Shown piece after piece: positions 1 through 42,946 of a DNA stretch of 42,946 bases. The notes under the pieces are model-generated. The model was not told where the DNA came from. It searched no databases and saw nothing but the letters and a program-made list of their open reading frames with translations. This stretch comes from an uncultured Myxococcales bacterium (GTDB taxonomy: Bacteria > Desulfobacterota > Binatia > UBA1149 > SPBQ01): the NCBI GenBank assembly GCA_964597375.1, contig CAZQYE010000001.1:1-42946 (forward strand), read 5' to 3'. The translations under genes were made by a program, and so were the position numbers. Positions within the stretch are counted from its first letter, which is position 1. Every line of letters starts with the position of its first letter.

Positions 1-90
1 CGCTGGAGGCCGCGCGCGCAGGGCCGGGCGACGCCGATTCAGAAGCGCGGCAGCCATATCACGGTGGTGCTCGACGAGATGGGTTCTTGA
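1..90 (+). CDS. rplV: 50S ribosomal protein L22, C-terminal fragment (gene begins upstream of window)
   Basis: Frame 1 reads ...PRAQGRATPIQKRGSHITVVLDEMGS* (stop 88-90), which is the L22 C-terminus. It sits directly upstream of rpsC as in the S10 operon. Confidence 0.8.
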   Translation, partial: RWRPRAQGRATPIQKRGSHITVVLDEMGS

Positions 91-117
91 ACCGGATTAG
101 ACGGACGGACTGATACA

Positions 118-783
118 GTGGGACAGAAGACGCATCCAAAAGGCTTTCGCCTCGGGGTATCGACTACGTGGGACTCGCGCTGGTTCGCGCGTCACGACTA
201 CGCCGATCTACTGCAGCAGGATATTCGCATTCGCGAGTTCCTCAAGAAGCGCCTTCATCATGCCGGCGTGCCCCGCATCGAGATCGAGCGTGCCGCCAAT
301 AAAGTGAAGGTCAACATTTATACCGCGCGGCCCGGCATCGTGATCGGCAAGAAAGGCGTGGAGATCGAGAAGCTCAAGCGTGAAGTGATGGCCATCGCCG
401 GCAAGGACAGCTTCCTCGAGATTCACGAAATCCGCCGGCCGGACCTCGACGCGCAACTCGTGGCGGAGAACATCGCGATGCAGCTCGAGCGACGCGTGAT
501 GTTCCGCCGGGCGATGAAAGAGGCGGTCGCGCGGGCGATGCGCATGGGCGCCCAGGGGATCCGTGTTCAGTGTGCGGGCCGACTCGGCGGGCACGAGATC
601 GCGCGCACGGAATGGTATCGCGAAGGCCGGGTGCCGTTGCACACGCTTCGCGCAGACGTCGATTACGGGTTGGCCGAAGCGCGTACGACGTTCGGTGTCA
701 TCGGAGTGAAGGCGTGGGTCTATCGCGGTGAGGCAAGCGGCCGTTTGGCCGAGGACCGCCGCCGGCCGGGGATCGGAGTGTAG
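118..783 (+). CDS. rpsC: 30S ribosomal protein S3
   Basis: ORF 118-783 with GTG start. [24 protein letters not shown]... is the canonical S3 N-terminus. Order is L22-S3-L16. Confidence 0.97.
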
Positions 784-786
784 GCG

Positions 787-1215
787 ATGCTGGCCCCGAA
801 GAAGACGAAATACCGCAAGATGCAGAAGGCGAAGGGCCGCACGCGCGGCTTTGCGCAACGGGGAAACACGCTCGTGTTCGGGGACTACGGTCTCATGGCG
901 ACGAGCCCCGCGCGGATCACTGCGCGGCAGATCGAGGCTGCGCGTGTTGCGATCACACGCCACGTCAAGCGCGGCGGCCGCATCTGGATCCGCATCTTTC
1001 CCGATCTGTCCTACACCAAGAAGCCCGCGGAGGTCCGCATGGGCAAAGGCAAGGGGTCGCCCGAAGGATGGTGCGCCCCGGTGAAGCCTGGACGGATGCT
1101 GTTTGAAATGGAAGGCGTGAGCCCGGCGATGGCGCGTGAGGCCTTGCGGCTGGCGGCTCAGAAGCTGCCGTGCTCGACCCGGTTCTGCGAGCGGGAGTCG
1201 GTCCATGGATCTTAA
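787..1215 (+). CDS. rplP: 50S ribosomal protein L16
   Basis: [21 protein letters not shown]... is the L16 N-terminus. Starts 3 nt after the rpsC stop. Confidence 0.97.
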
Positions 1216-1411
1216 GGAACTACGAGCCATGACCGCCGAGGAGTTGCGCCAGAAGGCGGATGAACTGCGCGAGGACCTGGCTCGGCTTACGATGAAGCGC
1301 TATGCCCGGCGTCTCGAAAAGCCGTCGGAGCTTCGCCGCACGAAAAAGGAGCTCGCGCGCGTGCTGACACTGGCTCGCGAGAAGGAACTCGAGGCTAGGC
1401 GAGGAGCATGA
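1205..1411 (+). CDS. rpmC: 50S ribosomal protein L29
   Basis: Lies inside ORF 1136-1411. ATG 1205 gives [28 protein letters not shown], the L29 signature. Overlaps the rplP 3' end by 11 nt. Confidence 0.9.
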
Positions 1412-1707
1412 TGATGACCGAAAAGGCGCGACCACAACCGAAGACGCGCGAAGGATTCGTCGTGAGCAACGCGATGGACAAGACCGTCGTCGTCAACGTG
1501 CGCCGTCGCATCAAGCATCCCCGGTACCGCAAGTACGTCCGTGTGAACAAGCGATACATGGCACACGACGAACGGAACGAATGTCAGGTCGGGGACCGTG
1601 TGGTGATTTGTGAGTCGCGGCCGCTCAGTAAGCGCAAGCGCTGGCGCGTGCGCGCGATCGTCGAGCGTGCGGTCAAGGACGTCGATGTCGTGGGTGATGA
1701 GCCATGA
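1408..1707 (+). CDS. rpsQ: 30S ribosomal protein S17
   Basis: ...[42 protein letters not shown]... is the S17 OB fold. ATGA overlap with the rpmC stop. Three tandem ATGs (1408/1411/1414) leave the exact start uncertain. Confidence 0.93.
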
Positions 1708-2072
1708 TTAGTCAGGAAACGGTACTCGATGTCGCCGACAACTCCGGGGCCCGCCGGGTGCTGTGCATCAAAGTGCTCGGCGGGAGTCGCAGGCGTTATG
1801 CGCGTATCGGCGACGTGATCGTCGCCGCGGTGAAGGAGGCGATCCCGGGCGGCAAGGTTTCCAAAGGCGACGTCGTTCGGGCGGTCGTCGTGCGCACCTG
1901 CCAGCCGACGCGGCGTCCGGACGGATCGACCATCCGCTTCGATACGAACTCGGCGGTCATCATCGACAAGCAGGGCGAGCCTGTCGGAACGCGGATCTTC
2001 GGACCGGTGGCCCGCGAGCTGCGTGCGCGGCAGTTCATGCGCATCATCTCGCTGGCTCCGGAGGTGCTCTGA
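1704..2072 (+). CDS. rplN: 50S ribosomal protein L14
   Basis: [28 protein letters not shown]... matches L14. ATGA overlap with the rpsQ stop. Confidence 0.97.
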
Positions 2073-2074
2073 CG

Positions 2075-2413
2075 ATGGTGGGTGCGATGAGTAAGGCGAA
2101 CCTCAAGAAGGACGATACCGTTCTCGTGATCGCGGGGAAGGAGCGCGGCAAGACCGGCAAGGTCGTGCGTGTCCTTCGTGACCGCGATCGGGTTCTGGTC
2201 GAACGCGTCAACATGATCAAGCGGCACCAGAAGCCGACCAGTCCGCAGGAGCCCGGTGGCATTCTCGAGAAAGAGGCGCCGCTTCACGTGTCGAACGTGA
2301 TGTTGGTATGCCCGGCTTGCAACAAGCCAACGCGGGTCGGCCGCCGCAAACTCGAAACCGGGGCGCGCGTGCGCGTATGCCGGCGCTGCGGTGAGGCAAT
2401 CGATAAGGCATAG
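2075..2413 (+). CDS. rplX: 50S ribosomal protein L24 (zinc-ribbon-type C-terminus)
   Basis: Lies inside ORF 1763-2413. ATG 2075 has GGAGG 9 nt upstream; ATG 2087 is an alternative. It gives ...[24 protein letters not shown] (KOW motif). The C-terminus is [32 protein letters not shown]. Confidence 0.92.
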
Positions 2414-2417
2414 AGAA

Positions 2418-2972
2418 ATGGGGCAGGATCCAAAACCGAGGCTCGCACAAAAGTACGAGCAGGAGATTCGCGGCGCTCTCAAGGAGCGCTTCGGCCTGTC
2501 GTCCGTGATGGCGGTTCCGCGGCTCGAGAAGGTTGTCGTCAACGTCGGGCTCGGCGCGGCGGTCCAGAATCCGAAGTTGATCGACCAGGCAGTCAGCGAC
2601 ATCGCGCTCATCTGCGGCCAGCGACCGGTGGTGACGCGGGCACGGAAGGCGATCGCGAATTTCAAGCTGCGTGCCGGCATGCCGATCGGGGTGACGGCGA
2701 CGCTACGGCGCGAGCGGATGTACGAATTCGTCGATCGGTTGATCAACGTCGCGCTGCCGCGCGTCCGGGACTTCCGCGGGCTGAGCGCGCGCGGCTTCGA
2801 CGGTCGCGGGAACTATACGATTGGCATCCGCGAGCAAACGATTTTTCCTGAGATCGATCTCGACAAGGTCGAGCACGTGATCGGTCTCAGCGCGACGATG
2901 GTGACGACGGCCAAGAACGATGAGCAGGGCAGGGCTTTGCTCGAGGCGTTCGGCTTTCCATTTAGAGGCTGA
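2418..2972 (+). CDS. rplE: 50S ribosomal protein L5
   Basis: Lies inside ORF 2391-2972. ATG 2418 gives [27 protein letters not shown]...VVVNVGLG, which is L5. Position is between L24 and S14. Confidence 0.95.
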
Positions 2973-2984
2973 AACGAAGGAGTC

Positions 2985-3170
2985 ATGGCGAAGAAGTGTT
3001 TGATCATCAAGGCGCAGCGTAAGCCGAAGTTCAAGGTGCGGGCGTACACCCGATGCATGCAGTGCGGCCGGCCACGCAGCGTGTACCGCCGTTTCAGGCT
3101 CTGCCGCATTTGCCTGCGCGAAATGGCGCGCCGGGGCCTGATCCCGGGCCTCGTCAAGGCGAGTTGGTAG
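2985..3170 (+). CDS. rpsN: 30S ribosomal protein S14, short zinc-binding type Z
   Basis: 61 aa: [46 protein letters not shown]..., with a CxxC...CxxC motif. spc-operon position. Confidence 0.95.
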
Positions 3171-3180
3171 GAGGCGGCTC

Positions 3181-3579
3181 ATGGGAATGACCGACCCGAT
3201 CGCCGACATGCTGACGCGGATTCGTAACGCCGTACAGGCGCGCCACGAGCGGACGTCCATGCCATGGTCCCGCCTGCGGGAGGAGATCGCCAAGGTGTTG
3301 GTGGCCGAAGGCTACCTGACCGATGTCGTGGTCGACGGGAAAGGAGCGGGGAAGAGGCTGTCGGTCGTGCTTCGCTACAGCGAGGAGGGGGAGCCTGCGA
3401 TCTCGGGCCTGCGGCGCGTGAGCAAGCCGTCGTTGCGCGTCTATTCGCCCGCTCAGGAAGTGCCCCGCGTGCGCGGCGGGCTTGGTATCGCCGTGCTTTC
3501 CACGCCCGCGGGCGTTCTCGTCGATCGCGAGGCGCGTCGCAGGAACGTCGGCGGAGAGATTCTCTGCGAGGTCTGGTAG
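3181..3579 (+). CDS. rpsH: 30S ribosomal protein S8
   Basis: MGMTDPIADMLTRIRNA... is the S8 N-terminus. AGGAGG lies 6 nt upstream of ATG 3181. Confidence 0.96.
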   Translation: MGMTDPIADMLTRIRNAVQARHERTSMPWSRLREEIAKVLVAEGYLTDVVVDGKGAGKRLSVVLRYSEEGEPAISGLRRVSKPSLRVYSPAQEVPRVRGGLGIAVLSTPAGVLVDREARRRNVGGEILCEVW

Positions 3580-3580
3580 G

Positions 3581-4123
3581 TTGTCACGGTTAGGAAAAGT
3601 TCCGATCGAGGTGCCGTCCGGCGTCAAGGTGCGCGTAGACGGCAGGCATGTCGAGGTTCAGGGGCCGAAAGGGAAGCTCGAGCTCGACCTGATGGACGGG
3701 ATCGCCGTCGAGCAGGAGGAGGGCTCGGTCCTGGTGACGCGGCGTGACGATTCGCGTGCCCAGCGGTCGGCGCAGGGTCTGATGCGCTCGCTGGTCGGCA
3801 ACATGATCGAGGGCGTCAGCAACGGTTTCAGCAAGACGCTCGAGATCACTGGTGTCGGATATCGCGCCGATGTTCGGGGCAACGAGATCCACCTGAGCCT
3901 CGGGTACTCCCATCCTATCGTGTACCAACTGCCCGAGGGGATTTCGGCGTCCGTCGACCGCCAGACGACGCTGACGGTGAGCGGTATCGACCGGCAGCTC
4001 GTCGGTGAGGTGGCGGCGGGCATCCGCAAGCTGCGTCCTCCCGAGCCATACAAGGGGAAAGGAATCCGCTACAGCGACGAACAGGTTCGGCGCAAGGCCG
4101 GCAAGGCCGGAGCGGCGAAGTAA
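3581..4123 (+). CDS. rplF: 50S ribosomal protein L6
   Basis: Lies inside ORF 3482-4123. TTG 3581, 1 nt after the rpsH stop, gives (M)[30 protein letters not shown], which is the L6 N-terminus. Confidence 0.93.
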
Positions 4124-4142
4124 TCGCGGCGGTGATGGTAGC

Positions 4143-4496
4143 ATGAACAAGGCAGAGCAGAGGAGAATCGGACGAGCTCGCAGGCGACGGCGCATCCGCC
4201 GCATCGTGCGCGGCACGGACGAGCGCCCCCGCCTGAGTGTTTTTCGATCGAACAAGTACCTCTACGCGCAGCTCATTTCCGACGAGAGCGGTCGCACGCT
4301 CGCGGCGGCATCGACGCTCAAGACGCACGGTGCGGGTGTGACGGTGGACAAGGCGCGGGCGCTGGGTACGGCGATCGCCGAGAAGTGCAAGGAGTTGGGC
4401 ATCGAACGGATCGTGTTCGACCGTGGCGGCTACCGCTACCACGGACGCATCAAGGCGCTGGCGGATGCGGCGCGCGAAGCGGGCTTGAAGTTCTAA
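4143..4496 (+). CDS. rplR: 50S ribosomal protein L18
   Basis: Lies inside ORF 4005-4496. ATG 4143 gives [45 protein letters not shown], which is L18. Confidence 0.93.
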
Positions 4497-4514
4497 GGCC
4501 ACGGAGAGCGAATC

Positions 4515-5027
4515 TTGCCACGACGACAAACGCAATCGTTCAAGTTCGAGGGTGTCGATCTCAAGGAGCGCGTGGTGCATATCAACCGCGTCGCCAAGGT
4601 CGTAAAGGGCGGCCGGCGCTTCAGCTTCAGCGCCCTCGTGGTGGTCGGGGATGGTGCCGGCCACGTCGGTTACGGTATTGGGAAGGCCAAGGAAGTTCCG
4701 GAGGCGATTCGGAAAGGAGCCGAAAAGGCGCGTAAGGCGATGCTCGAAGTGCCGATCCTCGACGGGACCATTCCGTTTGCCGTCAAGGGCCGGTACGGCG
4801 CGGGGTTGGTGTTGCTCAAGCCGGCTGCCGCTGGAACCGGTGTGATCGCCGGCGGCGGGGTTCGCGCGGTCGTGGAGCTGGCGGGGGTCGAAAACGTCCT
4901 GACGAAGTGCTTGGGGTCGCACAACGCCCATAACGTCGTCAAGGCCACGATGGACGCGCTGTCCCAGCTCGCCTCGCCAGAGGAAGTCGCTGCGCTGCGC
5001 GGCAAGCGCGTCGAGGAGCTGCGCTGA
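4515..5027 (+). CDS. rpsE: 30S ribosomal protein S5
   Basis: TTG start at 4515. ...[53 protein letters not shown] is the S5 signature. Confidence 0.95.
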
Positions 5028-5058
5028 GCCGGGGTGCGGCTGCATTAGGAGTGAGATC

Positions 5059-5247
5059 GTGGCGGGTGAAGGAGAAATGATTCGCGTGACCCTCGTCGGC
5101 AGCCATGCCGGCTGCACCAAGCGCCAGCGCGAGACCCTCAAGGGACTGGGCCTGACACGTCGCGGGCGGTCGGTGATTTTGCGTGACAGCGAGCCGGTTC
5201 GCGGGATGATCCGCAAAGTCCAGCATCTGGTGAAGGTGGAGGCGTAG
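5059..5247 (+). CDS. rpmD: 50S ribosomal protein L30
   Basis: ...[33 protein letters not shown] matches L30. GTG 5059 has AGGAG 7 nt upstream; ATG 5077 is an alternative. Confidence 0.9.
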
Positions 5248-5249
5248 AC

Positions 5250-5702
5250 ATGCAGCTCGATTCGATGAAGCCGGTCCCAGGATCGCGCAGAAAGAGAAAG
5301 CGCGTCGGACGAGGACCTGGCTCGGGCCACGGCAAGACCGCCGGGCGCGGGCACAAAGGCGCCCGTTCGCGTTCCGGTCATATCCTCAAGCTCGGGTTCG
5401 AGGGTGGTCAGATGCCGCTCGCCCGGCGCCTGCCCAAGCGCGGTTTTCGCAACATCTTTCGCGTCGAGTATCAGGTGGTCAATCTCGGTCAGCTCGGGCG
5501 GTTCGAGGACGGCTCGATCGTCGATCGCGAGGCCCTGAGGCAGGCGGGGCTGTGCAAGGGGCGCCGGCCGATCAAGGTGCTTGCCAAGGGCAAGCTCGAC
5601 CGGGCGCTGACGGTGCGGGTCGACGCGTTTTCGAGCGCGGCCCGAGAGGCGATTGCGGCGGCCGGAGGGGTGGCCGAGACCTCTGCAAAGGGACAGGACT
5701 AG
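5250..5702 (+). CDS. rplO: 50S ribosomal protein L15
   Basis: Gly/Arg-rich N-terminus ...[26 protein letters not shown]... typical of L15. Sits between L30 and secY. Confidence 0.95.
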
Positions 5703-5711
5703 GATAGGCGC

Positions 5712-7019
5712 GTGTTCGAGGGCATCCAGAACGTTCCGAGAATCCCGGAGCTTCGACGCCGGCTCGGGTTTACTCTGATGATGCTGGCCGTCTACCGGGT
5801 CGGCGTGGCGATCCCGACGCCTGGGATCAACGGGCAGGCGCTCGGCGAGTATTTTCGTCAAGCGCAGCAGACCGTCTTTGGAATGGTCAACCTCTTTTCC
5901 GGTGGTGCACTCGAACGTTTCTCGATCTTCGCCCTCGGGATCATGCCGTACATTTCGGCGTCGATCATCTTACAGCTCATGACTCTGGTCATCCCCTATA
6001 TCGAGCGGCTTTCGAAGGAAGGGGAGCAAGGTCGCAAGAAGATCACCCAGTATACGCGCTACGGGACGGTTGTCCTTTCGCTCATCCAGGGCCTGTTCAT
6101 CTCGCTCGGACTCGAGCAGATTCAGACCCCGGCCGGGGGTTCCGTCGTGTACTTTCCCGGTTGGTCGTTCCGCCTCATGACGATGCTCACGCTTACCGCC
6201 GGTACCGCGTTCATCATGTGGATCGGCGAGCAGATCAGCGAACGCGGGATCGGGAACGGTATCAGCCTGATCATCTTTGCAGGGATTGTGGCGGCGATTC
6301 CTTCTGCACTGGTGAATACATTCAGCTACGCCCGCCAGGGCGAACTCGGCCCTCTCGTCCTGCTCGTGCTTGCCGCGATCATGATCGTCACGGTCGGGGC
6401 CATCATCTACGTGGAGCGGGGGCATCGAAGGATCCCGATTCAGTACGCCAAACGGGTCGTCGGCCGCCGCATGGTAGGCGGGCAAGCGACGCATCTTCCT
6501 CTCCGAGTGAATACCGCCGGCGTGATTCCTCCGATCTTCGCCTCGTCTCTTCTGATCTTTCCCGCGACGATCGCGCAGTTCGTTCAGTATCCCGTCTTTC
6601 AGCGGGTTGCCGATTACCTGCAGCCGGGAGGCCTGTTCTACAACATCGTGTACGTCGCCGGCATCATTTTCTTCTGCTATTTCTACACGGCGGTCATCTT
6701 CAATCCCGTCGATGTCGCCGAGAACCTGCAGAAATTCGGCGGATTCATTCCTGGGATCCGTCCGGGCAAGAGGACGGCGGAGTATATCGACCGTATCCTG
6801 TCGCGGCTGACGCTCGCCGGCGCCATATACGTGTCGATCATCTGTGTTTTGCCGACGTTCCTCATTGCTCAGTTCAACGTGCCGTTCTTCTTCGGTGGAA
6901 CGGCTCTCTTGATCGTGGTCGGCGTGGCGATCGATACCGTGGCGCAGATGCAAGCGCACCTCATCCAGCGCAGCTACGACGGTTTCATGAAGAAAGGAAA
7001 GGTGCGTGGCCGGCGATGA
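5712..7019 (+). CDS. secY: Preprotein translocase subunit SecY
   Basis: 435-aa polytopic protein with GTG start. ELRRRLGFTLMMLAVYRVGVAIPTPGI and GIMPYISASIILQL are SecY motifs. Canonical position after rplO. Confidence 0.97.
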   Translation: MFEGIQNVPRIPELRRRLGFTLMMLAVYRVGVAIPTPGINGQALGEYFRQAQQTVFGMVNLFSGGALERFSIFALGIMPYISASIILQLMTLVIPYIERLSKEGEQGRKKITQYTRYGTVVLSLIQGLFISLGLEQIQTPAGGSVVYFPGWSFRLMTMLTLTAGTAFIMWIGEQISERGIGNGISLIIFAGIVAAIPSALVNTFSYARQGELGPLVLLVLAAIMIVTVGAIIYVERGHRRIPIQYAKRVVGRRMVGGQATHLPLRVNTAGVIPPIFASSLLIFPATIAQFVQYPVFQRVADYLQPGGLFYNIVYVAGIIFFCYFYTAVIFNPVDVAENLQKFGGFIPGIRPGKRTAEYIDRILSRLTLAGAIYVSIICVLPTFLIAQFNVPFFFGGTALLIVVGVAIDTVAQMQAHLIQRSYDGFMKKGKVRGRR

Positions 7020-7029
7020 GGGGGAAGCC

Positions 7030-7680
7030 GTGCGAGTCGTATTGTTAGGTGCGCCGGGAACCGGGAAGGGGACGCAAGGAGCCCGCCTTCGTGAGGCCCA
7101 CGCGATTCCTCACGTGTCGACGGGCGACCTGTTGCGCGAGGCCGTAGAGCAAGGAACCGAGTTGGGGCGCAAGGCGAAAAGTTACATGGACGAGGGCAAG
7201 CTGGTGCCCGACGATCTCGTGCTGGGGCTCGTCCGCGAACGGCTCGATCGTGCCGACTGCCGCGGCGGGTTTTTACTCGACGGGTTCCCGCGGACGGTGG
7301 CGCAGGCCGAAGCGCTCGAGAAGCTCCTTGCCGAGCGGGGAGAGCACCTCGACCACGTCGTGTCGCTGGCGGTCGCCGAAGACGAAATCGTCGCTCGGCT
7401 GAGTGGCCGGCGCGTTTGCCCCGACTGCGGGCGGCTGTACCATATTCGGTTTAGCCCGCCGGCTCGGGACGGACACTGCGACGATTGTGGCGCGAGCCTC
7501 GTCGTCCGGGACGACGACCGGGAGGAGACGATTCGCAAGCGTCTCGAGGTGTATGCGCGGGAGACCGCGCCGTTGCTGGATTTTTACGCCGGCCGTGGGC
7601 TGCTGGTCGAGGTCGACGGGAACGAGGAACCGGACGAGGTCTGGAACCGAGTGCAGGCGGCCGTCGGAGGCGCCGCGTGA
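7030..7680 (+). CDS. adk: Adenylate kinase (zinc-lid type)
   Basis: Lies inside ORF 7006-7680. GTG 7030 gives VRVVLLGAPGTGKGTQ (P-loop), followed by LLDGFPRT. The lid is CPDCGRLYH...CDDCG. Confidence 0.94.
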   Translation: MRVVLLGAPGTGKGTQGARLREAHAIPHVSTGDLLREAVEQGTELGRKAKSYMDEGKLVPDDLVLGLVRERLDRADCRGGFLLDGFPRTVAQAEALEKLLAERGEHLDHVVSLAVAEDEIVARLSGRRVCPDCGRLYHIRFSPPARDGHCDDCGASLVVRDDDREETIRKRLEVYARETAPLLDFYAGRGLLVEVDGNEEPDEVWNRVQAAVGGAA

Positions 7681-8435
7681 TCGAGCTGAAGTCGAAAGAC
7701 GAGGTCGAGCGAATGCGCCGTCCCGCTGCGGTGGTAGCGCAGATTCTCGCTGCCCTCCGGGAGGCGGCCAAGGTCGGAGTGACGACCGCCGAGCTCGACG
7801 CGCTTGCGGAAAGAATGATCGAACGCGCGGGTGCTCGCTCGGCGTTCAAGAACTATCGCGTTGGGAACGCCGTGTTTCCGGCGGTGTTGTGTACGTCGAT
7901 CAACGAAGAGGTGGTGCACGGGATACCATCGGACCGGGCGCTCGAGGACGGCGACATTTTGAGTCTCGACTTTGGTGTCGAGCTCGATGGCTTTTACGGG
8001 GATGCGGCGATTACGGTTCCCATCGGCACGATCGACGAGGAATCGAAGAAGCTTCTCGAGGTGACGAAACGGTGCCTCGAGGTGGGAATCGACCAGTTGC
8101 GTGCGGGGAATCGGCTTGGCGATGTCGGGGCGGCGGTGCAGGAGGTCGCCGAGAGCGAAGGCTTTTCCGTGGTGCGTGAGTTCGTCGGACACGGGATCGG
8201 CCGGGCGCTGCACGAGGATCCGCAAGTTCCGAACTTCGGCGTCCGGGGGCGCGGCCGCGAACTCAAGCCGGGAATGGTCATTGCGCTCGAGCCGATGATC
8301 AACGCCGGCGGGCCGGGCGTTCGCGTGCTCGACGACGGTTGGACGGCGGTAACGGCGGACGGCCGGAGGTCGGCGCACTTCGAGCACACGGTCGCCGTGA
8401 CGACGAACGGGCCTCGGATACTGACGACGCCGTGA
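7677..8435 (+). CDS. map: Type I methionine aminopeptidase
   Basis: Lies inside ORF 7485-8435. GTG 7677 (GTGA overlap with the adk stop) gives VIELKSKDEVERMR.... Metal-site contexts are DFGVELDGFYGDAA, GHGIG, ALEPMI and FEHTV. Confidence 0.94.
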   Translation: MIELKSKDEVERMRRPAAVVAQILAALREAAKVGVTTAELDALAERMIERAGARSAFKNYRVGNAVFPAVLCTSINEEVVHGIPSDRALEDGDILSLDFGVELDGFYGDAAITVPIGTIDEESKKLLEVTKRCLEVGIDQLRAGNRLGDVGAAVQEVAESEGFSVVREFVGHGIGRALHEDPQVPNFGVRGRGRELKPGMVIALEPMINAGGPGVRVLDDGWTAVTADGRRSAHFEHTVAVTTNGPRILTTP

Positions 8436-8446
8436 GGAACTGAGCA

Positions 8447-8560
8447 ATGAAAGTACGAGCATCGGTGAAGCGAATTTGCAGGGACTGCAAAGTCATCAAG
8501 CGTAAGGGCGTGATTCGGGTCGTCTGCAAAAACCCGCGTCACAAGCAGCGGCAAGGCTGA
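8447..8560 (+). CDS. rpmJ: 50S ribosomal protein L36 (zinc form)
   Basis: Absent from the ORF track because it is under 60 aa. ATG 8447 to TGA 8558-8560 encodes [37 protein letters not shown], which is L36. Confidence 0.92.
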
Positions 8561-8569
8561 GGAAGGATC

Positions 8570-8950
8570 ATGGCACGAATCGCGGGCGTCGATTTGCCGA
8601 GAAACAAGCGGATCGACATTGCACTTACGTACATTTTCGGCATCGGGCGTTCTTCTGCGAAGAAGATTGTGGCCGAGGCCGGTGTCGACGGCGGCCGGAA
8701 GACGGACGACTTGACCGATGCCGAAGTGAATGCGCTGCGTGCGGTCATCGACGGCGGGTACAAGGTCGAGGGGGACCTGCGGCGCGAGATCGCGACGAAC
8801 ATCAAACGATACATGGACCTCGGGTGCTACCGCGGCCTGCGTCACCGGCGGGGCCTTCCGGTTCGCGGGCAACGCACCCACACGAACGCACGTACCCGCA
8901 AGGGGCCGAGAAAGGCGATTGCGGGCAAGAAGATGGCGCCGAAACGCTAG
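8570..8950 (+). CDS. rpsM: 30S ribosomal protein S13
   Basis: [30 protein letters not shown]... is the S13 N-terminus. Confidence 0.97.
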
Positions 8951-8974
8951 GAATGAGGGCGTAAATAGGATCGT

Positions 8975-9391
8975 ATGGCAACGAGACAACAATCGAGACA
9001 GCAGGCCGCATCGGCTGCGGCGCGTCGCAGGAAGGGCAAGCGAACCGTAAGCGAGGGCATTGCCCACATCCGGGCGACCTTCAACAACACGACGATTACG
9101 ATTACCGATCCGAAGGGCAACGTGGTCGCGTGGGCAAGCGCCGGGTCGGCCGGCTTCAAAGGCTCGCGCAAAGGGACCCCGTTCGCCGCCCAGGTCGCAG
9201 CGGAACGTGCGGCCCGCATGGCGATCGACATGGGCATGCGGAGCGTCGCGGTGCGCATGAAGGGCCCGGGCGCCGGCCGCGAGTCGGCGGTACGGGCGCT
9301 CGGCGCGGCGGGATTCCAGATCACATCGATCCGTGACGTGACGCCGATTCCGCACAACGGCTGCCGGCCACCGAAGAAGCGGCGGGTCTGA
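8975..9391 (+). CDS. rpsK: 30S ribosomal protein S11
   Basis: ...[46 protein letters not shown] is the S11 signature. Confidence 0.97.
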
Positions 9392-9403
9392 GGAGCAGGG
9401 GAC

Positions 9404-10033
9404 ATGGCACGTTACACCGATCCTGTATGCAGACTCTGCCGTCGTGAGGGGATGAAGCTGATGCTCAAGGGGGAGCGCTGCTTCACGGACAAGTGCGCGA
9501 TCGAGCGGCGAAATTACCCGCCTGGGCAACACGGACAGGGGCGCCGGCGCAAGATTTCGGAATACGCCGTGCAGTTGCGCGAAAAGCAGCGCCTCAAACG
9601 GATGTACGGCTTGCTCGAAAAGCAGTTCCGGCATTACTTCGAAATGGCCGAGCGATCGCGCGAGGTTACGGGTGAGGCCTTGCTGAAGCTGCTCGAGCGC
9701 AGGCTCGACAATATGGTGTTTCGGCTCGGAATGGCGCGCTCGCGCGCCGAGGCGCGGCAGCTCGTGCGCCACCGCCACTTCCTCGTCAACGGCAAGCCGG
9801 TCGATATTCCGTCGTATCTGACGAAGGAAGGCGACGAGATTTCCGTGCGCGAGAAAAGCCGCTCGAAGGAAATCTTCAAGAATGCGATCGAGCTGGCCGA
9901 GCGGCGCGGCGTGCCCACGTGGCTGGAGCTCGAAGCTGCGGCGTTCCGGGGGCGGATCGTCAAGATTCCCGAGCGCGAAGATATTACGATTCCAGTCAAC
10001 GAAAGGCTGGTCGTCGAATTGTATTCGAAGTAA
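9404..10033 (+). CDS. rpsD: 30S ribosomal protein S4 (with N-terminal four-Cys motif)
   Basis: [36 protein letters not shown]... followed by an S4 RNA-binding domain. Alpha-operon position. Confidence 0.97.
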
Positions 10034-10084
10034 CTGCGGCGCGACGGCCCCCGGGGCGAGTCGTGGCCATGGAGCGATAACGAC

Positions 10085-11101
10085 ATGTTGGACAATTGGA
10101 AAGACCTCATTCGACCGAAGCTGGAGATTCGCGCGCTCGACGATCGCTACGGGCGGTTCGAGCTTGAACCGTTCGAGCGCGGATTCGGCACCACGATCGG
10201 CAATGCGCTCCGGCGGGTGTTGCTGTCGTCTCTGAAGGGTGCGGCAATCACGAACGTCCGGATCGACGGAGTCCTGCACGAGTTCTCGACGATCGACGGA
10301 GTGACCGAGGATGTCACGGACATCGTACTGAACCTCAAGGAAGTGCGCCTGAAAATCCACGAGGGGCGAGAACATCGCGGGCGTCTCGAAGTCGAGGCGC
10401 AGGATACACCGCTCGATGTCACGGCGGCCCTCATTCGGTTCGACCCGCAGGTCGAGGTGCTCAACCCCGAGCAGCATATCGCCACGATCTCGCCAGGAGC
10501 GAAGCTGAGCATGGAGCTCGTCGCCCGGCGCGGGAGCGGTTACGTGCCGGCGGATCAGAACCGGGACGAGGAAGCCCCGGTCGGTACGATTGCGATGGAC
10601 GCTTCGTTTTCTCCGATCCGGAAGGTCAACTTCACGGTGACGAGCGCCCGGGTCGGCCAGCGCACGGACTATGACCGGCTCGGGCTGGAAGTTTGGACGG
10701 ATGGCAGCATCCGGCCGGACGATGCCGTCGCGGTGGCGGCGCGGATTCTGCAAGACCAGGTGTCCGTGCTGATCAACTTCGACGTCGAGGAGATCGAGGC
10801 GCACGAGGCCCTCGAAGAGCCCGAGGGCGAGCCCCTCAACGAGAATCTCTTCCGCTGTGTCGACGAGCTCGATCTCTCGGTGCGGTCGGCGAACTGCTTG
10901 CAGAACGCGGACATCAAGTACATCGGGGAGCTCGTGCAGCGCACCGAGGCCGAGATGCTCAAAACGAAGAACTTCGGCCGCAAGTCGCTGCTCGAGATCA
11001 AGGAGCTCCTGTCGGAGATGGGCCTGTCGTTGGGGATGAAGCTGCCGAACTTTCCGCCGCGCGAGACTCTCGATCGCATGAGGCTCGAGCAGGAGAAGTA
11101 A
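10085..11101 (+). CDS. rpoA: DNA-directed RNA polymerase subunit alpha
   Basis: 338 aa. The N-terminal domain has [24 protein letters not shown]. The C-terminal domain has [23 protein letters not shown]. Confidence 0.97.
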
Positions 11102-11107
11102 GAAACC

Positions 11108-11491
11108 ATGCGACACCTCAAGGCCGGACGTAGGTTAGGGCGTAACTCCGCGCATCGCCGCGCCATGTTTCGCAATATGGTCACCTCGTTGATCATGAAC
11201 GGCCGGGTGACCACCACCGACGCGAAGGCGAAGGAGCTTCGCCGGTGGGCCGACCGAGTCGTGACGCTCGGCAAGAAACAGACTCTGGCCGCGCGCAGGA
11301 GGGCTCGGCGGATCGTTCGAACGGACGAGGCGTTGCGGCGCTTGTTCAACGAGATCGCTCCGCGATTCGCCAACCGGCCGGGAGGCTACACGCGCATCAT
11401 CAAAGTCGCGCGCCGGCGCGGAGATGCTGCGCCGCTGTCGGTCGTGGAGCTCACCGAGCAGGGACCGCCGCCGGAGGCCGGTCGCGACTGA
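11108..11491 (+). CDS. rplQ: 50S ribosomal protein L17
   Basis: [29 protein letters not shown]... matches L17. Follows rpoA. Confidence 0.96.
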
Positions 11492-11558
11492 CCTACTCGG
11501 ATTCGTTTCAATCCTCGAGCGTGGAAGCCGGGGCGGCGGCGGGGTACGATGAACGCTT

Positions 11559-13223
11559 ATGAAGCCGCTGCTCAAGGACTTGATTCGCTCTGCCCTGGAG
11601 CGGGCCCGCGCCAGCGGCACCCTCGCGATCGAGGAGATCCCCGACCCGCATGTCGAAGTCCCCAAGGACCGGGAGCACGGTGACCTTGCAACCAACGTTG
11701 CGCTGACTCTGGCTCGGGCGGCCAGGCGTCCACCGCGGGAGATCGCCGAGACGCTGCTGTCGTGCATCGAGGATCGCGACGGGGTGATCTCCTCGACCGA
11801 AGTCGCCGGGCCGGGGTTCATCAATTTCGTCTTCAGCGATGACGCTTGGCGGCGGAAGCTACTCGACATCGTCGCCGCCGGCGACGCGTACGGCCCGGCG
11901 CCGATCGGTCACGGCCGCCGTGTCCAAGTCGAATTCGTTTCGGCCAACCCGACTGGTCCGCTGCACATCGGCCACGGACGGGGCGCAGCCACGGGAGACG
12001 CCTTGGCGAGGCTGCTGGAAGCCTGCGGTTATTCCGTCGAGCGCGAGTACTACGTCAACGACGCGGGTCGGCAAATGGCGGTTCTCGGACGCAGCGTCCG
12101 CGCCCGCTATCTCGAGCTCGCCGGCTATACGGTCGCGTTCCCCGAGGACGGCTATCCGGGTGAGTACGTCGGCGAGATCGCGCGCGAGCTGCTCGAGCGC
12201 GACGGTCGGCGCTGGGTCGATGAGCCCGAAGACGTGGCGGTGGAAGCCATGGGGCGCTATGCGGGCGAGCGCCTACTGGACCGCATTCGGGCCGATTTGG
12301 CCGACTTCGGAATCGAGTTCGATCGGTTCACGAGTGAGCGCGGTCTGCGGGAGGATGGGACGGTGGAGCAGGCCGTCGAGCGGCTGCGCCAGGGCGGGCA
12401 TCTCTATGAGCAGGACGGCGCGCTGTGGTTTCGCGCCACGGCCTTCGGGGACGACAAGGACCGAACGGTCGTCAAGAGTGACGGTGAACTGACGTACTTC
12501 GCGGCCGATATCGGATACCACCATGCGAAGTATCAGCGTGGGTTCGATGTGCTGATCGACGTCTGGGGTGCCGATCACCACGGATACGTCCAGCGCGTGC
12601 GTTCGGCGCTCGAAGCCCTTGGTGACGATCCAGAACGCCTGCATGTCGTTTTGGTGCAGATGGTCAACTTGACCCGCGACGGCGTTCCGGTGCGCATGGG
12701 AAAGCGGACGGGGGAGTTCGTCTCGCTGCGCGAGGTTCTCGACGAGGTGGGGGCGGATCTTGCGCGATTCTTCTTCTTGATGCGCAAGTCGGACGCCCAG
12801 CTCGACTTCGACCTCGAGCTGGCGCGCCGCCAGAGCGCTGAAAACCCCGTGTTCTACGTTCAATACGCCCACACGCGGATCGCTGGGATTTTCCGTCAGG
12901 CTGCTGAGAAGGGCGTCGTCATGCCCGAGCCGTCCAGTACTGTAGTTTCGGTTCTTTCGAACGAGGACGAAATCGGGCTGATCCGGCTGCTGGCGGAGTT
13001 TCCCGAAGTCGCCCAGGCGGCCGCCGAAGCGTTCGAGCCTCATCGAGTGGTGTTTTACGCGCAGCGGCTGGCCGGCGAGTTCCATCGCTTCTATACCCGC
13101 AACCGTTGCGTGTCGGACGACCGGGATACGACTGCGGCGCGGCTGTTGCTCGTGCAGGCGGTCAAGCAGGTGATCGGGCGAGCGCTCTCTCTGGTCGGGG
13201 TGAGCGCTCCCGAACGGATGTGA
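11559..13223 (+). CDS. argS: Arginine--tRNA ligase
   Basis: 554 aa. N-terminal Arg-tRNA-synthetase add-on domain, class I HIGH motif SANPTGPLHIGHGRG, and C-terminal DALR-type region (...NPVFYVQYAHTRI...). Confidence 0.96.
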   Translation: MKPLLKDLIRSALERARASGTLAIEEIPDPHVEVPKDREHGDLATNVALTLARAARRPPREIAETLLSCIEDRDGVISSTEVAGPGFINFVFSDDAWRRKLLDIVAAGDAYGPAPIGHGRRVQVEFVSANPTGPLHIGHGRGAATGDALARLLEACGYSVEREYYVNDAGRQMAVLGRSVRARYLELAGYTVAFPEDGYPGEYVGEIARELLERDGRRWVDEPEDVAVEAMGRYAGERLLDRIRADLADFGIEFDRFTSERGLREDGTVEQAVERLRQGGHLYEQDGALWFRATAFGDDKDRTVVKSDGELTYFAADIGYHHAKYQRGFDVLIDVWGADHHGYVQRVRSALEALGDDPERLHVVLVQMVNLTRDGVPVRMGKRTGEFVSLREVLDEVGADLARFFFLMRKSDAQLDFDLELARRQSAENPVFYVQYAHTRIAGIFRQAAEKGVVMPEPSSTVVSVLSNEDEIGLIRLLAEFPEVAQAAAEAFEPHRVVFYAQRLAGEFHRFYTRNRCVSDDRDTTAARLLLVQAVKQVIGRALSLVGVSAPERM

Positions 13224-13225
13224 CC

Positions 13226-13876
13226 ATGGCCGGGCGGGGGCGCGAAGGGCACTTTCAATTTACCCTGGTCGAGTTGTCCGTGCTGGCGCTCAGCTTCGTC
13301 GTCACGTCCGGCTTGGTGTTCTTGCTTGGTTTCTATGTCGGCCGGGAGACCGGCCGGGCCCATCTTCCGGCGCCTGCGGGGGTTGCTCGGGTGCCGGTCG
13401 GACAGCCGCCGGCGGGGGAGGCGGCTCCGTTGTCCGTGACTGCGAAGGTTCCCGCGCCGATGGCGCCGGTCGCCCAGCCGCCGGCAAAGACCAATTCCAA
13501 GGCTCGTCCTGCCGCCCGGCCTTCTTCGGAGACTGCTTCGGGCGAGAACCCCATCGTTCGTCCGAAGCCGCTTCCGCAACCGTCTCCGGCGGTGGGAACG
13601 GACGAGAAGAAGCCGCGCCGAGTCGCTGCGGTTCCGTACACGGTACAAGTTCTCGCCACCCGCGACGGGCGCGAGGCGGAGGCCCTGGCGCGCAACCTCA
13701 AGAAGCGCGGTGTCGGTGCTTTCGTCACGGCGGTCGAGGGGGAGACCGGCCGGTGGTATCGTGTGCGCATCGGCCGCTACGACGATCTGCGTGCCGCTCA
13801 GCGGATGGCCGACCGCTGCCGCCGTGAACTGGGCTTGACGCAAGCGTACGTGAGCGCCTACCGGACCGAACCATGA
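13226..13876 (+). CDS. SPOR-domain (peptidoglycan-binding) membrane-anchored protein
   Basis: Lies inside ORF 13106-13876. ATG 13226 is 2 nt after the argS stop. It has one N-terminal TM helix (LVELSVLALSFVVTSGLVFLLGFYV) and a Pro/Ala-rich linker. The C-terminus YTVQVLATRDGREAEALARNLKKRGVGAFVTAVEGETGRWYRVRIGRYDDLRAAQ is a SPOR repeat pattern. Confidence 0.8.
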   Translation: MAGRGREGHFQFTLVELSVLALSFVVTSGLVFLLGFYVGRETGRAHLPAPAGVARVPVGQPPAGEAAPLSVTAKVPAPMAPVAQPPAKTNSKARPAARPSSETASGENPIVRPKPLPQPSPAVGTDEKKPRRVAAVPYTVQVLATRDGREAEALARNLKKRGVGAFVTAVEGETGRWYRVRIGRYDDLRAAQRMADRCRRELGLTQAYVSAYRTEP

Positions 13877-15360
13877 ACGACGTCACTCCCGATTACGCGA
13901 CGTTCGAGCGTCTCGCGCGCCAAGCCAACACCGTGCCGGTCTACCGTGAAGTGGCTGCCGACCTCGACACGCCGGTATCGGCGTTCCTCAAACTTCATCG
14001 TGGGGGGCTCGGTTTCCTGCTCGAGAGCGTCGAGGGAGGCGACCGCTGGGGTCGCTACAGCGTGCTCGGAACCGATCCGTTGATGGTCGTTCGAGCCGAG
14101 CAAGGGAAAGCCGTCGTCCGTACTCGAGACGGGGAATCGCGCGTCATCGAAGGCGATCCGCTCGAGGCCCTCGCGGACGTCTTATCGCCCTTTCGTGCGG
14201 CAACGGTTCCGGGACTCTCGAGATTTGCCGGCGGGTTCGTGGGCTATCTGTCCTACGACCTCGTGCGGACGATCGAGGAGCTTCCGATCGCGACCACGGA
14301 CGATCTCGGTGTTGCGGACGTATGCGGGGTCGTCGCCGATCATTTCGTGCTGTTCGATAACGTCGCCCATACGATGAAGGTCGTTGGCCTGAGCCGCATC
14401 GACGAATCCGCGAGCGTCGAGGCGGCCTACCGCCGGGCGGTGGAGTCCGTCGACCGGATCGTCGACGAGCTCGAGCACCGCCTGGTCACGCCTCCGGCCG
14501 GATCGGCGCACCCGTTCCAAGAGCCGCTGTCGAACTGTACGCCAGAACGGTACGGGGCCGCGGTCGAGCGCGCGCGCGAGTACATCCGTGCCGGCGACGT
14601 GATCCAGGTCGTACTTTCACAGCGTTACGCCCAGCCTCTGGCTTCGCACCCGTTTTCGATCTATCGCGCGCTGCGGACGATCAACCCGTCACCGTACATG
14701 TTCTACCTCGACCTCGGCGACGAGGTCGTCGTTGGTGCGTCGCCGGAAATGATGGTCAAAGTGTCGGGGCGCGAAGTGTCGGTGCGTCCGATTGCAGGCA
14801 CGATCCGCCGCGGGGTCGATGAGGAGGAGGATCGCATGCTCGTCGAGCGGATGCTCGCGGATCCCAAAGAACGAGCCGAGCACATCATGCTCCTCGATCT
14901 CGGTCGCAACGACGTTGGCCGCGTTGCGGAAATCGGCAGCGTTCGCGTGGTCGAACAGATGACGGTCGAGCGGTACTCTCACGTCAACCACATTGTTTCG
15001 CATGTGAGTGGGCGGCTGCGTCCCGATGCGGATCGGTTCGACGCGTTTCGCGCGGCGTTCCCGGCCGGCACACTGACCGGAGCGCCGAAAATCCGCGCGA
15101 TGGAGATCATTGAGGAGCTCGAGGAAACGCGACGCGGGGTTTACGGCGGAGCCATCGGGTACATCGACTTCGAGGGCAACCTCGATACCTGCATTGCGAT
15201 TCGAACCGTGCTCGTCAAAGGCGGCACGGCCTATCTGCAAGTGGGTGCGGGAATCGTCGCGGACTCGGATCCGCAGCGCGAGCAGGCCGAGTGCGAGGCC
15301 AAGGCGCGGGGAATCTTGCTGGCGCTCGAGCGGGGTGCGGCGATGGAGTCGGGAACGTGA
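13873..15360 (+). CDS. trpE: Anthranilate synthase component I
   Basis: 495 aa. Chorismate-binding motifs include SPEMMVKV, IAGTIRRG, LLDLGRNDVGRV and GGAIGYIDF. ATGA overlap with the upstream stop. Heads the trp gene series. Confidence 0.95.
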   Translation: MNDVTPDYATFERLARQANTVPVYREVAADLDTPVSAFLKLHRGGLGFLLESVEGGDRWGRYSVLGTDPLMVVRAEQGKAVVRTRDGESRVIEGDPLEALADVLSPFRAATVPGLSRFAGGFVGYLSYDLVRTIEELPIATTDDLGVADVCGVVADHFVLFDNVAHTMKVVGLSRIDESASVEAAYRRAVESVDRIVDELEHRLVTPPAGSAHPFQEPLSNCTPERYGAAVERAREYIRAGDVIQVVLSQRYAQPLASHPFSIYRALRTINPSPYMFYLDLGDEVVVGASPEMMVKVSGREVSVRPIAGTIRRGVDEEEDRMLVERMLADPKERAEHIMLLDLGRNDVGRVAEIGSVRVVEQMTVERYSHVNHIVSHVSGRLRPDADRFDAFRAAFPAGTLTGAPKIRAMEIIEELEETRRGVYGGAIGYIDFEGNLDTCIAIRTVLVKGGTAYLQVGAGIVADSDPQREQAECEAKARGILLALERGAAMESGT

Positions 15361-16370
15361 AGGAAATACTCCGCAAGATCGCCGGCGGCGAGACGCTGGC
15401 GCCGGCCGACGTCGAACGGGCCGTGGGAGCGATCATGGACGGTGCGGCGACGCCGGCACAAGTCGGAGCGCTGCTCATGGGACTGCGGCTGCGGGGGGAG
15501 ACCGCCGAGCAGCTGGTCGCGGCGGCGCGAGCCGTTCGCGCGCGGTGCCGGCGTGTGGAGGTGGAGGGACCGGTTCTCGACACCTGCGGTACCGGCGGAG
15601 ACGGGCTGGGTACGTTCAACGTCTCCACTGCGGCTGCGCTCGTGGCGGCGGCGGGTGGGGCGCGCGTGGCGAAGCACGGCAACCGTGCGGCCTCCGGGAA
15701 GGTCGGTGCCGCGGACGTGCTCGAAGCGGCGGGGGTCCGGCTCGAGATCGGGCCGGAGCGTGCTGCCCGTGCGATCGAGGAGCTCGGGTTCGCATTTCTT
15801 TTTGCCCCGGCCCACCACCCGGCCTTCAAGTTCGTGGCTGGTCCCAGACGCGAAGTCGGCGTGCCGACGCTGTTCAACCTGCTGGGCCCACTGTGTAATC
15901 CGGCCGGGGCTTCCCATCAGCTCCTCGGTCTGGCCGATGACGCGTGGATGGATCGGGTTGCATCGGCGCTCCGAGATCTCGGTTGTGCGCGCGCGCTGGT
16001 CGTCCACGGCGCCGACGGCAGCGACGAGATCACGCTCACCGGGCCGACCGCGGTCGTGGAGGTCGGGAAGGAAGGCGTGCGGCGGTACAGCATCAGTCCC
16101 GAGCAGCTCGGCTGCGGGCCGTGCCGTTTGGAAGATTTGGCGGGGGGCGAGACGGCGGAGGAGAACGCCTCCCGCCTGTTTGCGATTCTCGGCGGGGAGC
16201 CCGGACCGCTTTCCGACGTCGTTGCTGCCAACGCCGGGGCGGCGCTCTACGTCGCCGAAGTGACTCGCTCGATCGGCGAGGGCGTCGAGCGGGCGCGGGA
16301 GGTCCTGAGGTCGGGGGAGGCGGAACGGCTCTTGCGGGATTACATTCGATTCTCTACGGTAAGCGCTTGA
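15357..16370 (+). CDS. trpD: Anthranilate phosphoribosyltransferase
   Basis: Lies inside ORF 15291-16370. GTG 15357 makes a GTGA overlap with the trpE stop. Motifs: LDTCGTGGDG and KHGNRAASGKVGAADVLEAAGV. Confidence 0.93.
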   Translation: MKEILRKIAGGETLAPADVERAVGAIMDGAATPAQVGALLMGLRLRGETAEQLVAAARAVRARCRRVEVEGPVLDTCGTGGDGLGTFNVSTAAALVAAAGGARVAKHGNRAASGKVGAADVLEAAGVRLEIGPERAARAIEELGFAFLFAPAHHPAFKFVAGPRREVGVPTLFNLLGPLCNPAGASHQLLGLADDAWMDRVASALRDLGCARALVVHGADGSDEITLTGPTAVVEVGKEGVRRYSISPEQLGCGPCRLEDLAGGETAEENASRLFAILGGEPGPLSDVVAANAGAALYVAEVTRSIGEGVERAREVLRSGEAERLLRDYIRFSTVSA

Positions 16371-17143
16371 TTTTAGAAGAGATTATTCAAGCTAAGAGGG
16401 CGGAGGTGGAGCGTGCGAAACAGCGGTCGAGCCGGTCCGACCTGCGCTCGATGGACGGCTTTTCCCAGCCGCGCCGCGGTTTCGCACGGCGTCTGCGTGA
16501 GGCGGGCGGCCGGCGTGTGATTGCAGAGATCAAGCGCATGTCGCCGTCGCGCGGTGTGATCCGGCAGCAGTTCGATCCTCCAGCCCACGGTCGCGCGTAT
16601 GAGGGCGCCGGTGCGGCGTGCCTGTCGGTTCTGACGGACGAGAAGTTTTTCGGCGGAACGCTCGAGCACCTGCGCACCGTCCGTGCGGCCGTGTCGCTGC
16701 CGTTGCTGCGAAAGGACTTCATCATCGATGACTACCAGATCGTCGAGGCGCGGGCTTGGGGAGCGGATGCGGTGTTGCTCATCGTCGCGGCGCTCGACCC
16801 TGGTGCGCTTGCGGATCTTCTGGCTTGCGCCGGGGATGAAGGGCTCGATGCCCTCGTTGAAATCCACACCCGTGCGGAACTCGACGCGGCGCTCGATGCC
16901 GGGGCGACGATGGTGGGGATCAACAACCGGGATCTGAAGACCTTCACGACCTCGCTGGAGACGACCCGCCGGCTCGCTCCGGCGGTGCCGCCCGAATGCC
17001 TGACGATCTCGGAAAGCGGGCTGCGGCCGGGGCCGGAGCTGCGCGAACTCGAGCGATTGGGCGTGGACGCCTTTCTCGTCGGGGAGTCCTTCATGAGCGC
17101 TCCGGATCCGGGGGCGGCGCTCGCATCTTTTCGCGAGGCGTGA
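16367..17143 (+). CDS. trpC: Indole-3-glycerol-phosphate synthase
   Basis: Lies inside ORF 15944-17143. TTG 16367 (TTGA overlap with the trpD stop) gives (M)ILEEIIQAKRAEVE.... Motifs: VIAEIKRMSPSRG, LSVLTDEKFFGG, LRKDFIIDDYQI. Confidence 0.92.
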   Translation: MILEEIIQAKRAEVERAKQRSSRSDLRSMDGFSQPRRGFARRLREAGGRRVIAEIKRMSPSRGVIRQQFDPPAHGRAYEGAGAACLSVLTDEKFFGGTLEHLRTVRAAVSLPLLRKDFIIDDYQIVEARAWGADAVLLIVAALDPGALADLLACAGDEGLDALVEIHTRAELDAALDAGATMVGINNRDLKTFTTSLETTRRLAPAVPPECLTISESGLRPGPELRELERLGVDAFLVGESFMSAPDPGAALASFREA

Positions 17144-17748
17144 AAGTGTGGGTAAAGATCTGCGGCATCACCAGGCTCGAAGACGCGCTGGTTGCGCTGG
17201 AAAGCGGTGCCGATGCGATCGGACTCAACTTTGCACCCTCGAGCAGGCGCTATTGCCCGCCCGATGAAGCAGCGAGGATCGTCGCCGGGCTTCCGGCGGG
17301 CTGCCAGGTGTTCGGCGTCTTCGTACGGGCGTCCCGACACCACATCGAACGAACGATCGGTCGGACCGGCATCGGCGGAATCCAGTTTCACGGCGAGGAG
17401 CCGGTCGAGGAGCTTGCCGGCTGGGACCTGCCCGTGATCCGTGCGGTGCCGGTACGCGACCGGAACAGCGTGTGCGCGGCGATTGCTGAGGCGCGCGGTT
17501 ACCGAGTCCTGCTCGATCACGGGACCGGAGGCGGGAGCGGTAAGCGTTTCGACGAGCGGTTGGTGGCTGGCGTCGACTTGTCCGAGGTGATCGTTGCCGG
17601 GGGGCTGACCCCGGAGAACGTGGCGGATGTAATCCGCCGCTACCGGCCGTGGGGGGTCGACACGGCCGGTGGCGTCGAGCGCGAGCCCGGCCTGAAAGAT
17701 GCCTCGCGGATACGGGAGTTCATCGAACGTGCGAAGACTGCCGGATAG
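17140..17748 (+). CDS. trpF: Phosphoribosylanthranilate isomerase
   Basis: Lies inside ORF 16996-17748. GTG 17140 (GTGA overlap; GTG 17146 is an alternative) gives [31 protein letters not shown].... Confidence 0.9.
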
Positions 17749-18922
17749 AAAGGGCCGCTTCGGTGGTTTTGGAGGGCGCTACGTTCCCGAAACCCTGATG
17801 CCGGCCTTGCTCGAACTCGAGAGCGCATACGCGCGGTGGCGTAAGGACCGCGAGTTTCAAAGGGAGCTTGCGCGCTTACACCGCGAGTACACCGGGCGCG
17901 AGACGCCTCTGTATTTTGCCGCGCGTCTGACCGAGGAAGTCGGCGGCGCGCGGATCTACCTCAAGCGTGAGGACCTGTGCCATACGGGTGCCCACAAGAT
18001 CAACAACACGCTCGGGCAAGGGCTGTTGGCCAAGCGAATGGGGAAACAGCGGATCATCGCCGAGACCGGTGCCGGGCAGCACGGCGTGGCGACGGCGACG
18101 ATGGCCGCTCTCTTCGGCTTTCAGTGCGAGATCTTCATGGGGACCGAGGACGTCCGGCGGCAGGCGCTCAACGTCTTCCGCATGAAGTTGCTCGGTGCTT
18201 CGGTGTGCGCAGTCGACAGCGGCAGCCGCACTCTCAAGGACGCGATCAACGAGGCGATGCGGGACTGGGTCACCAACGTTGCCACGACGTACTACCTCGT
18301 CGGCTCGACGATGGGGCCCCACCCATATCCGATGATCGTCCGCGACTTTCAATCCGTAATCGGACGTGAGGTGCGGCGGCAAATCCTCAAGGCCGAAGGA
18401 CGCTTGCCGGACCTGCTCGTTGCGTGCGTCGGCGGCGGCTCGAACGCGATGGGCCTGTTCTACCCGTTCATCGATGATCCCGAGGTGGCGCTCGTCGGAG
18501 TCGAGGCTGCCGGCCGCGGCCTCGACGCGGGGGCCCACTCGGCGTCGATCTGTCGCGGAGAAGTCGGGATCCTGCACGGGAAGAAGACGTTTTTACTGCA
18601 AGACGAACTCGGACAGATTCGCGAGGCGCATTCGATCGCTCCGGGGCTCGATTACCCGGGCGTCGGCCCCGAACACGCTTGGCTGCACGAGCAGGGGCGG
18701 GCCCGCTACGTGGCCGTTACCGATCAGGAGGCGGTCGACGCGCTCGGACGATTGTCTCGACTCGAGGGGGTGATCCCAGCTCTCGAAAGCGCCCACGCGG
18801 TTGCTTACGCCGTGCGGGCGGCGGCCGAGATGGCGCGCGATAAGGTGGTGGTCGTAAATCTCTCGGGCCGAGGGGACAAGGACATGCCGGCCGTTGCTGA
18901 GTACCTCGAGGGGGGTGACTGA
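17699..18922 (+). CDS. trpB: Tryptophan synthase beta chain
   Basis: [28 protein letters not shown] (PLP-lysine context) and [11 protein letters not shown] 17699 overlaps trpF by 50 nt; GTG 17729 is an alternative start. Confidence 0.95.
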
Positions 18923-18923
18923 G

Positions 18924-19742
18924 GTGGCGCGGGGGCGGATCAAGCGGGTGCTTGGCCGGACGGCGGCCGAGGGGAGAGCGGCGCTGGTGCCGTTTCTCAC
19001 CGTCGGTGATCCGGACCTCGAGACGAGCCGCGAGGCGATCTTGGCCGCGGCCGAGGGCGGTGCGGATCTGATCGAGCTCGGGGTGCCGTTTTCGGATCCG
19101 ATCGCGGACGGGCCGGTCATTCAGGCCGCGAGTCAGCGGGCACTGGCCGCTGGGGCCTCTCTGCCGAGGGTCCTCGAGACGGTTTCCTGGTTGCGGGAGC
19201 GCAGCGACGTTCCCGTCATCCTGTTCGGGTACGCCAATCCGTTTTTCCGTTACGGCGAGCAGGCGCTGGCGCGCGACGCAGCTGCCGCCGGGGTCGATGG
19301 CCTGCTCGTGGTCGACCTGCCGCCCGAGGAAGCGGCTGCCACCGTGGCCGCCTGCCGCAGCGTGGGAATCGACCGGATCTTCCTGTTGGCACCGACCAGC
19401 GACGAGGCACGGATGAAGGCCGTCGCACGCGTGGCGAGCGGCTTCGTCTACTTTGTCTCGGTCACCGGCGTGACCGGTGCGCGTACCGCGGCGCCGAGCG
19501 GTATCGAGGCGCAAGTCGAGCAGGTCCGCCGCATGACGGGGCTCCCGGTAGGAGTCGGGTTCGGCATCTCCACCGGCGAGCAGGCTGCTTCGGTGGCGCG
19601 CTATGCGGATCTCGTGATCGTCGGTTCCGCCCTCGTGCGCACCGTCCACGAGGCCGGCCGCGCGCGTGCCGCCGCTGCATGCCGCCGGTTCGTAGAAGAC
19701 CTGCGCGCGGCGGTCGCTCGGAGTGAGCGGGGGGCTCGGTGA
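18924..19742 (+). CDS. trpA: Tryptophan synthase alpha chain
   Basis: Lies inside ORF 18894-19742. GTG 18924 is 1 nt after the trpB stop; GTG 18915 is an alternative. Motifs: ALVPFLTVGDPDLETS and ELGVPFSDPIADGPVIQ. Confidence 0.92.
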   Translation: MARGRIKRVLGRTAAEGRAALVPFLTVGDPDLETSREAILAAAEGGADLIELGVPFSDPIADGPVIQAASQRALAAGASLPRVLETVSWLRERSDVPVILFGYANPFFRYGEQALARDAAAAGVDGLLVVDLPPEEAAATVAACRSVGIDRIFLLAPTSDEARMKAVARVASGFVYFVSVTGVTGARTAAPSGIEAQVEQVRRMTGLPVGVGFGISTGEQAASVARYADLVIVGSALVRTVHEAGRARAAAACRRFVEDLRAAVARSERGAR

Positions 19743-20995
19743 GCTACCAGCGGACGATCGAGTGGCTGTATGCCCTCGAGGCGCGCGCGGGAATGGATTT
19801 CCGACTCGAGCGCCTCTACGGCGTACTCGATCGACTCGGCAACCCCCAGCTGGAGTTCCCCGCGGTGCACCTGGTGGGTACCAACGGAAAGGGCTCGACG
19901 GCGGCCATGCTGCACTCGGTGTATCACACCGCGGGGTACCGCGTCGGTCTCTACACGTCGCCCCATCTGGTGTCGTTTCGCGAACGGATCGTCGTCGGAG
20001 GACGGCGGATCGAGCGCGACGCGGTGGTACGGCACGTGGAGGAGATCCGCCGCGCCGCCGATGCGGCGAATGTGTCGCTGACGTTTTTCGAGATTGCCAC
20101 GCTGACAGCGTTGCTCGAGTTCCGCGACGCACGAGTCGATCTCGCCGTCGTCGAGGCCGGACTAGGAGGGCGGCTCGATGCGACGAACGTGGTGCAATCG
20201 GTCGCCACCGTCCTTACCTCGGTCGGTAGAGACCACGAAGCCTATTTGGGCGATCGCATCGAGGGGATCGCGGCGGAAAAAGTCGCGGTTGTGCGCGAAA
20301 AAGGGACGCTGGTCAGCGGGCCTCTTCCTGTCGAGGCGCTTGCGGTGGTACGGGAGCGGGTCCGCAGGACCGGTGCCGTTTGGCTTCACTACGGCCGGGA
20401 CTTCGGTCCCTCCGAGGCCGTTCGGCCGGGGGGCGCGGGGCCGGGGCTACGAGGCGCCCACCAGCGTCGCAATGCCGGGGTGGCGACGGCCGTCGTCGGG
20501 GCGCTCGCCGATCGGTTTCCCGTGGCGGCCGAGGTTCGCGATCGGGCGCTGGCCAACACGCGCTGGCCCGGCCGGCTCGAAGTCTTCGAAGGGCAGCCGC
20601 GCGTGATCGCCGATGCGGCGCACAACCCGCAGGCGGCCGCATGCCTGCGGGAGGCGTTGTCTCCTCTGCTCGCCTCGGGGAAGGTCGTGCTGTTGTTCGG
20701 TGTCATGGCGGACAAAGACTGGCGCGAAATGTTGTGTACCCTGGTGCCGATCTGCGATCATGTCGTATTGGCGCCGGTGGCGGTCGGGCGCAGTCTTGAT
20801 CCACGCCAAGCGCTCGAGGTCGCGGCGGGACTCCGCATGACGACGGTGGCGCTTTCCGCCGGCGAAGGGCTCGACGCGGCGATTGCGGCGGCCGGAAGGG
20901 ATGGAACGGTGGTAGTGACGGGCTCCATCTTTCTCGTGGGAGAGCTTTACCCGCGCTTGTGCGGGCATGGGGGCCGCGGTGTTGCGGGGGGGTGA
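19739..20995 (+). CDS. folC: Bifunctional folylpolyglutamate synthase / dihydrofolate synthase
   Basis: GTG 19739 makes a GTGA overlap with the trpA stop. It has the Mur-ligase P-loop VHLVGTNGKGST, then EAGLGGRLDATNV, and a C-terminal Mur-ligase domain (...ADAAHNPQAA...). Confidence 0.9.
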   Translation: MSYQRTIEWLYALEARAGMDFRLERLYGVLDRLGNPQLEFPAVHLVGTNGKGSTAAMLHSVYHTAGYRVGLYTSPHLVSFRERIVVGGRRIERDAVVRHVEEIRRAADAANVSLTFFEIATLTALLEFRDARVDLAVVEAGLGGRLDATNVVQSVATVLTSVGRDHEAYLGDRIEGIAAEKVAVVREKGTLVSGPLPVEALAVVRERVRRTGAVWLHYGRDFGPSEAVRPGGAGPGLRGAHQRRNAGVATAVVGALADRFPVAAEVRDRALANTRWPGRLEVFEGQPRVIADAAHNPQAAACLREALSPLLASGKVVLLFGVMADKDWREMLCTLVPICDHVVLAPVAVGRSLDPRQALEVAAGLRMTTVALSAGEGLDAAIAAAGRDGTVVVTGSIFLVGELYPRLCGHGGRGVAGG

Positions 20996-23240
20996 CCGGC
21001 GACCGTCTCCGGCGGTCGTTGCCGCAGCGCTGTGCGTGATCGTCCTCGGGGCCGCCGCGGTACGCGCCGGCGAGACGATCGACGTCGAGGCCGGTTCGAT
21101 CTCCTACGAGGCCGAAGGACAGGTCGTGCAGGCTTCGGGCGGCGTCGTTGCGCGCTGGGCGGACAAGACGTTGCGGGCCGGCGCGCTGCGATTCGAGCGT
21201 GAATCCGGCAAGCTGCGCGCCGAGGGTGGGATCGTTCTGGAAACGCCCCGCCTGACGCTGCGTGCTGCTTCCTGTGACCTCGACGTGGACGACGAGACGG
21301 GCATCCTGCGCAACGTGTCGCTGACGTCGAAGACGTCGGATGCTCGGTTCGGCGGCAAGACCGTCGAAAAGCGCCGCGGGAGCCGCTATGCGCTCGAGCG
21401 CGGCTACTTCACGACGTGCCGGGAGATGCCCGGACATCCGCCGGACTGGGAACTGGCAGGCCGGCGGGTCAAGTTCAAAGTCGACGGAACCGGCACGGTT
21501 CGAGACGGTACGTTCCGCGTCCGCGGCGTTCCGTTGCTGTACATCCCGTACATGCGCTTTCCCGCCGGGGTCCGCCGGCAGAGTGGGTTGCTGATGCCTC
21601 GGGTGGGCCTTTCGAACGAACGCGGGTTCATCTATTCGCAGCCTTTCTTCTGGGCGATCGACAAGCACAAGGACGCGACGTTCACCGCGGATCTCGAGAC
21701 CGCGGCACGTGTCGGCGGACAGGTGGAGCTGCGGTACCGGCCGCGGCGCGACGTCGACGGCAGGATCGAGGTCGCCGCGTACAACGAGCACATTCGCGGC
21801 AACGCGCGGACGCAGATCGTCTCGCCGCAGTTTGCCGGGAGAACGATTCCCGAGAACCGGGCGATGCTCGAGGTTTCGCATCGCCAGGGACTCGGTGAGG
21901 ATTCGCTTCTCTACCTCGATACTCTGCTCGTGAGCGACGACCTCCTGTTGCGCGAAGCGGAATCCGTGGCGAGCCGCTTGCAGCGCCGCTCGGCCCGGCG
22001 TTCGCTTCGCTACACGGATTCGCGTCTTGGCGTGCTCAGCCACCACGGCTTCACTACGTTGGGCGCACGCACGCGCGTGTACCAGGACTTCTTTGGGGCC
22101 GACCGGCTCACGGTACAGCGCCCCCTCGAGCTGTGGCTGCAACGAGACGGCGATCTCGGTGCGGGAGTCGGCTATGCCGTCGATGCCACGCTGAGCTCCT
22201 TTTACCGGCCGCGCGGATACGATGGGCAGCGTGTCGACGTCGTTACGCAGGTCGAGCGTGCATTGACGTCGTACTCTCCGATCCGTGCCAACGCCTGGGC
22301 GCGCGGCCGTTTGACGGCCTACCGGATGAACGACCAGACGGTCGTCGACGACACGGGTCAGGCGCTCGGCCAGCTCTCCCCGCGTGCCGCGAGGGCCCTG
22401 GCCGAGGGGGGCGTCGAAGTGAAGACGGTGCTGTCCCGGCGGTTCCAGGTGCCGGCATTCTTGTTGCCGGTGCTGCTCGGCGAGCGGTCGGATTCAGGGC
22501 AGGCGTGGGAGCACACGATCGAGCCGTTTGCGCGGCTGCGTGCTACCACGAACTCGACCGCCGATCTGCCGCTTTATGACGAGGTCGATCGCATCGACGG
22601 CCGTTCGGTCGCCACGTACGGGCTCGCATCGCGGTTCCTGCTCGACGATGATCGAGGCGCTGCCTTCGAGACGCTGCGTCTCTCGGCCGAACAGAGCTAC
22701 AACTTCGACGAGCAAGTACTCGACGATCATTTCTCCGACATCGACTTTACTCTTTCGTTGCGCTCTCGGTGGGGGCTGGCCCTGCGCGGTCTGGCGTCGT
22801 ACAACGTCGGCGACGGCCGGCTGATGGGTGCGGCCAGTGCGCTGTCGCTCGAAGGCATTCGGCTTCCCTGGACCAAGGTGCCGGGATCACGGGTCCAGGC
22901 AGTGTATCGATTCGTCCGCGGCGAGGTGCTCGAGACCGCTGAAGGGCGGGCGATCTTGGCGCTGAGCGAGCACTTCAGTGTCGGATTGAACGGCCGCTTC
23001 GATTTCGTAGGCAGTACCTTCGTCGAAAGCGGCGGTGGAATCCGTTACCGTTCCGGATGCGGATGTTGGGCGATCGACGTCGGTGTTCTCAATCGCGTCA
23101 ATCCGGATGAGTTACAGTTGCGGGTCGAGGTCGAACTGGCCGGATTGGGTAGCCTAGGCAGCTCACCGTTGTTCAAGACGTCGCGTAGACTCGCGGCCCT
23201 CTACGGCGTGGACCGAGGGTACAGGCGCTACGGTTGGTGA
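20967..23240 (+). CDS. lptD: LPS-assembly outer-membrane protein LptD (OstA family)
   Basis: 757 aa with signal-like N-terminus VVAAALCVIVLGAAAVRAGE. The OstA-type N-terminal beta-jellyroll runs IDVEAGSISYEAEGQVVQASGGVVARWADKTLRAGALRFERESGKLRAEGGIVL. It continues ...YFTTC....PDWELAGRRVKF and GVPLLYIPYMRFP, then a long beta-barrel region. The start may instead be GTG 20979 or TTG 20982. Confidence 0.85.
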   Translation: MGAAVLRGGDRRPSPAVVAAALCVIVLGAAAVRAGETIDVEAGSISYEAEGQVVQASGGVVARWADKTLRAGALRFERESGKLRAEGGIVLETPRLTLRAASCDLDVDDETGILRNVSLTSKTSDARFGGKTVEKRRGSRYALERGYFTTCREMPGHPPDWELAGRRVKFKVDGTGTVRDGTFRVRGVPLLYIPYMRFPAGVRRQSGLLMPRVGLSNERGFIYSQPFFWAIDKHKDATFTADLETAARVGGQVELRYRPRRDVDGRIEVAAYNEHIRGNARTQIVSPQFAGRTIPENRAMLEVSHRQGLGEDSLLYLDTLLVSDDLLLREAESVASRLQRRSARRSLRYTDSRLGVLSHHGFTTLGARTRVYQDFFGADRLTVQRPLELWLQRDGDLGAGVGYAVDATLSSFYRPRGYDGQRVDVVTQVERALTSYSPIRANAWARGRLTAYRMNDQTVVDDTGQALGQLSPRAARALAEGGVEVKTVLSRRFQVPAFLLPVLLGERSDSGQAWEHTIEPFARLRATTNSTADLPLYDEVDRIDGRSVATYGLASRFLLDDDRGAAFETLRLSAEQSYNFDEQVLDDHFSDIDFTLSLRSRWGLALRGLASYNVGDGRLMGAASALSLEGIRLPWTKVPGSRVQAVYRFVRGEVLETAEGRAILALSEHFSVGLNGRFDFVGSTFVESGGGIRYRSGCGCWAIDVGVLNRVNPDELQLRVEVELAGLGSLGSSPLFKTSRRLAALYGVDRGYRRYGW

Positions 23241-23273
23241 TCGCCGCGGGCAGGACTGGACAGGAGAAACGCA

Positions 23274-23654
23274 ATGGACGGATCATCGGGCGGTGGGAGG
23301 CGGGTGGTGAAACGTGTGGACAAGCCTTGGGGCTACGAGTTGATCTGGGCGCACACGGACCGCTACGTCGGGAAGATTCTCCACATCGAGGCAGGCCAAG
23401 CTCTCAGTTACCAGTATCACCGCAAGAAAGAAGAGACGATTTATGTCTTGCGGGGTGAGTTGATCCTGCACTACGCGGCCGGCGGCGAGGCCCCACAGAC
23501 CCTCCGGCTGGGCGAGGGGGAGGTGTTCCACATTGCCCCGGGCCTCCGCCACCGGTTCGAGGCCGCGGCGCCGGTGGACTTACTCGAGACCTCGACGCCC
23601 GAACTCGACGACGTGGTTCGGCTCGAGGACCGCTACGGGCGCAGCGATCGCTGA
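23274..23654 (+). CDS. Stand-alone cupin, type II phosphomannose-isomerase-like domain
   Basis: 126 aa. KPWGYELIWAHTDRYVGKILHIEAGQALSYQYHRKKEETIYVLRGELIL...HIAPGLRHRF resembles the C-terminal cupin of ManC/WbpW-type PMI. CAGGAG lies upstream. Confidence 0.7.
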   Translation: MDGSSGGGRRVVKRVDKPWGYELIWAHTDRYVGKILHIEAGQALSYQYHRKKEETIYVLRGELILHYAAGGEAPQTLRLGEGEVFHIAPGLRHRFEAAAPVDLLETSTPELDDVVRLEDRYGRSDR

Positions 23655-24568
23655 TGCCCGCCGGCGATTTGGCTCTGGTCACGGGCGCGACCGGCTTCGC
23701 CGGCCCCTACTTGTGCCGGGCGTTGCGCGAGGCCGGATATGCCGTCGCCACCCTCGCCCGTACCGGCGACGCCGACTACCGGGTCGATGTGCTCGACCGG
23801 CAAGCCGTGCTCGGTTCGTTCCGCGAACTGAAGCCCCGCTGGGTCTACCATTTGGCGGCCTTTGCTCTGCCTGCGGCGGCCGACGCTCAGGCGGCGCTGG
23901 TCGAGCGGGTCAACTGCGGCGGAACCGAGAACGTGCTCGACGCCGCGGCTGAGGTCGGTGCCCGAACACTGTACGTCAGCAGCGCGATGGTCTACGGCGC
24001 GCGGGCGAGGGCCGACGGCCCGGCCGACGAACAAAGCCAGTTGCGACCGCGGGGAGCCTACGCTCGTTCGAAAGCGGCGGCCGAAAGGTTGTGTGCCGAA
24101 CGTAGCAGAGAGCAGGAGATCGTCGTCGTGCGTCCGTTCAATCACACGGGGCCCGGTCAGGCGCCGGACTACGTGTGCAGCGATTTCGCTCGTCAGATCG
24201 CGCTCTGCGAGAGCGGCCGGCGGCCGGCCGTCATCGAAGTCGGAGATCTGCGTGCAGAGCGCGATTTCTCGGATGTCCGGGACGTCGTGCGCGGCTACCT
24301 CCTTGCGCTGGTGGCTGGGCGTGTCGGAGCCACCTACAACGTGTGCTCGGGACGCGCGGTATCGATCCGGTCGGTGCTCGATACTCTGCTGGAGATGAGC
24401 CGGACCGAAATCGAAGTGCGCGTCGCCCGCGAAAGGCTGCGGAAGGGAGAACCGGACCGGTTGGTCGGGTCCTACCGACTGCTCGAGCGCGACACTGGCT
24501 GGCGGCCGCAGATTCCGCTGGAGAAGACGCTTGCCGATGTCCTGGACTACTGGCGAAGCCGTGTCTGA
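23654..24568 (+). CDS. NAD(P)-dependent SDR epimerase/reductase, GDP-6-deoxy-D-mannose reductase (Rmd)-like
   Basis: Rossmann motif LVTGATGFAGPYL and catalytic YARSKAAAE (YxxxK). RPFNHTGPGQ...EVGDLRAERDFSDVRDVVRGY...YNVCSG...TGWRPQIPLEKTL closely parallels the Pseudomonas Rmd sequence as I recall it. TGATG overlap with the cupin stop. Confidence 0.75.
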   Translation: MPAGDLALVTGATGFAGPYLCRALREAGYAVATLARTGDADYRVDVLDRQAVLGSFRELKPRWVYHLAAFALPAAADAQAALVERVNCGGTENVLDAAAEVGARTLYVSSAMVYGARARADGPADEQSQLRPRGAYARSKAAAERLCAERSREQEIVVVRPFNHTGPGQAPDYVCSDFARQIALCESGRRPAVIEVGDLRAERDFSDVRDVVRGYLLALVAGRVGATYNVCSGRAVSIRSVLDTLLEMSRTEIEVRVARERLRKGEPDRLVGSYRLLERDTGWRPQIPLEKTLADVLDYWRSRV

Positions 24569-24636
24569 AACAGACGTGTCGGTGTCCGCCCGTTCGGGTG
24601 AATCGATCGCCCGCTCTGCGCGTCGGAACTACTGAA

Positions 24637-25569
24637 GTGAAGCCGGTTGCCGCGGACATCGTCACGGGATTTCTCGGCAGTGGGAAGACGACCCTGCTGC
24701 GCCATGCGCTCGGCGGCGCGCTCGCCGGCGAGCGGGTGGTCGTCATCGTCAACGAGATCGGGGAGATTGGCATCGACGGCCGAGTCGTAACCGGTCTCGA
24801 CTACGTGGAACGAGTGATCGAGCTGTCGAGCGGATGCATCTGCTGTTCGATCGGAGAGTACCGTTTCGATCTGGCGGTGTCGCAGTTGATCGAGGCTGCG
24901 GATCCGACGCTCATGGTCATCGAGTCGACCGGCCTGGCCGATCCACGGCCGATGCTCGAGCGGGTCCGGCAAGCCGGCTTGGGGGTGGACGCCGTGATCA
25001 CCGTTGCCGACGCCGCGCATGTCGCGCGTGCTTTTCGGCTGAGTGGGGTCGCGCGACGACAGGTGGCGACGGCCGACTTCCTCGTCATCAACAAGACCGA
25101 CTTGGTGCCGGAGTCCTCGCTGCCGCGCGTCGAGCGCAGGCTGCGGCGGGTCAACGGGCGTGCGCGCGTGTTTTCGTGCAGCCACGGCAGGGTTCCAGCC
25201 GAACTGCTGTTCGCCACGGGTGTCGCCCGGAGCAGGAACGGGGCGCCGGCGAGCGGCGGCGCGGCCGATCATCTCGATCGGGACGGGTTCGAGGTGTTTT
25301 GCTACCGCAGTGATGCCGCAGTCGATCGCGAGCGCTTCGAGCGCTTTCTTGAAGGCCTGCCGAACGCGGTCTTTCGGGCCAAAGGCCTGATCCGTTTGCC
25401 CGCCAATCCGTGGCTCTGCCTATTCAACTTTACCTGTGGGCGTTACGAGCTGAAGTGGGTAAAATTGAACGAGGGCGCGCGGGGTGTCGAGGCCGTATTC
25501 ATCGGCCGCGGGCTCGGGCGCCTGCGTTCGCGGATCGAGGCGGATTTGGCACGCTGCCAAGTGGGATAG
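24637..25569 (+). CDS. COG0523-family (CobW/ZigA-like) G3E metallochaperone GTPase
   Basis: Lies inside ORF 24175-25569. GTG 24637 gives VKPVAADIVTGFLGSGKTTLL (P-loop). Other motifs are GCICCS (CxCC), ESTGLADP and NKTDL, plus a CobW_C-like C-terminus. GTG 24598 is an alternative start. Confidence 0.85.
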   Translation: MKPVAADIVTGFLGSGKTTLLRHALGGALAGERVVVIVNEIGEIGIDGRVVTGLDYVERVIELSSGCICCSIGEYRFDLAVSQLIEAADPTLMVIESTGLADPRPMLERVRQAGLGVDAVITVADAAHVARAFRLSGVARRQVATADFLVINKTDLVPESSLPRVERRLRRVNGRARVFSCSHGRVPAELLFATGVARSRNGAPASGGAADHLDRDGFEVFCYRSDAAVDRERFERFLEGLPNAVFRAKGLIRLPANPWLCLFNFTCGRYELKWVKLNEGARGVEAVFIGRGLGRLRSRIEADLARCQVG

Positions 25570-25571
25570 GA

Positions 25572-27292
<1,721 letters not shown>

Positions 27293-27293
<1 letters not shown>

Positions 27294-28186
27294 TGAACGG
27301 CTGCACGGCGATCGTGCCTGCATATGGTAGCGCGGCCACCATCGGACGCACGCTCCTCGACCTGCGCCGCGCATCCGGCGGCGCCGTGCGTCGAATCATC
27401 GCTGTCTGTTCGGACCGGGCCAGCGCAGCGGCGGCGCGCGCGGTGGAGGGGGTCGAAGTCATCGAGTCGCCCGCTCGTCTGTCGGGTGGGCGTGCCCGCA
27501 ATATCGGGCGCCGCGTGGCCGGTGCTGTGGATCTGCTGCTGTTCGTCGACGCGGACTGCCGCCTCGACTGCGATGCTCCGGCCCGATTGATCGCGGAGCT
27601 CGAGATCTCAGGAGTCGACGCCGTGGCGGCCCGCCTGGCTTCCGACGGCGTCGATGCCGTGTCGTGGGTGCGGCATTTGCTCGAGTTCAAGGATTACGAA
27701 CTGCCGGTACGGCGGCCGCTCTCGTGGATGACTCCGTCGGCGGTACTACTGTGCCGGGCCGAGGTGTTCGATCGAGCCGGCGGCTTTCCCGACATGTGGC
27801 CCGGCGAGGACTTGGTGTTTTGCCACCGTATTGCGCGCCGTGGGGGGCGGGTGGCGCTGTCGGCGTCCGTCTTGGCGCGGCACCGCCATCCTCCGGGTTG
27901 GAGGACGCTTCTGCGCCACCAGTGGCGACTCGGCAAGACGTCGGCGGCCGCGCGGCGCCTGACGGGAATGAAAGGAGAGTGGTTCGCCAGTCGGCCGTGG
28001 TTCGCCCCGTGCCTGGGCACCGCGCGGCTGGTTCGTTCGTTGCTTTGGGTGATGCGGCGCCGGCCTGCGGACATACGGCGGATGACGCTGCTGTGGGCGC
28101 CGCTGGTGGCGGCCCTTGGACTGTGGACGCTCGGCTTCGCCCGCGGGACGCTGGAGCGGCGGGCACCGGTGGAGAGTCGGCCGTGA
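27293..28186 (+). CDS. Glycosyltransferase family 2-like
   Basis: Lies inside ORF 27065-28186. GTG 27293 shares one base with the gspE TAG stop. It reads VNGCTAIVPAYGSAATIGRTL.... Motifs: SGGRARNIG, FVDADC (DxD), GEDLVFCHR. Hydrophobic C-terminal tail. Confidence 0.7.
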
Positions 28187-29067
28187 GCGGCCACGAGACG
28201 CACCGGGCGGCGCCGCGCGTGTCGGTCGTGGTAGTCCACTGGAACACCCCCCGCATGCTTGCGGCAGCGCTTTCGTCGGTTCGTGTCGGAGGGGTGGGAA
28301 CGACCTGCGAGACGATCGTCGTCGACAACGGGTCACGCGAAGATCCTGCAAGGATCGCTGAGCGGTTCGGGGCGCGTCTGGTTCGCAACGGGTGGAACCG
28401 CGGCTATGCGGCGGCGGCGAACCAGGGGGCTCGACTGGCCCGGGGCGATTACCTGCTATTTCTCAACAGTGATGCGACCCTGCGGCCTGGCGCCATTCGT
28501 GCCATGATCGCCCGCATGGAGCTCGATCCCTCGCTTGCGGCCGTGGCTCCGATACTCATCGATCGCGCCGGCGTGCGTCGCAGCCCGGCCCTGCGTTTTT
28601 TGGGGCCTTTCAATCATGCTCTGGCCCTTCTCGGTTTGCGGCATCGGCGGTTCGTGCGGTCGGCGGCGCGGCCCGAGGGACACGGGGCGCTATGGCTTTT
28701 GGGGGCAGTGCTGATGGTGCGGCGCCGGGCGTTCTGGGCCCTCGGTGGCTTCGACGAAGGATTTTTCTTCTACGAGGAAGACGAGGACCTTGGTTGGCGA
28801 CTCACCCGGCGCGGGTACCGGACTGCGGTGGTTGCCGAGGCCGAGGCCGTGCACCGAGGCGGGGCGTCGCTGCCGCCCGCCACCGCCTGGCCCATCGAGC
28901 AGCTCTATGTCGGCCAGCGGCGCTTCGTCCGCCGGCGCTACGGTGCAATCGGGGAGCTGCTCTACCGGCTGTGCGTTTCGGCGGTACTACTCGGTAAAGC
29001 TGCTTGCCGCTCCCGGCCCGTGCTTTCGAATGGATCGTTGCGGGCCCTGTGGCGGCCGGCATCGTGA
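28183..29067 (+). CDS. Glycosyltransferase family 2 (COG1216, rhamnosyltransferase-like)
   Basis: Lies inside ORF 27664-29067. GTG 28183 makes a GTGA overlap. Motifs: VSVVVVHWNTPRML, VVDNGSRED, NRGYAAAANQG, LNSDATL, GGFDEGFFFYEEDEDLGWRL. Confidence 0.8.
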   Translation: MSGHETHRAAPRVSVVVVHWNTPRMLAAALSSVRVGGVGTTCETIVVDNGSREDPARIAERFGARLVRNGWNRGYAAAANQGARLARGDYLLFLNSDATLRPGAIRAMIARMELDPSLAAVAPILIDRAGVRRSPALRFLGPFNHALALLGLRHRRFVRSAARPEGHGALWLLGAVLMVRRRAFWALGGFDEGFFFYEEDEDLGWRLTRRGYRTAVVAEAEAVHRGGASLPPATAWPIEQLYVGQRRFVRRRYGAIGELLYRLCVSAVLLGKAACRSRPVLSNGSLRALWRPAS

Positions 29068-29849
29068 ATGCTGCTGCGGCGATTTCGGTGGGCGAGGTTC
29101 TGCAGTACCGCGATTGCCTGCGTATTCTGACGGCGCGTGCTCTGAAGGTACGTTACAGGCGGTCGGTGCTCGGCTTCGGCTGGAGCCTGCTGTATCCGCT
29201 GCTGTCGATGCTGATTCTGACCGCGGTGTTTGCCCGCGTCTTTCCCGCAGTCTCCTCGTATCCGGTCTACGTGATCGTCGGCGTGCTGGCGTGGGGGTTC
29301 ATCTCGCTGAGCTCCCTGCAGGCGATGGATTCGTTGATCGGGGGGGCGAACGTATTGCGCCGGGTGTACGTTCCACCCGCCGTCTTTCCTCTTTCGGTGG
29401 TCGCGGCCAACCTGGTGCACTTTCTGCTTTCGATTCTCGTTCTTCCGGTCGTGATGGCCGTCGTCGGTGCCTGGCCCGGCTGGCATCCACTGCTGCTTGG
29501 TGCCGGACTGCTCTGTCTGACGGCGTTTGCAACGGGACTGGCACTTGCGCTCGCGGCCTGCAATTTGTTCTTCAGGGACGTCCGCTACTTTTTCGAAGCG
29601 CTGCTGCTGATGTGGTTTTACGCCACGCCGATCGTGTATCCGGCCGGCGTGATTCCAGGGGACCTGCGCTTCATGTTGTGGGCCAACCCGATGCACTGGC
29701 TGCTCGCCGTCATGCGAGGCGCGCTGTACCCCGGAGCCGAGGTCCGTTTGAGCGAGCTGGCCATGGCGGTTTGTGTCGCCGTAACCTGCCTCGGGCTCGG
29801 TTGGGCCGTATTCGACCGCTGCCAGAAGCGGTTTTACTTGTATTGGTGA
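29064..29849 (+). CDS. ABC-2 type polysaccharide export permease (Wzm-like)
   Basis: Lies inside ORF 29004-29849. GTG 29064 makes a GTGA overlap. ...VLQYRDCLRILTARALKVRYRRSVLGFGWSLLYPLL is the ABC-2 N-terminal signature. About six hydrophobic spans. Confidence 0.8.
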   Translation: MNAAAAISVGEVLQYRDCLRILTARALKVRYRRSVLGFGWSLLYPLLSMLILTAVFARVFPAVSSYPVYVIVGVLAWGFISLSSLQAMDSLIGGANVLRRVYVPPAVFPLSVVAANLVHFLLSILVLPVVMAVVGAWPGWHPLLLGAGLLCLTAFATGLALALAACNLFFRDVRYFFEALLLMWFYATPIVYPAGVIPGDLRFMLWANPMHWLLAVMRGALYPGAEVRLSELAMAVCVAVTCLGLGWAVFDRCQKRFYLYW

Positions 29850-30598
29850 CGGAGCTGCGTGAACAAGTCGTCGTCGTTCGCGACCTCCACGTCCGCCTCC
29901 GGCAGGAACGCGATCGGATTCGCTCGCTGCGTGAGTACGTCGTTCGCCGGCTGCAACGCGCATTCCTCGCTGCGGACTGGATCGACGTGCTGCGAAACGT
30001 CTCCTTCTCCCTCGGGCGCGGGGAGTTGCTCGCGGTTCTCGGCCCCAACGGGGCCGGCAAGACGACGTTGCTGAGGGTGCTGGCCGGTATCATTCCGCCC
30101 GCCGGCGGCGGGGTCGAGGTGCGCGGACGCGTCGCTCCCCTGATCGATCTCGGCGCCGGATTCGATCCGGAGCTGACCGGCAACGAAAACATCGAACTCT
30201 TCGGTACGATTCTTGGGTTGTCGTTGCGTGAGGTTCGCCGCCGGGTGCCGGCGATTCGGGCGTTTGCCGATCTCGGCGACGCACTCGATTCGCCGCTGCG
30301 CAACTATTCCTCAGGCATGGTCGCGCGCCTTGGCTTTGCGGTTGCTACCGAGGCTGCGCCGGACGTACTGCTCGTCGACGAGGCGCTCGCCGTGGGGGAC
30401 GAGGAGTTTCGCGGGCGCTGCTTCGCCAGAATTGCTCAGCTTCGGGCCGGTGGAACGGCGATCGTCCTCGTGAGCCACGATTTGCCTCTGGTGCGGGAGC
30501 GGGCGGATCGTGCTCTTCTCCTGCGCGACGGCCGCCAACTGCGGATTGGAAGTGCGGCCGACGTCGTCGACGCGTACCTGCGGGAGGTGGCCTCGTGA
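29846..30598 (+). CDS. Polysaccharide/teichoic-acid-type export ABC ATPase (Wzt/TagH-like, no C-terminal carbohydrate-binding extension)
   Basis: This is the C-terminal 250 aa of ORF 28745-30598. GTG 29846 makes a GTGA overlap. Motifs: Walker A GPNGAGKTTLL, signature YSSGM, Walker B VLLVDEAL, H-loop VSHD. Confidence 0.88.
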   Translation: MTELREQVVVVRDLHVRLRQERDRIRSLREYVVRRLQRAFLAADWIDVLRNVSFSLGRGELLAVLGPNGAGKTTLLRVLAGIIPPAGGGVEVRGRVAPLIDLGAGFDPELTGNENIELFGTILGLSLREVRRRVPAIRAFADLGDALDSPLRNYSSGMVARLGFAVATEAAPDVLLVDEALAVGDEEFRGRCFARIAQLRAGGTAIVLVSHDLPLVRERADRALLLRDGRQLRIGSAADVVDAYLREVAS

Positions 30599-31515
30599 CG
30601 TGCCTGCGAGCGGCCGCCGTCATCGTGTCTTACGAGCCCGGGCCCGTGCTCGAGCGAGCGGTGCAGGCCGTGCTGGCAAGCCGGTTCCGGCCGCTCGAAG
30701 TGATCGTGGTGGACAACGGCAGCCGGGACGGGGCTGCCAGAGGTCTGGCCGATTCCTGCGACGGCCGCTTGCAGATGTTGTTTCTCGGGTCCAACCGCGG
30801 GTTTGCCGGTGCAGTCAATGCGGCGATCGACTGGCGCGAGACTCGTGTAGGAGAGCCCCCGGTCGACGTCTATGCCTTGGTCAACCCGGACTGTTTCGTC
30901 GAACCCGGCTGGCTCGGTCCTCTGGTGGCGGTGTTGACCGCTGAGCCGTCGGTCGCGGTAGTGGGCGGGTTGCTGTACGACTCGAGCGGCAGTGCGATCG
31001 AGCACGCCGGTGCCGTCGTCCGGGCGAACGGCCTCACCGAGCACCGGGGTCGTGGTTGCCGCCGTCTCGGCGAGTACGAGCGGCCGGCCGAGGTGGATTA
31101 CGTCACCGGCGCAATGTGCGCGTTTCGAGCGTCCACGTGGCACCGGCTCGGCGGTTTCGATGCCGGTTACTTTCCCGCTTACTTCGAAGAAACCGATTTC
31201 TGCCTGCGAGCGCGCTCTCTCGGTATGCGGGTGGTCTATGAGCCGGCCGCCCGGGGCATCCATCTCGAGGCCGTGAGCCTAGGCAAGAAAACGGATGCGT
31301 TTTTCCGTGTATACCACCGAAATCGAGTACGTTTTGCTGCAAGGCACCTGCTTCGGAGAGGGCGATGGCTCGCGGCGGTCTCGAGCGAGCTTGGGTGGTT
31401 GGCCGGCGGGGGCGCCCGCGGCAGCGCTCGCGCCGTTGCGGCGGCGTACGCTCGTCTTCCCATCGAACTGTGGGCAGCCAGGCGTGCCCGCTCCAGTGAA
31501 GGGGCTTGCCGGTGA
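30595..31515 (+). CDS. Glycosyltransferase family 2 (COG1216-like)
   Basis: GTG 30595 makes a GTGA overlap. Motifs: AAVIVSYEPGPVL, VVDNGSRDG, NRGFAGAVNAA, VNPDCFV, GGFDAGYFPAYFEETDFCLRA. Confidence 0.8.
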   Translation: MTCLRAAAVIVSYEPGPVLERAVQAVLASRFRPLEVIVVDNGSRDGAARGLADSCDGRLQMLFLGSNRGFAGAVNAAIDWRETRVGEPPVDVYALVNPDCFVEPGWLGPLVAVLTAEPSVAVVGGLLYDSSGSAIEHAGAVVRANGLTEHRGRGCRRLGEYERPAEVDYVTGAMCAFRASTWHRLGGFDAGYFPAYFEETDFCLRARSLGMRVVYEPAARGIHLEAVSLGKKTDAFFRVYHRNRVRFAARHLLRRGRWLAAVSSELGWLAGGGARGSARAVAAAYARLPIELWAARRARSSEGACR

Positions 31516-32909
31516 GCCGTGTCGCTCTGTTTGCGATGGGGCTGCCGCCGGCGGCGGGCGGTTGCTGCCACATGGGCCCGGGGTTGCGCTGCGGCCATTT
31601 CGCCGCTGCGTTGACGGCGGACGGGCACGAGGTGCTGATCGTCCGGTGTGACAACAGCGCTCCTGCGCGGGCACTGCGGGTTCGGGATCTGCCGGGAGTG
31701 CCCGTCGCCGGGCGCGAAGTCGGCGTAATCGAGGCATCCGAACCGGCCTTCGAGAGCGAACTACTGCGCTCTCGCATACGGGCGTTCGGCCCCGATGCCC
31801 TGGTCGGGGCCACGGTCTATGCTGCATCGCTCGCGCTGCGCCTCAGGCTCGATGTGCCGCTGTGGGCGGACGTGTTCGGCGATTTCATGGCGGAGGCACA
31901 GGCCAAAGCCGTGGTGGCGAACAACGACGCGGTAATTGCCCGCTTCTGGCAAATGTTGCTTCCGGTGCTCGAGCGCGCCGATCGGTTTTCGTGTGTCTCC
32001 GGGCGGCAGCGCTGGGCGCTTCTCGGTCAACTGGGCCTCGCCGGTCGCCTCTCATCGGCGACGGCCGGGGAGGATCTCGTTTCGGTCGTGCCGTGCGCGG
32101 CCGAGGCTCCGGTGGGGGGCGGCGAGAGTCCGCTGCGCAAGGGGGTCGAGATTCCGCGGGACGCCTTTCTGGTTGTATGGACGGGAACGTTCAACACCTG
32201 GTGCGACGTCGACGTGCTGTTTGCGGGGCTCGAGCTCGCCATGCGCCGCGAGCCGCGACTGCAGTTCGTCGCCACGGGCGGGGAGGTGCCCGGGCACGAC
32301 GAGACGACGTACGCACGGTTCGAGCGTTTGGTTGCACAAAGCGGTCTCAGCGAGCGTTTTCACTTGCTCGGCTGGATCGATCGCGGTGCGTTGTCCGGAT
32401 TGATCGCAGAAGCCGATGTGGGGATCGTCGTCGAACGCCCCTTGCCCGAACGCTACCTCGGATCGGAAAACCGGGTCGCCGAATGGGCGGCTGCCGGCCT
32501 TCCCTGCGTGACGACGGGGCTGAGCGAGTTCGGCGCCGCAATGGTCGAGCGAGGGCTCGCGTTCGGCGTGCCGCCGGGTGACCCGGAACGCTTGGCGGCC
32601 ACTCTGTGTGAGCTGATCCAAGATCCCGGGCGCCTCGAGCGCGCCGCCGGCGGCTGCGCGGCCGAGGCGGCCAGCCGGTTGTCCCCCGAGCGCACGGCTG
32701 AACCGCTCGTCGCCTGGTGCCGGAAGCCAGTGTTCGCGGGCGATCGAGGCCGCAGCCGGCCGGTGTCCGTGGGATTGTTCTCCGAGCCCTCGTCGCTGGC
32801 TCACATGCTCGAGGCCTATCTCGCCGGCCTGTCGTGGGGCCAGATCTTCTATAGATCGGCGAGGTGGTTCGGCCGCCGGCTGGTCCGGCGAGGCCGCCGA
32901 TGGGGTTGA
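31512..32909 (+). CDS. GT-B fold glycosyltransferase (group 1 / GT4-like)
   Basis: Lies inside ORF 31506-32909. GTG 31512 makes a GTGA overlap. The N-terminal half is Rossmann-like. The C-terminal half has FLVVWTGTFNTW..., LLGWIDRGAL and GSENRVAEWAAAGLPCV (an E-x7-E-like region). Confidence 0.65.
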   Translation: MSRVALFAMGLPPAAGGCCHMGPGLRCGHFAAALTADGHEVLIVRCDNSAPARALRVRDLPGVPVAGREVGVIEASEPAFESELLRSRIRAFGPDALVGATVYAASLALRLRLDVPLWADVFGDFMAEAQAKAVVANNDAVIARFWQMLLPVLERADRFSCVSGRQRWALLGQLGLAGRLSSATAGEDLVSVVPCAAEAPVGGGESPLRKGVEIPRDAFLVVWTGTFNTWCDVDVLFAGLELAMRREPRLQFVATGGEVPGHDETTYARFERLVAQSGLSERFHLLGWIDRGALSGLIAEADVGIVVERPLPERYLGSENRVAEWAAAGLPCVTTGLSEFGAAMVERGLAFGVPPGDPERLAATLCELIQDPGRLERAAGGCAAEAASRLSPERTAEPLVAWCRKPVFAGDRGRSRPVSVGLFSEPSSLAHMLEAYLAGLSWGQIFYRSARWFGRRLVRRGRRWG

Positions 32910-32985
32910 GACCTCAGAGACCGGCGCATACCATCGGGCGTCTTGTGCCGCGCGTAGCCGCCGGTCATCGTGCCGGGGGCTGCGC

Positions 32986-34677
32986 GTGCGGGTGGCACGG
33001 ATAGCAATGAACGAGTGTCATCGCGTACTGATTGTCGGACTCGACGGCGTTCCTTTCTCGCTCATCGCCGAATGGGCCAAGGCCGGCTACCTGCCGACCT
33101 TCGCCCGGCTCATGTCCGAAGGGGTCGCGGGGGATCTGGGCTCGACCATGCCGCCGACGTCGGGCCCGTCCTGGACCTCGCTGTCGACTGGAAAGAATCC
33201 GGGCAAGACGGGAATCTACGACTTTCTCTACCGGCGGCCGGGCACGTACGTGTTTCCGCCCGTCAACACCAGCGTACGTAGCGGCAAGTCCCTGTGGCGT
33301 CTGCTCAGCGAGAGCGGCAAGCGGGTGGTGGTCGTCAACCTCCCGATTTCGTACCCCGTCGAGCCGGTGAACGGCGTCTTGATCAGCGGCTGGATGACTC
33401 CGTACTTCGCCACCGACTACACCTGGCCGCCCGAGCTCGGTGATGAAATCCGGCGTGAGATCGGCGATTACCGGATCTACCCGGCCGAGACGTTCAGTGA
33501 ACGCGGTAAGAAGCGATTCTTCGAGGCTTGCGACGAGCTGCTCGACCTGCTGACGCGGACCAACCTGTACCTAATGAACAAGCAGCCTTGGGACTTGTTC
33601 ATGACCGTGTACTTCGACACGGACCGGATTCTGCACCAGCTGTGGCACTATCTCGATCCGGAGCACCCCTGGCGGCGCCACATCAAAGAGGACCTGTCGC
33701 AGCCGGTGATTCGATACTTCCAGCGCCTAGACGCCGATCTCGCTCGCCTGATCGACGCCGCGGGGGAGGATTGCCGGGTGATCGTGATGTCCGATCACGG
33801 AATGGGACGGGCCTCGCGTTTCATCGTCCTGAACAATCTGTTGCTCGAGACTGGATTCATGTCGCTGGCACGCGACGGCTGGACGCGGCTCAAGACGGCC
33901 GCTTTTCGCAGCGGCATCACCCTGCGCAACGTGCACCGGGCCGTCGACCGGCTGGGTCTGGCCAAACACGCCGAGTACAAGAACGTCTACTCGTTCGATT
34001 CGATCTTGAAGAAGCTGTTTCTCTCCTTCGACAACGTCGATTGGAGCCGAACCCGCGCCTATTCGTTCGGCCGTCATTACGGTTCGGTGTTTTTGAACGT
34101 TCGCGGGCGCGAGCCTCTGGGGATCGTCGAGCCGGGGACCGAGTACGAACGGATTCGCGACGAGCTCGCCGATGCCATGCTCGGCTACGTCGACCCCAAG
34201 CTCGGCCGGCCGATCGTCGGCCGCTGCATCAAGCGCGAGGAAGTGTACCACGGGGAGCGTTTCGAAGAGGCCCCCGACCTGATTCTGCTTCCCGAGGACC
34301 CGAGCGATATTTTCTACGGCCTTTCCGATTTCGGCTCGAACCGTGTGTGGGACGATACCTACCGTTATTCCGGCATGCACCGGGACGCCGGGCTGATCAT
34401 TGCCTGCGGACCGGGAGTGCGCCGCGGAGAGGCGTTCTCGGGCGGGAGTGTCGTGGACATCGCGCCGACGGCCCTGCACTGGCTCGGCGAGCCGATTCCT
34501 CCGGACATGGACGGACGCTCGCTGGTGTCGCTGCTTGCCGAGGACGCCCTGGCGGCTTCCCCCCCGCGGCTCGGGACTCAATCGAGCGCCGGCGAGGCGC
34601 GGCGCGACCGCGACTACACCGAAGACGAGGAGCGCGAGATCATGGAACGGCTACGCGATCTCGGCTACCTCAGCTGA
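32986..34677 (+). CDS. Alkaline-phosphatase-superfamily enzyme (type I phosphodiesterase / nucleotide pyrophosphatase family, COG3379-like), predicted cytoplasmic
   Basis: RVLIVGLDGVPFSL and STMPPTSGPSWTSLSTGKNPGKTGI (metal/nucleophile region analogous to the NPP motif ...T-x-P-x-x-x-S-x-x-TG), then VIVMSDHGM. No signal peptide or TM helix. GTG 32986 or ATG 33007 may be the start. Confidence 0.75.
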   Translation: MRVARIAMNECHRVLIVGLDGVPFSLIAEWAKAGYLPTFARLMSEGVAGDLGSTMPPTSGPSWTSLSTGKNPGKTGIYDFLYRRPGTYVFPPVNTSVRSGKSLWRLLSESGKRVVVVNLPISYPVEPVNGVLISGWMTPYFATDYTWPPELGDEIRREIGDYRIYPAETFSERGKKRFFEACDELLDLLTRTNLYLMNKQPWDLFMTVYFDTDRILHQLWHYLDPEHPWRRHIKEDLSQPVIRYFQRLDADLARLIDAAGEDCRVIVMSDHGMGRASRFIVLNNLLLETGFMSLARDGWTRLKTAAFRSGITLRNVHRAVDRLGLAKHAEYKNVYSFDSILKKLFLSFDNVDWSRTRAYSFGRHYGSVFLNVRGREPLGIVEPGTEYERIRDELADAMLGYVDPKLGRPIVGRCIKREEVYHGERFEEAPDLILLPEDPSDIFYGLSDFGSNRVWDDTYRYSGMHRDAGLIIACGPGVRRGEAFSGGSVVDIAPTALHWLGEPIPPDMDGRSLVSLLAEDALAASPPRLGTQSSAGEARRDRDYTEDEEREIMERLRDLGYLS

Positions 34678-34681
34678 AGTC

Positions 34682-37600
34682 GTGCGACGAGTGCAGTTGC
34701 CGGCTTGGGCCCTGCTTGGTTTCGCCGGCGCCGGTCTGGCGGGCGGTTGGTCGCTGCTGCCCCCGGCGTTGTTTTACCTTACGATCGTCTTACTGCCCGG
34801 ACACGTCGTGTTGTCTGCGGCGGGCCTCGACGACGAACCGCTCGCCGCCGGCCCGCCACGCTTGGTCCTCGATCTGTGCGCTTCCCTGGTGGCGCTGGTG
34901 CCGCCGGTTCTCGTGTTGCTGCCAGCCGGCCGACCGCTGTCGTCGGCATGGGTCACGCTCGGATCGTGGACTGCCGCGCTGGCCCTTGCGGCGTTGTGGC
35001 GCAGGCGACGCCCGTCCCCGGTAAACGCGGCGGGGTGGGGGGACTGGAAGAAGTGGGCGTGCTTCGGCCTGGCGCTGGCCGTGTTGTTGCCCGCCGTGTG
35101 GACGTACGCCGGTGGAACGGTCGACGATTGGTGGGATCTCGCGTTCGTGCGTTCCTATGCCGAGCGAGATTCGTTCTCGCTGAACGAACCGGTGCTCGCC
35201 AGCGGCGCAGGCCATCCGCGTTTCGCTTGGAATTCCTGGCTCGTCGCCCAGGCTCTCGCGCTGGCCCTGTGTGGAGGCGATCCTGCGGCGCTTCAGTCGC
35301 GCGTGGTGGCGCCGCTCGTCTGCGTCTTGGTGGTTGCTGCATTTGCTCTGCTGGCTCGGGTTTTCCTCGCCGAGCGGGGTCGCCTGACGGAGTGTGTGGC
35401 GCTGGCAATGGTTCCGGTGTGGCTTTACGGAACCGAAGCCTTGCCTTTCTTTACGCGGCTTCACCAAGACAAGTTCGTCGCCGGTTTGGTGCTCGTCCCG
35501 GCGATGCTCGCCTGGGCGGCGGCTGCGGCGACGGACGAAGACGAGACGCTGCGTCCACTCGTTGCCTTGGCGCTTGCGGCGCTGGCGTGTGCGGTGGTTC
35601 ATGGCCTGATGCTCGCCGTCGGCCTGATCGGTGTGGGCACGGTCGTCTCCGCTGCGCTCGCAGGCGCTTCTGCCGGCGGCCGGCGCCGGCTCGCGGCGGT
35701 CGTGTCGGTCGGTGCAATTGCGGCCCTGTACCCGGCGTGGCAGGCGTTCGAGGTCGGACGCTGGTTTGCGGCCGAGGGAATCTCCATGGCGGCTACGGAC
35801 AATCCCGTCGTGCGGGCGCACCTCGCCCTGGGCCGCTTGTGGGCACCGCAATCGGCGGCGTATGTGGTGCGTCCTTCAGCGGTCTTCGGCCCGGTCGCGG
35901 TACTCGCGGTGCCGGCCCTGTGGGGACTGTGGCGCAGGCGCGCGCAGCGACGTGAGCGCATGCTCCTGTTGCTGGCCGTGGTTCCTTGCCTCCTCGTCTT
36001 CGTTCCGGGCCTGGCCGCCGCGGTCGGGCGGCTGCTGGTCCCGTGGATGCTGTACCGTGTCGCGTGGCTGGTGCCCGTGCCACTGCTGCTCGCCGTAAGC
36101 GTCGATACGCTCTGGGGGCGTCGTGCTTACGGGCCGGGCGTCCTCGCTGCCTTGCTCGCGCTGGCGACCGCCGCGGCATCGGCGCAGACGGGCATTGCTC
36201 GCTGGCGCCGAAACATGCAGCCGCATCCGGTCGAGCGCGAGCGGGCGCCTTCGGGATCGACTCTCAGGTTGTACGAGGCGTTGCGGCAGCGTCGTGAGCC
36301 CGGTCCCGTGCTGGCGCCCCCGGGCGTGGCACACTTGTTGCCCGCGCTCGGAGCACATTCGGTCGTGGCATCGACCGAGCGGGCCACTCTCGTGTTTTCG
36401 GGCGACGAGGCTGAGGCCTACCGGAGGCTCGCCGACCGCGCGCGCTTTTATTCCCCGAGGTCCTCTGCCGCCGAGCGCGAGGCGATCGCCCGCCGTTACG
36501 GGGTCCGGCTCGTCGTCTTCGAGCGCCGGCTGATTCCCGAGGGGGGCGAGAGGGCGTGGCTGGCGACGGCGAGTCCCGAAGCGTTCGTCCGCTGGGTCGA
36601 AGGGGGAGGCCTGGCGACACCGTTTGCCACGCGCGAAGCCTTGCTCGCGGCGATTCCACCGGGCTGGTCGGTGGTGTGGGAAAGTCCGGACTATTTTCTA
36701 GTGGCCACCGGTGTGGCCTCGGCCGCGTCGCAGCCACGCCAGAACGCCGGGGGATGGACCGCCGCGTTTTCGCTCACCGGCTTCGACCCGCCTCCCGAGG
36801 GCGAAGTGCTGGCAAGCGCATCGGCCTACCCGGGAGCCGTCTACCGGTTCGAGCCGGTGCCGGCGACGCTTGCCACCCCACACGGTATTGCATGGACCTC
36901 TGGCGGGCGCCTGTGGTACGACGGGCCGCAGGCGGTGACCATCGACGTCGACCTCGAACGGGCATGTCGGGTGACGGGCGTCGAACTCGTTCCGTCGATC
37001 CGAACCGGCCGTCGTGAAGTGCTGGCCGTTACCGTTCGGGGACGCCGCCGCAGCGGCATCGTCCGTGACCGCGAGCCGGTGTTCGTGCGGCTCGACGGCT
37101 CCATGGTGGAGCGAGTGTCGCTCGACGTCGAATCGCTCATGGGTGTCGCGTTCGCCCTCGAGGACGTCCGCGTGTGGGGGGATCGTGCGGCGTGTCGGGG
37201 CAGCTGGTCTCCGCGTGTGAAGCCACTGTGGCCGCAAGGCGAGCTGGGTGTTGCGCGTCTGATCGATCTCGTTCGAAGCTACCCTCGCCAGGCAAAAGCG
37301 TCGGTTGCCTTGGCGCGCGTGCTCGAACGTTTCGACCGGAGGGACGACGCCCGCGAAGTATTGCGTCTCGCCCTGGCCCGGCAGGACGACCGGCCGGTTC
37401 CATGGATCGAAGCCGGCCTGCTCGACGACGCCGAAGGGCGCTCGGACGAAGCGCTGTCGGCGTACCGGCGTGCGTTGTCCGCGGACTCGAACAACATATG
37501 GGCGAGAGGGTGTCTCGCCTGGGCCCTGGTGCGGCGCGGTCACGTGCTCGGTGGACTGTGGTACGCGTGGCGGGCGCGCGCGGCGGAGCCGCGCTATGCC

Positions 37601-37858
37601 GATGCCTACACGATCGAAGCGCTGGCGGTCGAACGTTTGGGCCTCGTGCGCATGGCCGAGCGCCGCTTGCGCCGCGCCGTCGAACTCGATCCGAAGCGCG
37701 GGTGGGGAGTCATGGAGCTGGCCAAGCTGCTCGCGCGCAACGGGCGCCGCGGCGAGGCGCTGCGCCTGATCGCCGAGTATCTCGAGCACGTGCCGGACGA
37801 TGCATCGGCGCACAAACTCGCCCGGCGACTCGGCGGCGAGACGGGAGACTCGTCGTGA
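34682..37858 (+). CDS. 1058-aa polytopic membrane protein with periplasmic-type beta-sandwich region and C-terminal TPR repeats (candidate GT-C glycosyltransferase or O-antigen-ligase-like enzyme; function unproven)
   Basis: Lies inside ORF 34400-37858. GTG 34682 is 4 nt after the upstream stop; GTG 34691 is an alternative. The first ~590 aa carry many hydrophobic helices, with DDWWD at 35123-35137 in an early loop. Around 36876-37185 the pattern ...AVTIDVDLERACRVTGVELVP...VAFALEDVRVWG resembles a discoidin (F5/8 type C) fold. The last 206 aa (37238-37855) are TPR-like: ...EALSAYRRALSADSNN..., ...RLRRAVELDPKRGWG.... Confidence 0.7.
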   Translation: MRRVQLPAWALLGFAGAGLAGGWSLLPPALFYLTIVLLPGHVVLSAAGLDDEPLAAGPPRLVLDLCASLVALVPPVLVLLPAGRPLSSAWVTLGSWTAALALAALWRRRRPSPVNAAGWGDWKKWACFGLALAVLLPAVWTYAGGTVDDWWDLAFVRSYAERDSFSLNEPVLASGAGHPRFAWNSWLVAQALALALCGGDPAALQSRVVAPLVCVLVVAAFALLARVFLAERGRLTECVALAMVPVWLYGTEALPFFTRLHQDKFVAGLVLVPAMLAWAAAAATDEDETLRPLVALALAALACAVVHGLMLAVGLIGVGTVVSAALAGASAGGRRRLAAVVSVGAIAALYPAWQAFEVGRWFAAEGISMAATDNPVVRAHLALGRLWAPQSAAYVVRPSAVFGPVAVLAVPALWGLWRRRAQRRERMLLLLAVVPCLLVFVPGLAAAVGRLLVPWMLYRVAWLVPVPLLLAVSVDTLWGRRAYGPGVLAALLALATAAASAQTGIARWRRNMQPHPVERERAPSGSTLRLYEALRQRREPGPVLAPPGVAHLLPALGAHSVVASTERATLVFSGDEAEAYRRLADRARFYSPRSSAAEREAIARRYGVRLVVFERRLIPEGGERAWLATASPEAFVRWVEGGGLATPFATREALLAAIPPGWSVVWESPDYFLVATGVASAASQPRQNAGGWTAAFSLTGFDPPPEGEVLASASAYPGAVYRFEPVPATLATPHGIAWTSGGRLWYDGPQAVTIDVDLERACRVTGVELVPSIRTGRREVLAVTVRGRRRSGIVRDREPVFVRLDGSMVERVSLDVESLMGVAFALEDVRVWGDRAACRGSWSPRVKPLWPQGELGVARLIDLVRSYPRQAKASVALARVLERFDRRDDAREVLRLALARQDDRPVPWIEAGLLDDAEGRSDEALSAYRRALSADSNNIWARGCLAWALVRRGHVLGGLWYAWRARAAEPRYADAYTIEALAVERLGLVRMAERRLRRAVELDPKRGWGVMELAKLLARNGRRGEALRLIAEYLEHVPDDASAHKLARRLGGETGDSS

Positions 37859-39042
37859 ACATCGGATTGATCGGTCCTGCACCTCCTCTGCGCGGTGGGA
37901 TCGCTGCGCACACGGCGGGACTCGAGCGTGCTCTGGTTGGGCTCGGCCACCGGGTTGCGGTGCTTTCGTACGCGCGCGTGTATCCGCGGCTGCTCTACCC
38001 CGGTGCCCGCGTGCGCGAGCCGGGTCTCCTCGCGGCGACGGAGTTGATCGACTCGCTCGATCCGGCGAGCTGGACGCGCATGCGGCGGTGGCTCGAGGCC
38101 GGCGGCTTCGACCGCGTGGTCGTCGAGTGGTGGCATCCCATCGTCGCTCCCGCGTTGCTTGCGGGCCTGCCGGCTGCTTCGAGTGTCTGCGTCGTCGTGC
38201 ACAATGTCGTTCCGCACGAGTGGTTTCCAGGTTCGAGAGCGCTATTGAGGGCGGTTCTCGCGCGCGCTCAGGCGGTCGTGTGCCACTCCGAGCACGTGGC
38301 GGGGGAGTTGGCGGCCATCAGGCCGCGGGTGCCCGCGCGTGTCGTTCCGATGCCCCCCCTTCTCGATGTGGCGCTGGTGCTGTCGCGTGATCGAGGCGCG
38401 GCACGCGAACGGCTCGGGTTGCCCGCTGGTGCTCGAGTCGTGGCGTTTGCAGGGCACGTCCGGCGATACAAAGGTGTCGATGTGCTCCTGGAGGCATGGC
38501 GCCGCGTGCGCGAGAAGCGCCGCGATGTGCACTTAGTCGTGGCAGGCGAGGACTATCGTCCCGGCAGTCTGCGCCGCCGGGCCGCCGGACAGTGCGACGC
38601 GCTCCATGTGGTCCCGCGATACCTGAGCGACGACGAGCTGGCCGACGTGGTCGCGTGTGCCGACTGCATGGTGTTTCCCTACTTGCGCGCCTCGCAGAGC
38701 GGCCTTTTGCCGGTCGCCCGGGAATCGGGGACACGGGTGGTCGTGAGCGACGTCGGGGGCATCGGCGAGCAGGTTCGAGGTTACCCGCGCGCTGCGGTCG
38801 TTCGGGCCGGTGATGCGAGGGGGCTCGCCGATGCGATTATCAGGACTCTCGCCTCGGCGGAAGAGGACCGCAGTGTCGCAACGCGTCGCGCGCCCCAGCG
38901 ACAGCACGCCGACTGGAATCGACTGGCTCGGATTTGCGCCGGTGGTGAAGGAGTGGAGAGCCCAGACGTCGAACAGTTCATGGGGCGCAAAACGACGCCG
39001 GAACACGGCCTTACGCCGACAACTTCATGCGTGGTAGAATGA
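37855..39042 (+). CDS. Glycosyltransferase group 1 (GT4)
   Basis: Lies inside ORF 37174-39042. GTG 37855 makes a GTGA overlap. It reads VNIGLIGPAPPLRGGIAAHTAGL..., then VVAFAGHVRRYKGVDVLLEAW and FPYLRASQSGLLPVARESGTRVVVSDVGG (E-x7-E-type region). Confidence 0.8.
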   Translation: MNIGLIGPAPPLRGGIAAHTAGLERALVGLGHRVAVLSYARVYPRLLYPGARVREPGLLAATELIDSLDPASWTRMRRWLEAGGFDRVVVEWWHPIVAPALLAGLPAASSVCVVVHNVVPHEWFPGSRALLRAVLARAQAVVCHSEHVAGELAAIRPRVPARVVPMPPLLDVALVLSRDRGAARERLGLPAGARVVAFAGHVRRYKGVDVLLEAWRRVREKRRDVHLVVAGEDYRPGSLRRRAAGQCDALHVVPRYLSDDELADVVACADCMVFPYLRASQSGLLPVARESGTRVVVSDVGGIGEQVRGYPRAAVVRAGDARGLADAIIRTLASAEEDRSVATRRAPQRQHADWNRLARICAGGEGVESPDVEQFMGRKTTPEHGLTPTTSCVVE

Positions 39043-39082
39043 TGTTGCGGTTGCTGCGGCGAAAACCGTCAGTAGGCAAAGC

Positions 39083-40315
39083 ATGGTAACGTTTTCTTAC
39101 CGGGCAGCGACGGCCGAGGGCCGTGTCGTCGAGGGAGTGCTCGAGGCGGAAGCCGAGTCCGCCGTCGTCGCGAACCTGCGCCAGCAAGGCTACATTCCGC
39201 TCGAGGTCGTCGCCGGACGCGGGGCGGCTCGCACGAGTAGGCGGTTTTCCTTCACGCTCCCGCGGTTGTCATGGAGGGACCGGGTCCGCGGCCGCGATTT
39301 GATGCTCTTCACGCGGGAGCTTGCGACGCTGCTGCACGCTGGCATGCCGCTCGACCGCAGTCTCCAGAGCCTCGCTGCGCTCGGCGAGAACGAGCGGCTT
39401 CGGGCGGTCGTAAGCGACGTTCTCGCCCGCGTGCAAGAGGGCAAGTCCCTGTCGGATGCCCTCGCCGATCACAGTGAGGTGTTCCCTCCGCTGTACGTGA
39501 ACATGGTGCGGGCCGGCGAGGCCGGGGGCGTGGTCGAGTCGGTTCTCGAGCGGCTGGCCGAATACCTCGAGGCGAGCGAAAAGGCACGGGACGAGATTCG
39601 CTCGGCGATGACGTATCCGCTGATCCTTGCGCTCGTCGGTGGGGTGTCGATCGTCGTCCTGCTGACCTACGTGCTGCCGAAATTCACCGTCGTTTTCGCC
39701 GACTTGGGAGCAGCGATGCCGGCTTCGACGAGGCTCGTCATGGCCGCCAGCGACGCGCTTCAGAAGTACTGGTGGATCGCCGCCGTGGTGATCGCCGCCG
39801 CGGTTTTTGCCTTTCGCCGCTATGCAGCTACTGCGGAGGGGCGAATGCGGGTCGATCGCTGGAAGCTGTCGGCCCCGCTCATCGGCGATCTAGTGCGGAA
39901 GGTTCAGGTTTCGAGGTTTGCGCGCACGCTTGGGACCATGCTCAAGAGTGGAGTGCCGCTCATTCGTTCGCTCGAAATCGTTCGTGCGATCGTGGGCAAC
40001 GTCATCATTTCGTCGGCGCTCGAGGTCGTGCAAAAAGAAGTCAGTGAGGGAAAAGGGCTGGCGCAGCCGCTCGAGCGGACGGGGGTGTTCCCGGCGCTGT
40101 CCCTCCAGATGGTTGCCGTCGGAGAAGAGACCGGGCGCCTCGACGACATGTTGCTCGTGGTGGCCGGCCACTATGATCGCGAGGTCGGCAATGCGGTTGC
40201 CAGGCTGATGAGCATGATCGAGCCGGCGATGCTCCTGATCATGGGGTTGGTCACGGGGTTTATCGTCATTGCGATGCTGTCGGCGGTCTTCAGCGTGAAT
40301 CAGATGTCGTTTTGA
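39083..40315 (+). CDS. gspF: Type II secretion system inner-membrane platform protein GspF
   Basis: 410 aa. MVTFSYRAATAEGRVVEGVLEAEAESAVVANLRQQGYIPLEV, followed by two T2SSF repeats (...FTRELATLLHAGMPLDRSL... and ...FARTLGTMLKSGVPLIRSL...) and three TM segments. Confidence 0.92.
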   Translation: MVTFSYRAATAEGRVVEGVLEAEAESAVVANLRQQGYIPLEVVAGRGAARTSRRFSFTLPRLSWRDRVRGRDLMLFTRELATLLHAGMPLDRSLQSLAALGENERLRAVVSDVLARVQEGKSLSDALADHSEVFPPLYVNMVRAGEAGGVVESVLERLAEYLEASEKARDEIRSAMTYPLILALVGGVSIVVLLTYVLPKFTVVFADLGAAMPASTRLVMAASDALQKYWWIAAVVIAAAVFAFRRYAATAEGRMRVDRWKLSAPLIGDLVRKVQVSRFARTLGTMLKSGVPLIRSLEIVRAIVGNVIISSALEVVQKEVSEGKGLAQPLERTGVFPALSLQMVAVGEETGRLDDMLLVVAGHYDREVGNAVARLMSMIEPAMLLIMGLVTGFIVIAMLSAVFSVNQMSF

Positions 40316-40341
40316 CGGCGGGCAGGAGGTCGAAATTGGCG

Positions 40342-40770
40342 ATGCAAAACAGGCATTCGAGAAACCGGCGTGCGGGCTTCACCCTGGTGGAGCTGCTGGT
40401 GGTCATGGTCATCCTTGGACTGCTGGCCTCGATCGTGTTGCCGAACTTCTTCGGACAGGCGCGTAAGGCCCGGGTCAAGACCGCGCGCGTTCAGATTTCG
40501 ACGCTCGAAACGGCGCTCGATGCCTTCGCGCTCGATACCGGTCGCTATCCGACGACGGAGGAAGGCCTGCAAGCGCTCGTCGAGCGCCCTCCGAACGCCA
40601 AGAGCTGGGATGGGCCGTATCTGAAGAAGAGCGTGCCTCTCGATCCCTGGGGGAACCCGTACCACTATGAAGGGCCGACCGAAGGCTCCAGCTACGTGCT
40701 CAAGTCCTATGGAGCCGACGGTGCTCCCGGAGGCACCGACGATGCTGCCGACATTCCGGAGGACCGATAG
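40342..40770 (+). CDS. gspG: Type II secretion major pseudopilin GspG
   Basis: Lies inside ORF 40312-40770. ATG 40342 has AGGAGG upstream. Prepilin leader MQNRHSRNRRAG|FTLVELLVV with Glu+5. T2SSG core: YPTTEEGLQALVERPP...WDGPYLKK..PLDPWGNPYHYEGP...YVLKSYGADG. Confidence 0.93.
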   Translation: MQNRHSRNRRAGFTLVELLVVMVILGLLASIVLPNFFGQARKARVKTARVQISTLETALDAFALDTGRYPTTEEGLQALVERPPNAKSWDGPYLKKSVPLDPWGNPYHYEGPTEGSSYVLKSYGADGAPGGTDDAADIPEDR

Positions 40771-41332
40771 TCCTCGAGCGCGCTCGTGCCTTCGGCGCTC
40801 GAGCGGCTTCACGCTGCTCGAGCTGATCGTCGTGATGTTGATCATTGCCGTCAGCGCGGCGCTCGTCGCGCCGTCGGTGACTTCGGGGCGCAGGCAGCGG
40901 GAGGTTCGGCACACGCTGCAGGCGGTTCAGGCGCTAGTGCGTCGCGGTGCAGCGACCGCCGTGTTCCGCCGCAAGCGCGTGGAGCTGCGCGTCGATCCCG
41001 ATCGGGGAGCACTCGCTTTAGCGGCTCCGGCGCCTGCCGGCGGCGATGCCTCGGGCGAGAGTCCGCCGGCGGAGGCCGCCGACGGCGAGGAGGCGGACGG
41101 GTTCGAAATCGTTCGGGAGTTGGTCCTTCCACCGGCGGCATCGGTCGATGACCTGCACGGCGGGCGTCTCGAAAACGATACGCTGGTGCTCGAGTTCTTC
41201 CCCACTGGGGGATCGAGCGGTGGAGGGTTCGAGCTGCGTTTCGCCGACGGTCCGGGCGGGCGCGTGCGACAGAGGTTTGCAGTGGCGATCGATCCGCTGA
41301 CGAGCGAGTTCGCTCTCGAGGAGGGTAAGTGA
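40742..41332 (+). CDS. gspH: Type II secretion minor pseudopilin GspH
   Basis: Lies inside ORF 40667-41332. There is no in-frame start after the gspG stop, so ATG 40742 is used (29-nt overlap with gspG). Leader ...RRSSG|FTLLELIVVMLIIAV with Glu+5. Size and position fit GspH. Confidence 0.7.
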   Translation: MLPTFRRTDSPRARSCLRRSSGFTLLELIVVMLIIAVSAALVAPSVTSGRRQREVRHTLQAVQALVRRGAATAVFRRKRVELRVDPDRGALALAAPAPAGGDASGESPPAEAADGEEADGFEIVRELVLPPAASVDDLHGGRLENDTLVLEFFPTGGSSGGGFELRFADGPGGRVRQRFAVAIDPLTSEFALEEGK

Positions 41333-41736
41333 GAAAGAGCGCCGGCTTCACCTTGCTCGAGGTGTTGATCGCGGTTTCGGTTGCTGCGATCGGAATCGTC
41401 GGCGTACTCGAACTGTTCTCGGGTAGCTCGCATTTGGCCCGTGCATCCGTGCGCCAAACCGACGCACTGGTATTGGCTCGGGCGGTGATGGACGAGACCC
41501 TCTGGCGTTCGGATCTCGAGGACGGCGCGGAGAGCGGAAGCGAAGGGCCGTTTCGCTGGCATGTCGAGGTCGAGCCGTACGAACCGCGGCTCGGAGCTCC
41601 CGAAGGCGAGGAAACCCGGGAAAACGTCTCGAACGACTACGAACTCAAGCGCGTGCGGGTGCGGGTCGAGTGGGGACCGCCGAGCTCCCCGCAATCGGTC
41701 GAGCTTGCGTCGCTGCGCGTGATGGAGCTGTTCTGA
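41329..41736 (+). CDS. gspI: Type II secretion minor pseudopilin GspI
   Basis: GTG 41329 makes a GTGA overlap. MRKSAG|FTLLEVLIAVSVAAIG with Glu+5. At 135 aa, with the C-terminal pattern ...LKRVRVRVEW....VELASLRV, it is typical of GspI. Confidence 0.8.
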   Translation: MRKSAGFTLLEVLIAVSVAAIGIVGVLELFSGSSHLARASVRQTDALVLARAVMDETLWRSDLEDGAESGSEGPFRWHVEVEPYEPRLGAPEGEETRENVSNDYELKRVRVRVEWGPPSSPQSVELASLRVMELF

Positions 41737-41738
41737 CG

Positions 41739-42401
41739 ATGAGCGGTCGGCAACGCGGATTTACCATGGTCGAGCTGGTGATTGCGATCACGCTGCTGTC
41801 GATGCTCACGCTGGCACTGTACGGGGTCGTGTCGATCGGTGCACGCGCGGCGTCGGCCGCCGAACGCCGTACCGAACAGGCCCGGCGCTTGCGGATCGCG
41901 ACCGGCATCATCGTCAGGCAGCTGCACGCCGCGGCGCCCCTCAAGGTGCCCGATGAAGACGGCGTGCTCGAGCCGTTCTTCGAAGGGGAACCGCATCGGC
42001 TGGCTTTCGTCACGGCCCAGCCACAGGCGCCGGACGCTAGTGGGCTGGCGATCGTCGAGTACCGCTTTGAAGACGAACGCCTGATCATGTCCGAGCGCCC
42101 GTTCTACCTGGCCCTGACGGAGGACTTCGACCTCGAGGATCGCGACGCGCCCGGGGTGGTCGAAACGACCCTGCTGTTCGACGTTGGAGATGCGACGTTC
42201 GCCTACCGGCGATCGGACTTCGACGACGAAGAGTGGCAGCGGACCTGGAGTGCCTCGGACGACGAGTCCTTGCCCGCCGTCGTGTCGATCACGGTAGAGC
42301 CGGCCGTCGAGGGTGGGCCGGCTTGGGACCAGCGAATTCCGTTGTTCGTCGGTGTGTACAACGAAGTGACCGGAGGCGAGGACTTCCGGAGGTTCGGCTG
42401 A
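41739..42401 (+). CDS. gspJ: Type II secretion minor pseudopilin GspJ
   Basis: Lies inside ORF 41670-42401. ATG 41739 is 2 nt after the gspI stop. MSGRQRG|FTMVELVIAITLL with Glu+5. At 220 aa, with C-terminal ...W...W......LPAVVSITVE, it is GspJ-like. Confidence 0.8.
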   Translation: MSGRQRGFTMVELVIAITLLSMLTLALYGVVSIGARAASAAERRTEQARRLRIATGIIVRQLHAAAPLKVPDEDGVLEPFFEGEPHRLAFVTAQPQAPDASGLAIVEYRFEDERLIMSERPFYLALTEDFDLEDRDAPGVVETTLLFDVGDATFAYRRSDFDDEEWQRTWSASDDESLPAVVSITVEPAVEGGPAWDQRIPLFVGVYNEVTGGEDFRRFG

Positions 42402-42405
42402 CGTC

Positions 42406-42946
42406 GTGCGAAGCGTTTCTCATCTGCGCCGGAACGGCGAGTCTGGTGTCGCCCTCGTGCTCGTTCTGTGGACGTTCGCCGTGTTGACCGTGCTTGCGGG
42501 GGAGTTCGCCCGCGCCATGCGGCTCGACGCGGAGGCGACGCGCACGTTCAAGCAGTCGACGATTGCTCAGTACGCGGCGATGGGGGCGCTGAACGAAGCG
42601 CTCTTGGCGATCAGCTCGTACAACGGTGAGCTTGACGAAGACCTCGGTGCGGAGGACGAGGAGGACGCTGAGGCGAGCGAGGCGACTGGCGAAGAGGAAG
42701 AAGGCCTCGAGCCAGTGCTGACGCTGCTCGAGGGGCGCGGGGATCCCGTTACGGTTCCGGTGGTTCCGGCCGAAGGAGAGCCCCCCATCGAGGTCGAAGT
42801 GCGCGCGTTTTCCGAGGACGGTAAGGTGCCACTCAACGCGCTGCGTGTCGACGAGGCGGTGTTGCGGCTGATCCTGACGAATCTCGGATATGATGACGAG
42901 ACGGCGGCGACGGTTTCCGATTCGATCCTCGACTGGCGCGACGAAG
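42406..42946 (+). CDS. gspK: Type II secretion minor pseudopilin GspK, N-terminal part (runs off window)
   Basis: Absent from the ORF track because there is no stop within the window. GTG 42406 has GGAGG 13 nt upstream, and the frame stays open to 42946. The hydrophobic N-terminus GVALVLVLWTFAVLTVLAG lacks Glu+5. Later motifs are ...DGKVPLNAL... and ...SDSILDWRDE, which are GspK-type. Follows gspJ. Confidence 0.75.
   Translation, partial: MRSVSHLRRNGESGVALVLVLWTFAVLTVLAGEFARAMRLDAEATRTFKQSTIAQYAAMGALNEALLAISSYNGELDEDLGAEDEEDAEASEATGEEEEGLEPVLTLLEGRGDPVTVPVVPAEGEPPIEVEVRAFSEDGKVPLNALRVDEAVLRLILTNLGYDDETAATVSDSILDWRDE

Follow-up and report, generated by a model that had tools for sequence, protein, structure and literature searches.

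A glycan cassette within a type II secretion operon encodes a probable GT-C-fold glycosyltransferase with CBM32-like and TPR domains

What does a 1058-residue membrane protein do among sugar-building genes in the middle of a type II secretion (T2SS) operon? Its gene lies in a stretch of 42,946 nucleotides, referred to here as the window, for which a preliminary description had proposed a candidate lipid-linked-glycan transferase. In all likelihood the protein is a membrane glycosyltransferase from a so far unstudied family. Its domains are as follows.

34682-37858, + strand: whole coding sequence, 1058 amino acids, with GT-C membrane domain, alpha/beta domain, CBM32-like sandwich and six TPRs (reading frame, translation, homologues, AlphaFold2 model)
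34682-36208, + strand: membrane domain, residues 1-509, about 15 TM helices (DSSP, Foldseek, DUF6077 match)
36239-36781, + strand: predicted periplasmic alpha/beta domain, residues ~520-700 (models m626ae0d853e0 and m6064e8245131)
36794-37195, + strand: beta-sandwich, residues ~705-838, galactose-binding-domain-like (F5/8 type C, CBM32/CBM47; model, Foldseek)
37250-37828, + strand: TPR domain, residues 857-1049, 12 helices in about six repeats (Pfam, DSSP, Foldseek)

The reading frame is open and its translation agrees with the 1058 residues given before; the GTG start at 34682 aligns with the N-termini of the full-length homologues (n = 38, 35-67% identity). Conservation across 39 homologues is about 40% in each of the four domains, far above chance expectation, with 41% in the TPR domain versus 43% in the catalytic domain. 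The AlphaFold2 model has a pLDDT of 92 and a pTM of 0.92. A polytopic N-terminus had been noted correctly, but the membrane part, with its ~15 TM helices, stops at residue ~509 and not at ~590.

The best Foldseek matches of the model in the PDB are, overall, the TPRs of CTPR, OGT and APC/C. The non-TPR matches among the best 50 listed are all GT-C_A enzymes, in agreement with the GT-C fold raised in the preliminary description: Stt3 (7oci_F, E=1.2e-6, TMt 0.50), AftD (6wby, E=2.5e-6), AglB (3wak, E=3.2e-6) and AftA (8if8_B, E=1e-5, TMt 0.54), moderate similarities of a predicted model with TMt of ~0.5, large r.m.s.d. and long alignments. The GT-C core starts at TM5 (residues 115-142) and is preceded by four N-terminal helices; Emb likewise has extra TM helices ahead of the catalytic loop. 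No ligase, polymerase or transporter appears among the 50 matches listed. The O-antigen-ligase/PglL/Wzy_C identity offered before as another option also has no Pfam match at E<=1, and is not supported. An OST identity was rejected as well, the WWDYG motif being present in 0/39 homologues.

Neither single-sequence phmmer nor a profile search against the PDB links the sequence to a solved GT-C structure. The HMM search yields a marginal Pfam match to DUF6077 (PF19554; residues 84-325, 28.1 bits, gathering cutoff 27), an uncharacterised integral-membrane family, and hhalign aligns the family profile, with a probability of 99.1% over 438 columns, to a firmly assigned DUF6077 member (57 bits to Pfam). 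Common to both are an invariant D, R, W, R-x-x-x-D-K, H, R and PW-x-x-R-x-x-W. Scores of >380 bits, versus <250 bits for all others, set the Binatota clade apart as a compact subfamily, and DDWWD, HPRF, DNPVVRAHL, R507/R510, the CBM-like domain and the T2SS context are its own. Many distant DUF6077 relatives have the GT-C and TPR layout, and in some the TPR array is very long; one relative with DUF6077 and TPRs sits in a glycan cluster next to Wzt, GT4s, sulfotransferases and WecG. All annotations found for members lack a functional name (hypothetical, TPR protein, DUF6077), and a literature search returned no published mention of the superfamily; the earlier suggestion of an uncharacterised family stands.

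In the predicted topology the N-terminus is inside and the C-terminus outside, with ~15 TM helices between them, and the positive-inside rule supports this arrangement. Across the 39 homologues, a net positive charge is found in all seven loops predicted to be cytoplasmic (18.6 K+R per 98 residues), compared with 8.9 K+R per 97 residues in the short periplasmic loops. The loop bearing the acidic DDWWD motif has a net charge of -2.8 and is predicted to be periplasmic, the side implied by the earlier comparison with extracytoplasmic GT-C motifs. The motif had been located correctly at 35123-35137 (residues 148-152) and does follow early helices, but it is preceded by five of them and so is not in the first loop of the protein. 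In this topology DDWWD faces the periplasm, as do all polar residues that are invariant across the superfamily; the conserved motifs are as follows.

35123-35137, + strand: DDWWD, D148-D152, where TM5 ends on the periplasmic side and the first juxtamembrane helix begins; invariant in 39/39 homologues
35213-35251, + strand: HPRFxWxxWxxxQ, residues 178-190, in the DDWWD-bearing periplasmic loop (family alignment)
35432-35476, + strand: TEALPFFTRLHQDKF motif, residues 251-265, from the second periplasmic loop into the start of TM8 (family alignment)
35798-35836, + strand: DNPVVRAHLxLxR, residues 373-385, in the long periplasmic loop 348-403 (family alignment)
36041-36067, + strand: PWMLYRVAW, residues 454-462, in periplasmic loop 441-465; family-invariant

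Conservation was sampled in 143 domains from three tiers of a superfamily of ~600 representatives. Within DDWWD, D148 and W150 are kept across the tiers and D149, W151 and D152 are family-only. Family-invariant residues of the next three motifs are H178, P179, R180, W183, W186 and Q190 (R180 and W186 kept superfamily-wide); R259, Q262, D263 and K264 (R259, D263 and K264 kept across all tiers); and P375, V376, A379, H380, L383 and R385 (R385 kept superfamily-wide). P454, W455, R459 and W462 of the last motif are also kept superfamily-wide. D148, R180, W186, R259, D263, K264, H307, R385, R459 and W462 are conserved in these 143 domains, and all residues of the superfamily-kept polar signature lie on predicted periplasmic loops. 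Judging from the topology, these ten residues and W455 probably form one periplasmic cluster, in which D148 is a candidate catalytic or metal-binding acid.

The family alignment contains ~50 invariant residues in the TM domain, more than would be expected if the polytopic part were a mere anchor for a non-catalytic TPR scaffold resembling the assembly factors PilF, PilW and TadD. Such a scaffold is extremely improbable: a mere anchor would also not keep a GT-C fold or a polar signature that ~600 distant relatives share, and although JGI annotations name several homologues 'Tfp pilus assembly protein PilF' or 'TadD' and NCBIfam PilW matches at 37 bits (cutoff 154), these labels and this match stem from the TPR region alone, far below cutoff.

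Following the membrane domain, the C-terminal 550 residues would be periplasmic and would form a rigid superstructure of alpha/beta domain, CBM32-like sandwich and six TPRs on top of it. The alpha/beta domain (about residues 510-700) has E566, R567, Y580 and R582 invariant among family members. A discoidin or galactose-binding-type sandwich, recognised by eye in the preliminary description, is borne out by strands at residues 751-834 of the model and by Foldseek matches (E ~1e-4 to 1e-3) to GH29 C-terminal modules, CpGH89 CBM32, lectinolysin and factor VIII C2. The model of the middle domain, which resembles CBM32 and F5/8-type-C sugar-binding modules, also matches the soluble part of AftD, over alignments of 450-454 columns that exceed the length of the sandwich alone. 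C762 and C838 of the sandwich, both present in 39/39 homologues, are predicted from the topology to form a disulfide; the invariant pair is consistent with an oxidising compartment. The TPR-like repeats described earlier at the C-terminus are recovered as Pfam TPR matches inside residues 867-1057 (TPR_19, E=2.4e-15) and as the 12 helices of the model.

The gene belongs to a cassette of six to nine genes, flanked by T2SS genes. Wzm, Wzt, GspF and the pseudopilins (from 40312) are as first described, and counts refer to the 16 related loci that are complete from gspE to gspF.

25410-27293, + strand: GspE-type T2SS ATPase with MshEN domain, upstream boundary of the cassette (Pfam T2SSE E=9.6e-149; 16/16)
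27269-28186, + strand: GT2x, GT2 glycosyltransferase, core gene, start approximate (Glycos_transf_2 E=3.4e-10; 16/16)
28201-29067, + strand: GT2a, second GT2, variable gene, start approximate (Glycos_transf_2 E=2.6e-23; 7/16)
29004-29849, + strand: Wzm permease, variable gene (ABC2_membrane E=1.1e-17; Wzm/Wzt in 9/16)
~29846-30598, + strand: Wzt ATPase, variable gene (ABC_tran match)
30595-31515, + strand: GT2b, third GT2 (Pfam; 15/16)
31506-32909, + strand: GT4a, GT4 glycosyltransferase, core gene (Pfam Glyco_trans_1_4; 16/16)
32986-34677, + strand: alkaline-phosphatase-superfamily enzyme, PDE (Pfam Phosphodiest E=1.4e-40; 16/16)
37855-39042, + strand: GT4b, GT4 glycosyltransferase, core gene (Pfam; 16/16)
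39083-40315, + strand: GspF (Pfam T2SSF)
40312-40770, + strand: pseudopilin GspG (N_methyl / GFTLxE prepilin motif)
within 40667-41332, + strand: pseudopilin GspH (N_methyl / GFTLxE prepilin motif)
41329-41736, + strand: pseudopilin GspI (N_methyl / GFTLxE prepilin motif)
41670-42401, + strand: pseudopilin GspJ (Pfam T2SSJ)

GT2x carries one C-terminal hydrophobic segment. PDE, the best conserved gene of the cassette (64-80% identity), has no TM helix, signal peptide or hydrophobic segment in its sequence. No priming phosphoglycosyl transferase, flippase or polyprenyl-phosphate sugar synthase is recognisable in the cassette.

Every related Binatota-type genome that was examined carries a sugar-building cassette in the middle of its T2SS operon. 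GT2x, GT4a, PDE, the 1058-residue protein and GT4b stand in one conserved order between gspE and gspF at all 16 loci, and the co-occurrence of orthologues with glycan and T2SS genes, whose absence would have spoken against the earlier reading, holds throughout; a literature search found no publication describing a glycan cassette in this position. With the core fixed and Wzm/Wzt and GT2a present in nine and seven loci, respectively, the cassette undergoes internal turnover without dispersal of its core. CobW directly precedes GspE in 15/16 loci, and two or more related loci share with the window an LptD gene upstream of this pair. The homologues seem to come from one lineage and the unrelated CobW-GspE pair is also kept, so the gene order may partly reflect inheritance and not function. 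An envelope glycolipid or LPS-type pathway could then reside in the operon with no tie to secretion, its enzyme decorating LPS core, O-antigen or a glycolipid in the manner of ArnT or PimE/Mpt/Aft. The structural neighbours AftA and AftD agree with such a role, as do sub-cutoff NCBIfam matches, with Wzm/Wzt closest to galactan/teichoic-acid exporters (mycobacterial galactan) and the two GT4s weakly like lipid- or inositol-directed GT4s (MshA, GlcN-PG synthase). We nevertheless consider it rather doubtful: the genes are tightly coupled, with 4 nt between the PDE stop and the GTG start of the 1058-residue protein, a 40-nt gap, a GT4b GTG start overlapping the preceding TGA stop (GTGA) and no terminator-like site in an intergenic scan of the cassette; the core stays in place despite gain and loss around it; and the protein is still within the operon at 35% identity.

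The best explanation, which we regard as probable, is an inner-membrane GT-C-fold glycosyltransferase that acts at a periplasmic step of the cassette's glycoconjugate pathway. From its context, this would be the only periplasmic step; the cytoplasmic ones would fall to PDE together with the two GT4s and two or three GT2s encoded alongside, and the pathway would be co-transcribed with the type II secretion genes. The donor would be a sugar or short glycan attached, in the outer leaflet of the inner membrane, to polyprenyl phosphate or diphosphate. D148 may activate the acceptor or hold a metal, and the ring of Arg, Lys and His may grip the lipid phosphate before the sugar is handed to a periplasmic acceptor; donor type and catalytic roles are drawn from what all characterised GT-C enzymes do. 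As a best guess, the acceptor would be a cassette-made glycan or glycolipid bound by the CBM-like domain, as for AftA, AftD and Emb, and the TPRs would dock the enzyme onto a protein belonging to the secretion machinery or the envelope.

AftA and AftD (with EmbA/B/C) share the GT-C_A fold (Foldseek E 2.5e-6 to 1e-5) and a sizeable periplasmic portion containing beta-sandwich modules that bind carbohydrate. Their sequence similarity to the 1058-residue protein is undetectable by phmmer or profile search against the PDB, and they lack its TPR domain. Mycobacterial arabinofuranosyltransferases act downstream of a Wzm/Wzt-exported lipid-linked glycan; here, in a Gram-negative T2SS context, no DPA-type donor pathway is found in the cassette, and the proposal that a Wzm/Wzt-exported glycan is the donor cannot be general, the transporter being absent from 7/16 complete loci.

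A protein acceptor is nearly as likely as a glycan or glycolipid one. The enzyme could transfer a lipid-linked glycan, en bloc or stepwise, onto pseudopilins, other T2SS parts or cargo, with the TPRs selecting the protein as in the TMTC O-mannosyltransferases; we view this protein glycosyltransferase for the T2SS, the idea of the preliminary description, as possible, if on balance improbable. The near-equal conservation of TPR and catalytic domains, the protein-glycosylating Stt3 and AglB among the best non-TPR structural neighbours, and a gene fixed between gspE and gspF in 16/16 loci, a few genes from gspG-J, argue for it. STT3, AglB and PglB (GT66) also carry an acidic residue in the core's first external loop and end in a periplasmic or luminal domain, but the missing WWDYG and STT3 Pfam match set them apart, as does the make-up of the soluble part (CBM32-like and TPR here); the 'WWD' of DDWWD lies in a membrane-domain loop and not, as in OSTs, in the soluble domain. 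TMTC1-4 and bacterial PMT_2+TPR proteins have the same order of polytopic GT-C domain and non-cytoplasmic TPRs, without the alpha/beta and CBM32-like module in between, and PMT, PMT_2 and DUF1736 give no match at E<=1. TfpW (GT-C) and TfpO/PilO/PglL (Wzy_C) are polytopic glycosyl-transfer enzymes encoded beside type-IV-pilin-like genes, a position mirrored here, and TfpW, adjoining pilA, arabinosylates pilin. However, TfpW and TfpO directly follow the major pilin gene, Wzy_C has no match in the present protein, and no conserved acceptor-like feature is found in the pseudopilins of related loci: an Ala/Pro/Ser-rich insert in GspH, the sole low-complexity stretch of this kind seen in a pseudopilin, is missing at many orthologous loci. 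The CBM-like domain points to a carbohydrate ligand, though possibly the donor glycan.

Mixed glycosyltransferase and pseudopilin genes in one conserved locus also occur in the cyanobacterial hps locus (five GTs, four pseudopilins); a glycan tied to a secretin-based machine has been proposed for hps-type loci, and GspD depletion lowers slime secretion in M. xanthus (bioRxiv 10.1101/2022.03.08.483542). By analogy, an exopolysaccharide or slime made by the cassette could leave through the GspD secretin, with the 1058-residue protein as periplasmic polymerase or modifier and TPR scaffold (compare BcsC, PgaA, AlgK and PelB). Four to five GTs suggest a complex glycan, GT2b and GT4b weakly match HpsN and HpsP in NCBIfam, far below cutoff, and the TPRs are weakly similar to BcsC and PilW models. 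This machine is unlikely in our judgement, because the Hps, BcsC and PilW matches are generic and under curated cutoffs, the cassette has no genes for a processive membrane synthase, Wzy, PCP or OPX, and the hps model is itself only proposed. In contrast to hps, a complete canonical T2SS (E, F, G-M, D) flanks the cassette, the operon running on in related loci to GspK, L, M and the secretin GspD, a set that fits ordinary protein secretion.

Embedded in a glycosyltransferase gene group (the cassette) between gspE and gspF of a type II secretion system (T2SS) is the gene for a 1,058-residue protein, referred to here as the target, whose membrane domain is predicted to adopt a fold of the GT-C_A class. 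The gene is an open frame of 1,058 codons plus stop (window 34682–37858, +). Its GTG start at 34682, 4 nt downstream of the TGA of the preceding gene, is the position to which the N termini of full-length homologues align in a 39-sequence alignment of the family, and its stop overlaps the GTG start of the following gene as GTGA. Translation bore out the coordinates given in the preliminary description for the frame and for a DDWWD motif (residues 148–152, window 35123–35137), whereas the membrane part, drawn there to about residue 590, ends near residue 509. Mean identity of the homologues to the query is even along the chain (TM domain 43%, alpha/beta region 41%, β-sandwich 39%, TPR region 41%).

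AlphaFold2 modelling on the 39-sequence alignment gave a pLDDT of 92.0 and a pTM of 0.92. All non-TPR matches among the 50 listed by Foldseek against the PDB are GT-C enzymes, namely Stt3, AglB, AftD and AftA, at a probability of 1.00, and no ligase, polymerase, flippase or transporter is among those 50.

GT-C enzymes matched by the target model (Foldseek, PDB)
Yeast Stt3, 7oci_F: E 1.2e-6, TMt 0.50
Yeast Stt3, 6ezn_F: E 1.2e-5, TMt 0.49
AftD, 6wby, 6wbx and 6w98: E 2.5e-6 to 8e-6, TMt 0.24–0.27
AglB, 3wak, 7e9s, 5gmy and 3waj: E 3e-6 to 2e-5, TMt 0.35–0.37
AftA, 8if8: E 1e-5, TMt 0.54–0.55

In the model, a TM helix (residues 115–142) leads into a long loop (143–200) carrying two juxtamembrane helices (149–161 and 185–197) and then into a second TM helix (201–228), a pattern that we take to be the TM1/EL1/TM2 arrangement typical of GT-C_A enzymes. 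Opening the loop directly after TM 115–142 is D148. Four extra helices precede TM 115–142. The DDWWD motif, described earlier as lying after the early helices, is now placed after the fifth helix of the protein. The predicted fold, the loop architecture, and the position and orientation of the acidic residue together assign the target to the GT-C_A class, with moderate TM-scores. Among PDB chains at E ≤ 10 there is no sequence match for residues 1–852 or for the TM-domain profile, and the assignment therefore rests on the predicted structure; Pfam at E ≤ 1 yields no GT-C family besides DUF6077. GT-C families are commonly unrelated to one another in sequence, and the missing similarity thus does not exclude a GT-C fold. 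The GT-C idea advanced in the preliminary description is supported by this fold comparison.

Likeness to the STT3/PglB/AglB enzymes (GT66) is structural only: the WWD[YWFN]G motif is found in 0 of the 39 target homologues and the target has no STT3 match in Pfam at E ≤ 1. The missing WWDYG motif and STT3 HMM match rule out an OST. From the O-antigen ligase/PglL/PilO/Wzy_C group the target differs in having no Wzy_C (PF04932) match at E ≤ 1 and, within the 50 listed matches of the Foldseek comparison, no structure of WaaL, PglL or Wzy, which leaves the Wzy_C/ligase alternative proposed earlier without a counterpart in either comparison. The PMT/PMT_2/ArnT/TMTC enzymes (GT39, GT83, GT105) are likewise distinct by sequence, with no PMT, PMT_2 or DUF1736 match at E ≤ 1 and no such structure among the 50 listed; the GT-C plus TPR domain order is the sole feature that TMTC-type proteins and the target have in common. 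A TPR lipoprotein of the PilF/PilW/TadD kind was also considered and rejected, as the PilW model TIGR02521 gives 37 bits where the cutoff is 154 and the 1,058-residue target is polytopic and not a lipoprotein. The 'PilF/PilW/TadD' labels carried by homologues reflect the TPRs alone.

A search of about 5.8 billion proteins returned 38 full-length homologues (962–1194 aa, 35–67% identity), all metagenomic, with labels that read hypothetical, TPR protein or 'PilF/TadD'; organism names, which are few, comprise Candidatus Binatia and Dadabacteria. The only non-TPR Pfam match of the target is DUF6077 (PF19554; residues 84–325, E=1.1e-6), a marginal pass at 28.1 bits (cutoff 27), and NCBIfam gives sub-threshold, TPR-driven matches only (PilW, PrsT, BcsC), far under cutoff. 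Alignment of the family profile with a secure DUF6077 member (57 bits to Pfam) reached an hhalign probability of 99.1% over 438 columns. Profile comparison thus joins strong hhalign support to the marginal Pfam pass, and these sequence criteria place the target within the DUF6077 superfamily as a divergent member.

The TM-domain profile, searched against 1.84 billion cluster representatives (E ≤ 1e-3), matched 598 proteins in three tiers: the clade of the target (about 1050–1140 aa, >380 bits), proteins of about 800 aa at 130–250 bits with no Pfam matches, TPR included, and many DUF6077 plus TPR proteins of up to about 3170 aa. Names in the superfamily clusters are restricted to 'hypothetical', 'TPR repeat protein' and 'DUF6077 domain-containing protein'. 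One distant DUF6077 plus TPR relative lies within a glycan cluster, where its neighbours are GT4s, sulfotransferases, WecG and a Wzt that has a Wzt_C domain. Giants among the distant membrane-domain relatives are P0132 (3165 aa), P0168 (3173 aa), P0170 (2876 aa), P0150 (2278 aa) and P0136 (1780 aa), in the last of which very long TPR arrays come after a DUF6077-type membrane domain. Two second-tier genes (locus L007, 9913–14702; locus L037, 8001–12987) each lie directly upstream of a second family member and share an upstream neighbourhood of enoyl-CoA hydratase, luciferase-like and acyl-CoA synthetase genes. At these two loci no T2SS or glycosyltransferase genes lie near them, and the second-tier relatives may be paralogues with a different role.

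Invariant in the 39-sequence alignment are, among others, D148, D149, W150, W151 and D152; H178, P179, R180, W183, W186 and Q190; R259, Q262, D263, K264 and H307; P375, V376, A379, H380 and R385; P454, W455, M456, Y458, R459, W462, R507 and R510; and, in the sandwich, C762 and C838. Across 143 aligned domains, D148, W150, R180, W186, R259, D263, K264, P273, H307, R385, P398, P442, P454, W455, R459 and W462 are kept in all tiers, and D149, W151 and D152 are specific to the clade of the target; D148, invariant in the family, is near-universal in the superfamily.

For topology, model helices were taken as TM segments and loop charges were counted over all 39 sequences. All seven predicted cytoplasmic loops are net positive (+0.7 to +2.3) and, with the N terminus, contain 18.6 K+R in 98 residues; the short periplasmic loops contain 8.9 in 97 residues, and charges in the DDWWD loop sum to −2.8. 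These counts predict 15 TM helices with the N terminus in and the C terminus out, which would place the superfamily-invariant polar residues, the sandwich, the TPRs and DDWWD on the periplasmic side, the last in agreement with the extracytoplasmic facing supposed earlier (positive-inside rule, 39 sequences). The conserved R180, R259, K264, H307, R385 and R459 lie on predicted periplasmic loops, and the invariant Cys pair of the sandwich would fit a periplasmic location.

Beyond the membrane domain and the alpha/beta region lies a predicted β-sandwich. A separate model of residues 511–858 (pLDDT 86) matches beta-sandwich classes in Foldseek at E 9e-5 to 2e-3, comprising C-terminal modules of GH29 fucosidases, Clostridium CBM32 modules, lectinolysin and SpX fucose-binding modules, and the C2 domains of factor VIII and lactadherin; the soluble part of AftD is matched as well. 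TMt is 0.37–0.50 to CBM32-5/-6, the lectinolysin lectin domain, the SpX fucose modules and factor VIII C2. The model thus points to a galactose-binding-domain-like fold (F5/8 type C, CBM32, CBM47) with putative sugar binding. As Pfam F5_F8_type_C has no match in the target, this assignment, and with it the 'discoidin/galactose-binding-type sandwich' of the preliminary description, holds at the level of fold only. The C terminus, previously read as TPR-like, has Pfam TPR matches over residues 867–1057 (TPR_19 at E=2.4e-15, with TPR_2 and TPR_14 above cutoff) and 12 helices at residues 857–1049 in the AlphaFold2 model, and TPR proteins are the best PDB matches of the full target model in Foldseek; these results identify a predicted TPR repeat domain.

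The window is core chromosome, with all recognised genes on the + strand. Upstream lie a ribosomal-protein/SecY/Adk/Map/RpoA cluster, ArgS, the trp operon (trpE to trpA), FolC, LptD, an epimerase and CobW, followed by the T2SS genes and the cassette.

Genes from gspE to gspF in the window
25410–27293, + strand: GspE
about 27269–28186, + strand: GT2 glycosyltransferase (GT2x)
about 28201–29067, + strand: GT2 glycosyltransferase (GT2a)
29004–29849, + strand: Wzm
about 29846–30598, + strand: Wzt
30595–31515, + strand: GT2 glycosyltransferase (GT2b)
31506–32909, + strand: GT4 glycosyltransferase (GT4a)
32986–34677, + strand: cytoplasmic alkaline-phosphatase (AP)-superfamily enzyme
34682–37858, + strand: target
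37855–39042, + strand: GT4 glycosyltransferase (GT4b)
39083–40315, + strand: GspF, then GspG, H, I and J

As a rule, the gsp genes of a T2SS operon are contiguous. In the window, the cassette and gsp genes overlap or sit ≤76 nt apart, and a scan of window 23000–42900 found no terminator-like sites between genes and promoter-like sites at chance level, one of them in the 76-nt gap 5′ of the AP-superfamily gene. Related loci came from the contigs of four homologues and from 27 loci found in a scan of GTDB species representatives; their records are labelled Binatia, Binatota, UBP10, 'Deltaproteobacteria' and 'Myxococcales', with one Nitrosopumilus and two distant Caldilinea matches. On contigs of related loci, GspK, L and M, an unnamed gene and the secretin GspD lie downstream of the pseudopilin genes. 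A tblastn matrix over the 16 loci that span gspE to gspF recovered GT2x, GT4a, the AP-superfamily enzyme, the target and GT4b in 16/16 each, GT2b in 15/16, Wzm/Wzt in 9/16 and GT2a in 7/16, always in the same order. The presence of the transporter in 9 and of the second GT2 in 7 of otherwise identical cassettes defines two cassette variants, and a necessary link to the Wzm/Wzt-exported glycan envisaged earlier is accordingly not supported. Both transporter proteins of the window have mycobacterial galactan-export models as best matches, below cutoff. A single 617-aa ORF is called over wzm–wzt because the Wzt frame has no stop upstream through wzm; the genuine Wzm is encoded in another frame.

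The cassette keeps its place between gspE and gspF across relatives whose target orthologues fall to 35% identity, and this persistence suggests that Binatota-type uncultured bacteria either glycosylate something that the T2SS assembles or exports, or run the secretion machine together with a glycan. Part of the synteny is explained by common ancestry, since the CobW–GspE adjacency, unrelated to the cassette, is likewise kept (15/16 loci) and the family seems to be limited to a single lineage. Against pure inertia stand the gain and loss of genes inside the cassette while its core stayed, and the tight coupling signals.

In the pathway that we propose, the cytoplasmic GT2s, GT4s and AP-superfamily enzyme would make the donor or the acceptor, and the target would perform the periplasmic step. 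By analogy with all characterised GT-C enzymes, the donor would be a sugar or glycan linked to polyprenyl phosphate or diphosphate, D148 could act as base or metal ligand, and the Arg, Lys and His residues may bind the lipid phosphate. A search of the cassette for donor-synthesis or priming enzymes recognised no GtrB/DPM1/ArnC-, WbaP/WecA- or Wzx-type protein; the GT2 and GT4 proteins have generic or sub-threshold matches only (MftF-like, EpsD, HpsN/P, MshA), and PDB sequence searches of GT2x and GT2b were uninformative.

The CBM-like module leads us to give a glycan or glycolipid acceptor, as with AftA, AftD and Emb, a likelihood just short of even. The TPRs and the gene position argue for a protein acceptor of the kind used by TMTC or TfpW, either a T2SS component or cargo, which may apply with a probability of around one third; the remaining likelihood falls to something else. 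The product could possibly serve as a glycosylated pseudopilus or cargo, or as an envelope glycan unrelated to the T2SS. It might also be a polysaccharide leaving through GspD; exit of polysaccharide through a secretin has been proposed for the hps and slime systems (bioRxiv 10.1101/2022.03.08.483542). A more specific picture would be a Binatota T2SS with a built-in glycosylation module, in which lipid-linked glycan from the cassette is attached periplasmically by the target to pseudopilus, secretin or cargo, or enters the secretin as a polymer for export, with one operon coupling secretion mechanistically to glycosylation. We regard this picture as doubtful; if true, it would be the first T2SS with built-in glycosylation, as far as found, and would give the DUF6077 superfamily its first function.

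The fold and general chemistry of the target are already known, and no published description of its family or of the gspE–cassette–gspF arrangement was found in the literature. As far as databases and literature show, the family, its GT-C/alpha-beta/CBM32-like/TPR architecture and the fixed position of the cassette are new. The profile search placed about 600 cluster representatives in the superfamily; giant TPR fusions are numerous among them, no function is known for any, and the fold, topology and candidate catalytic residues (D148, R180, R259, D263, K264, H307, R385 and R459) make the family testable by mutagenesis. The gspE–gspF cassette also bears on whether secretin-based machines handle polysaccharide. 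Should the T2SS link reflect inherited gene order only, the target would still represent a new GT-C subfamily, unusual for a periplasmic head that combines CBM and TPR parts.

Several further features of the locus were observed. The minor pseudopilin GspH (window 40667–41332) carries an acidic Ala/Pro/Gly/Ser-rich insert (…APAPAGGDASGESPPAEAADGEEADG…); the Ala/Pro/Ser-rich insert was rejected as evidence of a conserved acceptor-like feature, since some loci share it with the window and many lack it. The AP-superfamily protein (Pfam Phosphodiest, 563 aa, with neither TM helix nor signal) is the best conserved cassette product, at 64–80% identity, which equals the conservation of GspE and GspF, and its gene is always immediately 5′ of the GT-C gene; it has no NCBIfam match, and a PDB sequence search was uninformative. 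At locus L006, the GT4 gene just before the AP-superfamily gene carries fused Sulfatase/Phosphodiest domains. The N-terminal domain of GspE is of the c-di-GMP-binding MshEN type. Immediately 5′ of gspE, and overlapping its predicted start, is a CobW/ZigA-type metallochaperone GTPase gene (window 24175–25569), itself preceded by LptD and a sugar epimerase or cupin gene.

Several loci carry a Myxococcales or Deltaproteobacteria label despite being of the Binatota type. The full gspE–cassette–gspF arrangement also occurs in a MAG labelled Nitrosopumilus sp., an archaeon (L013, contig CAXQPB010000033.1), most likely as a binning contaminant. GC skew is positive throughout the window, and two long minus-strand ORFs (7994–11116, 1040 aa; 3915–5861, 648 aa), antisense to recognised genes and without Pfam matches, are high-GC artefacts.
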